Assembly (NCBI RefSeq): GCF_021028975.2
Contig: NC_059426.1
Span: 51,646,001 to 51,710,000, forward strand
Direction: 5' to 3'
Length of the DNA: 64,000 bases
Origin: Sphaerodactylus townsendi
Taxonomy: Eukaryota
Numbering within the stretch: position 1 is the stretch's first letter; each line of letters opens with the position of its first letter. Both the position numbers and the translations under genes were made by a program. The notes below the pieces were generated by a model that worked only from the letters and a program-made list of their open reading frames with translations, was not told the DNA's origin and searched no databases. Shown here piece after piece: positions 1 through 64,000 of this stretch.

Positions 1-130
1 TATTTACACCCAACACTTCACTACCAAAAGGAGTTTCAAAACGGCTTACAATCACTTCCCCCCCCCCCCAACTCTGCCCACAACAGGAACATTATGAGAC
101 AGGAGGGGATGAGTGTTCTGAAAGAAGTGT
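1..130 (-). mobile_element. Squamate tRNA/CORE-type SINE fragment (3' part)
   Basis: Resembles the SINE copy at 16220-16402 (cccacaacag...gagagttctg body). Confidence 0.45.
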
Positions 131-254
131 TTAACTTATAGTGTTGAGAACGGGCAGGTGAGAAATCTTACTCCACCATAATTTCAGAACAATACTAATC
201 CCAAGTAATGAACAAACTAGAATAGAAGAGGAGACGCAAATGCTATGCAATATT

Positions 255-916
255 TTATCCCCACAGACAAAAAAAATGCAACCCACTGAATATTTGGTAA
301 CCAGTTTGAGGGGTTGGGGTCAGAGTCATATCAGGTAAAAATGGAACCCGGAGAAAACCCCTTTCCTGGGCACTCCCCTGCGCCCCCCATCCCTGCACTT
401 GTGGACGGGACCGCCACCACCAAGTCCTGCCCCCAGGACTCCATGTAGGCTGAGTCCCCCCTGGCCTCCATGCAGGCCAGCAGGGCTTGGGGAGCAGAAG
501 CGTATTGGGGGGAAATGGCACCCGGAGACAACTCCTTCTCTGGGTGTCCCCCCCTTCTGCATCCCCTGTGCTCAGGGGCGTAGTTTGGGGACATGCCGCC
601 AAGCCCTGCCCCTACCTCCGTTGAGACCAGGGGGACTCAGGAGGCCACACCCCTGAGCCCCACCCCCAAGAGTGGGAAAGGCAGGGTCCTGTTCCCGAGC
701 GCCCCAGCCTCTGTGCAGGCCAGCTTTTGAAAGCTGGCTTTTTGAAAGATATTGAAAGCCAGTTCCTTGTAGGCCAGTTCCTGGAGGCAGGGCTTGGTGG
801 CATGAGGCTGGGGCACGCACCATTTGGTCATGGGGGGGGGGGGCGTTTGACACCCTGGGACATGTGTGCACCCTGGGACATGGGTGTCCCCAAGTCCCTA
901 CGGCGATATGCTCCTG
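255..916. mobile_element. Degenerate GC-rich non-autonomous hAT-like elements (two adjacent fragments)
   Basis: CAGGGGCGTAG-type terminus at 573 with a degenerate reverse terminus ending 916; another CCCCTG terminus near 568. No TSD recovered. Confidence 0.4.
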
Positions 917-929
917 ATGGGGGGGGGGG

Positions 930-1070
930 TGTATGGCCAAGCTACAGCTGACATAGGTTTTCAAGGCAAGACGCATTCAAAGGTGGTCTCACAACCAAAT
1001 TCTAAGCACCCTACTTAGCTTTGAAATCTGATGAGATCAGGTGATCTTGGGACAATCCAGTCAAGGTGGT
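930..1070 (-). mobile_element. SINE fragment with 5S-rRNA-like head and RTE/Sauria-like tail
   Basis: ccctacttagctttgaaatctgatgagatcagg is a degenerate reverse complement of 5S rRNA; flanked by ggttttcaaggcaag. A related piece lies at 63925-64000. Confidence 0.5.
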
Positions 1071-1339
1071 AGCCTGCTAGATTCTCACAAGGCAAAACTC
1101 ATTATAGCAGTATACTTGGCACTGTATTGAACAACAGACAGCCACACAGAATTCTCAGTGCTTTGCCTAAATTTATTTGTTGCTTTGTTTTGGCTTATGA
1201 AAGGCTGAGAAACTAATCATTTCAAGCAATGTAATTGCTGAATTCATATCCATATGTAATTCCTTCCAGTATGAATTAAAAATCCGCATCAAGCTGGACC
1301 CAATCACTTCCTTCTACTTGTCAGGAGATAAAAGTTTAC

Positions 1340-1975
1340 TGACAGTTTCAGAGGGTAGTCATGTTGGGCAGCAGGATTGTTAGATTTGATGCCAGTGGCA
1401 CCTTAGAGACCAACCAAGAGTTTAGGCAGCAAAGCTCCTTTTGTTGGACCATAGAATACAAGTAGGAATCGGAGTCCTTTTATCATAATCAGAAAGTAGG
1501 AGGAATTAACTCAAGTTAATTCACAAGTTCAAAATATCCTTTCCCACCCCCCTCCACTGAATAGGGATACAGGATTTTTATCTCATTACAGATGCTAATG
1601 TTCTGCTCCCAAGCATTTCTCCTCTGCTCTAATCAAGGTGATTACAATATACATTGTACCGTTGCATCCTTTACAAGTGTTCTTTACAATACTCCTCCTA
1701 CCTTCTGATAAAAGGACTCAGATCTCCATTCGTATTCCATGAAGTCTGAGGAAGGGAGCTTTGACTCTCTAGAGCACAGGTGTCAAACTCGTGGCCCTCC
1801 AGATGTTATGGACTAAAGTTCCCATCATCCCCTGCCAGAATGATGCTGACAGGGGATGATGGGAACTGTAGTCCATGACATCTGGAGGGCTGCGAGTTTG
1901 ACACATGCTCTAAAGCCATGAAACTCTTGTGGATCTCTAAGGTGCTACTACACTCAAATCTAAGATTACTGCTGA
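1340..1975. mobile_element. Old Penelope-like element remnant in inverted (tail-to-tail) arrangement, interrupted by a hAT MITE
   Basis: Left arm (gtggcaccttagagaccaac...aaagctcc) mirrors right arm (ggagctttgact...gatctctaaggtgctac). A degenerate CTGAGGA hammerhead-like core is present at ~1746. Confidence 0.55.
1775..1907. mobile_element. hAT (Charlie-like) palindromic MITE
   Basis: TIR caggtgtcaaactc/gagtttgacacatg; near-palindromic body; 8-bp TSD ctctagag/ctctaaag, fitting the NTCTAGAN target preference. Confidence 0.85.
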
Positions 1976-2280
1976 CACATACAGTTCTTTTTGTGGACAA
2001 TCCTCTATTTCACTAATGCTTTTCATGTAGATCAGTTGATGAATTCACCTCATAGAAGGAAGGGGAAGACGGTGCCTTCTAAACATTTGAAAAGATGCAA
2101 AGTAATGTCATATACCAGGTCTTTTAGCCCAGCTTGAGTGGATTTTTAAATGAATACTTTTGTGCGTTTTATTCTGTATGTATTAAACTGGTTGTAAACC
2201 TCCTTGAGACCATTCACATGGAAAGATTGGATAGAAATTTTGTTTAGTATCACAGTTCAGATGACTCGATGGAAACTTAC

Positions 2281-2339
2281 AAGAATACAGAAACTGACCA
2301 GATTGTACTTGAGCATGTTCATAAATTTCACCATAAAGA
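2281..2339 (-). other. Possible small (59 bp) third exon
   Basis: Minus-strand acceptor ttattttctgatttcAG and donor tt|GTAAGT. The frame opened by the last ATG of exon 2 stays open through it. Confidence 0.25.
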
Positions 2340-2561
2340 CTGAAATCAGAAAATAACGTGGAAATTGGAAGTGGTGGGTATTTCCTAGTAAACGACTCTA
2401 CTAACAGTATTTTGTAAAAACAGTGGAGACGTCTGGAAATGCTTTTTCAATACAGGCACAGTCCCGAGACTTATAATGGCTCTTATTTGCCTGTTCCTTC
2501 ACTTCGTGTTTCCCATATTAATTTCAATGACATTCAATACCTCAATTGACCTTCTACTTAC

Positions 2562-2708
2562 CCTTGCAGAAGGCTGTTCAACAGCATTGTTTCTAAGATG
2601 TCAAATACAGGACAACTGTTCTTGAGTCCACAAGCCCTCTTTACTCAGGACTGTACCAATAAGCTCTGGTTTTCTTCACTGAAACAACGTGGCACATTCG
2701 GTAGAGAT
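2562..2708 (-). other. Exon 2 (147 bp, largely 5'UTR) of unidentified minus-strand gene
   Basis: Acceptor tacctttcctttttctacttAG|ATCTC and strong donor CAAGG|GTAAGT. Unique sequence with stops in all three frames; a late ATG (ACAATGC) reads MLLNSLLQG to the exon end. Confidence 0.7.
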
Positions 2709-2839
2709 CTAAGTAGAAAAAGGAAAGGTAGAAGTGGGTACAAACGGCATACTGGTGACACCGCAGCCCAAACCTCCTAACAACTTCTCTCAGCAACTTC
2801 ACATAGATAATAAATAGCATAGGGAATAATAACAAATTC

Positions 2840-3050
2840 TACAGAAACCCACAGTTTTAGAGCCACGGGGCAGAGCAGGCATCCCTGAACATAACCTTCT
2901 GAGACCAACTCCTCCAGATAGTACTCAAAACACCATAACTTGGTGCCCTTTAGTCCCAACATTGAGAGGCAACTCAGTAGAATGCTATGGTCAATAGTAT
3001 CAAAGTCTTCTGAGAGATCCAGCAGAACTAGAAGGTCATTTACAACTCAA
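2840..3050 (-). mobile_element. L2 LINE RT-region fragment (degenerate)
   Basis: Minus strand reads like the L2 RT motif LVLLDLSxxFDTIDHSILL, with stops and frameshifts. Confidence 0.55.
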
Positions 3051-6000
3051 TCAAGAGCAGGCAGGCAGGCAGGGATGCCGCCGTTTGAACGCCTTGAGCG
3101 CCGTTCCAAAGGGCTTTCCCGCAGAGCAGGAAGCCCAAAAAGATTTTTAAAGATCCTACCTGAAAATTCCCCAAAAGAGAAAACAGAGATACACCACAAA
3201 AATTGAGTCTCGACGGGCAGCACCTGTCAGTGTATGGGAGCTGAGAGGGCTCTGGAGGCCAATTAAAGTCGACCCTACCCCCCCACCCCACCCCACCCCC
3301 AAGAATGCCCCCAGGATGCTGGCATGAAACTGGGTACTGCAGCTGGGCATCCCAAGGCCTCACTATGGCTGGGTGGCAACAGGTTTGCCCCTCCACCAGT
3401 GTAAGTGCCCCCAAGAGGGCAAATCTGCTGCATTGCCTCCAGAGGGAGATTTGCCACCCCCTCTGGATTGTGCTGCCCATGTTTCTAGGAAAAAAAGAAT
3501 TAATGTTGTTCTAAAAGCTAATACAGCTTCTCTTTCTTTAAAAGGGAGGATGCTATTTCCTTTGTGTTTTTCCCAAAAATGCCTCTTGAGTGCCAATCTA
3601 GCAAAAAAAAAAGGATAAATATTTATTAATAAGTTGACTCTTAGGGAAATTATAAAATTCTCAAGTTACTACATCAAAAAGTTAAACTATACAGCACAGT
3701 GGATTTGAGCCTTCTTTTTTCTTTCTTTTTTTTAGAAAAGCACTTTCATTCAAACCCATTCCATACCCACTCCATGCTACAATACTGCACTATTAAGTTC
3801 TGACACAATGAAAATGAGGCCCCAAGATTTTGGAATGAGATGTCCCTCAAATTTACAGGGGAAAAGTGGATACCAAAATTTATACTGTTTTTTTTTTAGA
3901 TCAGGTGGCAAAAACAAAAAATCAAATGAACAAACAAAGCAGGAAGCTTCAATCAGGAAAACAGCATGGTAGGAAAACATCACCCCAACCTTCAAATACC
4001 AGCTCATCTAGAGTTGTGCATTATTTGACCTTTAGTTTTCCTTCTGCTTGGAACTAGACCTATGTATCAACACATGTGTATACTGCCCTGTTTAAACCGG
4101 GTCCTTAGCTTGTGAGAGATCTGCATTGTGTTGCTACTCTAGCATTGAAAGTGCACCAATTAAGGGGCCATTTTAACAAGATGCTGAGTGATGTTGCACA
4201 GGTAGTCCTTGCATGCCACCACCACATTTAAATTAAACCCAAGCCAATTTCTCTATTCCCAGGACAAAAAAATCACCATAACCTATATTATCATAGACTT
4301 TGGATCGCCAGACAGCCAAAGAAAGATCTGATGAATTGCAGCAGCTAATTCAGAACTATGCATCAGACAATTTGTATTTCAATATTCACATCTGTGACAA
4401 ATTCACAAAGGAGGCTCAGATTCCAAAATGGGGGTAAAAACACTAGCTCCAACCAGTTTCTCAGATATACAGATTACTTAATGAGCTGTCATATTACAGA
4501 GAAGTAGTCTATGAGGCTGTGAAGACCATGGCTCAAGCACTAATGCAAGCATTGAATTGTCCTTAAGTAGGACACCAGATATTGTCTACCCATGGCAATG
4601 TTCCTATGACATGGCAACACCGGAATCTATGGTTCACAAATCCCCACTCAATAATGGCTAAGGAATAAAAAGCTCAGATACCATCGCTAAGAAAAAGGAA
4701 CCTTGGATACTTTTTAAGAAGGTTCTGCCTGCTCTGAAGTCCCACCCAGTCCAAAACAGGGATCAAAGATGAACTTTTACAAAAAAGCGGACTCATGAAT
4801 TTGATCAAACCCACATGATGAAGTTGCACTGGGAAGATACTCACTCACTCTAACCTTCTAATGGTAGTGCAAAGTGCCATCAAGACTCAAGAAACTTCAC
4901 TTGTTTCTAATGCTCTTGAATACAAATGCAAAGCTAGGCACTCCTGTGGGTGCTGGATTCTTCTTTTCTATCCTTGAAAAGACCAGATATCCTTTGCCTA
5001 TCTCTAAAATGACCGGCCTTCAACCTGCAACTACCTTAATGCCCATGAGTAACACAATAGCTTTTTTTTAAAGCTTTTACTTGAGTATTTACTATTGCTA
5101 CAATATTGTGCTGTTGTACTTAACCAGCTGCACACAAGGTTCGTCTTGCTTTCACCAGAACCCTGAAAGGAACCTGAAAAGTCTTTAAATGGTTTAAATA
5201 AAAACAGTAAATAAACCTGTGCCGTTGTGACCTGCCCAGAAGAGCTCAGCCCTGTGTAACACCCCTCTAGCGAACGTGACTTGCTTCTGCCTTTCTGCTA
5301 AGCATGGAGCTGAGAAAAAAGCAGAGATTAATCCCCAAATGCATGCTGCCTTTCAGAAGCATTCCAAATGCTCCTAAAGAAGAAATGGACAAATGGACTG
5401 TTTCTTTTGATATATGCCAATGTGAGCCTTTTGGTTCTGTCCGTTTTCTGCAGATGCTCCTAATTTCTTATTTGGTATGTATGCACCTGCAACAAACCAT
5501 GTATGCACAAATAATGCAAAAAGTACATTTGTTTTACAAAAAAATTAGGAACAATGAAAGATAAAATGACAAATTCAGTTCTCACAAGGGAGAAGCAAAA
5601 TTAAAACCAGATTTTTTTTCTTTTAGTCAAATTCACAGGGATCAGAAATCTGATGACATCCCAAGTCAAAAGCACAGCATTTTACAATCAATGTTGTTTC
5701 CGCCACCTGAGCATGGGAATGGTCTCTGATCTCAAGATTCATCTCAGAGGCATTCAGGAGAAGGGTTTGTTCAGGTCCAGTTCAGGATTATGGCAGAGGG
5801 ATAATTATGGTGACCACAGATTATGGCCAATTACCAAAACACATGGATCTCTGACCATAGAAAATCCACTATTCTGCCAGCCACAGATCCATCTTATACC
5901 TGCTGTCCGAACTAATCATACAGGACTGTTGTAGTATTAATTGATACAATGGACATGGAACATACAAAATGTACTGCACAAATGCTAAGTATTCCATTTC

Positions 6001-7273
6001 TCATTATGCTTTACTACAAGAAGAGACAAAAACTAACTGGACTGTAACATTTTAATAGACAACCAAGAGTACGGACTCCGTTTAAAAAGTGTTGTTGTTT
6101 TTTTATTCCTGAAAGAAAGATCCAGTCCCAAAGCCCACTAAACCTTTCACCAGAATTCAGGCTAAAGCTGCTCCCAGATACCGCTCTATTCATTTGCTGA
6201 TGACAGGCTTGATACTCACATGCTCTTCTCTCTAACTCTCTATGTACAGAGAACACAGCTGAAAGACTCCTGGTCTCTGAAGCAATGAATCAAGTTCCAC
6301 TTCACAACTTTAACTGAAATTTAGAATCCTTGTTTGTGTAGAAGAAAAACTCCAATTTTCCCAAACACCCATGCTCAGATTTCAAGAAATGAAGGCTGTT
6401 GTTGAAAGCTTCTGAGCAAGGTAATGGAAGTGCGGTTTCACAGCCTGTAAAATCTAAGTAGCCAGTATAACATTTTTAACCTGGATAATCTAAATCATTT
6501 TAATATGGCTAATCTAAATTAAAACTTGTGTACACACTTGTACCAACCTATTCTTCAAATCTACACAAATCAAACCTCTTCCAAGAAAATCTATACAAGG
6601 AAACATGTACACACATACCTCATACACTATTGCAGCCATATTGCTGCCCTTAATATCAAAGTCCACGGCTGAGTGCCTACCAGCAGAGCAACAAAATGGG
6701 GTCACTCACAAACCAACTATCACTTTTCTGCATTCTTAGAAATATTAACCCTCACCCCAGCCTGATAAGACTGAGATTGCTCACTGCCTACCAGGGAAAC
6801 AAAAAAACTGAATATCAGTTAAAAAGATGCAAATGGACCAGCTCAGGCATCTAAGAACCTACAGAAACATGGTCAGGAAAGATTAGAAATGTCCACGTTG
6901 CTGTATTTTCCTGTCATCTGATCCTTCATGGTATCCCATTGCACACATCCTACAGGCAGCACATCAGAAGGGAGACAACATAGTCTTTCCTTACTTGCTA
7001 GGTGACAACAGATCCTCCTTCAGACTCCAAAAAGGCCTGACAACACTTATCAAATAGCAGCAGTTACTGACAGCCTCCAGCAATAATAAAGTAGGAGACG
7101 GCATAATTTTGCTCAGTACATAACTTATTGTGCCCTCCAGTCATCAAGGTTATTTTCCATATAATCCTGAATATCAATTCTGCATTAGTTAGAGCACTGG
7201 AATGCTCCAGCTGATGGTCACCAGCTTTCTTCGTTTTTTGGATATTTTTTCAATTATTGTGAAATATTTGATG

Positions 7274-7310
7274 CCATGTTTCCATGTTTCCATGTTTCCA
7301 TGTTTCCATG
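7274..7310. repeat. (CCATGTTT)n microsatellite, ~4.5 copies
   Basis: Direct reading of the sequence. Confidence 0.95.
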
Positions 7311-8574
7311 AAATCGGCAAGTACCATGAAATAAGATAGTATCTTACAATACTGGCACTCTCAAAATTATATTAAAATGATTTTTTAAGTCCGATGATGT
7401 ATCTGTAACTGAGAGGCATTAATTGAAATGTGGATATATTAAATTCTTTAAAAATAACCAGCATTCTCTATAGATTTCCCCTTCCTGAAGGAGACTTCCA
7501 AACCTCCCATGCTACTCCTGGGGATTCCCATCCAGGATTATGCTAATTGGCTAAAGATTTCATGCTGTATACCATGTCACTATTAACGAGGATATCAAAT
7601 TGTTTAAATTGTAGGAAGAGGTTTAGCTAACAGTGTTCAGTTCTCAGTGTTCCATTTTCAACTAATACACAGCTATACTTCACTTGTATAATTGATTCTC
7701 AAAACCATTTATTTGTGTGTTTATTTACCTTTATGAATAAGCATTTTGTATGCAGTGTATTTAGTGGTTATATTTAGTTTTTCCATTGCCTCTAGTCTTC
7801 AAAATTCAGATGGGCAAGGGCACAAAAATTTCATGCTTGTTTGAGAAGAACAGTGAAAGAAGAGTTCTTACTGGTTCAGCAACGTTCTTTGGAAAAAGGA
7901 AGATTGGAAGCCAGCCACAACTGACTGAAGAATCAGCATCAAGGTTCTGTAATTTGAGTGAGAACCAAAGGACTGCAGATACATGGTTTTCAAGTACCCT
8001 ACCCTTCTTCAGAATTACACGGATTATTTAAAAATAGCCAGCAAAAAGGGTCAGGGTGATCTCAGCTGCCAACACCAAGGCTGACACTCAACAGAACTTG
8101 AGTGGTCCCAAACATTCTGATCACTATACTGATGGGCACCAATGAAGACTGTGATAAGACTGATCAATTCTGCTAACAAAGGGTTCAAACTAGCAGCTGC
8201 CAGAGTTACAGCACTTTATTTCTAGACCAAAGCAATCTATGTTGCTATCGGTTAAAGTCTAAGCAACTCCCACCTGTCCTCTAGTTCCTGACTCGCTTAT
8301 TTAATCTACCTCATGTGTCTGTGAATCAGTGAAGCCTGTACTAAGATAGCACAGTTAGTTGCTATGTGGGAATATCTGTTCTCTCTAAAGGAGATTGTTT
8401 GGTTATAGCTATTCAGAAGCAGATAAATCCTCTCTATTGCTCCTGTTCAAGACTGTACACCCCAGTTTTCCACAACCTGCATTACTCATTCAGGTTGAGT
8501 AATAAGGATATCCATGTTGCATACAGAAGATGAAGCAACTCCATCTAAAAGTATCAATAAGAGATATAGTTAAG

Positions 8575-9329
8575 TGTGGCGCCTCCCCTGACCGCCCGTC
8601 CCCCTGGGGCGAGTGTGCCGTCCCTCCTCCCTTTACCTGGGGGTTTTCCTCCCCAGCTGAGCTCTTAAATAACCTCCACAGGGTGCCTCAGCGCTAGGCG
8701 TACCCTGACACCTTTACTGCCCCTTTTCCCCCTGCCCCGTTGCCTCACGAAGCGAGGGCTAGTCCGCCTACTGGGCTCCCCACTCTTCCTCCCCTGTTGC
8801 ACTCTCACAGGGTTGGGCTCTAGCAGGAGTTCCCCAGCACCGCTGGGATACAAGACTCTCCCAGTCCCTGCCCTCCTGGGCTACACCCTTCTCTTTCCCT
8901 GCCTTCACACAACTCTCTCCTCCACCCTCTTCCCTCAGACAACGCTCCTGAGCATCCTTTCCCACCCCCTTATATCCCCTTCCTCCCCTCATCTCCCTGC
9001 CTCGTCCCAGCTATTGGCTCCCCTGATCAGGCTCAGCTGAGACTGGGCGAGCCCGGACAGGCTCAGAGCCCCACCCTCGCAGTCTCTCGGCCTGACGCAC
9101 GTGCGTCGATGGATCGCCCGGTTGAAGTATTGGTGGGTCGATGTATCGACACGGTGCCCAGTCCAGGTGTCGGAGAATTGCCGTGTCAGAGTGGCGGCGT
9201 CCCATCGGGGCGGGGTGGTGGCGGATCGGATCCGCAGTGCTTCGCCTCTTCCCCAGCTGCGAACGGGGCCGTGGGCTCATGCGGCCGCCGAACAAGACTG
9301 GGCGCCACGTTGCGGCTCGCGTCCGGACA
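8575..9329 (-). mobile_element. Solo LTR (probably Gypsy-type), young and CpG-rich
   Basis: TGT...ACA termini; 5-bp flanks ttaag/gtaag (1 mismatch). On the minus strand: GC box ~9210, CCAAT 9013-9017, ATATAA 8970-8975, AGTAAA poly(A)-like signal 8713-8718. Confidence 0.75.
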
Positions 9330-10471
9330 GTAAGTATCAGTAAGTGACAGTGGAGAGCTCTGATCAGCCAAAATAGATTATTCTGACCTTGATAGAGCAA
9401 GGGTCTGACTCACTATAGGGCAACTTCACGCATTCAGAATTCACCTCTGATGTAAAACACACATCCCCCTCCACAGTGGACTTTTGAGATGGATCTTCCC
9501 AGCTGCTTATTGCAAATAAAAACTACCTCTAGAGAAAATATTTTCAGCCTGTAAATGTATGCATACCACAGCTAGAATACAGTATGTGTGCGTGTGTGTG
9601 TGGGAGCTATACATATCTGTAGTTACTTACAATGCTAACTTTAGAAGATATGGAGTGCACAGCATACTAGTAATTGTCTAATTAACAAGTTAGGACAAGA
9701 ATTATGCACCTTTCTATTTCAAAAGAACACTTTATTCCCATCCTTACTGTAATAAAATATGTCTTAATACGAGATGAAAAGGTAGCAGCCTTCTGAGACA
9801 CGACTTAGCAGAACAAGATGAAATAGCCTCTCTTCACCAAACCCAAGCCTTCCACACTACAGATATAGAACTACAACACCTCTTCTGCACAACCCACCTA
9901 CATTAAAATATTTGGATTTATGAGAAGACCTAAAGAATCATAAGTAGAGGAATGATAAATCAGAGAGGAAATAACACTGCCAGTGTGAGCCCTTCCTTGC
10001 AAGCAGTAAGTTCAGTCAGAGACTGATCTGGAAAGGACAGCTCAATAAGGGGGTTGGGAAAGATTTATCTTTGGATCCAGAAAAAAAGAAAAGAAAAATG
10101 CACCAGTGCATCAGTGAAAAGCCAGATAAGTGGGAGGGGGACAGGTTCCCTTCAGCCCCACTGCCACAAAAGTCAGAGGTTCTAGCTATGATGAAGCGGC
10201 ACCAGTGTCCAGAACAGATGCCAGCATAGGGCGTTCCAGAGAGTAGAGCTGACGTTAGTTGGCTGCCACCCTGGGTTTGCAGTCAGTTGAGTCACAGCCC
10301 TGGCCCTGGACTTACGCCACCCTTGACCCCATGAAGTGCTTTCTAGAGGTGGGGAGGATTTTTGCTGTTTTCTCCCCACGCCTCTGGAAAGCCCTCTGAA
10401 GGTGGTGGGGCAGCACAGCAGCAGTACTGTCCCTGGCCAACTCCACTATCTGGACTTAGCTGTAAAACAGG

Positions 10472-10612
10472 GGCCCCTTCCGCACATGCAAAATACTACG
10501 TTTTCAAACCACTTTCACAACTGTTTGCAAGTGGATTTTGCCATTCCGCACAGCTTCAAAGAGCATTGAAAGCAGCTTGAAAGTGCATTATTCTGCATGT
10601 GCGGAATGAGCC
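10472..10612. mobile_element. 141-bp PIF/Harbinger-like MITE, copy 1
   Basis: TIRs ggccccttccgcacatgca/tgcatgtgcggaatgagcc; homologous to 12092-12232 and 35148-35288. Confidence 0.85.
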
Positions 10613-12091
10613 TGGGAGTCGGGGCACATCATTATTTCTTGTCTTCAAATATTCAGCAAAACTGATACAAATCATCCTCTATGCAAAGGGCTACAAAAAC
10701 TCTATATAGATAAAGGTTTGTTGCTATCTGTTGTGAAATTTCACTAAGTAGTGAAATCACAGTCTTTTATGTCTTCCTCTCTGTTTCCATAATCAGAAAC
10801 AACTCCTTTTACCAGGCATATTTTAAACTGTCTATTTATAACTTTACATGAGCATCCATATAAGGAGGAAGATAGGTTTTTTGTAAGTTAATATACCACA
10901 ACAAGCTTCCCAGGCAATATTGCGACTAGTTTCATCGGACTTCCATAATCCATAGGCACAGATGTAGCACATATGCCACAAAAAAAATGATCCTAGTGCA
11001 CTGAAGCTTAACAAAACAGCCAAGAGAAAATGAAAAAAAAGAAGCCAAAGTGGCCCTTTACATCACCAACATTTCTATTACAACCAATTAATCACAAGAG
11101 TCTACTCTGAAGGATACCAATGGCTAAGAGCAAGAGTTCGACTTGAAACAAAGGAGTCAAAAGAAACCTTACTGCTAACCTAAAAATGAGTTCTTTACTC
11201 TTCCAGATTTTTGTTAATGAACTGGAAGTGGGTATTTCACTTTACTATGCTTAAAATTTCCAGATTGTTTTGAACTTGAACCAAACCAATAGTCAATGTT
11301 TAGGGGATTGAACCAATTTTGTGAAGTAATTTCTTGGTTGACTCCTCACTTTTAGCAAACCTATTAAAGTCATGTTGGGCATATATAAAGTCACCAGAAA
11401 TTCCAGTTATAAAAAACCTGATTTTTCCAGTTTTTTCCCTCCAGAAAAACTGACACACACCCCTTACTATTCTATTAAACCTAAACTATTTTGCTGATTT
11501 AACAACACAGAATGCAACAATTTGCTAGCTTATGAAAATGGCATACTTATTGAATTCAAAAGTATAAATACAATAAAAAATGCAAATGGTATTAAAATGA
11601 AAGCAAACCACTGCAAGTTATGCTAGAGTTTGCTCACCCTAAATGTGGGTATAAATTTTCTCACATTTGATTTCTTTTAAGGGCTTCCCTGATTTTTCAA
11701 TCAGGAACATTGGAGAGGGAAGTCTTTTGAAAAAAAAATCTGTTTTTCCCTAAAAAGAATTAAAAGGCCCAGGCCTTCACATGTTTAATGTTGTGTAGGC
11801 AACTTCCCAAGGATCATAAGTCAAATGGCATGCAAGGAAGTAATTTTTTGTTAGATCCCAAACAGGAATGGAAGAAGGTACACAATTCCACCACCCCCCC
11901 CCAAAAAAAATCCTATTCCAAGGTTGAGAACTGCAAGCCACTCTGAGCAGTCTTTCAGTTAATTCTCTATTTATTGTGAATATGGAAGATGATCACTGCA
12001 AACATTATTCTAAATGAAACTTCAACAGTCTTTGGGGGTTTCACTTTCCCATGCATACCTGACAAGTTCAATAACGCATGCAATTCACATA

Positions 12092-12232
12092 GGCTCATTC
12101 CGCACATGCAGAATAATGCACTTTCAAACTGCTTTCAGTGCTCTTTAAAGCTGTGCGGAATGGCAAAATCCACTTGCAAACAGTTGTGAAAGTGGTTTGA
12201 AAACACAGTATTTTGCGTGTGCGGAAGGGGCC
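12092..12232. mobile_element. 141-bp PIF/Harbinger-like MITE, copy 2 (inverted relative to copy 1)
   Basis: Same TIRs; 3-bp TSD ata/ata. Confidence 0.85.
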
Positions 12233-13039
12233 ATACTTTTATTACAGCTGCATCAAGGAAATGACCAGACTGCAAAAGGAGTTAACCAGAAATCAACATT
12301 CCTACTCTCAGTAGCGAACAAAATTATTAAAGTGAATGATTGCATAGCGTTATTCAACAAATCATAGTCTCACACTTAACTGCTTGTAGACTAACAATTC
12401 CATTGGCAGCTTGTAAGAGTCCCTGTGTGTCACAGAATGCAGGCAGACAGATTGGTAAACTTTTCCTGTTTCATACATATTTTAGAAACATTTCTCTGTG
12501 TTATAATGTATGACATGGGGAGGACCCGCCTGGGGACTTATGACAGGCCTGTCTAGAAAAAGACTAACTTTTTTGTGCTGTCCCATTTCAAATCTGACCT
12601 CTAAAATGCACTTCACAAAAAATATTCATAGGGTGCATATGAATTTAAATCAGTTGAGCAGTAAGGCGATTGCAGGATTTCCTACATCCTTATCAGACAC
12701 CTGCACCATTGTTTGGGTGATGTCAGAAAACAGGCTGGAATTCACGAACACCCTTTTTCATGGCAATGTCAGTGGAAAGTCATGTTTACCCTATTAGATA
12801 AAAGTGAGTTCGTTTAGAGACATATATTCCTACAAGGGGAATCCCATTATCCCCTCCCCACTGCTTCCTCATTCCCTTCTCTGAAAACTTCAATAGCCTC
12901 TCCCCTTTTCCTATTTCTTTCTCTTCTTTCCACCCACCAATGAACCTATCTTTATCTGCCCCATCTCCAAATTTTGTTCTTTCCCTCTTTGGCAAACTTT
13001 TCCCAGGAAAAGCAAGGCCCAATTTTTTACAGTGCTTTT

Positions 13040-13585
13040 GCCAGCTGCCAGGCTGGGCCCAGCTGCATGGTAGGAAATGTGAAAGGGATTATGACACAAT
13101 GGCTGAAAAGTCATGAAAAATTACAAGGAAAGATATTGGGATCAGTATATAACTATATGATGGAAGATAAGGAATTTATGACGAGAATGTTAAAACAAAA
13201 ATGGGAGAAGGAAGAACTTTTCGATAATGAAAAAATAGAAAGAATTATAGATAGAATAAGATAAAGATAGAAAAATATGCAGAACTGGAGAGAAAGATAA
13301 TTTTCAAATGGTATAGAACCCCAGTACAGCTAGCCTATATGATTAAGGGTTTATGCCCAAGATGTTGGCATTTTGGTGAACTGGGAGCATACTACACCCG
13401 CATGTGGATTGAATGTAAGGAGGTAAAAAAGTTTTGGGAAAATATTTTGAAGTATATAGAAAAATTAGTAAAAATTAAAATTGATTTAAACAATGATTTA
13501 TTAATGGTAGGTCTAATTGAAGATAAAGGGGTGAATAGAAGTTATGGACCAATGTACAAAATTATGATTAGAGCTGCACATATGT
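13040..13585 (+). mobile_element. L1-clade LINE ORF2 C-terminal fragment (pseudogenised)
   Basis: Translation KWYRTPVQLAYMIKGLCPRCWH...MWIECKEVKKFWENI resembles the L1 ORF2 C-terminal Cys-rich region; A-rich strand bias; stops present. Confidence 0.75.
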
Positions 13586-13762
13586 TTAGTGTGTATCTGG
13601 ACACAGTGTGTAATAGACTTCTCTCTGTGATACACCTCTGAAGATGCCAGCCACAGATGCAGGCGAAATGTTAGGAGCAAGATCCACCAGACCACAGCCA
13701 CACAGCCCGGAAAACCCACCACAACCAGTTGAATCCGGCTGTGAAAGTCTTCGACAATACAT
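13586..13762 (+). mobile_element. Penelope-like element 3' end (pseudo-LTR) with hammerhead motif
   Basis: cct-CTGAAGA(13638)-tgcc...ggc-GAAA-tgtt-agg, ending gtgaaagtcttcgacaatac; same superfamily as 23721 and 49485. Confidence 0.8.
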
Positions 13763-14761
13763 TATATCTACAGTTTCAGCGTTATGTATAATATATGATG
13801 AGATGACTATGCTGATGAAGAACAAAGCATTTGAACAAAAGACTCACTTTCGATCTCACTCCAAATCCAGAGGGTTTTTTGAGAGAAGAGGGGAAACTGA
13901 TTCTAAAGACCCAAGTAAGAAAAAACCTAAAAACACCTTTAAGAAAGCAATGGCAAAGATGGTAGAAACATGTCAAAACTGTTTGATTAAAGCATGGCCT
14001 TCTCCATCACAGGCAATGGGAAATCATCACAATATTCTCTTATAACCATTCATTCTTCATTCTGCTTATCAGGTCATTTAATAGCTACATGCAAAGTCTG
14101 TGAGGCCAAAATCCTCATACCTTTCCACGGCAAAAAAAACTGGTTTTAACAAAATGAATTTATTTCTCAAGGAAGCATTGAAGGGAATTAAGGAAAGGTA
14201 CTTATAGTAACTGTAATGTTGCTACTTTAGGTAACTTCTGTAGATTTGTATCCCAGTTATGTAGCTAATTCTTCCCTAACTTCCTAGCATTGCTGTAGCA
14301 AGCGGGATGCTACTGGCAGAAGAATTTTGTCAACAACCATACCTATGTAACTGATACAGAATGGCAATCTTTGTGGATCAGATCTAGGAATCACTATGTG
14401 TCAATTCTCTATACCGCAACAGTGTAACAATGCAAATAAAAGTTGCCCAAGAGCTAGTTGTGCCTAGCTCAGACAGCACAACCCTTTGTTTCCAAATTAT
14501 TATTTCGATACCAACTTTATTAATTACACCATATCCAATGTTTAAATTAACAGGTATGAGAAATACATGACCAGAACACAATCATAAACTTACAAATGGG
14601 GACACATCGGGGAAAAACCTTCCCTCCTCTTTTTCTTCCCCACTTTACACCTGCCATGGCTCTCAGCCACCCCATCACCACCAATGCCCACACTGCTAGG
14701 CCAGCTGCAGCTCCTGACCACCCACCACTATAAATACCACCAAGCCAGCCATGGCTCCCAA

Positions 14762-14948
14762 CAACACACACAATGCAGAAGCAGCTGTGGCCAACCCCCT
14801 GTTCACAAATGCTGACACTTCTAGCAGTTCCCAGCTACCCCCACCAACAGCGATGCACACACACAATGCAGAAGCAGCTGTGGCCAACCCCCTGTTCACA
14901 AATGCTGACACTTCTAGCAGTTCCCAGCTACCCCCACCAACAGCGATG
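14762..14948. repeat. Near-perfect 93-bp tandem duplication (2 copies)
   Basis: caatgcagaagcagctgtggcc... at 14771 and again at 14864. Confidence 0.95.
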
Positions 14949-16219
14949 TTGTCACGTCAGCCACAGCTCCACATCACTCTCTCCCCTCCACCAACGTCAC
15001 CTCCATTGGGCATGCTGAACCCCTGACTACCACCACCCCAATGCTGACACTGCTGGCTGATGAAAAAGGAGAAGGTGGGGGGAATTGTCTGCCTATGTGC
15101 ATGCAATGCTTGTGTTGTTAGGGGAATTTAAGTCCACCAATATAATTTCTAATCAATTCTGAATTTTTTTTGCAAACCTGGGGTATCCCTAAGTTTGCAG
15201 AAAAACCTGTGGGCCCAATAGGCAGATTTAGATACCCACGGATGTGGCTGCACTTTCACTCTTCGATCTGTAGATAATTTAATAAAACTACTTCTGTTAA
15301 AGAAAGATTAGCTGCCTTGAAGACAGGTTTATTTACTCTACTTGTACGTCTGTCAGAAGCCACTTCTTTTTAAAATGAAGTATATCACCCTGCAGTATAC
15401 AATTTACAATGTCCTTCAATGTGTCCTTGGAATTGCATTACTAAGTAATCAGCATCTTACCAGAATGAATTTATTAAATAACATCCTTATTAAAATATTT
15501 TTAGCTCTTCATAATTTCTCTTCAATTTTTTTTGAAACTTAAAGTAATCTTGGAAAGAAAACAATATTCTAAAACAGACTGTTAAAACAGACATGTCACA
15601 AGCTAGTTTCCTTGCAGTCTGGGCAACTGAATGTTTTCCATTGAAATAAAAATATTACTTAGCATTTGTATACCATGTTCAAGTGTTATAGAAACTTCAT
15701 ACACAACCATTATATTCATAATACAGAAGGAAAATCAGAGGCTTAAAAGAAAGCCCTGTGGCCATCATTTAAGTCCATGACAAGGAACATTTGTACCAGA
15801 AACGTATTGATTTGTAAATCGTCTTCTTAACTATTGCACCACACCAAACAACTTTGACAGTTAAGTAAGAATTCTGAGAATCTAAACTTTCAGCCTCAGA
15901 AGTTGCTCTTGAGGCATTCCTGAGTTCATAGAATATCTTGAGGACACCAGTGCCTTCTGTGCCTTCAGGACACCTGTCCTGAATTGTAACAACTGTAGTG
16001 CAATGTAGTTACCAAGCAATGCCCATAAGAACAGTCAAATAAATATTCTGTGGTGTTCATGCTGCTGTGACAAGGAAAATAAGCCTAAAGGACATGAATA
16101 AAGGTCATATTTAGAACTGTATTTCACACAAAACTGGTCTCTTAATATTTCTGGAATATAAAGAAGAAAAACAAGAAGAGTTTGTTGTTGTACCAATCTT
16201 TTCCCTACCAAAAGGCATC

Positions 16220-16402
16220 TCAAAATGGCTAACAATCCCTTCCCCTAACCCTTTCCCTCCCCACAACAGACACTTTGTGAAGTAGATGTGACTGAGAGAG
16301 TTCTGAGAGAACTGTGACTAGCCCCACCCTGCAGGCTTCATGTAGAGGAGTGGAAAATCAAACCCAGTTCTCCAGATTTGAGTCCATCACTCTTAACCAC
16401 TG
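16220..16402 (-). mobile_element. tRNA-derived squamate SINE
   Basis: Minus strand starts agtggttaagagtgatggactcaaatctggagaactgggtttgattttcc (A/B-box-like). Relatives at ~25785, ~33750 and 51793-51985. Confidence 0.7.
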
Positions 16403-19400
16403 ATTTTCAAAGCAAACTTCTGGAATACATGTTGTAATAGGAAAAGGTTTTGTATGAGAAAGGTTTACCAAAAGACTGAGAGAGTATAAACATTGCTTCT
16501 AATTGCTGGGGCCCACAAATGCAAAGACTAGCTGAAAATTTAACTTTGATTACTACAGAGAAAGGCTCTAATGTGGCCTACCACAAAATAAGCTTTATGT
16601 AATGGTCTATGAAATGACATTTCTCTGGATGAACAGATCTGGTTTTGCATAAAAAGACGAACACGTTGCCTCCTTTCAGTTAGCTTTTATTGTTTATGTT
16701 GCTTGTACTTTCAATAGACAACACCAAATGGACCACACCTTTTAGGCATTTCTGAACACAATAGTTGTACCCGTCTAACAAAGGATGAAGACAACATTCC
16801 ACTGTGACCAAAAACAGTGGTTCAGCCAGCTGTACTAGATCAGTGTAAGAAAAAACTTCTAGAGCTTTATGTGGTCCACTCACAATTACATACTTCCTCA
16901 TAACACAAATGGAGAAACATTTTGTGGGTATGTTTGCCTTTAAAGAACAACTGAACTTATTGGTGGGGGGGGGGGGGAATCATTTCAGGCTAATTGGTAT
17001 TTCTTCCAGACCTAAACCCTTCTTTTGTGCAAGTTTTTCCACCAGCCCAGCCCAAAGAAAGAAAGAATCTAAGTGCACTTTGGAAAAAGAATATCTATAA
17101 TCAGCAAAAAATATATGGGTATATAGTTCATTCGCTATGCAGTTATCTGAATTTCCAAAGGTCAGACACCTCATCTACATTTATCCAAGACAGTAGAAAC
17201 TTAGAAGCCAAAGTTATAAAATTATTTCAAACTCTTTTTAAAAAGGTAAAGGAAACAAGCAAAACTAAACAGCATAATCCTGATAACATTTTACTGGGAG
17301 TATGCTCCTGAGCAGACATGCTTGGGACTGCTCTTTGAATCATCACCACCATACTATGGGCAACAGAAAGAAGAATTTTTATGGGGTTGGAAAGAAGAGT
17401 ATGTCCTAGAACTAGAGCAGTGCAGAATTCATAGGCTTTGTGATGTCACACATGTAGACAATGTGGGATAATAATTTGCCCGATCTAATGAAACAATGTT
17501 GCTCGTAAACAATGTTGTGTTGGGTACTCAAGGATAACACCTAAAGGTTACAAGGAATACTCATCTTCTAAGCATGCATTGATATACAGTTAATTTTAAC
17601 ATGCATTTTTTGAAACACAGTTGGTAATGCAGTCCCCAGGGTGTGGGGGCAGGGTGTGTGTGTGAATGGATTCATGGAAGCTGTGCAAAGGCATACTAAC
17701 ATGGATATCCCTTCTGCTGGCACAAGGAGCAAATATGCCAGTGGAGGTAGGGGCAAATATCCAGAAGGGTGCCACGTGACTCCGCAGCACTCAACCCCAG
17801 AAGCTGCCACTGTGAAGAAGCCTGTGCTGGTGCAGGTAGAGCAGATCCAGGGGCATTCCCAGCAGTGGAGCTGATTTTAGTCAGCTTCCAAAGAGCTTTC
17901 AGTCAGAGAATGTCCCCTCTATTGGCCACTTACTTATGCCACCAACAAGTATGGCGTAGCCTATTGGGCTCTATGGGGGTTTTCAAGCAGATGGAGTTTG
18001 TTTCCCATGCCACATGAAACCCCTCTGGAGGAGGCTCCATCCTCAGCTGCTGCAAATCCCCCACCCCCCGATTGTATTGTCAGTTTAAAATTATACATAA
18101 ACACATTAAGTTTCCCATTACACACAAGAGCTATGTAGTATAAGCGGTTAGACGTAGACTGAGTTAACATTTCCACATCCCGCTAAGCTTACTGAGTGAC
18201 CAGGAATGTAGCTTAACAGGGTTGTTGGAAAGATAAAATAGAGCAGGGGGGAAAGATGTAGGGAACTTCAATGCCCTTGGCAGAAGAGCAGGATAAATCT
18301 GTATACACACACATTTATATACATACATATTTGTTGCTAGTTGAGGTGTCACGCCTGTGTTTTATCTTTTTTATAATCTAAACTAAAGTCTACTGAAGAC
18401 AGAGGGCATCACGATTGTACATTATGCTTCCATTTTCAGATTAAATAACAATACTGCTTCAAATATAACTTCAGGTTTTATGTCTATTTTTAGCTTTTTC
18501 AATAACCAAAAGTTATACTCAAAGCTATACTGGTATTTGATCTGAATACAGAAACATTATGTACTACCATAACATACGCTGACTTCTGTGGAAGTCTGAT
18601 ATATAAGGAATACAGAATTGGGCCAATGGTTTCCAGAATGAAATACAATTAAAAGGATCTGCAGCAATACCCATCTTCCAAGACGACAAGATTATGGGAG
18701 TATCCTACCAGTGCCAAATTTTGGGGCACTTATTTCCTCTGATTCATAGTGGAGTAGTTTCAGCAACTGAAACTAAAACAGTAGTCACCTAGTGGCACTT
18801 CAGGATCTTCAAGATTCCCAGTTCTGCACCTGGAATGCAAGAAAACTTTTGCCAGCCCTTGCTTGCAGAACACAAGTACACCCCATTCTCTTTTATTGCT
18901 GATACTCTTATTGTCTCTGCTTCATTTACTGCCTTCTCTCACTGTGCTATATCTGAAATACCCTGTGGATGGGTCCCGTCTTTCTGCTTTTCTCAGTTCT
19001 GTATAAAATTACCATTTAAACTGGCAACAAATAGACTAACAGCATGCTATACCATCCTTAGGAATGTTAGTGTCAAGATTTCATATTCTCTCCTTGCTAA
19101 CTTAGTGCAAAATACCTCCACATCGGGGAAAGAACATGCCTAAAACATGAGCCTACTGTCATACTAACCAGTCAAAAAAGTTACATAACTTGGTAGTGTA
19201 ATGGTAGGACAATGCAATAGTTACATGTCAAGTCTGAAGGTTTTGCTGATTTTTTTTCTAGTTTATTATTCCCCATCACACACGAAAATCTGCATGTGCA
19301 ACGAAAAAGCAGCTGTTCTTTAGTGACCTGATATTTCTATAGGCGTTACTATAAAGCATTCCCTGAAACATGTCTGTGCATGTGATGGAAGATAACAGAC

Positions 19401-20179
19401 TGAAGAAACATGGATTCTGGCCCACAAGCTTATTTAATCATTGCCTTTTCTCTTGCCTGGTTTAAAACAGCTATACTAGATGTCAGTTTGTTTCTGAGTT
19501 CAATTCAAGGTGCCAGTTATAACCCCCAAAGCCTTTTGAAGCCTATACCCATATATCTGACGGACCCCCATATAGGTCCTTGTTTGGCAACTTCAGTCTT
19601 CTGGTTACCACCTCTTAACTGTTGTCTGAGTTAAGGTGACCCCTCCATCATCTGCTACAGTCTGTTCCTTCCCAACAATGGCTCCAATCTTGGGGAATGT
19701 TCTCAGGAGAAGGAGCTTCATCTTATGAGGGGCTGTAAGCCAGATCTGAGAAAGTTTTTAACTGCAGGCATTTTTTTTTGGGGGGGGGGGGTTTATGGGT
19801 TCAAGGAACAGATTAGTTTTTGTTGTTGTTTTTACAAACTGAACCACAAAGCATAGAGCAACAAAAAGATGACACAAAAATATTTCAGTAAAATTAACCC
19901 CATTTCCAAGCCTCAAAGAAATGCCTTCTGTGGAGGCAAAATGCTATAATGCTGTTTTATTTGTTGCATACACCTTCATATGGCCCATGGCAACTGTCAA
20001 AAGGGGGGGGGGGAAGGCAGATGACAGAGCTACAGGCTGTGCTGGCGGAACCCCCCTCCCCAGCTACAACTGTGCCAAGGCAGCACACAGCTCAGTGGGG
20101 GTGAATTGAGGCCAACAAGTGTTCAGTGGCACGGAAAAGCTTGTGGACGTTTCCCAACAGAGAAAGGGCTGAGGCAAGA

Positions 20180-21970
20180 GAAGAGCAGTTAGCCTTCATT
20201 GGCGCAAAGGGCGGGAGGGGGGGCTATTCTTCACCAAGAACAGATGCCAGCTGTTGACAGAGACAAAGACTGTGGGGAAAAACATGTTATAAACCATGCC
20301 CTGACAAGAATAGGCACTAAGCAGGGGGAGGGGAAATCCGCTGCTCCCTGCGTCCCATCGCGTCAACGCACTCCACAAATGCTTAGTTATTGTATCTTCT
20401 CGAGCAAGGTCGGGAAAGCTCAGGGGGCGGGAAAGGATCCTGTGAGAGCAGGAAGAAAGTGAAGGCTGTCCCTCGGCAAGTGATCAGGCTCAGTCTCGGA
20501 CTCGAGTGGTGGTGGTGGGGGGCAGCACTTTTGTCAAAAGGGAAAGCATGAAAAAGGCAGGTCATCCTGTCCCCCACGCCTCGGTCGAGCAGGGCAGAGA
20601 CGGCACAGCCGCGATCTGAAACGCCTGCTTAAGGAGACGCGAAAGGACGCCTCGCAGTCGCCTTCCCCACCCAACAAAAGCAAATAAGGACGGCGGTAGG
20701 GCAGTAAAACGAGACGATGACAGGGGCGAGGGAAAGTACGCGGGACGGGCACTGGACCGGGGAAGAGGGCGTCTCTTCGCCCACCCGCACGAGTAGAAGC
20801 GGAAAAGTGGAAGATGTATGTCAGTCACCCGAAGAGACCCACCAGCTCGGCTCTTCCCCCTACTCAGATGGCCGATGGAAGAGACGTGCAAATAGGTTTC
20901 CACCTCGAAGGGACATCTCGACATCTATTTCAGCGGGGGGGCCCCCTGCCCCGCAGCCGTGCGCGCCAGCCCCCTTTCCTCACGCCCCACAATGCGCACA
21001 AACGCAGGCGGGGAGCTGCCACCGCTTCCCCCGTCCCCTTTACGCACACACAGCCCTCGGAGCAAGGAGGGAAAACAGCAGCACGCACGTCTAAGTAGGA
21101 CACCCGGTCAACGAGAGGAGGCGGCGCGGCGCCGGCGGCAGCAGCCCCCTCCTCACTCCCCGGCGCCCTCCAGCACCGCGGCAGACCCCCTTCCCGGCCC
21201 TGGGCACGCGCTGGACAAGCAGCATTTCCAGCCCAGCTTTCCGGCGCTGGTTTATGCAGCAGGGAAAGAGCGAGGCAAAGCCGAAGAGACCCTCTCCTTA
21301 CCAGCTTCTCCTGCGAGCTGCCCCATCCTCGCCCATCGTGTCCCCGAGCGGGGCCGGTGTTTGGCTCCCTCCCCGCCGCACTGGCGAGGAGGCCGGACCT
21401 GGGACTGCAACGCAGCCGCTGCCGCCACTGTAATTGGTGCCGCCGCGGAGGCGCCGCGTCGCCGGGTCGCGGCCAGCCAGACCCACAATCGCAGCACCGG
21501 AGCGGGCGGCGACCCCAACGCGGCGGCGGCTACCTGGGCGCTGCTGCTGCCGCCGCCGCTGCTCAATCAGGGAGCCCGGGCCGAGCAGGGAGCGCCGACG
21601 AGCTGCCCGCCCGGCCGGGAGCGTGCAGAGCCGCCTCGCCTCGTCGGAGCCAGGAGGCGTCTGCAAACTCCCCGCCCCGGCGAGAAGCGTGCACAACAAC
21701 ACCGCCGCAGTAAGGGAGCGTCTGTAAAGTGGAATCCTTTCTCCAGCCCAGGGAGAAAAACGGAGCCAGGCAGAGATGGAGTGTCGGTTAGATTACGAAT
21801 GCAATGATCAAGGAAGAGGAGCAGCAGTGTGCGGCGTTTCCACAGTTCTCAAGAAGGCAGTAAACAAGAGTGCCCAAAGGGGCAGGAAAGGGTTAAATTT
21901 CAACCACCATCCCATCCTCTCTCTGTGTGTGTATGTGTAAAACAGCGCTGCGTGAGCAGGAAGCATCTGC
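20180..21970. promoter_or_regulatory. CpG island promoter of the minus-strand gene
   Basis: Sharp rise in GC and CpG density (core ~20560-21730) in unique sequence; contains a strong minus-strand splice donor and GCC/GCT triplet runs typical of first exons. Confidence 0.9.
21302..21700 (-). other. Exon 1 (5'UTR) of unidentified minus-strand gene; TSS approximate
   Basis: Donor GAAGCTG|GTAAGG at 21302/21301 inside the CpG island. The 5' boundary cannot be fixed from sequence alone. Confidence 0.7.
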
Positions 21971-22559
21971 GGATCTCGTGTCTGGTTGCTCTGAAGTCCT
22001 CACAAACGATTATAAATGTTAAAGGTGTTGGCAAATATCCTGGCTCAGCCACTGAGCCTCTGGGTGATCATCTAATTTTAGCTAAACTCGACTTTCCATT
22101 TTAAAAGGCACGCCTATATTGACATCTCCCGTTCCCCCTTTCCCTAGGGCTTAACCATTGCCAGAAGCAGCAAAAACCAATCTAATAAACCTTTCTGCAC
22201 TGCAGGCTTCCTTACCTTGACAGATAAGGAGACAGCTGCTGCATTCCTAAGAACTTCACTAGAAGTAAGTCCTGCCCCACTGAACAAAACGGATCATACT
22301 TATGAGTAGACTTCCTTGGAACTGCTCCCAGAAACACCAAATCAAGCCAGTAATACACCGGATCAAACAAGCAATATAACAAAAGTTCAGACCCGGGTCC
22401 AAACATAATGTTTCCGAGTCTGATTCAGCGTGCGTCACACACCTAGTCTCTGAACAGAGCCTTATAAATTCTGAAATATTTTTGTTTTGTTGTATTTCTT
22501 AATGTCATTCATAGATCATGCCAGGATATACCTTTTTAACCCAGCACACAAAAACATAG

Positions 22560-22990
22560 GTGGTGACTGGACAACTTAAAAGCCTTCCTGGATGAGGAAA
22601 ATTATTTAGATCCTTTCTGATCTATTTTTAAGCACTGGTCACCCTGGTGGGTGATGGGCCCTGGGAGATGGATAGAGAGTGTCCTGGATCTCTCAGTGGC
22701 ATTTGAACCTAGTGATCATAGTATCCTCCTGGACTGCTGTTCTAGGCTGCATTGGGAGAGTTAGGGTAGTTCTGAGCCTACCTGGAGGGTAGGTTTCAAA
22801 AGATGGTAATGAGGAACTGGTGAGCCCCCTAGGCCTTTGGCCTTGTCCCTTATGCTCATTAAAATCTGAGTCACAAGTCTCAGCAGGAGATTTTGGTGGG
22901 GTTGTCACCAATATGCAGGTGACACTCAGTTCTATCTCATGCTTCTGGTTTTTCCAGGGAAGGTTGTAGAAATGCTGAACCGGTGCCCAG
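22560..22990 (+). mobile_element. Degenerate L2 LINE RT fragment
   Basis: Remnants of FLDEENYLDP.. and LDLSVAF..DHSILL motifs with frameshifts. Confidence 0.55.
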
Positions 22991-23524
22991 CAGGGGCATA
23001 CCTCCCATGGGGACATGGGGTATCCCATGTCCCTGAGCGCACGCCACTTTGTCATGTGGAGGGACACCAGGTGAGTCTGCGCGCCTGGCCTCTTCCGCAG
23101 CGCAGTGACACAGCCAGCACCCAGCAGGTCCCCCTGTGCCGGGGCGCTGCTAACCGGCCAAGTTGTTTGCCGTAGCCACAGACCTGCTCCCCCCCGGAGG
23201 CCAGGGAGGGCAGGAGCTGGCCCACCGCTGCGGCACCTGTCCAAGCCACCCATCTGAGCAACCCGCCCCCAGCCTCCCTGCAGGCTGACTCCTGCCCTCC
23301 CCAGGATGGCTGTGTCTTTTTGTGTGTGTGTCTTTGTATGTAGTTAGATCTGGTTTCAATTATTTTAATGATCTGCTTTTTGTTGGCTTAAATGGCTTTA
23401 AGATATGTTTTTATTATTTATGTTTCAGTTTGCTTGGTGGGCCTGATGAGGGCAGAAAAGTGGGGTGTAATTTTTTTATTAGATAACTGGCAGGTGTTCA
23501 GGCACTCCTGCTTAGAGTAAAAAA

Positions 23525-23955
23525 GTAAAGGTAGTAATCTCCTGTGCAAGCACTGGGTTATTACTGACCCATGGGGTGACATCACAACATTTAATAGGCA
23601 GAGTATGGTTACGGGGTTGTTTGCCATTGCCTTTCCTCGTTGTCTGCACTTTATTCCAGAAAGCTGGGTACTCATTTTACCAGCTTTGGAAGGCTGAAAG
23701 GCTGAGTCAACCTTGAGTTGGGGTCAGATCTTCTGAAGATGCCAGCCACAGATGCAGGCGAAACGTCAGGAGAGAATGCTGCTAGAACACGGCCATACAG
23801 CCCGGAAACCACACAGCACCCCAGTGATTCCGGCTGTGAAAGCCTTCGACAATACAACCTTGAGTTGACAGTACCTGAAACCCACTTCTGTTAAGATTGA
23901 ATTCAGGTCGTAATCAGAACTTGGACTGCAGTACTGCACTCTGTGCTACAGGGTC
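23525..23955 (-). mobile_element. Sauria SINE interrupted by a Penelope-like insertion
   Basis: Hallmarks gtttgccattgcc, agctgggtactcattttacc, ggaaggctgaaaggctgagtcaaccttgag; the SINE resumes at 23856. Confidence 0.8.
23721..23855 (+). mobile_element. Penelope-like 3' fragment with intact minimal hammerhead ribozyme motif
   Basis: tctt-CTGAAGA(23733-39)-t-gcc...ggc-GAAA-cg-TC-agga; flanked by 13-bp duplication caaccttgagttg (23708-20 / 23855-67). Confidence 0.85.
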
Positions 23956-24699
23956 ATCCATAGGGGGAGGGGCCAGGGATAGCACCACGGCACCACATCC
24001 AAAGAAGCAATCAGCAGTGTGGGTGCCAGGGGAAAAGGAGAAAAACCTCTTCTCTCCTGGAAAAGCCTATTGCTGGGAATGACTTATGCCACCCTTTCTG
24101 GTGGTGTAAGTCTATGCCCCAAAAGGGATGTTCTCAGGTGAAACTACACTGAGAGTTTACTAAAGTTGAGTCCGCCCCCAGGAACACCCTCATCCATGCC
24201 AGCGTGGGCTCCTGCAGCTGAGGGGTGCTGGTGCACATGGCAGCTTCCTGATTCACCAGCATATCTGCCTTTTATGCCAGCGGAGTGGGCACCCACACCT
24301 GCGCACCCCCACAATGCCTCCAAGGCTCCATTTGCTGCCCCCCTTTGAATTGCACTCTTAATTTGAATGATGGAGTGCAAAATTAGTTTGAGTCTTATCA
24401 GAGATGCAAGGAGGAAACAAGCATTATGATTATGCCTAGCTTTGCTTCTGCTGCATCAGATAACATAGAGGAAAGCATCCGTAAACGACACCTGATTTCC
24501 TGGGCTGGGGCCTGGGTGATTTCTCTCACCTCTGGATTCTCTCAGTTTCCATAGGTAAAGTGGTCCAAAATTGAAAGATTATAGTTTGATGGTGTTCATT
24601 GAATCAACAAAAATATCATTGACCATTTTTTTGGAATAGGCACAACCCCCCCCCCCCACCCCCAATTCAATCTGGCTACATCTATTCAAAGCACAATCC

Positions 24700-25130
24700 T
24701 TGGGGAAAATTTTTTCAACATTTTTCAACATATATTAAACAGTTTGGAAAAAGGGAAGAAAAAAGATGTACTAGAAAATAGTTAAGATTACAAGATAAAA
24801 GATATCTACCCACCATTATACTAAGTACACATTACATAACAGATCCCCATATACCATTTTCTGATTACCAGAGAGACCTTAAAAGTCTTAAAATCTTTGT
24901 CATTTGTCAACTCCAAAATCCTTTTAATGTGGATAGATGAAGAAAGGACTTAAGCAAGATATAGCACTTCCTAATAATTCTCATCCCAGCATTCTCCCGA
25001 TTATCTTGCACACAGCTCTAAGCAAGCAGCTCCTTTAATACATTCTGTTCTAATAATTCTGTTCTAAACATTTTACTTCACTACCATGACAAGCCATGGG
25101 AAATTGACACATATACTTTGGTTAGTTTTG
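24700..25130 (-). mobile_element. L1-like LINE 3' fragment
   Basis: T-run followed by purine/A-biased 3'UTR-like sequence, reversed; coding remnants are degenerate. Confidence 0.45.
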
Positions 25131-28099
25131 ATCACTTTGGCTAGATAGATTACCTCTTGTTCTTAGATAGCATGTCTTTTCTTAGCACTTCCTCTGGCAG
25201 CCAGATGTAAACTCTGAACCCTTAATCTCTAGAGCCAAGTTTAGGCATTCTTAAATTCCTGGTTGTGTATTTGGGGATTTGAGTATTGTCGCAGGGACAG
25301 AGCAAGGGGGAAAAGCGCCCCGGAATACCCGTGTCCCACCCTGGAACACCCTCGCCACACCCCTGCAGTGACACACCCAGTGTGTCGTGCACTCCCCGTC
25401 CCCTTGGAGCTACGCCTCTGCGCACAAACATATACAAGTTAGGAACTAGTAGAACTTTCAAGGAGTCAGGTTTGTGAAGGTTGTTGATACGGATACATGC
25501 TAATGACGAGAAAGGTTCTGTTCTCATTGGTATAATATGATCTAAATTTTCCACCATAGCACTAGCCTTGGTTTCAAGTGGTGCTTAACTGAAAGTGTTA
25601 AGATTCTGACTTGGGAAGCAATTGGGTAAAAAAAACTGCTTGCACGTTTTCATTTATATCTCCCTTGAGAGTTGTTTCTTTTTAAACAAAAGCTGTACAT
25701 AAACCCCATCCCCTAAAGCTGTATGTCTAAGGGCCATACAAAACTGAGACACTTTCTGAACCCACACAATTAGCTTTTCACAGAGCATGGGGTAGTGGTT
25801 AAAAGCAGTCTACTCAAATCTGGAGGACTGAGTTGGCTTTCCCACTCCTCCACATCAGTGGTAGTCTTTAATCTTGTGAACAGATTTGTTCAGACATATA
25901 ACTTACGACGGCAGAGGGGGCTCAAGCCCCAGGCACTCCTTGAGGGGCATAGGCAGAGCCCCACCCCCACCCACCCCGGTTGATTGTCACTGGCAGCAAT
26001 ACTCACACTAGTTGCTGCCTGCCTCTTCTCTCACTATACTGCCCATTGAGAGAGGCAGGGAGGGAAGAGAATCATAGGGGTGGGGACAAGACCCATGTCT
26101 GGGCTGGTGGAGGGGGGTGCTGTCTCAATGGCTCTCTAGGGGCCCTAGATTGTGGCCTACACTGGGTGACAGGAAAGCCAGGGGAACCTTTTGTCTCAGT
26201 TAAGGTCAGATTGCTAGGCTGACTTTAAGAGGCAGACTTTCAACACCTCACCTCTTCTCCCTAGTCCCCAGGAGTGCACCAAAGGTCTGCAGCAGCCTGA
26301 GTGTGCAGCAGACAGGGGGAGCATCAGAAAAGAAGAGGAGGTAGAACTGGGCCCCAGGGCTTAGAGCACCAGGAGGTGGACCTTCACAAGCCACACTCCT
26401 ACAAAAGTTGATGCCAGAGGAAGAGGGTAGGTGCACAGTCATGGAAAGCCATGCACCATCTCAAGCATCTGGTGCACTACTTGCCACATGCGGTGGGTGG
26501 GGGCCCAGTGCAAAGCCACCTCTGGGCTGACAGCTTAGTGCCCCATGGAGCCATCCAGGACTGGGGTGCTGCAATCCAGCCCAGGCAATGGCACAGCCAG
26601 CTGGTTCCTGCCAAAAGTTAGACACAGCCAGGGCTCCTCTGGATGACGAGGCTGGGGCTGGCCGCACAAGTGCCCCTGGCTGCTGTTTCAGGAACAGCCC
26701 AGATGGATAGAGGCTGCTAGGCACAGAGTGGAGCCATGCCACCAGCTGCCTGCCTGGTAAGGAGCACCCTTTGGTCAGCCTCTGCCGCTGGGGATGTGGA
26801 TGCAGGAGGGCTGGGGCTGGGACGGGCTGAGCGGAGCAAGCCCTGGAATGCTAAAGCGGGCAGGCAGGAGAGGAGGTGCCAGCCTCTTTTGTTGTTCCCA
26901 CCTGGGAAGTGGAGAGCCACCAGCACCATGCTTCCTGGTAGACTACAGCAGCCAGGGAGGCCTACCCCAGTGGCTTCCAAAAGAGTGAGTACCCAAAGAT
27001 AAGTCCAAAAGATAAGACACCTTCAAGCATTTCTTGTTCTTACAGGATCATGGCCTATAGATAATAGAATTATGTTTGCAGAAGTGACCCATCTAAAGAT
27101 ATTTTTAAACTCATTAATTACAAATGTTCATGCTACAATCATTGTGTGCAAGTTCTATTCTAATTTTATTTGCTTAAAAATTCTTAGTTTGCAAAAGCAT
27201 AAGTTGTTCTGAAAGGAACTTTTTCAGTCCTTCACCGTGGGTTTGCAGTCGTGAACTCTCCACCTGTTTCCTTGACTGATGCCTCTCCAAATATCCGTAT
27301 TGCCAAGTATTGCATTATGATTTGTCCACAGGAAGTGAAAGTGGATAGTGTTAGCTGATTTAATTATCTGTGGATAATTGTAGATATTTTAGTTGACATA
27401 GATGTTTTGAAAATACAACAGTGTACATATTTAAATTTAAAATATTGTATTTTATAGCTATTTTTAAAAAAATGTTATTGTGACTACCTGCTTTTAATGT
27501 TAGCACTTTTCAATGGACATGACAGTAATAATATTTTTCCTCCCACAATATGAACATGTTAATTTTGAGGAGTTCTGTTTTGACTTCAGTATTTTTCTTG
27601 CAGTATTTCACCAATTGGAGATTTCAGTGTAATATGTGGCATTTAGAAGGAGCTGAAACTTGCCAAAACCTGGGCACAGTTAGACACAGCTGGGGTTCCT
27701 CTGACTGATGAGGCTGGGGCTGGCTGCACAAGTGCATCTGGCTGCTGTTGTGGCGGGGGAGGGGGACAATTTCACTGTCTGCCCTTGGCACCATTTTCTG
27801 CAAATAGTGCCCAGTGACGTAGGTATAGATTTTTAATGGGGGGGATTTGGGGGGGCATGCCCCCACCCACCCCTGTGCTTATAAAAGCTGCCCTCCAAGG
27901 CCAGGGACGGCAGACTCTCCTGCCCCTCCCACCCCACCCCCATACCTTCACCATGCTGTCCCTGGCCGCCACGGTACTTCCCCCAATCTGGATTGGACCA
28001 TAAGAGTTGTGCTGCATATCTTCTTGTCCCCACTCTTACAGGACTGAACTAACAATAAAAGAAGTAATAGGAGGCAGCTGCCATGTCTTATAAACAGCA

Positions 28100-28340
28100 G
28101 CAGCTAAGAAATAAAGAGGAAACCCACTTCTTTCTCACTTCAGTCACTCATTTGTCAATCACCCAGCCTTATTTTTGAAAGTAGCTACTGAATATCTGAA
28201 TTTGTGCATCCTGTGAATAAATTTAATGGGGAGACCAGGCAACCATGAATGATGCCCAAAGTAATTCTTGTGACAGCACTGTGCCAAACTGCGACAGTAC
28301 GATTGCCTTGCTCATACGTGAATATGCAAATGTCTGTGTC
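28100..28340. promoter_or_regulatory. Candidate enhancer
   Basis: Unique DNA with a PBX-MEIS-like TGATTGACA (reverse complement at 28153-61), TGACAG, octamer ATGCAAAT (28324-31) and retained CpGs. Confidence 0.35.
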
Positions 28341-29778
28341 CCTGGGAATGTTGTTACAGAGAAAAGAGTATAGTTTGAGGTCATTACAGAAACCATAATG
28401 TTCTCTACTTTGTCAGAAGTAGAACAGGTAATAAAACAATATTAAGTCGAGATACCACAAGTTTAGTCCCAAAGTTGGAGAGCCATTTATGAGGCAAACA
28501 TTAACTTTCATATTCATTTTATCTTTCCTTTTGGGGATTTATAATCTCATTTCTCTTGGAAAATTTGACAAGTATTATAGTTACTGTAGGGAACAACACT
28601 ACTATCTCGTTGAGCTAAACAAGCAAAGCACGTTGAAGGACTCAAGCAAGATGTAGTTTATGATTGCTTTATTTATGCTGCATAAAATAATACCTCCTAA
28701 GCAAGAAAGTGCAGAAAATGTTTGGTATATAACAATTTCAGCATGCCAATTGTCAAAAGACAGCGCAACGATTCAGAGCATAAAGCTGTCGTGATGGTGC
28801 TCACAAAGGCTGAACAGCTTTACAGTGAAGACTGATCCATTTCAACCGATACCTTCCTTAAAGACAACTACAGTTATTGAAGCCCAATCTTATGCAAGGT
28901 TCCACATTCCTTAAATCAGTTTAATTCAGTAATCTCCAGTGTACTGAACCTGGACTGAGCAGAATTCGGCTTAACATAATCATTAAAGAAGTGGAAAGAG
29001 AGGCATAGGACACTAAAAACAACACTATATTTTGCAAACTGCAATCTCAAAATAATATCAACTTATTTCAGACTTATTGGAATGTAAGATCGCCATTTCA
29101 GCATATTCCTGTTGGAGATTTTTCTGGCTCTATGTAAAGAGCATGATGATACAGTAATACATTGGTTTAGTGTGCTTTGTAAAATTTTCAACATTAAAAA
29201 CATTACTTTTAAGAGCCCTTTCCTTAGATTGTGTTGCTGTAAGAGGGCTTGTTCAGTGTGTGCAAGTCCTGTGGGTTGCTACTTTTAAGGTGTCTCCTAA
29301 GAGCTCATTATACTGTGGTAGCATGGATAAAAGTAAAAAACAGTCTGCCTGAGCGAAAGCAGAGATGCCCTGCGGCTGTATTTATTGGCAGCTACTGGAA
29401 TGAGATTGAGTTTCTAGCCGTTATTGAAGAAGAGAATGGAGACAATGGAATGTAATCTGCTCAAGTTTGCTAATTACGCATTTTCACATTGGATTTGGTT
29501 TCAAAGAAGAGGCCAGCCATGTGCACAGAAGCAACGTAAATCCATCCCCCTAAAGCGTGGACACAAATAAATCAAACAACTAGGAAAACCTAGCATATTG
29601 GTATAAGAGTTAAACGTCACGTGTAAGACAACATTTGCAACATGCATGCCTGAATATGATGGTCCCTAACATTGAAATTCTCAGATGTTGTTTTTTCATA
29701 TAAAACCAACCTGGAATTGTTCTGAAAAAACAAAAGCTCCCCCTCCCCTTCCCCCTCCCCCAATCAATGTCACCTAAC

Positions 29779-29958
29779 GTAAGAGTAGTTCAGCACTGGA
29801 ATCAGCTGCCTAGAGAGGTGATGAGTTCCCACTCTCTGGCAGTCTTCAAGCAGCAGCTGGACAAACACTTGTCAAGGGTGCTTTATGCTGAGCCTGCATT
29901 GAGCAGAGGGTTAGTTTAGATGGCCTGTAAGGCTGCTTCCTGCTCTATGATTCTATGA
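29779..29958 (+). mobile_element. CR1 LINE 3' end
   Basis: Typical CR1 3' end (tggaatcagctgcctagagaggtg...ttcaagcagcagctggacaaacac...) and an (ATTCTATG)n-like tail. Confidence 0.85.
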
Positions 29959-30469
29959 GTCTCTAACCCAACACTTGTTTTTGAAAACCATAACCCTTGC
30001 AACAGCCAACCTAACTATGAACTCAGATTGCAAAATAACAGCTAGAATAGACATCTAAAACAATAATCCTAAGCAGGTCTACTCAGAATCCTTCTCAGAT
30101 CTGTTCAATGGAACTTACTCCCAGGGAAGTATTCTTAGGCTTGCATTGCACTTGAAATCCACCTTTAATTACTCAAGATGTCATAACATCATTAATAAAA
30201 TCAAATGTTCCCAAGGAATAGATTCAATTGATATAGCTGCAAAATTGTTTAAAAATGCTGGAACTGTTTCAGTATGAATTTTCTTCTGCAGCAATCTTTT
30301 TCAGCGCCTAATATACGGTTTGTTGCACTGTACATGTGTGCCTTCCCTGACCTCAGTATGTGACTGTCTGAAAACATAAAACAGTTTGCCAAACCAGAAG
30401 GAAGATCTATCTCTGCATATGAATCTATACTTTTATTATCTAGGAAAGGAACTGAAGTCTGTAGCTTAC

Positions 30470-30672
30470 CCTTTTGGAGACGATATATATATACAACATG
30501 TTAAGCTAAACTCAAAGTTTTCTATGATCAGACTTGAACGTTATGCAAACCATCTCACTCAATTTGAAAAAAGCATCACACGGGTTTTCTCTCCTCAGTA
30601 TGCGATCAGAACCGGAACCAATGCCATGGAAGCTAAATTACTCTGCTACTTTGGCCAGGAAGTTTCAGTTAG
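30470..30672 (-). other. Candidate upstream non-coding exon or alternative promoter exon
   Basis: Long polypyrimidine acceptor ccttcctctttcttccactctccctcatAG and strong donor AAAAGG|GTAAGC; unique sequence with ETS-like motifs. Confidence 0.35.
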
Positions 30673-32747
30673 CTATGAGGGAGAGTGGAAGAAAGAGGAA
30701 GGCACGCGGTGGAATGGAAATGAATAGCCCTTTATTGCAACCCAATTTTCCTGGACTTTTCAAGGGAAGGAGAAAACTTCTTACTTATTCATTTTCATAA
30801 TCTGGAAGCTTTAAAAGAAATTTACTCCCCTCCCCTCCCTTGCATGCCACCCCTCCCTCCCCTCTCCCTCCCTCCGCTAGGGTGAGTGGGCCAGGTCCAG
30901 ATGCCGGGCTCCCTCCCCTTTCCTCCCCTCCCCTTTCCTCCCCTCCCTTGCATGCCACCCCTCCTTTGGTCCCTATGCATCCTGCACAGTAATTGGCTAA
31001 GGGTTCGTCATTGGACATTTGAACCTTTAGCCAATTATTTATAAAGATTATTACATTTAATAAATTAGTACATTATTTACTGTGAAGGAGTTTCATTCAG
31101 ATCAACAGAAGTTGCATCCTGTACCTAATATGAGGTTTGCAAAAATTTTTACTTTGGAGCTAAAACAGAACCTCCTCAGACCTCTGATTGAGTTTGAAAT
31201 TGTGTATCTTATATTATTTGAAGGACTTCTCATGTGCAATGTTAACATACTTGGCAATTATCCAAAGAAATGTAAGAAAATCAAATGGAAAGGAGATATA
31301 TTCACCTTGATTGCAAGGCATAAAAGCACAGTTACATCTTTACTTGTTTTTTTAGAGTAGATGCACATTAGCTAGATGGAATAGATGTTGCTACAGAACA
31401 TTTGGTGAAATGCATGAATTTCCAATAATGCTGGATGTAATCTGCCATTGTAAATCTCAGAGTACTTTATTATTATATGAACATGTCATTGTAATTTAGA
31501 AAATCTCATCACTTGATGAACAGTTTGGGATTTTTACTGTTCCAAAGCCTCAGGTCTCTTTCTCCGAAAAGTATATGTAACTTCCGAAGTACTCCTCTGT
31601 GATTCATGTGCTTCAGACAACTGAAACATAATGATGTTTGGGGGGAAACTGAAAAGTGTCCTTCTCAGACTTTAGGTCTGCCAAAGTTCACAGACATGTG
31701 AAGTAATAACCAATATCTCAGCATCTGAAGAATACTCACTCAAAACTGAAGATGGAATAAACAATCGCATTTCCACATGTCAAAGTGTTCATCTGAGCTA
31801 CATTTCTGATGTACATTCCATTTTTGGAAACATATAATAGCAATCCTAAGATATTACATCTTTCTAAACCCATTGATGGAAAGGTATAGTTCTTTTTTGG
31901 ATTGCACTGTTGGACTGTCACTCTTATGCTCACAACTTGTAATTCTATACCCCTCACTGGTGATGTCTAATTGTATGTTAGTTAGGTATGGGGTAGGTTA
32001 TTTCCTGTAATCCTGTCACTCATTTATTTTTTACCTTCTGCTGTAATTACAAACCAACAGGAACATTTGAGAAACCTCAGTATAGTATGTAATATAGTGG
32101 TAATTACAATGGGATTTATCTGTACTGTGTCTTTGTTAACTACTACTCATCTACATAAGATCTGACGTGCAAAGTACCACAACATTCTTCTTTCATCAGC
32201 TCTGTTCAATATTTTAAATTAAACCACTAGGAGTATTTTTACAGAATAGCAGTGTCAGTAATATGTATCCATTATGAGGAGAGTGCCTGTGTTCAGGTCC
32301 ATCAATGGTAATGATTTATTAGTTCATGTTATAGCATATGATATGTTCATGCAGTAAAACTGATGTGTACTGTGTACTGTTGTGATGTATGTAGGATTCC
32401 CTTCTGTACCTGGTTTTCACCATTTTTCCTCACACAAACTTTATTACTTTTAAGGTAGCTATGGCATAAGGGATTCTTTAACATGTTTTACTGTTGAAGT
32501 ATTACTCATTTGATATTTAAGAGCTAAACTGCTTTTCTTTTTATTTGGTAAACAAAATAAACACTGAAGAAAAAAATATTCAAACTTTTTTTAATTTAAT
32601 CACAATAACTATACCTGAACAAGTTTCAAACACTATCATTTCAAAAGTACAATGAATAAGTTTATACTTACTATAGATTAAGCTCCTGAAATAAAATATT
32701 CCATGACAATTATGAACTACACCAACCTTGTCTTTTTAAGAAAAATG

Positions 32748-33325
32748 GCCGAATCATCTTCAAGGTGTTGGTGCTGACCTTTAAGGCCTTACGCGGCCTG
32801 GGACCCTCATACCTTCAGGACCGCATTACCCCATATGTCGCTACTCAGCCTCTGAGCTCAGCAGAGGCCAATTTGTTGGTGGTTCCTGGCCCCCCAATGA
32901 TGCGACTGGCCTCCACTCGGGCCAGGACCTTCTCAGCCCTGGCCCCTGCCTGGTGGAACACTCTCCCTCCAGCTGTCCGGGCCCTGCGGGACCTTGGTGA
33001 ATTCCGCAGGGCCTGTAAGACGGCGTTGTTCCGCCGGGCTTTTGGAGTGTCCAGTCGCTGAGAGTGCCCCTTTTTATTCCTCCGGTTCGGAGTTCCCATG
33101 ATCATCTATGGGACCCACTTTTTGTTTTGCTTCCCCCCTCTGAAAAGGTTTTAATTGGGGTATTGCGGGACATCATCTTTGTTAATTTTATCGCTGTGTT
33201 TTAATCTAATTTTAATGGGGTTGTTTATATGGGTTATTGTACACTGTGTAGACGAAATTATGTTGTACACTGCTCAGAGTCCTTCGGGGTAGAGCGGTAT
33301 AAAAAACCCATAAATAAATAAATAA
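32748..33325 (+). mobile_element. L2 LINE 3' end (5'-truncated, relatively young)
   Basis: ORF 32765-33061 (LTFKALRGLGPSYLQDR...APAWWNTLP...FRRACKTALFRRAF) matches the L2 ORF2 C-terminus; 3'UTR and (TAAA)n tail follow. Confidence 0.9.
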
Positions 33326-34992
33326 GTTGATAACGCTACACATTTTTGCTCTCCCAAATCAAGTTATATTCTCAATTTTTAAAAAAGTACCACCATCTCT
33401 GATAAAAGTGCATCCATTAACATTAAAAATTCTTCAAACAACAATATTTGAGAACATTCTGGCTTCTAATACTGTAGGGCTTTTATGTTGACTCTTTGAT
33501 CTTTGTCTTTCCATATTTTCCTTGATCTGACCTTAGGACATTGAACTCCTAGGTAATGATTAATCTTTATATGTGGCTGTAAAATATTTATGGGCTATGA
33601 GTAAGAAATTATATTCTGACTGTACACTTCATATTGTAATTGTTAACTCTTTGGAGTGTTTTGGTTAAGTTGAACAACATTCAGAAGTGCTGTTGTTTCT
33701 AGAGGAAAAATGCAGTCCATTTTGTAAGCTATTGTGGAAAACTTTATACTAACAGCATGGTTAAAAATTGTGAACTCTAATCTAGAGAACCAGGTTTGAT
33801 TTCCTCTCCTCCAAATTAGAGTCCACAACTCTTAACAACTATACCATGCTGGCAATTGGGTGCAAGATTTACATAGAGACAAGGATCAGACTGAGAAAGA
33901 CTAAATGCTTTCCTTTCACACCACCACAGGTCCAGTCCACTGTAGGCCTTTCCAGGTGCTACTACTACAGAAATCTAAACAGATGGGAAATCCAGTCTGG
34001 CATCTCCAGCATCAAGTTGTAGCTTATAACTCATGAAAGGAAAGCAAAAATGCCAGCAGCCCAGTGGTATGCATATTGACTTCCTAGTCCTGCTGAGTTA
34101 ATGGGGTTTATTCCCATGTAAGCATGCCTAGGTTTATAGCTTCAGTCTTAAAAAAATTGCTTTAGGAAACATTTTAGAAAATATCCAAAGTATTTGTTAG
34201 GAATCCAATCAGGCACAGCAGCCCTAATTGATAATCAATTATCAGATCAGATATGGCACTTTGATACCAATGAAATTTGTCAAAGGCTCTATATCAAACC
34301 TAAGTAGTAGAAACACTGTTGAGTGTTTCGAAAGCACTACCAGATGGAAAGTGAATCTCAGGAGCAAGGCTGAAAGCTGTAAATTGGCAACATCGTTAAG
34401 GAAACCTGGAGAATTGGGGATTACCCACCAGTGTTTCTGATGAAACTAGCTCTTTCTATCATTATGACAGTATTACGAGCCCAATATGACTGAGTTCATC
34501 CCAGGGTTGTAAGAAACGTGGACTGGTTTGACAATGAGTTTGATAAAGTAAGTGAAGTGTTGGTTTGAAAATCGAGTAATTGCAGTTAAAGACACAAATT
34601 GTACACTGTTGATAGCTTTGGTTTCACAGAGGCATAATTTATTTATTTCTTGAACAAAAAAGCTTCATTATGATTCAGCTGAGGACAATTCTGTGTTAGC
34701 GGTGCAAAGCTCTACCCAGAGAGTTTATTTACTAGGAGTTCACAATCAAATAGTGTCAGTTCAAAAAAAATTTGCCTGACTTTCATGGCCTGGTTTGTGT
34801 AGGCTATATCAGAGGAAGTCAAAGCCTTCCTGGAATAATTATTGCATCTGATAACATTATAAATTAATTGTTGGAAATTTAACTGAGTCTACCTGCCCCT
34901 TTTTTTAAAAAAAAGTTTCTCCCCGTTCCTTAGGGAACAGCATTTATTCCGGTCAATCTTAGCCCTTAGACCATTCAGGGTAGTTGCTTAGT

Positions 34993-35128
34993 CAGGGGTG
35001 GGATTAAAATAATTTAACAGCCGGTTCTGGTGGTGGGATTTAAGTAATTTAACAACTGTTTGTTTACAAGGACCATTTTAACAACTGGTTCGGCCGAAGT
35101 GTTGCGAACCTGCTGAATCCCACCACTG
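34993..35128. mobile_element. hAT MITE (CAGTGGTGGGATTC family), short form
   Basis: TIRs caggggtgggatt/aatcccaccactg; perfect 8-bp TSD tgcttagt. Confidence 0.9.
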
Positions 35129-35147
35129 TGCTTAGTCCAATCCCATA

Positions 35148-35288
35148 GGCTCATTCGGCACATGCAGAATAATGCACTTTCAAACTGCTTTCAGTGCTCT
35201 TTGAAGCTGTGCGGAAAAGCAAAATCCACTTGCAAACAGTTGTGGAAATGGTTTGAAAACGCATTATTTTGCGTGTGTGGAAGGGGCC
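35148..35288. mobile_element. 141-bp PIF/Harbinger-like MITE, copy 3
   Basis: Homologous to 12092-12232; flanks ata/att. Confidence 0.85.
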
Positions 35289-37608
35289 ATTATCTTTCTT
35301 GGAAGAAAGGAAAATTTTAAACAGAATCTGTGTTAGATCATCCATTTTGCAGCACTTGGATGCTGTGTATGTGCTGTACTTGTTGCTCCTTGCATCTTGA
35401 AAGAGACATCTTGCTTGGACGACACTAGACCCTGGTCAGCTTGATCCTGCCTGGACAGAGGTGCTTCTTGGCAGTCTGGTCTGATTAATGTATTTTTTCA
35501 ACTAGCTAGTCTTTTCTATATCCTCCTGCCCATGGGCAGGGCTACTAAGGAAGGACCAAGCTCAGTCACTGGATGAGGAGGTATTATTTTTGTTGTTGTG
35601 TTGATTTCTATGAGGTTTAATATTTGGTTTGGTTTGAGCTACAGCCCCTCCTTTTCTTTCTAAGTAGTCTGGTTCCTGTTGTTGTTTTTTAAAATATTTT
35701 TGCTTTACTGACTTCTTTGGTTGTTTCAGTTAGTGGGTTTCCTGTTTCTACCATTTTGCAGATTAATTAATGGTTTAGGGTAATGTTTCATTTGTCATTG
35801 CTTAGGTTTGGATAAGTAGGCTTCTTCCCTCTGTAATGTGATCGGCAGGGCAAAAAAGCACCTCCCTTGACAGGCAGTCTGGAAAGACTGCTGTTAGTCA
35901 CAGCTACTAAGTTTGGTAAACAAATGAACAGAAAATTGTTGGCTATTTTCATTACCTTTTCATACAAAGAAGATGGGTTGGGTACCTTATTCAAGGGACT
36001 ATAAAATTGGACCCCTACATCTGATTCACCTGAATCCTAGCGATTCTTTAAAAGAGAGTGTGAACTAGGTTAGCTGAAATTTTGACAGCATTTGGTAAAA
36101 ATATATCTGCTCGGGGACTTCTACTACAGAAAACAATGGGCAGACAACCAATTTGATCTCAATGAAAATAGAACCTAATGAGACTTCAAGATATGAAAAC
36201 AGCATTTCTAAGCATTTTTAAAATTGATGCACCTTCTCTTTCTTAAATTACAAAAGAGAACTGAAACAATAATTTTCCCATGTTCACCCCTATTATTTAT
36301 GTTGCATACAAGAGAGATCGGTAGTTGTGAGACCAGTTAAAAGTTGCATCCCATAATCCTTCAGAGATCAAACATCAGCTTGTAAAATTAAGAAAACAGG
36401 AATGCAGAGAAAGTTGATTTAAAATTGTTTGCAGTTGAAAACTATTTTCTTTCTGAGCTAGTTGTGTTGATTTCAGACTTTCCTTTGTGTGTGACAGCTG
36501 AGTAAGAAAGGGCTGCCAGTTTCATCTGCAGATATTAGCTCATGATAGTACTTATCTCCACCCTGTATAAACTTTTATCTATTGATTTCTGCAATTCAAG
36601 CTGCTGCTGAAGGCTGCCCCACCCCTAGCAAATCTAAGGACGAATGGCCAAAACTGGCTATATAATGTGCTTGAACAGGAAATAGTTTCACAGTTACACA
36701 TACAATAATGGATCATACTCAATACACTGAAGTATTAACTCCTTTCTGAACTTATGTTTATCAAAGTGGGATGCTCCACACATTGCATCATAACTGGAAC
36801 ATATTTTACAATAGAGATGCCCTAGTTCAGGGAACATTATTATATTTGGCCTTGTGTGGCTTGAGCTGTAATCCCTGCTCAGCTTGAGGCAAAAGAGACT
36901 GTAATAAAGGCAAAATTTAGACTAAGTAAATTGTTGATATCGATTGGATAGATGTATTTGACTCTTTCATTTAAACCAGTTAACCTTGTATTTATCAAAA
37001 CTAGGGGCAAGCAACCCCCGGCATGGATGCCAGGAGTGCACACCAGTCCATTTTCCTTGGTATACAGATCCAGATCTCTGCCCAAGCAGCCAAAGTAGTT
37101 ATAGGCTTGCAGCTAGGACTGTCAACAGGCCTAGAGAAAATGTCCTACCCCTTTAATAGAGGTTTCGGTCAAGCTTTTCATTACATGGAAGTTAATAACT
37201 ACCATTCAGTTTTTATTAAGGAGACAGGACATTTCCCCCTCATGTTGCTGGTAACACTACCTGCAGCACAGGAGAAGGCAACTCATGCCCATTAACACTT
37301 TCCAGACCAGCACAGTCACAGCTAAATCCATGCTGAATCCCTGAGACTCTGGTAGGGCCATGGGGGCTTGGCTTGCTCCAAGCATAACTAGTCGAGTACA
37401 ACGCTGATCTCTTAGCTTCTGCTTGCAGACCAACATCTTTACAGGTAGACATTGCTATGTTTTCAGCACTGGGGCCAAAATACTGGCCCAAACAGAGTCC
37501 TGTGACTTCAGTCCACAAGCACCTCTTTTGGAATATTCTTACAAATATCACTGAGATGTCCAAGTGTATTTGATCTCTGTATTTCTGTCGTAAGAGCCCT
37601 GTGGCAGG

Positions 37609-38131
37609 GGCCCTTTCCGCACGGGCCAAAAGTGGCGGCGTCGGGCCAATAAAACACCATTTTGGGGGGACCGTTCGCACAGCCGCTGCCGCCAAATCGC
37701 TGCAGCGGTGCTCAGTTCCCGCCAAAATGGTGTTTTTGAACCTCACTCGGGGAGCAAGGTTTTTTGCAAACGCCGGTTTCCATTCGGTGCCATGCGAACG
37801 GCACCGGGTGGAAGCCGGAGTTTCTCCCCCGGCCCTCCCAAACGGTGCTTACCTCCAGTCACCTTCTGTCACGTTGTGCAGGCCAGGAGACATGCCCCCC
37901 TGGCCTCATTCTCCAGGGTCGTCGCTCTGACCAGGGGGGCGTGTCTCCTGCCTCCACAACGTGACAGAAGGCGACAGGAAGTAAGCAGCATTTGGGAGCG
38001 GCGCAGCCTGTGTGAAGGCTGCACCGCCGGCGCCGCTTCCAGCAGGAGCGTTCATGCGAACGGTCCTGCAGGAGTGCACCAGTATAAACTATGCCGATGC
38101 ACTCCCCCTCAACGCCCTTGCGGAAAGGGCC
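37609..38131. mobile_element. ~520-bp PIF/Harbinger-like MITE with central palindrome
   Basis: TIRs ggccctttccgca/tgcggaaagggcc; internal inverted repeat ~37840-37995; CpG-rich; related to 60097-61063. Confidence 0.8.
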
Positions 38132-38265
38132 ATAGAGTGATAAACTGCAGTATTGCAAGCAAAGCTCTGCTTATTACCTGAGTTTGATCCCGATGGATTT
38201 CAGTTTCTGATAGCCAGATCAAATTTGACTAGTGTAATCCTATGCAGAGTTACTTCAGTCTAAGC

Positions 38266-38451
38266 CAGCGGTTCTCATCCTGTGGATTGTGACCCCTTTG
38301 TGGGTCGAACGACCCTTTCACAGGGGTCGCCAAAGACTCTCTGCATCAGTGTTCTCCATCTGTAAAATGGATAAATGTTAAGGTTGGGGGTCACCACAAC
38401 ATGAGGAACTGTATTAAAGGGTCGCGGCATGAGGAAGGTTGAGAACCACTG
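38266..38451 (+). mobile_element. SPIN (Space Invader, hAT) non-autonomous MITE
   Basis: CAGCGGTTCTCA...GACCCTTTCACAGGGGTCGCC...GGTTGGGGGTCACCACAACATGAGGAACTGTATTAAAGGGTCGCGGCA...GGTTGAGAACCACTG matches SPIN/URR1 termini as recalled; perfect 8-bp TSD gtctaagc. Confidence 0.9.
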
Positions 38452-39247
38452 GTCTAAGCCTATTGCTTTCAGTGGGCTTACAATGGAATAAGTCTTCATA
38501 GGATTGTACTCTCAGCCTTTCATCCTTTTGAGATTGGTAAAATGAGTAACCAGCTTGCTGAGGGTAAAGTGTAGACTACTGGGGAAGACAATGTCAAACC
38601 ATCCTATAAAATAGGCCCATTATGCATGGAATGGTTACCTCAGAGGCTTATTGCTGCACAGTGGGGTTGTAGTGGGGTCTCCTCACATTTCTCAGTTTAT
38701 ACGCGAGGAAACACTCCACTGCCTACTCTGCAGCCTGCCGGCTGAACTGTCTCTGGTGTCTGCTTTTCCTGATTCTCATAACTCTGTCCATCAATTCACT
38801 CTAAAAGGCACATAGTTGGGAACAGAGTTGCAAGATTGCTGGCTTTCTTAAAGCCCTTTAAATTGCTGAATATCGCTATTGATGTTATTGCAGTTATATC
38901 GATATTGTAGCCCCTTTCCAAAAATAATCTCCCCCATAAATGAAAGAGTAGTTCTCTGAACCACACTCTGCTGAAGAAGGGGACTATGTCCTAGAACTGA
39001 TATTTTCTTACCCCCACCCCACCCCTCCCTCCACACTTCTTACTGCTGCTGCTGCAGGAAGAGAGTCTTGCTATTTTGACATTCCTTGCTTATTTTAATA
39101 TTACTGATTTGATCTATCATTATTTTGATAGATCTAATATGGTATAAATATTTCAAGTAGAAATAAAGATTTTAAAAGCCCTATCAATCATCAGGGAGGG
39201 CCGAAATAGAACAGGGATGGTGGAGTGGAGCCAAAATGCAGGGGCAT

Positions 39248-39338
39248 TCCTTTCCTCTTGCAAAGCAGGGGGAAAGATTGCTCTTTGCCCAGTCCTTTCC
39301 TCTTGTGAAGCAGGGGGAAAGATTGCTCTTTGCCCAGT
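39248..39338. repeat. 45-bp tandem duplication (2 copies)
   Basis: tcctttcctcttg..aagcagggggaaagattgctctttgcccag at 39248 and 39293. Confidence 0.9.
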
Positions 39339-39820
39339 CTCACAAACTGTAAAGAATATGGGATCTCCCTTGCAGTGAGTGTGAGGAGGGAGGAAGGAAT
39401 CTGTAACAGCAGCGGCATACCTTCAGAAAATGGCCCCTGGGGCAAGTAGTGAAATTGTGACCACCAAAATTGCGCCCTTCCCCCAAATTGTGCCCTCCTT
39501 CCAAAACTGTGCCCTAGGGAGGGGCTGAGAGAAAGGGTGCCCTCAACCACTTGGCTACTTCTCCAGTGGGTGGGCAGCAAGCAGCGGACGAGATAGGTGA
39601 GCTGCAGGTGGGTGGTGAGCAGCAGGTGGCAGAAGTTCTGCCCCCAAAAGAATCTCCTTTCGGCACAGGGCAGAGCACCAGTGTATAATCAGCCACTGTC
39701 TGCCTAGTAACCTTTGTGATGTAACATCAACCTATGGGTCTGTAATGACTCAGTGTTTGCACATTACTGCTCTAGCTCACATCTCAGGAAACTTGCAACT
39801 GAAGGAACTAGATTAAACTA

Positions 39821-40309
39821 CAGTGGAGCCTCGGTTTTCGTTGGTAATCAGTCCTAAAAGAATCGATGAAAACTGAAACCGATGAAAACCGAGGCAAACT
39901 TTTCCATAGGAATCAATGTAAATCCAATCAATCCATTCTAGGCACTCCAAAAAACATACCAAAAACACATTTTGGGTGAATAAACATAGTGTTTAATGCT
40001 GAAAACAGTAACAAACAATAACAGTAGGACCAGCTTCAGAGCCAGTGGACCAATGTCGCACCAGAAAGCTGTCCAAAGAGGTCTGTTTCTGACGCCTCCT
40101 TAAGATTTGTCTGAAATGGGGCAAGACATTATCATTAAACAAGTTGCAGACACCGCCTGCAACAGCTTTGTCTGGGTGATTTTTCTCCACAAATCCCAGC
40201 ACCTTACTGCAAATCGATGAAAACTGAGGCAAATCAATGAAAACCAAGACAAATTTTTCACTGAAAAAATCGATGAAGACCGAAACCAATGAAAACTGAG
40301 GTTCCACTG
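39821..40309 (-). mobile_element. Tigger/pogo (Tc1-mariner) internally deleted element retaining transposase C-terminus
   Basis: TIRs cagtggagcctcggttttcgttgg / ccaatgaaaactgaggttccactg; TA TSD. Minus-strand ORF includes HFRQILRRRQKQTSLDSFL, resembling Tigger/TIGD C-termini. Confidence 0.85.
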
Positions 40310-40766
40310 TACTCTACATATTAGTGGGTAGATGAGGTAAGGATTATTGCAAGGTACTTTATCTGCTTTAAGTGCTGTGTAATGATAGTTTGCAACATTA
40401 ATATTTATTTATTTATTTATTTTATTTATACGTTCAGCTTTTATACCGCCCTGTCCCCGAGGATGCATTTAAAGATGCATTCAAGTGAAACTAACCCATT
40501 CAAAGGGACAAAGTTCTGCCCATTTCAAAATAAAGCTGTAAATATAATCCAGTATTCATATGAGTAGAGATTAGTATATTCATGTGTACACATGTATATG
40601 AATCAGACCAAATCTGTTTGGTCTACCTTCTTGCCCTATATTTGCTTGAAACCTATGACTACACAACTATGTTTGGCAACCTGATATATTAAATATGCAG
40701 AAAATAGTATTGCAGTCTACTGAACGATAGAATGGAAGGCCAATTACAACAAACTATTATTTGTTT

Positions 40767-40791
40767 GGGTGCTGTGTGGTTTCCGGGCTGT
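40767..40791 (-). mobile_element. 25-bp Penelope-like micro-insertion
   Basis: gggtgctgtgtggtttccgggctgt is identical to 49487-49511; flanked by 12-bp duplication tattatttgttt. Confidence 0.85.
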
Positions 40792-40919
40792 TATTATTTG
40801 TTTCACTGCAATTTTTCTTTGGAAAGCTTTACCCTACAATATTTTTGTATAAATGGGCTGTTATCTTAGATGATAGATAAGTGAGTTAAGAAGTTAAACA
40901 TTTGCAAAGACAATTCTAA

Positions 40920-41110
40920 ATAGGCGGCTGTGTTGGTTTGTAATAGCAAAATGAAACAAGAATCTTGTGGCACTGTGAAGACTAGCTAATTTTATTCCAG
41001 CATAAACTTCCATTAGAGCTCACTTCTTCTGATGTATCAGCTCCAGCTCATGAATGTTTATTCTGGAACAAATTGATTAGTTTTTAAGGTGGCAATGGGC
41101 TTTTGTTTTG
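40920..41110. mobile_element. Old inverted Penelope-like remnant
   Basis: Degenerate inverted arms (gtggcactgtgaagactagctaattttattccagcataaac / gtttattctggaacaaattgattagtttttaaggtggc). Confidence 0.5.
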
Positions 41111-43196
41111 TAAGTAAACAAAAATAATATTTACATGAATTTTTACCTTTGTTTTAAAAAGTGTCAACTTTTCTGTCCAATTGCATCAAATAGCCGCAAG
41201 ACAGATGTCTTCAATCTCAAGTATTTTCCAGTTCAAAAGCAGTGAATGTAGAAGTAGATTACTTTCCTTCTGATACTTTTGATTTTTGTTGTGCTGGGTT
41301 GCTCCCAAGTTTTTTTTCCTTTTGGGATCCTTACCTATATTTCCCCCAACAACCCTTATTTTTCCACTAGTTACATTGACCATAGCCATAGTCATACAGG
41401 GAATTTTGTTTTGTTCTTGCCTGGGCTTATAGAAACCTCAGCCAACTTGGTTTTATATTACATCCAGTACAATCCCATGCATTTTAATCAGAAATAAACA
41501 GTGGAATTTTTCTACAAGACTAGAGGCACACCATTGATGTTGGCCCCATCCATGTTTACCATGAATGTTTACTCTTTGCATGTGTAAACAGTAATCTGAC
41601 AATGGGGGAAAAATGGTCCCAGAAACCCATTTCCTTGAGAAATCTTGGTAGCCCTTTCTGCAATGAACTGTAGGTATTTTCCAGAACATCTGGCCTCCAT
41701 CATCTTTTGTTGTAGAGATTTCATGCTCATCAACATATACAAGGTTGAATACTAATTCACTGAAACAAATCATTCCTAATGGAAGGGAATTAGCTGGAGA
41801 AGAACTGGAAAAGATTGGGCTAGTTAGTTGGCTAATAGCAGTGAACTAACATCTTTGCCAAGGTGGTCTTCCAATGTATTTGTTGGTTTTTCCAGAGGTA
41901 TGGGGGTATTCCTAGAGGTCATGGCCTTGAACTGGGTAGAAGACTGGTGAGCAGAGAGATAGAATATCAGCTTGGGACTCAGACAGGGACAGACTGGGAG
42001 GCCAAAATGGCCCTAGAAGAGCACATGGAATGAAAGGGCCATTGGCTAGTATCTTCCTGACTCAGATGAGGCATGGACCATTGCCAGCTCTTGCCCACCT
42101 CCTGCAGGGCAGGGGCTGACACCTCATGGTTGTAGCAGTGTGTGTCTGGGGTGGGGACTGCTTGTGATGGTGGTGGCTTCTGACTCCCTCATGCAGGGTG
42201 GGACCCATGGCTTTTCATAGCAATGGATCACATCTACTTGCTTGTAGTGGCTCTCACATGCCTCACATAGTGTTACCTTGCTTAAATATCTCGCATAGCG
42301 TTCGGGTGGCCCAAGCCAAGGGGCATTCCCCAGGCCATCAACCAACCAACCCAGACTTTTCCTGGTAACTTCAATGACCTAAATGCACCTCTGCACTAAG
42401 AATGATGCCTCCATTTTGGGTCCTATTCAGGAGGGGAAAGAAGGATAGAAATGAATGAATAAATAATTTAATTTGTATGTAATAATTTTTAAAAGCCAAT
42501 ATTTGAAAAGTGTATTTGTTTTACATTAGCAATTTTTCTGTTGTAGAATATAGAATTCGATTTGTTGAGAGAGAGGCAGACAGAGGAAAAGCAACACAAA
42601 GAGACAGAAAATAATGAAAAAAATCCCCAAGAACTGATAAGTAAAACATCTTCCATATGTATTGCATTTTCCCAAGGGGGAATGAATCAAGACTCAGATT
42701 CTAATGTCTAGAGTATATATTTGTTGTTTTCATACCCCTCTTCTCAACCAACAGAAGGCAAAATGATTAACACTTCACTTATATCTTTCTAGGCCTTGGA
42801 CAAATTTATGATGTTACTTAACTATAATTTACAGTATCCCATCCAAACAATGCTGTCACCATCTGCAGACAGAATGAGCACAAACAATTCAGAAGGGAAT
42901 AATAGAGTGAGGATTATTGTAATTTTAGATGAATAGCATATATCCAAGCAGGTAAAGCAATTAAGTGCAGAAACATATCTTCCCTTTGTGAAACAACAAT
43001 AATATCCAATATATTGTGACCATTAATGTTCATGTTAGAGACTAAATAGGTTTTCCTGAATAGGAAAACAATGCCCTCCTATGATTGTTTTTGCGCTTAA
43101 TGTTCCACTTGGGCATTAGACTAGAAAATACTGCAATCTGAAAATGCACGCATAAAAGGAAAATCCTCTCCAGAGGATTAAATGATTGTTTCAGAT

Positions 43197-43993
43197 CAGT
43201 GGTTTCCAAATTTTTCAGGCTGCCCCTCCGCTCCCAGGCCACATTCCTAGTTGTCACTCCCACCCCCATATATGAGTACACACCTCTTTCTCGGTAGTAG
43301 GTCTACTGCAAATATAGAACAACTTCTAACACATATGTATTTCACAAATTAAACATGACCTAGTAAATGTAAACCAATTCATTGAGCTGTTTTAGCAATA
43401 TTAAAGGTTATGTTTGCATCTCACCTGTCATGCCTTCACAGTTTTAATGGGATGGATGTGCTGGTGGGATTCAGCAGGTTTGCACCACTTCGGCAGAACC
43501 GGTTGTTAAAATGGTGCTTGTAAACAACCAGTTGTTAAATGATTTGAATCCCACCACTGGAACCAGATGTTAAATGATTTGAATCCCACCACTGGATGGA
43601 TGTGCTTGGCGCATGGATACCAGCTTCTCAACATTAGATTGCAAGGCACTAAGAAGTCTTAGATCCCCACATTTAGCCATTTTCAGCCTGTTTCTCTGCT
43701 TGGAAAGAAGCTGGGTGACTGCACCAAAGCCCGCCCTGCTCTACTAAATATGAAGTTGGGAAGGCAATAAAGTACATCTTGATTTTGCCCCACAGTTCAG
43801 GGTGGCTCCCTCACTACACAGAGAGGAGAGTGCTGCTGCTTTTCCTTTAAAACTCACCAGTCACCAGGATGGAAGGACCAGACCTTTCCCCCACCAGTTT
43901 GCCCTGTGATATTTCCCTACCACATGCAAACTGCTTGATGTTCCCACCACCCCTCGGGGGGGGGGGCAGTACCACCCACTTTGGGAATCCCTA
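43197..43993. mobile_element. hAT-like non-autonomous element containing a nested CAGTGGTGGGATTC-family MITE (43463-43594)
   Basis: Outer termini cagtggtttccaaa / tttgggaatccct; inner MITE flanked by gatggatg duplication. Confidence 0.55.
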
Positions 43994-45099
43994 TTTCAGG
44001 TGGTTCTACTGATCTGCAAATTAGATAAAGAAATGAGGAGGAAGTAAGACAATCTTGGTTGGTTCCGTTCGTAAATGCAAGGTAAAAATTACATGAAGGA
44101 ATAATTGCTAAACTATTACAAGAGTTGTGTAGATTTCAAAGATCTTGGAAACGTACCGAATGACAAGTATAAATGTTTTCTTGGTTACAATGATTACATG
44201 ATCAGAAATTATTATGCAAAGCTTCATTGGGAAGAGGCCAAATAAGCTAATAGTTTGTGTGAAATCATAAACCAGCCATGAGAAAGCCCCAAAGATGAAA
44301 AAAAAACCTGTAAACCCTGGAATGCACCAAATAATTGTTATACCATGTCACTGAAGAAATACCATCTTCCTGATCTCCTGATTATATTCTGAAGCCTTCA
44401 GTCCTTCTTCAGAAAGTGAAATAGTGTTTTATGTGTCAGTATTTATTTTGAAGATGGAACATCAAATCAGTCTTGCACTTGAAACTGGCACCTGTCACCA
44501 AGAAGCATAATAATTCAACCCAAAGCAAAGATTATTTAAGAAAAGCAGTAAGGTGCTACAAGCAGATCAGTGGTAAACAAATCACTATGTGCAAGGACAG
44601 ACTTGTGAAAAAATTAAAGTTTTGTACGGAAACTCCTTGTATTAATTCCCACAATTTCTTTTAATTTTCTTGCCATTTTTTTTCTTTGGATTCAGGACAA
44701 ATAATGGAACAACTTTTTCTAGTTTTAGATCAACAGTTGCTTTGTATGATAGGTTAGGCTACACTGACTTCCTGCCAGGGTGTCAGGGCTCAGTCGAAAG
44801 GTATAAGGAGTCAGAGACAAGGTCAAAAGCAAGCTTAGTCAGGGTTTCTAAATATTTAAGGTCCATGGATGCACCCAGCAACTGGGGAGGGGAAAGCTTA
44901 AACTAGCTTTACAATCAGAGACAAGTTATCCTGAATGAAGCAGTAGGGAAACTAGGGATTTATAGTACTAGAGATATAACTCCTGAAATTGCAGTCTCCA
45001 AATTGCCACAAAATGGTAGCAACTATTAAAACAAGTGAATGATTCAGATGTTATTTTCAGCTGTCCAAACAGGAAAGATATACAAAGACAAATATCGAC

Positions 45100-46400
45100 T
45101 TTATCAGCGAGGGAATTAGAAACTGGATTTTATGATAAGCACTGGGTCTCTCAAGTGTCCACATATCTCTCAAGTGTCCACATGTCACAGTCACCATACC
45201 TCATAGCCAAGAGGAGTTCCACACCTCTTGTCAAGAAAGTAAATAAATCAGCTAATTTATTACCATCTGTAAGTATTGAATACTTCTAAGTCTGAAAGTC
45301 TGAAGATCCAACTGGCCCTGTTTTCATGGTCTATGGGAATTCTCCTTAATTGGTATGAAACTATCTCCACAAGTATAAATAAGTTAGCTTCACCCATGGC
45401 TCACTGCAACAAACTTTCACTTTTGCAAAAGGGTCCTTGAAATGCTCATAAATCACCCCACCGCTCCTTTATCACCTTGATGCATGACCAGAAAATAAAA
45501 AAGTTTAATAATCTGTCAAAGTCAAAGAAAGTTCCACATACCATTCTCTGAAAAATAAATAATTCAGCTTATTAGTCAAGATCCCCTTGTCATCACCGCC
45601 ATCAATTCGATAGAGAGGATTCACGTATCTTCCTTCTCCTTTATTGCCCCAGCTTGTCAAATTGTAATACATTTAAATCCACAAATCTTGTATTTTCCAA
45701 GGCAAAAGTTTCTGTAATCCACTGAAAGGCATAAAACCTTGTAACTGTACAGGTAAAGTCCAGGCAAAATGAAAATTACTCCAAACCAGGAGACAAAAAA
45801 AATCCCGAACAGAAGATTTCAGCAAAAGGGTCCCTCAAGTGTCCGCATATCACACCAAGAACTCTCCAGTCACCATACCTCACAGCCAAGAGGAGTTCCA
45901 CACCTCTTGTCAAAACAGTAAATAAATCAGCTAACTTATTGCCATCTGTGAGTGTTGAATACTTTTAAGTCTGAGAGTCTTAAGATCCAATTAGTGTAAT
46001 TCAAACAACCACAACAAAAGAATAAGAAGGCTTCTCTAATTTCTTTATTAATAAAAATGTCTTTAAAAACAACAAAGCCCTTGCTGCAGATCCAAAAGAA
46101 AAACTTAAATAATAGAAATGGAAGTAAGAAATTAAAGAAAAGGGGTGGTGATGGTGAAGAGGCTGTCTCTTCTGCCAAAACGGCACACTTACACTCACTG
46201 ATCCTGAATGTTGCCAAAACTAGTAGGTCAAATTAAACCCAAACTAGCCCACCTGTCTAATTAAAGGTCCTAAAAAAACTGATGAGACCAGAGATAGACC
46301 CAGTCCACTCTTTATCCAGCTGTTTGCCCCTTTCAGTGAGTGCAGTCTGGAACTAACAAGAGCTCAAACCTAATGAGATGCCATGTCTTCTGGAAGTCTG
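45100..46400 (-). mobile_element. Putative L1/Tx1-derived non-autonomous element or LINE 5' region with internal duplication
   Basis: Minus-strand start gacttccagaagacatggc resembles GACTTCCGG..AAGATGGC L1-type 5' ends. Internal ~150-bp direct repeat (45160-45311 vs 45834-45990); no intact ORF. Confidence 0.4.
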
Positions 46401-49400
46401 CTCTTGAAAAATTCATGCCAGACTCCTCAACTTTTTGAAGAGATGACTACACAAAGAACTTTATTTTTAGTAGGTTTCTTCTCATATTGTGATAACCCTT
46501 AATCATAAGGCCTTCATGAAAGACAACCATTTCCAGAATACTAAATTCAAGACATAGGTTGATGTGCCATGTTAAACAAGTAATAGAAAATGCAACAGCA
46601 AAAGAACAGTTCTAAAATCTAGGTTTTATTGTATTGGAAGGGAATACATTCTGAATAATAAGGTCAGGATAAAAAGAAAGGGGGAGGAGAGGAAGAGTAG
46701 GGACTCACCATCTCTGATTTTCCAGCAACCAAGTATCCTATGAAGTTACTTCTTCCATTGTTCACAGTCTTGACTACAGCTTTTGATGGGGAAACAAGAT
46801 GATCAGTAATCAGAATTAGGAGATGAAAGGCTGGCATTCTTCTAATAAGGATGTTTCTCCTAACAGTGCTAAAGTCATAGGTTATCAGAATTTCTGTATG
46901 TCATTCAGAACAGCTAAAGATTTTGCTCCTTTTAAAAAAGCTGAAAAGGGCAGAATCAATATTTATAGTTTTTATGAAAGTGATTAAATTCAATAAGCCT
47001 TAGGTAGCACTTCTTATTGATTTTTTACAGGTCCTCAAATCAAGATTATTGAGAAAACAGGTGAGAGTTGATGAGGTAAATTAGTACTCTGTAAAGGGAG
47101 TGCTATTGTTAAAAATGGTCAATGAAATGGCTTCTATATTTCCAAAGATGAATGGCAGGCTATTAATTTAATTTGTTGCCTCATTGCTTTGTATGTAATT
47201 GTGCGACTGGACATTGATTTTGAGGCTGCTGTTGCCAATGCAATGGATAGCATTCTGCTCTGGAAGGTAATAGACATCTAACGTTTTGTGGCAGTTCTTC
47301 TCATAGCATATTTTCTCAGGAATACTAGGCTGGTGTGAGGGACAGAGAACTGGACTTGGACCCAAGTTTAGTTCTTATAATGAACTCATGGGTTGAGTGT
47401 TCTTAGGTGTCACATAGCTTCAGTCCTTTATTTGTAAAATGGGAACAATAACAACCCTTCTTTTATTATTTAAAATTAATTTATATGCTGCCTCACCGTA
47501 CGCTTAGGGCAACCAATTTCATTAAAAACACAAGATGCTAAACATCTTATTTTTTAAAAAAGAATGCATGATGTAAGAAACCCAAATTTCCCACAAAATT
47601 TGTTTGGTAAGGTGACCTTGGAACTGAAAGAGCAAATTACTTCTGAAAAAGGACTGGTCACACTGCTTACGGAAAAACAGTAAGGAAGCTATCCTGAGAA
47701 CCTCGGCAGGAGACCTAGCACCTGGATCAGGATGATTCATTTGGAACTTTGGCTGGAATGACTGGTAAATAGGGACTGTTGACAATGAGCATGTGCAAGC
47801 AAATGATAGCCATTTGAGCAGACCAAAGGGCTGTAGAGGAGACTATACAGACAAAATTGTGATGAATCTTAGAGGTCCAGTTGCCTTCCATATGCAACTG
47901 TAAATAGTTTTACTCTGCTTTGCCAAAAAATATTTTAACCCCTTCCAAGAAAGTTAATTAACCTTATTTTTACATTGTGCCAGTTTCTTGATTTATGTCT
48001 AGTCATATAGTGGACAAAGTATTTTTCTAAAATATAACAAGATATTATAGGTGGTAATGCTCTAACTTCACTTAATGTGTAATAACCTGTAGAATAAGTA
48101 AACACACTTTTAAAGCATCCTCACATATACCAGAATATCTGCCTTTAGAAGCTAGGTACTTGTTTTAGAGTCCCATATGGGGCAGGGGGAATCCACCCAT
48201 GGGAGCAGCAGTCAGTCACTCTGACAAATTTGCCCCTCCCGGGACACTTGCCCCTGCAGAAGGGTGGAACCACTGGCATGTGGTCACCACAGCCCTCCCT
48301 GGTGCTGAGATGTGGTGCCCCTGTGGTGCCCCAGCTCTCATAGCAGGGGTAGGCTGGGGGCATGGCCAGGGAAGGAACCGACATTAGTTGGCTCCCTTCC
48401 AGTCATTAAGCACGTTATGTCGACAGCTGGGCCTTCAGACTTATGCAATCCTTTTGAGTGGCATAAATCTGTTAAACCCAATGAGGGCTTCCTTTGGGAG
48501 CAGCAGGGCTGCAGGGCTGCAGGGCTACAATCAGCCTCCTGAAGTCTTGGATGGGGCAGACTGTCAGTCAGAAAAGGGGACGGTGGCAACATCAAATAGA
48601 TTTCATATCATGCTACTCTATCTACACATAATTCCAAATTACTGCCCTTCACACATGGTTACTTGGAGAAGCAAGTAAACTATAAATGATAGTATGCAAC
48701 TTCTAAAAGCCTCCAAGTGAAATTGGGAAAACTGGCATTCCTGTTGTTAAACAGGAACATAGCTATAAAAAGCATTTTCAAGACCTGGTGGGATGGAAAC
48801 AAAGTGAAGGAACAGCAATCCTTTGTTTTGTTTATAAATGGCCTGAGATTGAGGATGATATGTGAGGCGTCCAAATTTGCAGATGACATCAATTGTGCAA
48901 TTCTAAGCAAAGTTATGTTCTTTTAAGTCCAGTAACTGAAATGTATTTGAAGGGAGCAGCAGGGACTGTGTAGGGGAGGGGTCACAGCATATGCTGTGAG
49001 CCAACTTTCAAAAGGTGAAATGTGGTGGGGTGATCCGCACTAATAGCACTTGACTTCCAGCACACACCTGGAAGACATCTGCTTTAGGGCCTGAAGAATT
49101 GAACCTCCTTGTCCATTCTGCTTGGAATTTAGACTGTCTTCAGGTCAAAGTGAGAACTCAGTTCTGGGCAATTTGGTGCCATTATCTTTAAAAATGATTG
49201 AACAAGACCTTCACATTAGTTCCTCTATTAAAAATAATGCTCAGGAGATTCAAGATTTAGGGGGAAAATCCTCATGCAGATTGGAATCCTAAATATGTAT
49301 TGCTTGGCTCCCAAACCAGAAATTCATGGTAAAGGTGTCTCCTTCAAATCCTGGATCCAAGATTAAAATCATAATTTTTTGAGATCACACTTATACAATT

Positions 49401-49484
49401 TATACTCCTATACTGTATTTCCATTGCCTTACTTTGGCCTAGAGGTCGAAAACATGCTTAGCATGTAAAAAATTGTGAATTCTT

Positions 49485-49716
49485 TTGGGTGCTGTGTGGT
49501 TTCCGGGCTGTATGGCCGTGTTCTAGCAGCATTCTCTCCTGACGTTTCGCCTGCATCTGTGGCTGGCATCTTCAGAGGATCTTCAGCCACCAGATCCTCT
49601 GAAGATGCCAGCCACAGATGCAGGCAAAACGTCAGGAGAGAATGCTGCTAGAACACGGCCATACAGCCCGGAAACCACACAGCACCCAAGTGATTCCGGC
49701 CGTGAAAACCTTCGAC
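49485..49716. mobile_element. Palindromic Penelope-like mini-element with two opposed hammerhead motifs
   Basis: 98-bp arms 49485-49582 / 49592-49689 with 1 mismatch, 9-nt spacer and ~27-nt unpaired 3' tail; 13-bp duplication aattgtgaattct at 49471 and 49717. Confidence 0.9.
49536..49580 (-). ncRNA. Minimal type I hammerhead ribozyme motif (PLE-associated)
   Basis: Minus strand: stem I tcct/agga; core CUGAAGA; extra U; stem II gcc/ggc; GAAA; palindromic ACGU stem III; GUC cleavage triplet. Confidence 0.7.
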
Positions 49717-49993
49717 AATTGTGAATTCTGTTTTTGACAACCCTTATCAGAAATTATTTTAGGTAACAGGTTTTTGAGAAATACCTTTTCCTGCTTGAGC
49801 CCCTGGAGAACTACTACAGGTGAGGGCAAAACCCAAAAAGTTAATTGCATGCATGTGTGATGATAGTTTGGATTACGACCATTAGGGATGGGTAGAGAGG
49901 TTATTAGCTATCACTAGCAGTTCTGAAAGAAAAAAAGAATCCTTTTAACAACCTGACTTTTGCTCTTTTAAAAAATAACAGAACTGCTGGAAG

Positions 49994-50780
49994 CAGGGGC
50001 GTAACGAGGCAGCCCTGGGCAAATTGTAGCCCTGGGCAAAACCTGAGTTGGATGCCCCACCGCCCCATGGGCGGCCACTCCACCATGACCAATTTTTTTT
50101 GCACCAGGACATTGGTGCCTGCAGGAGGTGCCTTTTTAGACACATCAGCACCATAATTTCAGCATATCATCAGGAGACTGTCCTTATGCTACTCCCCAAG
50201 TTTGGTGAGGTTTGGTTCAAGGAGTCCAAAGTTATGGACTCCCAAAGGGGGTGCCCCATCCCCCATTGTTTCAAATGGGAGCTAATAGGAGATGGGGGCT
50301 ACAGTTTTGAGGGTCCATAACTTTGGCCCCCCTGAACCAAACTGCACCAAACCTGGGGGGTATCCTCAGGGCAGTCTCCTGATGAGACCCTGAAAGTTTT
50401 GAGACTGTGCCTTCAGAAATGTGCCCCCCCAGCCTGCAACACCCATGGACAGCAATACAGAAAACTCAATGCAGAACAAAGATTCTTGGGCAAATTTCTG
50501 GGATGTTCCTGCAGGGGGTGCATTTTTGGATGTATCGGCACCAAAATTTCAGGGTATCATCTGGAAACTGTCCTTATGGTACCCCCAAATTTTGGTGCAG
50601 TTTGGTTTAGGGGTCCAAAGTTATGGACCCTCAAAGGGGGTGCCCCATCCCCCATTCTTTGCTAAGGAGATGGGGGCTACCCTTTGAGGGTCCATAACTT
50701 TGGACCCCCTGAACCAAACTGCACAAAACTTGGGGGGTGCCATCATCTCCAGATGATACTCTGAAATTTTGGTGCCGATA
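49994..50780. mobile_element. Truncated hAT-like element built of two ~390-bp tandem units, each an imperfect palindrome
   Basis: caggggcgtaac terminus; cctgcagg at ~50118 and ~50507 mark the units; each has gtttggt..ggtccaaagttatggac...gtccataactttgg..accaaac inverted arms; ends at a (TA)n run. Confidence 0.65.
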
Positions 50781-51593
50781 TATATATATTAAAAGGGTAT
50801 GCACCTTAAGTGAGTTGAATCATCACAAAAAATTGCTGGCGTCTGACCTCATACTTGTCTGAAACAAGGTTCTACTTTAGGTTTTGCACCATATCTGCTT
50901 TGGATTCCTATCCTAATGGCCTCCCCAGACCACATTATAATACCAGAACATTTCATTTCAAGAATAATCTTAAGGACAGCATGTTAAGTAAAAGTCACTT
51001 CTAACTCTGATAGTGAACCTTGATCTGCAAAGATGTTCACAAGCTTCTTACAAGGTAAGGGACTACATTTACATATGTGCCTGCAATCTCTTACAATTCA
51101 CCCACAAGAGTAATCAAGCATCTATAGACAATGTGCTGTAAGTAGATCTGATGCTAGGAAGGTTGTTATGTCCACAGTGATTGAAACCCCACAGAGAAAT
51201 GATCAGTGGCACACATCTGAGTAAGCTGCCCTAGAGCGTCTCAGAGTGATAAGATGTTGCCTAATGCTACCAATGAGAGATCTCACGGAAAACTGGCATC
51301 TACTTAGAAGAAGAGTTTGGATTTATGTCTCATCTTCCTTTCTCCCTCTCCCCTTCTGTTAACATACTCATTCCCTTGCTTTTACCATTCCTTTTATCTG
51401 GCAACCTGCTCCCATCTCTCCCCGCTCCATTTTTCTCCATCAATGTATCCTATGCCCCTATCTCTCCCCACCTACCCCCCACCCTTGGCATTTTACCCAG
51501 CCTTCACCTTTGCTGCTCTCCTCACCTACCTTCCAGCAGATGATTGGGCACGCTTGCTGGCTTGGCAAGGGGGCAGCGAGGACTACCCCTCCC

Positions 51594-51712
51594 ATGGTGG
51601 GATTCAGCAGGTTCGCACCAGTTCGGCAGAACCGGTTGTTAAAATGGTACTTGTAAACAACCAGTTGTAATCCCACCACCAGAACTGGTTGTTAAATTAT
51701 TTGAATCCTACA
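51594..51712. mobile_element. hAT MITE (CAGTGGTGGGATTC family), degenerate
   Basis: ggtgggattcagcaggttcgcacc...gaatcc shared with the 34993 and 43463 copies. Confidence 0.75.
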
Positions 51713-51792
51713 GCTGCCCCCCTTCACATACACATCCCACCTGATGCCTCCCACAAACCCTTACAGATTTCCACTTGGGCCATTCCTGTTTA

Positions 51793-51985
51793 CAGCATGG
51801 TGTAGTGGTTGGATTAGGTTTGGATAAATCCAGGTTTGAATCTGTCCTCTGCCAGGGAAGCTTCGGTGTCCCTGGGTCAGTCATATGCTCTCAGCGTAAC
51901 TTATCTTACAAAGTTGTTAGGAGAGGAGAACAATGAAAACTGCTTTGGGTCTCCCACAGAGAGGAAGGTAGGGATATAAATGGAG
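51793..51985 (+). mobile_element. tRNA/CORE-type SINE
   Basis: cagcatggtgtagtggtt A-box-like head, ggtttgaatc B-box-like motif, CORE-like body and gatataaat end. Confidence 0.7.
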
Positions 51986-53575
51986 TGTTTTATGTTGAAG
52001 GACTTTTTATTGACTGAGATGTTGATTTTATTGCCATTTGTGTAGAACATGAATGTAAATATTGATGTTGGCTCTATGGCTTTATGTTTTTTGTTCTTGT
52101 TGTGTGTAAGTGTAGTTCTGTAAACCATCTCTATGATGGAAAAAGCATACTATAAATATGTTCTGGCTCTAGGTAATGAACTACATCTGCTATTACTATT
52201 ATTAGTAGAATCTTTCCAGAGTCTTATCGGCTAATAAAATTCAAGTGAGGAAGTGCTGGATCCATTGTTCATTATCATTAATAACTCCCTATGTGAAAGC
52301 ACCTTGCTATTTGGACTGTTCTGTGAAATATATTAGGACTAGGATTAATAAATTCTGCTTAAAATGGCACTTTTTTTAGCCCATGATCTCAAAGTGCTTT
52401 GCCAGTATTAAACTAGAACAGAAAAGCATTAAGTATGAAGTGAAAAATGAACCCTTCTCTTATTTTTGTTAAACAAAATGAATGAGGTAATTCACTGCCA
52501 ATTTACACTGGTGTAGTCCACATGAACTTTAATGGGGCTACTACATCTGTATCAATAAAGAACAAATGCTCCTTTTAAATTATTAAGGTTTTTTTCCTGC
52601 ATCAAGGGCAGGCATGAACAAGAAGGATTTCATTTCTCTCTGCCATTTGATCTGGAATCAACCTCAAGAGTAATCCGACCTATGGCATGCTAGTTGCCTT
52701 GAGAAATGTGCTAATGTATGCCATACAAAGCTATTTGAAATCAGGATCTTCACCCATGAGGATAATGACAGGGCTTGCTAGCAATATTTGGAAACTTGGT
52801 ATTTCCATAAAGGAGCATGGAAATTTGTATCCTTGATCCCATTGAAATAAACAAAATAACGAAGCTACTTCTCCAGATAATTATCACAAGGCTAGGCTCT
52901 GGTGAAACAGTCACCTGAACCAGCAGTAATTAATGAGATTGAAAGGAAAACACAGACTTTTACCCTGAGACTATTGAAATCTGTAAGCAGTATGAATTGT
53001 GTGTGCATGTATGTGTCTTTTTTTTAAAGTTACAGGCATTCCTTTTTAAAACTTTTTAAACTCCCTAATGTATTTTTTAAAATTTTAATAAATATTTTTA
53101 ATAAATGATTTCAGGTTTTTCTGCAGATAGGGGACATTTTTCATGTTTATAGAAACAGCTATCTTGTCCATGGCTCCACTCTCTGCATTTAAGTATCTTC
53201 AGATTTGGCCAAATTGAGAAATAGAAATGGGGACCCACAAGAAAATTGCTGGAATGGCCAACCTGTTCACTCCACCATTGCTTCCTCCCCTCTCTCACAC
53301 CTCTTCACTCACTCTGTCTCTCTTTCTACATCCCCATTTGTACTCTTACATTTTCTCTCTCTGTCTTTCTCTCTTCCCCCGCTCCTGCTGTCATCTTTTC
53401 TCTCTCACTCCCTTTCCCTGTAGATACTGTCATTCCTTTCCCCTCACCTCCATGCACACCATTACTCATTCTCTCTGTCACACTCTTCCCATGCATACTG
53501 CCACTCCTATCTATTGTTTTATTTTTCCATTCCCCAAATCCTACTGTAATTCCTGTCTTTCTCCCTCCCATATCC

Positions 53576-53781
53576 TATGGTGACCAGACGTCCCGCGGCT
53601 GCAGGAGCGCACTGCCTTCTGGGGCGCTCCCGTTTCCCGCCCTGTCACAGGGTGGGAAACGAGAGTCCCCCAAAAGATAGTGCGCTCCTGCGGCTGCGCG
53701 TGCATGTGCGCACGCGGCCGGCCGGCCAGTTGCCCGGCCGCCCAGGTCCCGGTTTACAACAGTGACAATCTGGTCACCTTA
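53576..53781. mobile_element. hAT (Blackjack-like) MITE
   Basis: TIRs tatggtgaccaga / tctggtcacctta; perfect 8-bp TSD ccatatcc; CpG-rich. Confidence 0.9.
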
Positions 53782-56340
53782 CCATATCCCATCACTTTCT
53801 CTCTCTCCCTTTCCTATCCCATCTGTCTCTTTTTCTTTTTCTCTCGCCCAACCTATCATTTCCCTGTGCTATGTTACACCAAACAGTTGCAGGAGAAAGG
53901 ATTTGGCAAAGGGGATATAATAGCAAAGATGGCAGGGCTTGTAGCAGCAATTCTTCCTCCCCCTCTTGCAGTAGCCCCCCACCAACCGCAATGCTACCTA
54001 ACTGCCTCAGAGGCTGAGAGGAAAGGCAGTGATGGTGGGGCTCACTCTCCCATCCACAGCACAACCATCTCAAAGGATGGGAAAGAGATTAGAGGTCAAT
54101 AGTGGTGCTTCTGTGCGGAGAGGTTTGTTCTGGGGATTAGTTCCCCTGTCCATTTTAGGTCAATTTTAATTTTTTCTGCAAACCTGGGGGCCCCAAGATT
54201 GCAAGAAATCTTCCTTATCTCCACCTGGTCTCAAGTATCTGGAGATGAGGCCTGGTTGAGGATTAGGCAAGTTAATAATGGAAGAACGAATCAAGTATTG
54301 AAAAGGGTCTCCCCATAGCCGAATATGTCAGTGTTTATTCTGGTATCACATATTGGCTCAAATGCTACTCCTAAGTAGGTCTACTTGGAAGTAAGTCCCT
54401 GTGACAGACATAAGAAAAGTAGTGTACAAAAGCTCCATTCCATAAAATGCTATTTCAAAACTAGGACCATGCAGAGGCAGGAAAAAAAATCTGACTATGA
54501 AGTGCTAATTCTTCACAGAAACTATGTGTATGAGCGACATGCTGGGAGTGGGTGGAGTTTAGAACTCAGTCAAAGCTGCTGATGCAATTATTGGGGAGAA
54601 TGGTTGGAATCAGAGGGTTCGGATGTTATGTAAAGACTTGTGGTGTTGGCAGGGAAAGAGTTTTTTGTGGAAAGGACCCTACTTTAGCCAAAGAGGGGAA
54701 TAAAAGAATTCCTACCCCATGTTCTAAAAGCAGAGCTAGTTTGTCTCCTGAACTGTGAGTGTAGAACAGAGGGCACTGGCTACATGAGAGAGATGGTGTC
54801 AGAGAGGGACCAATCTCTAGTCAGGAGGGGAATTTAAACTGTGTGTGGGAGACAAATTCCCATCCTTGGTTCTGAGGTGGATTTACTTCAAATGCTCTGA
54901 AGTGATCCTACAGTTCAGGGAAGTCTGAAGGGAAAAGGGAATTGGGTGAATACTCCATTCCTTCTAGATTTTGGGCATCAGAGTTTACACATGAACCTCA
55001 GGATGCAAGTCTGAGTCAAAGATGAATAACAACAAGAAAGTCGATCTTATTTCAAATAATTTAGGAATCTGTAACAAACTGAGTTCTGAACTATTAAGAA
55101 CATTGAATATCTGTATATAAGACTACCTCTTTCCTTCTCTCCAAATTTGTGCCCACTTTTATCCTGTTCCCCTGAGGAGTTTATTAAAATTCTAATGTTT
55201 TATGGTTGAACTTTGAACAGTATCTAGTGTAATAATCTCTGAGCTAAAACACAGAAGAGAGATAAAACACAGTTCCTTAAACTGGTTCAGTTATACATTT
55301 ACTTTAGTGAAATACAGGGTAAGGCACTTGAATTAAAAAAAAACCCAGAAGGTCATATATAATAAAGCTGATCAGAGACATGATCAGAAGAAGTGAATTA
55401 CAAAAGAATTAGGGAACATTCCTGCCTATAGATTATCTCCCCGATAACGTGGGAGATGCCCCAGTTGTGACACTCCCATTTTATTTAATGGCTAGTTATA
55501 AAAGACAGAAATCAGGTACCTTTGGGTCTGAATCTCACCTCTGGCATGATCTCACAAGGTGATTATAGGCAAATCATTTCTACCTCTCTGGATAACAATG
55601 GCCCTTTCTACACAAGTCACATTTCCAGGACATTTTCAATCCTGCCCCTTTTATCATGATATTTGTCTGCACTCACCCCCTCCAAACATTTCATGACTGC
55701 CATGAGGGGTTCAAAAAAAATATTTTTTTGCTTTTTTGTTGAAATGATGCTTTATTGATTCACTGCTTCACTGCTCTGTAGCTCTGTTTAATCAAGACTT
55801 TGTGGATTAACCCAAATCAAAACAAAACAAAAAAGGCACATGAAATGAGAGGGGAGGAGGAAAGGAATGAGATCAGGGATGTGGAAAAATGGCAGTGAGG
55901 GGAAAACTGGGCAATGGCACAGAGGTGTGAAAAACAGCAGTGGGAAAGATAAAACGTAAACATGACTGCACTGAGAGGAAAGCTGGCTTAGAAACATTTC
56001 AGACAAAAGAATTGTTTTAAAATGGAGAAAAAAGCTGCTTGGAAATATTTTCAGAACCAAAGAGGGAAAAATCAATGCAGAACTCCACAGAGGAACCATT
56101 TTATTTCCTGCCTGAAAATGCTCTAAATGGTGTATGAAAGCGTTTTAAAGGGTGTATGTAGAAAGAGCCTACACCAGTCTTCCTTGCATGGTAAGGATCA
56201 CAATATTATTGTGTGCAGAATTTTGCACAGTGAAAATCAATATATTATGTGATTATTGTGGCATGTGATCATTAAAAACTATACGAAATCCATGAATACT
56301 ATTGATATTGCTAAACCGTACACAGGTGAGTTACCCTGTG

Positions 56341-56688
56341 CAGTGGTGTAGCTACCATGGGGCGGGGTGGGGACACATTTCCCATTTGGGTCCCTGTTTG
56401 GTCATGTGGGGCGTGGAAAGTTGCCCCCTACACCTCTCCCCCATCCTTTCTTGGCCAGCCCTGGCCCCACCAGGCTGCTCCTTCAGCCAATGAAAACAAG
56501 GCATAAGTGCCCGGCAGAGGCCGCAGCTAGGCACCCCTTGGCCTCGTCCCACCAGCCCCACCAGGCTGCCTGGGACCGCCGTTGGCTCAGGTAAGTGAGA
56601 CGTGGGGGGTTGGGGTTGCGGAGGAGGGGTGCCATTTCCCCCTGGGCGCCATTTTCCCCAGGCACCATTTCCCCCCGCTACACCTCTG
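56341..56688. mobile_element. hAT (Tip100-like) MITE
   Basis: TIRs cagtggtgtagc / gctacacctctg; perfect 8-bp TSD accctgtg. Confidence 0.9.
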
Positions 56689-56789
56689 ACCCTGTGAATT
56701 GCCTTATCAGCATGCATTCCTCAATATTAACGTGGCGAGGCTTGGTTTTGGACTTTGGGTGTAGCATGTTACAATTTAACTTCCTGCAC

Positions 56790-57320
56790 CACCCTTCTTC
56801 TCAGGACAGAGTAGGGACCATATCACTCTAGTCATGTTCTACCTACAATGGCTTCCAATTTGCTTCTGGATTCAATTCAAGTAGCTACTATTGACCTTTA
56901 AAGCCCTGTACAGCCTGGGACCAACATACCTTAAGGACTTGAATTGTTCCATATCAACATGTTCATTTACTCCAGTCATCTTCAGTGGTCTTACTTCAGT
57001 TACCCCCGCCATCTGAGCCTTGACTTTCTTGGTTGTGGCACCAAACTTTGGCACTCCCTCCCCACAGAGATTCCTCTGTCTCCCTTTATCAGTGTAATCT
57101 GCCAGCAAGTGGAGACTATTTTGTTTCCTTTGGCATATCCCCAGGAACAGATATTGTCCCTCCTCCCTGGTGCTAGTGTTATTTGTTTATGTGCTTTTAT
57201 TGAATTATTTTATCATTTTAAATGTTGCTTTTAATTGCTCAAAATTATTCCATGCATTTATGTGTTCTGCCTCAGGGACCCTGATTGGGTGGGAAGGCAA
57301 CATAAAAATGTTCCAAATAG
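56790..57320 (+). mobile_element. Older L2 LINE 3' end
   Basis: LLLTFKALYSLGPTYLKD remnant, LWHSLPTEI motif and 3'UTR homologous in layout to 32748-33325. Confidence 0.75.
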
Positions 57321-57689
57321 ACTACTACTACTAATATCTATGTGGGAAGACCACAGATGAATAATAATATCTATATGGGAAGTTTACATTGCATGAAGCA
57401 GCATTTATGATAAAACATCAATTGCACCAAGTGCACTTCAGTGGATTTTTACTGAGCCTACAGCCACTAAACAAGAATTGAAAAGTCAGATTGGATTACC
57501 ATTCTTATACTCTTCTTTATTCTATTGTATAGGTATTCTGAGGTTATTTGCTTGGCTGTCCAAAGGTGTTAGCAACTTGTAGGAATGACCCTTCAGTGAA
57601 CTAGGTTCCTGTCTAAATGTAAACAGGAGCTCCTTTGAGCTATGTTATTTCAGTTTAATATTCAGATTTTCCAAAAGGCTGCTGAAAAG

Positions 57690-58030
57690 GCTGCATTTTC
57701 AGATGGTGCTGGACATTCCATGAATACATTTTGGGTGCCTTCTAAGAGATATATTAGAGCTTGTCGTCTGTGCTTAAATGTTGAATTAAAAGACTCTGGC
57801 CAGACGTCTGACAGGAAATGCTTTTAAAAATAACCTAATCTTTTACATGAGTGAAGGCTCTGAAAGCCTGTAGATATTGTTTATTACTGACACCTGCTAA
57901 ATGAACAGCTGGAGAAAGGGCTTTTTCAATCATAGTCAAGTTCCCGAGTGCTGACAGGTGCTGAGCAATAAGCTACCCAAACAATTTATTTTTCAAAGTA
58001 CCCTTCAACTGACAAAGCAGAAAGATGACC
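57690..58030. promoter_or_regulatory. Candidate enhancer (E-box/TALE cluster)
   Basis: CAGATG 57700, TGACAG 57809, TGACACCTG 57888, CAGCTG 57906, TGACAGGTG 57952 in unique DNA. Confidence 0.35.
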
Positions 58031-58259
58031 TACAAGATATTTCTCTAAAATGGCTTGGCTTCACATATTTGAAGTTTGGATCTCTAGCTTGGCAATCAAA
58101 TACCCAAGAAGGTATAACTGGACCTTAATCTTATGACAATGAGAATTATTATGGTCACCATCCTTCAGGTGATGCCTGGAGGTCTCCTGGAATTAGAAGT
58201 GTTGTGCAGACAGCAGATATCAGTTTCTCTGGATGAAACGGCAGATTCTGAGGGTAGAG

Positions 58260-58651
58260 CAGAGGTGGGATCCAGCAGGTTCTCACAGGTTCCCGAGAGT
58301 AGGTTATTAATTATTTGTGTGTGCCGAGAGGGGGTTACTAATTGGTGATTTTGCCACGTGATTTTTGCCTTAGTTACGCCCCTCCTCTCAGCAGTAGCAC
58401 GCAGAACTTGAAGCAGTCTAGCAGGAGGTGCACTGGCGTGCGTGGCAGCCTGCGCCTGCATGCATTTGTTTCCCGCCTAAGGACCGGCGCAGCGGCTGCG
58501 TCCTTGCCACAGCCCCGCCAAGGAATGCCCCACCCCCGGAATGCTCGGTCACGCCCCCATCATGCCCCGCCCAGCCCCATTGGCGCTACACCACAGTTTG
58601 AATCCCACCACCATGGGAACCTGTTACTAAAATTTTTGGATCCCACCACTG
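58260..58651. mobile_element. hAT MITE (CAGTGGTGGGATTC family), 392 bp
   Basis: TIRs cagaggtgggatcca / tggatcccaccactg; perfect 8-bp TSD gggtagag. Confidence 0.92.
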
Positions 58652-59369
58652 GGGTAGAGTCTATGGAATTTCATTCCCTCCCCAAACTCAAACTCTGTTC
58701 CCGAATTATCAGGAATTTCTTAGAAAGTAAGAGTTGGCACCCTAATGATCATTTTGATGCATTTCAAGATTCAGTTACTGAACCGAACCGAACCAAACTG
58801 TGGTTTTGCTCTTTGGTGACCAACTTTTGCTATGGGCTGTTGACATTTAGCCACTTATAGTATTTATCTCCATGCTGTCAAAAGCTTCATCTGCTTATGC
58901 TAGAAAATCAAGCTCCTACTGAGGACACCTGATCAAATCAGGTTGATTTTTCTTTTTCGAGGCCAGCTGGCAAATCTCTTTCTTTTAGATTCAAATTCAA
59001 AATGAGACTAATACAACAAACTAGAACAAGCCTTGTACTTGAAAGCAGATGAAAAATTACTGACTGAAGCCTCCACTCATAAAACACACCTGTTCCCCTT
59101 TGAAGGGGATAATTTATAGCTTTTGTCCTTCCAGCTTGAATCTAAATAAATTTAATTTAAAGCAGGCACCATTTTACTTCCATGGAACAAGTTTCCAAGT
59201 ATGTATGCTTGAAAACAAGGCATAAGTGCCAGATATTTTTGGGTTTTTGTTTGCTATACATTCCAAATGATATAAACAGCAGCTATCTTATATAATTACA
59301 CCATTATATTTGAATACCACAAACTTTCCTACGGCTCCCTGTGTTTTCTGTTGCTGCTGTTTTGTCTAG

Positions 59370-59590
59370 ACTAAAAAATGTGATGAGATTGCAATTATTT
59401 CATAATTAATTGCCATTTCAAAATGTATTGTTCATTCTTCTGCATTCTCAAAGCTGACAACCATTGATCCACAATGGGAAATTGGTCTGCACAAAGGCTT
59501 CACTGTTAGCTGCTGCCATTATTAATTAATTTGTGTAATGAATTTTCTCAAGGGGGCAATTTTTTAGTCATTTGTTGTTAAACTTTTATG
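59370..59590. promoter_or_regulatory. Candidate conserved non-coding enhancer (homeodomain/SOX-rich)
   Basis: TAATTAAT (59403), ATTAATTAAT (59521), ATTGTT, ACAATGG (59471) and ACAAAGG (59491) within ~200 bp. Confidence 0.4.
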
Positions 59591-60164
59591 TATCAAACAG
59601 ACTCTTTTTTCCTCAGAAGAAATTTTACCAAAGGTTATCAGGTCTACTCAAGAAGCTGTGAACTAGTGTAGGGTCACCTTCTTATTCTGTAGTCTGAATG
59701 TTCTCAAAGAATGTTCTCTAGATAATACAAGTTAAATTGCAGCTTTGGAGAGAGGGAACTTAAATCAGGAAAACTGTTCAGGGAGAGAGTTAAACTCCTT
59801 CCCCATCAAACAAGGCCCCTAATCCAATTTGTACTTCTGCCTTCGATTAGTGGGACAGCCTATTCACAGATTTCCTACATGTCATATTTAGGCATAGACC
59901 AACAGCGACATTTTTTACATTGGACCAATTGATAGATTATAATGAGGAGGTTTTTTCATTTTCTCAGCTGAGGTCTAGATATGATTTGTCATGTTCTGTA
60001 GAAGACAAATTATAATTGCAACATATGTTGATGTTGCCAACCCTTCACCCTTCTAACTATCTGTGGCAGGCTCAAGCAGTTTCCAACTATGTCTATGTCC
60101 GTTTCTGCGCGGCCAGCTGAGCGGGGGTGCATCGGCATTGTTCATGCCGTTGCACCCCCTGGGA

Positions 60165-60289
60165 CAGTGGTGGCGAACCTTTGGCACTCCAGATGTTATG
60201 GACTACAATTCCCATCACCCCTGCCAGCATTGACCATGCTGACAGGGGCTGATGGGAATTGTAGTCCATAACATCTGGAGTGCCAAAGG
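60165..60289. mobile_element. hAT palindromic MITE lacking its right TIR
   Basis: Body homologous to 1775-1907; TSD ccctggga on both sides. Confidence 0.85.
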
Positions 60290-60689
60290 CCCTGGGACCT
60301 TTCGAATAGATGGTCCTGCTGGGTGTGGCACCGACAGCGCAGCCTTCGCGCAGGCTGCGCCATCCCAAAACAGCTCCTTACCTTCTCCTGTCTTCTGGCG
60401 CTCTGTGTAGGCCAGGGGACACGCACCCATGGCCAGAGTGATGGCTGCAGCGACGGAGGCCAGGAGGCATGTCCCCTCGCCTCCACAGAGTGCCAGAAGA
60501 CAGGAGAAGGTAAGGAGCTGTTTGGGATAAATGGCGTCTTCCACCCGCTGCCATTTGCATGGCAGCGGGTGAAAGATGCCGCTTTCAAAAAACCTCGCTC
60601 AGGGAACGAGGTTCAAAAGTGGCGTCTTCGTGCCGCTTGGGGGTGGCGAGGCCAGCACTGCTGTGATGCAGCAGCGCCAGCTGTGCGAA

Positions 60690-61050
60690 CACCTCCCCAG
60701 AGATGGTGTTTTTATCGTCTTTGGGGCACTGTTATCGTCTTTGGGGCACTTTTTATCATCTTTGGGGCACTTTGGGGCACCTCCCCAGAGATGGTGTTTT
60801 TATCGTCTTTGGGGCACTGTTTATCATCTTTGGGGCACTGTTTATCGTCTTTGGGGCACTGTTTATCATCTTTGGGGCACTGTTATTGTCTTTGGGGCAC
60901 TGTTATCGTCTTTGGGGCACCTTCCCAGAGATGGTGTTTTTATCGTCTTTGGGGCACTGTTTATCGTCTTTGGGGCACTGTTTTATCGTCTGTGGGGCAC
61001 TGTCTTTGGGGCACTGTTTGGGGCACTGTTTTATTGTCTTTGGGGCACTG
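60690..61050. repeat. Minisatellite, ~20-21-bp unit TTTATCGTCTTTGGGGCACTG
   Basis: 16 GGGGCAC cores, punctuated by three ccagagatggtgttt headers (~60691, 60780, 60920). Confidence 0.95.
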
Positions 61051-62156
61051 TGCGGAAACAGTCTATGTCAACTTTCCCACTCTTTCTATGATTGATCTGT
61101 TTTGATGGAAGTGTAAGAGGTGTTTTATGCTGATCTGTTCAGCCTTAGAAACTCCTGAAAGGTGAAGGAAGCCTTTTTCCCTATGGCAGATCCACCCCTC
61201 CCCCCTTTCAAGGCACTAAAGAATTGAGGCAAGTTCAATAAACAAAAATAAAATTTATTGAACAAACTAAATGAGACCATGAGATATTTTAGTGGAGGGA
61301 AATCAGGTAAAGATTAACTATATACAAACATCAGTTTTGGCACGGGCACAGTTTTTAAATCAAGCGTTATAGATTTCACAGCTGCTTAGATGTTATAAGT
61401 GGTTCTTTACTTCAAAATGGTACAGCTAGATATTATTGGCTAATGGATTCACAATTACTTTGGATTCTAACATGTGGATACCTGGCCCAGCACTCCAAAG
61501 ACAGCCCTCATCCTTTGTGCTGCAGGGAACAGTGACAGCCATGAGAGGATGCCACAGAGGACCCACCAAAGATGGACGCAGAGGCCAGATGTGCCCATTC
61601 TGATTTTCTCTACCTGAATAAAGTTCAGTTTTATGTGACAACAATATGTCAGCATCTCAGTAAGGGTGGGTGGCTACCAGGAGGGTATCGGGGTTGCAAA
61701 CAGACCACTGGAAATCCAGCACCAAAGGCAGCAAAGGCAGCTGACCATTGGAGCTGGCACCCCTCTCCCCAGTGATGACCACTGCTTCACCAGGCTCCAC
61801 TTTGACAATGGGCTGAGAAAGAGGTTGGAATCTGAGTAGACAGGCACACCAGAGGCTGGGGAAGGGGGGAAGCCCAGAGGGAGGATGGTGATGCCCTGAT
61901 ACCAGAGCGTGATTACCAACAGGTGTAGCTACCTGCTTAGGAGGCACAGCTACCCTCCCCAACATGCAAATTACCATGATGGGTGCTGGGAGGGAACTGG
62001 CTGGCCCAGACAGTGTCTGGATTTTAAGTTTTTTCTCCCTTGTTATTTTTTGTTTTTTAAAAAAGTAAATAAAAGAAATCACATTGTTGGGTTCTCAGTG
62101 GATTTCCCACATGCTTTCTAGTTTGACCTTCAGAGATAAAATATTATGCATCTCTA

Positions 62157-63044
62157 CAGTGGTGGGATTCAAAAATTTTAGTAACAGGTTCCGATGGTGG
62201 TGGGATTCAAACAGTGGTGCAGCGCCAATGGGGCTGGGCGGGGCACGACGGGGGCATGGCCAGGCATTCTGGGGGTGTGGCATTCCTGGGTGGGGCTGTG
62301 GCAAGGACACAGGGCACGCGCGCCCCAGGTGCAGTTCCTTTTTGCCCCGCCTCTAGATTCAAATAATGACTGTTTAAAGTATTCAAAAAGCAATATACCG
62401 AAAGGTAATGTATTATTTCTTTTTTATATAATTATATTGATTGGTTTTAAATAATAACATAAAAAAGGAGAGAAACCAAAAACTGTTTACAATTGTTAAC
62501 ATATTGCAAACATATCTAATTGTCTATCTCTCTCACCCCCCAACTAAAACATCCTATATTGCCTCTCTCCTTCCCATATTTCCCTCACTCCCTACTTTCT
62601 ACTTCCCCTCCAGATTCCTATAACTACTTTATCTATTCCACTTGAAAGAAAACTAACAGAGGGAGAGATCCAAAATCCTTAATCTAAAAGAGTAGTTTAA
62701 ACTCTTCTCTTTCCAATACAAATTTCAAGGCAAAAAAAGAAAATGAAAAATCTTTACCTATAATACTTTCCCAACCTTTATACCAATGAACAAAAAAATA
62801 GAATTACTATATTTTGTATTATTTCATACCGTTCATACACATGTGGGGGGGGGTGCCATGGGGGGCAGGGGGCCCTGGGAGGTGATTTTGCATCCACCAC
62901 TTGAAGAGATTTGTTGTACCCAGGGACAGAGATTACCCCCTTGTCCCTAGTGGAGTTAATCATTAATAACCGGTTCTCCGAACTGAGAAAATTTTAGTAA
63001 CCGGTTCTACCGAATAGGTCCGAATAGGCTGCATCCCACCTCTG
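62157..63044. mobile_element. hAT element (CAGTGGTGGGATTC family), 888 bp, with L1-like internal segment
   Basis: TIRs cagtggtgggat / atcccacctctg; perfect 8-bp TSD catctcta. First ~150 bp is the inverted homolog of 58500-58651; AT-rich interior ~62400-62830. Confidence 0.88.
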
Positions 63045-63924
63045 CATCTCTAGTGAGACATAGAATCCTAGTACCTCTGTGGATAATTTTCTGAGAAGCT
63101 GTAATCCAAAATGTTATATGGTGCACAATTTTGGGGAAGTTGATTCCATAGAATTGGTCCAGAGAAATTTCTTATGGAACATACTTATGCACTATTAGTA
63201 TGAAGGATGAGAAGGCTTCACTGTGAGGCATCTATATTATAGTCTTTTCCACTGGAAGATGACAGTAGAATTGTATTTTAATCTGCCATGTCCTGGACCT
63301 TCTTTGTTCTAGAATGCTCTGCTTGGGTCCTAGTACCTTGGGAACAGAACTAAGGAGGAATTAGGGCCCAATACAATCAACTGGATGGAACATTTAATAA
63401 ACCAGTAGGGTTAGTATTCAGAGACAGCGGCAATCGCTGCTCTTGATTCCACTGACTTTGGGGTCCCGCACCTCAGCAGCCACTGCCCAGCATTCTGTCA
63501 CCACCATACACTTTGCCAGAATCCTGGAGCAGCCCCCAGAGGCAATGTGATGCAGTAGAAGGCTGCTGCGGCAGTCTTGGCCCCAGTGTGTGTGTGGGGC
63601 GGGGGGGAGAGGTGAGAAGTCCCATGCCAGTGACAAGCAGAGAAGGATGGCAGGTGGGTCAGTGAGAGCCCCTGGAGGCCCAGCCTTCTGATCTAGGCCT
63701 GCTGCCCAGGCCCTCTGGCAACAGACCAATCATGCTGTTATCTTCCTGGGGGAGGAGGGAGGAGGCAGCCCCCACCCTTCACAGGCCTAAGAAGGGAGGT
63801 GAGACTCTGGGCCAGGTGGTCAACAAGGGGCTTAACCAGGCCAGAGTGAAGGCCTGCGGCCTAATGGGGAGTTGGAGAAAGGGCCTCCAGAATTTTGTGG
63901 CCAACCCCCCTCCCCCCGGTTCTT

Positions 63925-64000
63925 GGTGGCCCTGGGGAGACTACCAAGGAAGACTAGGCAGAGGAAGGCAATGGCAAACCATTTTTGTTTCTCACTTGCC
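63925..64000 (+). mobile_element. SINE fragment (Sauria/RTE-type tail), runs off window
   Basis: gagactaccaaggaagac...gaggaaggcaatggcaaacc...ctcacttgcc. Confidence 0.6.

What the first reader, a model, noticed from the sequence alone, without database searches (positions are those of the whole stretch)
49471..49729. Palindromic Penelope mini-element with two opposed hammerhead ribozymes, one switched off by the only arm mismatch
Seen: a 98-bp inverted repeat (9-nt loop) plus an unpaired ~27-nt tail, bounded by a 13-bp duplication. Each arm carries a hammerhead core. The minus-strand copy is intact (CUGAAGA...GAAA-CG-UC). The plus-strand copy has GAAA>AAAA at 49626, the sole mismatch between the arms, which falls at a CpG. 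Established: Penelope-like elements carry minimal type I hammerheads with a palindromic stem III that cleave as dimers, and form inverted pseudo-LTR structures. Inference: this ORF-less unit is a very recent insertion and may be a mobilisable ribozyme-bearing hairpin RNA. A transcript through it would also form a near-perfect ~100-bp dsRNA stem (siRNA/ADAR substrate) competing with ribozyme folding.
Basis: partly seen in the sequence, partly recalled or inferred. Interest (0 to 1): 0.75.

Follow-up and report, generated by a model that had tools for sequence, protein, structure and literature searches.

The report
Mirror-image stump of a Penelope retrotransposon
This hairpin-shaped stretch is a recent 246-base insertion, absent in two related species, made of two back-to-back copies of the start of a very common Penelope-type jumping gene; it was likely built in one landing event, and its two ribozyme motifs are predicted to be inactive passengers, so it is an ordinary example of a known insertion pattern.

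Summary
In detail: 98-bp arms with one mismatch, 9-nt loop, 27-nt tail, 13-bp duplication. Contigs of two related species carry the empty site, so this is a 246-bp insertion. It is the first ~125 nt of a Poseidon-clade Penelope element (about 82% like the Anolis element PAc, hand count) joined head-to-head to a tail-less copy of itself: the published 'inverted copy plus tail' form of Penelope insertions. The family is very abundant and shows hundreds of different inverted junctions, so the mirror is likely built anew at each landing, not copied as a unit. The G>A change is a CpG transition like those at 11-27% of depth across the family's CpGs. Neither ribozyme is predicted to fold in a read-through RNA (72-79 kcal/mol penalty), so there is no 'switch'. 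One possibly new detail: many copies begin at an Inr-like motif 30 nt below a TATA box, suggesting both arms are run-off cDNAs ending at the element's RNA start. This scan reached the same reading before on shark DNA (e1-7858806). Low interest.

The parts
49471..49483 (.). Left copy of the 13-bp AT-rich target-site duplication
   Evidence: empty site with one copy in organisms C and D
49484..49484 (.). One extra T between duplication and inverted arm (not templated by the forward copy)
   Evidence: 49484 T does not pair with 49690 G
49485..49582 (-). Inverted, tail-less copy of the Penelope 5' end, element positions -13..+85 (ATG = +1)
49536..49580 (-). Minimal type I hammerhead with intact core; predicted cut between 49541 and 49540
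   Evidence: descriptor scan; layout as in PMC4209133
49583..49591 (.). Head-to-head junction (loop): 4-8 nt of filler that repeats nearby element sequence, then the start of the forward copy (49587 or 49591)
   Evidence: 8-mer 49579-86 repeats 49568-75; 7-mer 49584-90 repeats 49609-15; family upstream sequence attaches at 49587
49592..49689 (+). Forward copy of the Penelope 5' end, -13..+85; starts at an Inr-like motif (predicted RNA start A49592)
   Evidence: RNA start is inference
49594..49638 (+). Hammerhead with G12 changed to A at 49626 (CpG transition); predicted cut site after 49633
49605..49716 (+). Stump of the Penelope ORF (codons 1-38), ATG at the start of helix II, cut site 26 nt after the start codon as in PAc
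   Evidence: PMC11167929
49690..49716 (+). Penelope 'tail' (+86..+112; up to +115 with 3 nt shared with the duplication)
   Evidence: PMC11167929; PMC8557442
49717..49729 (.). Right copy of the target-site duplication

Best explanation
The element is a single recent insertion of a Poseidon-clade Penelope retrotransposon in which two short copies of the element's 5' end sit head-to-head, likely made during landing when the element's enzyme nicked both strands of an AT-rich site 13 bp apart and primed one short cDNA from each nick. Shown: insertion with target duplication, empty site in relatives, homology and register with the Anolis element, arm ends at +85 and +112..115, many different junctions in the family. 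From published work on PAc: the enzyme nicks and extends both target strands, starts reverse transcription inside the RNA at sites that bracket the tail, uses uncleaved RNA, and product length is set by the RNA's 5' end. Inferred: one cDNA started at about +112 (tailed arm), the other at about +85 (tail-less arm); both ran to the RNA's 5' end near -13 and were joined with a few filler bases. Both arms run uncut through the hammerhead site, so the templates were uncleaved RNA. The ribozymes are passengers; one later lost G12 by CpG decay. The unit is likely dead on arrival; if transcribed from outside it would be a dsRNA hairpin, not a ribozyme.
For: Empty site in X5 and X7 contigs, both junctions in X2. 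ATG at the start of helix II, cut site 26 nt after the start codon, insert end at +112..+115 match PAc (cut 26 bp after the start codon; RT start 111-118); 94 of 114 nt identical to the PAc template printed, no gaps (hand count). Inverted 5'-truncated copy plus a 30-40 bp tail at one end is the standard PLE form (PMC8557442; PMC3846280). In the window a 28-bp tail-less copy ends at the same +85 point with its own 12-bp duplication (40764-40791) and a solo tailed copy starts at -14 with a 13-bp duplication (23725-23853). 43,370 contigs of X2 lie on the stretch; 15 joints shown plus 483 hidden, all shown ones different. CpG transitions at 11-27% of depth at the 10 CpG positions tabulated. Forcing the ribozyme helices costs 72 (plus) and 79 (minus) kcal/mol; helix probabilities 0.0 in the whole unit.
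Against: Only 15 of 498 joints were shown, and contigs cannot tell which arm carries the tail, so two-nick priming is not separated from fold-back self-priming. Fig. 1G of PMC11167929 could not be seen, so +85 as the second RT start is deduced from their text on the tail. Depth at loop position 49585 is 3,513 in X2 (flanks about 27; element body about 9 million when mirrored positions are summed), 6,916 in X5, 2,183 in X7, mostly with this locus's letter: probably chance extension of alignments, but a small subfamily sharing this junction is not excluded. The forward copy may begin at 49587 (-18), 5 nt above the predicted RNA start. No whole genome was held, so the genome-wide junction count could not be run.
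Confidence: 0.85

Rival explanations
1. Same element and same inert outcome, but the inverted arm arose by fold-back: one cDNA ran to the RNA's 5' end, snapped back on itself through the filler bases and copied itself, and the endonuclease resolved the end at +85, leaving the tail.
For: Self-priming was proposed for head-to-head Penelope junctions (PMC3846280) and EN-mediated resolution for the tail (PMC8557442). The arms are identical but for one CpG, including A at 49688 where 63% of family depth has C. The loop repeats nearby element sequence.
Against: A tail-less copy ending at +85 exists alone, in one orientation, with its own duplication (40764-40791), and many contigs end near +83 in diverse AT-rich flanks, so +85 is a primary end without a fold-back partner. 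PAc extends both strands in vitro.
Confidence: 0.3
2. The palindrome is a non-autonomous mobile unit (retrozyme- or MITE-like) whose hairpin RNA is copied by the Penelope enzyme in trans.
For: Clean duplication and tail; depth over the loop is above single-copy level in X2, X5 and X7; Penelope enzymes can mobilise pLTR-flanked sequences in trans (PMC3846280).
Against: All 15 shown joints differ and 483 more exist; loop depth is about 0.04% of body depth; 0 of the 3 other family copies in the window share the junction; no TATA box inside the unit; ORF part ends at +112, short of the +172 needed in vitro; retrozymes are tandem direct repeats (bioRxiv 2026.07.22.740005).
Confidence: 0.07
3. The hairpin has been kept as a functional host RNA (siRNA or ADAR substrate, or a strand-specific ribozyme switch set by the G12 change).
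For: Near-perfect 98-bp stem; Penelope is the only massively A-to-I edited LINE-class repeat named for lizard besides chicken CR1 (over 40,000 sites; PMC5625713); present in both samples of organism A.
Against: Lineage-specific and young; G12 is 2 of 16 CpG-mutable positions in the arms and core CpGs are half of them; the intact ribozyme is masked in either transcript; no host gene was identified nearby (0 Pfam hits in 30 and 102 ORFs).
Confidence: 0.04

Closest known systems
Poseidon_Ac (PAc), Penelope/Poseidon-clade element of Anolis carolinensis (Frangieh et al. 2024, PMC11167929)
   Same: Collinear with the PAc ORF start (94 of 114 nt, hand count against the template printed in the paper); ATG at helix II, cut site 26 nt on, end at +112..115, tail, AT-rich target.
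   Different: A related family, not PAc itself; only a 246-bp stump with no RT or endonuclease; the paper's main text does not discuss inverted or palindromic products (term search).
PLE insertions with inverted pLTR and 'tail' (Arkhipova et al. 2013, PMC3846280; Craig et al. 2021, PMC8557442)
   Same: TSD, inverted 5'-truncated copy head-to-head, tail on one end only, TATA and Inr-like motifs in the pLTR.
   Different: Here the forward unit is itself only the 5' stump, so the whole insert is a palindrome with a 9-nt loop.
Minimal hammerheads of metazoan PLEs (Cervera and de la Pena 2014, PMC4209133)
   Same: CUGANGA core, extra base between 9 and 10.1, G10.1-C11.1 pair, palindromic 15.2-16.2, no loop 3; that paper already notes pairs of min-HHRs 100-700 bp apart on opposite strands.
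   Different: Cores here are under 60 nt apart inside a perfect stem; one has lost G12.
Non-LTR retrozymes (Li et al., bioRxiv 10.64898/2026.07.22.740005)
   Same: ORF-less, PLE pLTR-derived, type I hammerhead.
   Different: Retrozymes are tandem head-to-tail repeats that put two ribozymes on one RNA; this unit is head-to-head with one sense ribozyme per strand.

Membership tests
Endonuclease-bearing PLE (Penelope/Poseidon) insertion | Homology to pLTR/ORF start of a Poseidon element | tested here: met
   Register of ATG, cut site and end; 94/114 nt by hand
Endonuclease-bearing PLE (Penelope/Poseidon) insertion | Hammerhead within the pLTR | tested here: met
Endonuclease-bearing PLE (Penelope/Poseidon) insertion | Inverted 5'-truncated copy adjacent at the 5' end | tested here: met
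Endonuclease-bearing PLE (Penelope/Poseidon) insertion | Tail of about 30-40 nt at one end only | tested here: met
   27-30 nt, slightly short of the quoted range
Endonuclease-bearing PLE (Penelope/Poseidon) insertion | Target-site duplication at an AT-rich site, empty allele | tested here: met
   contigs 17 (X5) and 24 (X7)
Autonomous PLE | ORF with RT and GIY-YIG endonuclease | tested here: not met
   only codons 1-38
Minimal type I hammerhead (PLE type) | Conserved core, helix I and II, palindromic 15.2-16.2 (minus-strand copy) | tested here: met
Minimal type I hammerhead (PLE type) | Conserved G12 (plus-strand copy) | tested here: not met
   A at 49626
Minimal type I hammerhead (PLE type) | Self-cleavage as dimer or with PLE protein | not testable with these tools
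   predicted masked in the whole unit
Rfam hammerhead families | Covariance-model match | tested here: not met
   0 hits at gathering score in the window; no hammerhead among 12 hits at E<=10 in 49300-49900
Non-LTR retrozyme | Tandem direct repeats, each with a hammerhead | tested here: not met
   head-to-head arrangement
Non-LTR retrozyme | Circular RNA product | not testable with these tools
   no RNA holder listed
Non-autonomous mobile unit (MITE- or SINE-like) | Same internal junction recurring with different flanks | tested here: inconclusive
   junctions shown all differ and loop depth is about 0.04% of body depth, but above single-copy level; no genome to search

The most novel reading that the evidence does not exclude
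Because Poseidon-type enzymes start reverse transcription only ~100-125 nt below their own RNA start, they routinely make 'strong-stop'-like run-off cDNAs from the 5' pLTR; two of them, one from each target nick, join head-to-head and seed these genomes with large numbers of self-contained dsRNA hairpins whose inner ends cluster at the element's transcription start. This would explain the mass of 100-130 bp Penelope stumps and why Penelope dominates A-to-I hyper-editing in lizard. Support: 11 of 15 shown joints have one end at -14..-9, 7 of 12 shown filler-bearing joints end at -14..-12, and a loose-end consensus (60 contigs of X7, agreement 0.65) puts a TATA box 30 nt above an Inr-like motif at -13; the printed PAc template has the same 30-nt TATA-to-Inr spacing (hand count). 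Caveat: the reference's family homology ends at -14, which by itself piles joint ends there.
Probability: 0.45. Interest if true: 0.5.

Novelty: new member of a known kind. Interest (0 to 1): 0.22.

Why it matters
As a locus it matters little: it is one of very many Penelope stumps, useful as a lineage marker (present in organism A, absent in C and D). As an example it is a clean genomic footprint of the still unsettled Penelope integration cycle: tail, inverted arm and duplication all land on the positions mapped in vitro for the Anolis enzyme. If the arms are run-off copies ending at the RNA start, a simple census of such palindromes could decide between two-nick priming and fold-back, and would link Penelope landing to the dsRNA and RNA-editing load of squamate transcriptomes.

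Tried and rejected
Rfam: no hammerhead model matched; the microRNA-family hits at E<=10 are far below their gathering scores and reflect the long stem only. No whole genome held. X4 (organism B) had too little cover at the junctions to call the site filled or empty. Host gene: 0 Pfam hits in 30 of 66 ORFs of 100 aa or more in the window and in 102 of 109 ORFs of 55 aa or more in 41000-58000 (the other 7 were); short exons would be missed, so intron versus intergenic is open. Summed contig depth was not used as a copy number. Assembly artefact rejected: both junctions are in X2 contigs and the empty site fits exactly. The idea that copies start at the ribozyme cut was rejected: depth does not fall 5' of +29, though 2 of 15 shown joints are compatible with an end there. 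The 3 nt at the left junction of the 23725 copy could be a tiny inverted arm starting at +85 but are too short to count. Earlier-note search by sequence and by place found nothing. Literature: searches for Penelope + strong-stop, Penelope-like + twin priming, Penelope-like + pLTR + transcription start, Penelope + head-to-head + target site duplication and Penelope + lizard + palindrome + inverted repeat listed no paper whose title or abstract describes run-off palindromes; the library lacks most subscription papers (e.g. Arkhipova 2006), so absence from print is not established. Supplementary figures S1-S2 of PMC11167929 gave almost no text and its GenBank file could not be read; Fig. S2 may already show the 5' boundary.

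Full report
Observation. The arms are 49485-49582 and 49592-49689 (98 nt) with one mismatch, C49548 opposite A49626; the loop is 9 nt; a 27-nt unpaired tail follows; a 13-bp direct repeat bounds the unit at 49471-49483 and 49717-49729. The RNA fold has z = -27 and none of 200 shuffles folds as well. A minimal-hammerhead descriptor run over both strands of the window gave 3 hits: the minus-strand arm and two other family copies; the plus arm fails because GAAA reads AAAA. Rfam has no matching hammerhead model at the gathering score or at E<=10.

It is an insertion, and a recent one. Laying four public contig sets on 49000-49990 showed single contigs of organism C (X5) and organism D (X7) running from 49470 directly into 49717: the 246-bp insert and one copy of the 13-mer are missing. 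Their flanks differ from the window at 25 and 26 of 745 positions (3.4-3.5%). A second sample of organism A (X2) holds both junctions; organism B (X4) was uninformative. So the insertion postdates the split from C and D but is shared by two samples. One CpG change in 98 paired sites fits that age; 'very recent' cannot be sharpened from one event.

What the sequence is. Frangieh et al. 2024 (PMC11167929; I read parts 1-3 of 4 of the text, and the near-empty text of two supplementary PDFs) describe the Anolis Poseidon element PAc: ORF start at the beginning of helix II, ribozyme cut 26 bp after the start codon, reverse transcription starting 111-118 nt into the ORF, the tail lying between two start sites, both target strands nicked and extended, AT-rich targets, ribozyme active only with protein and not needed for insertion, and the first 172 ORF nt required. 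In the window the ATG is 49605, the predicted cut falls 26 nt after the codon, the tailed end is +112 (to +115 with 3 shared bases) and the tail-less end is +85. Compared by hand with the template printed in that paper, 94 of 114 nt from the ATG are identical without gaps. The host is therefore likely a squamate (inference). An inverted 5'-truncated copy next to the 5' end and a 30-40 bp tail at one end are the standard features of PLE insertions (PMC8557442, passages; PMC3846280, passages). Cervera and de la Pena 2014 (PMC4209133, parts 1-2 of 4) define the minimal ribozyme seen here and already mention pairs on opposite strands.

The family and its junctions. The window holds three more copies: a solo tailed copy at 23725-23853 (96% identical, starts at -14, 13-bp duplication), a 28-bp tail-less copy at 40764-40791 ending at +85 with a 12-bp duplication, and an 80% identical copy of another subfamily at 13635-13758. 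None shares the loop. In the contig sets 21,539 to 47,045 contigs lie on the stretch, and the joint table lists 15 different junctions with 483 more hidden. Chance extension of alignments from tens of thousands of contigs is the simplest reading, but a small subfamily with this junction is not excluded, and no genome was held for a direct count.

The 'switch'. A49626 is G12 of the hammerhead core, the general base (established knowledge, recalled), so that copy is predicted dead. But it lies in a CpG, and the ten CpG positions tabulated for X2 carry transitions at 11-27% of depth. Two of the four CpGs in each arm are in the core. The intact copy is no better off: in a head-to-head unit either transcript makes the antisense arm first, each strand has only one sense ribozyme (no dimer partner), and forcing helices I and II costs 72 and 79 kcal/mol with pair probabilities of 0.0 in the whole unit. 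Both arms pass uncut through the cleavage site, so the templates were uncleaved RNA, as reported for PAc.

Mechanism. Best reading: the element's enzyme nicked both strands 13 bp apart; one nick primed a cDNA from about +112, the other from about +85; both ran to the RNA's 5' end and were joined with a few filler bases that repeat nearby element sequence. The rival is fold-back self-priming of one cDNA (PMC3846280); the lone tail-less copy at 40764 argues that +85 is a primary end, but contigs cannot separate the two. Either way the unit lacks the promoter and ORF positions 113-172 and is likely unable to move again.

A possibly new detail. The inner ends are not random: 11 of the 15 shown joints have one end at -14..-9, 7 of 12 shown filler-bearing joints end at -14..-12, and depth drops from millions to 167,000 at -15. 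The family letter at 49590 is T in 91% of depth, giving an Inr-like motif around A49592, and a loose-end consensus in X7 (60 contigs, agreement 0.65) places a TATA box 30 nt upstream; the printed PAc template shows the same spacing (hand counts). TATA and Inr-like motifs were noted in rotifer pLTRs, whereas Drosophila Penelope has a TATA-less internal promoter (PMC2377424, passages). In vitro, shortening the RNA's 5' end shortened the product. This suggests run-off cDNAs ending at the RNA start. Against: the reference's family homology ends at -14, which biases joint ends; 13 of 15 joints have unknown letters between; only 15 of 498 were shown; this locus's forward copy may start at -18. Searches listed no paper on this point, within a library that lacks most subscription journals.

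Host side. No gene was identified nearby and no RNA holder was listed, so transcription is unknown. If transcribed, the unit would be an ADAR-type substrate; Penelope is reported as massively hyper-edited in lizard (PMC5625713, passages). Other, unrelated palindromic repeats of 100-160 bp occur in the same window, so hairpin-forming repeats are commonplace here. Retrozymes (bioRxiv 2026.07.22.740005, part 1 of 5 and passages) are tandem direct repeats and do not fit.

Verdict. A real, young, well-formed example of a known Penelope insertion product; ribozymes likely inert; not a demonstrated mobile RNA. Interest 0.22; new member of a known kind.

Noticed in passing
window 23708-23867: Solo tailed copy of the same Penelope family (96% identical, intact ribozyme core, G-U in helix I) with a 13-bp duplication, inserted into another repeat; starts at -14, with 3 extra G that could be a tiny inverted arm from +85.
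   Followed up: yes
window 40755-40803: 28-bp tail-less Penelope insertion ending at +85 with a 12-bp AT-rich duplication.
   Followed up: yes
window 13635-13758: Copy of a second Penelope subfamily (80% identical, same ribozyme head, core CpG decayed); its upstream sequence matches a loose-end consensus in all four runs; no duplication found.
   Followed up: partly
window 49590-49596 and loose end before 49587 in run X7: Inr-like motif with a TATA box 30 nt upstream in the family's upstream sequence; many copies begin there.
   Followed up: partly
joints 49538>49645 and 49571>49632: Two of 15 shown junctions are compatible, within microhomology, with an end at the ribozyme cut site; could be rare copies of cleaved RNA, or chance.
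   Followed up: no
window 1767-1915 and 60178-60289: Two related palindromic elements (86% and 94% self-complementary), unrelated to Penelope, MITE-like.
   Followed up: no
window 37835-37998, 60362-60528, 53594-53698, 50144-50783: Further self-complementary repeats, including a ~640-bp element with internal direct and inverted repeats 270 bp right of the finding.
   Followed up: no
window 10458-10613 and 12091-12249: Two 92% identical copies of a ~157-bp repeat in opposite orientation 1.5 kb apart.
   Followed up: no
window 20001-22000: GC-rich island (62%) with several overlapping long ORFs and no Pfam hit.
   Followed up: partly
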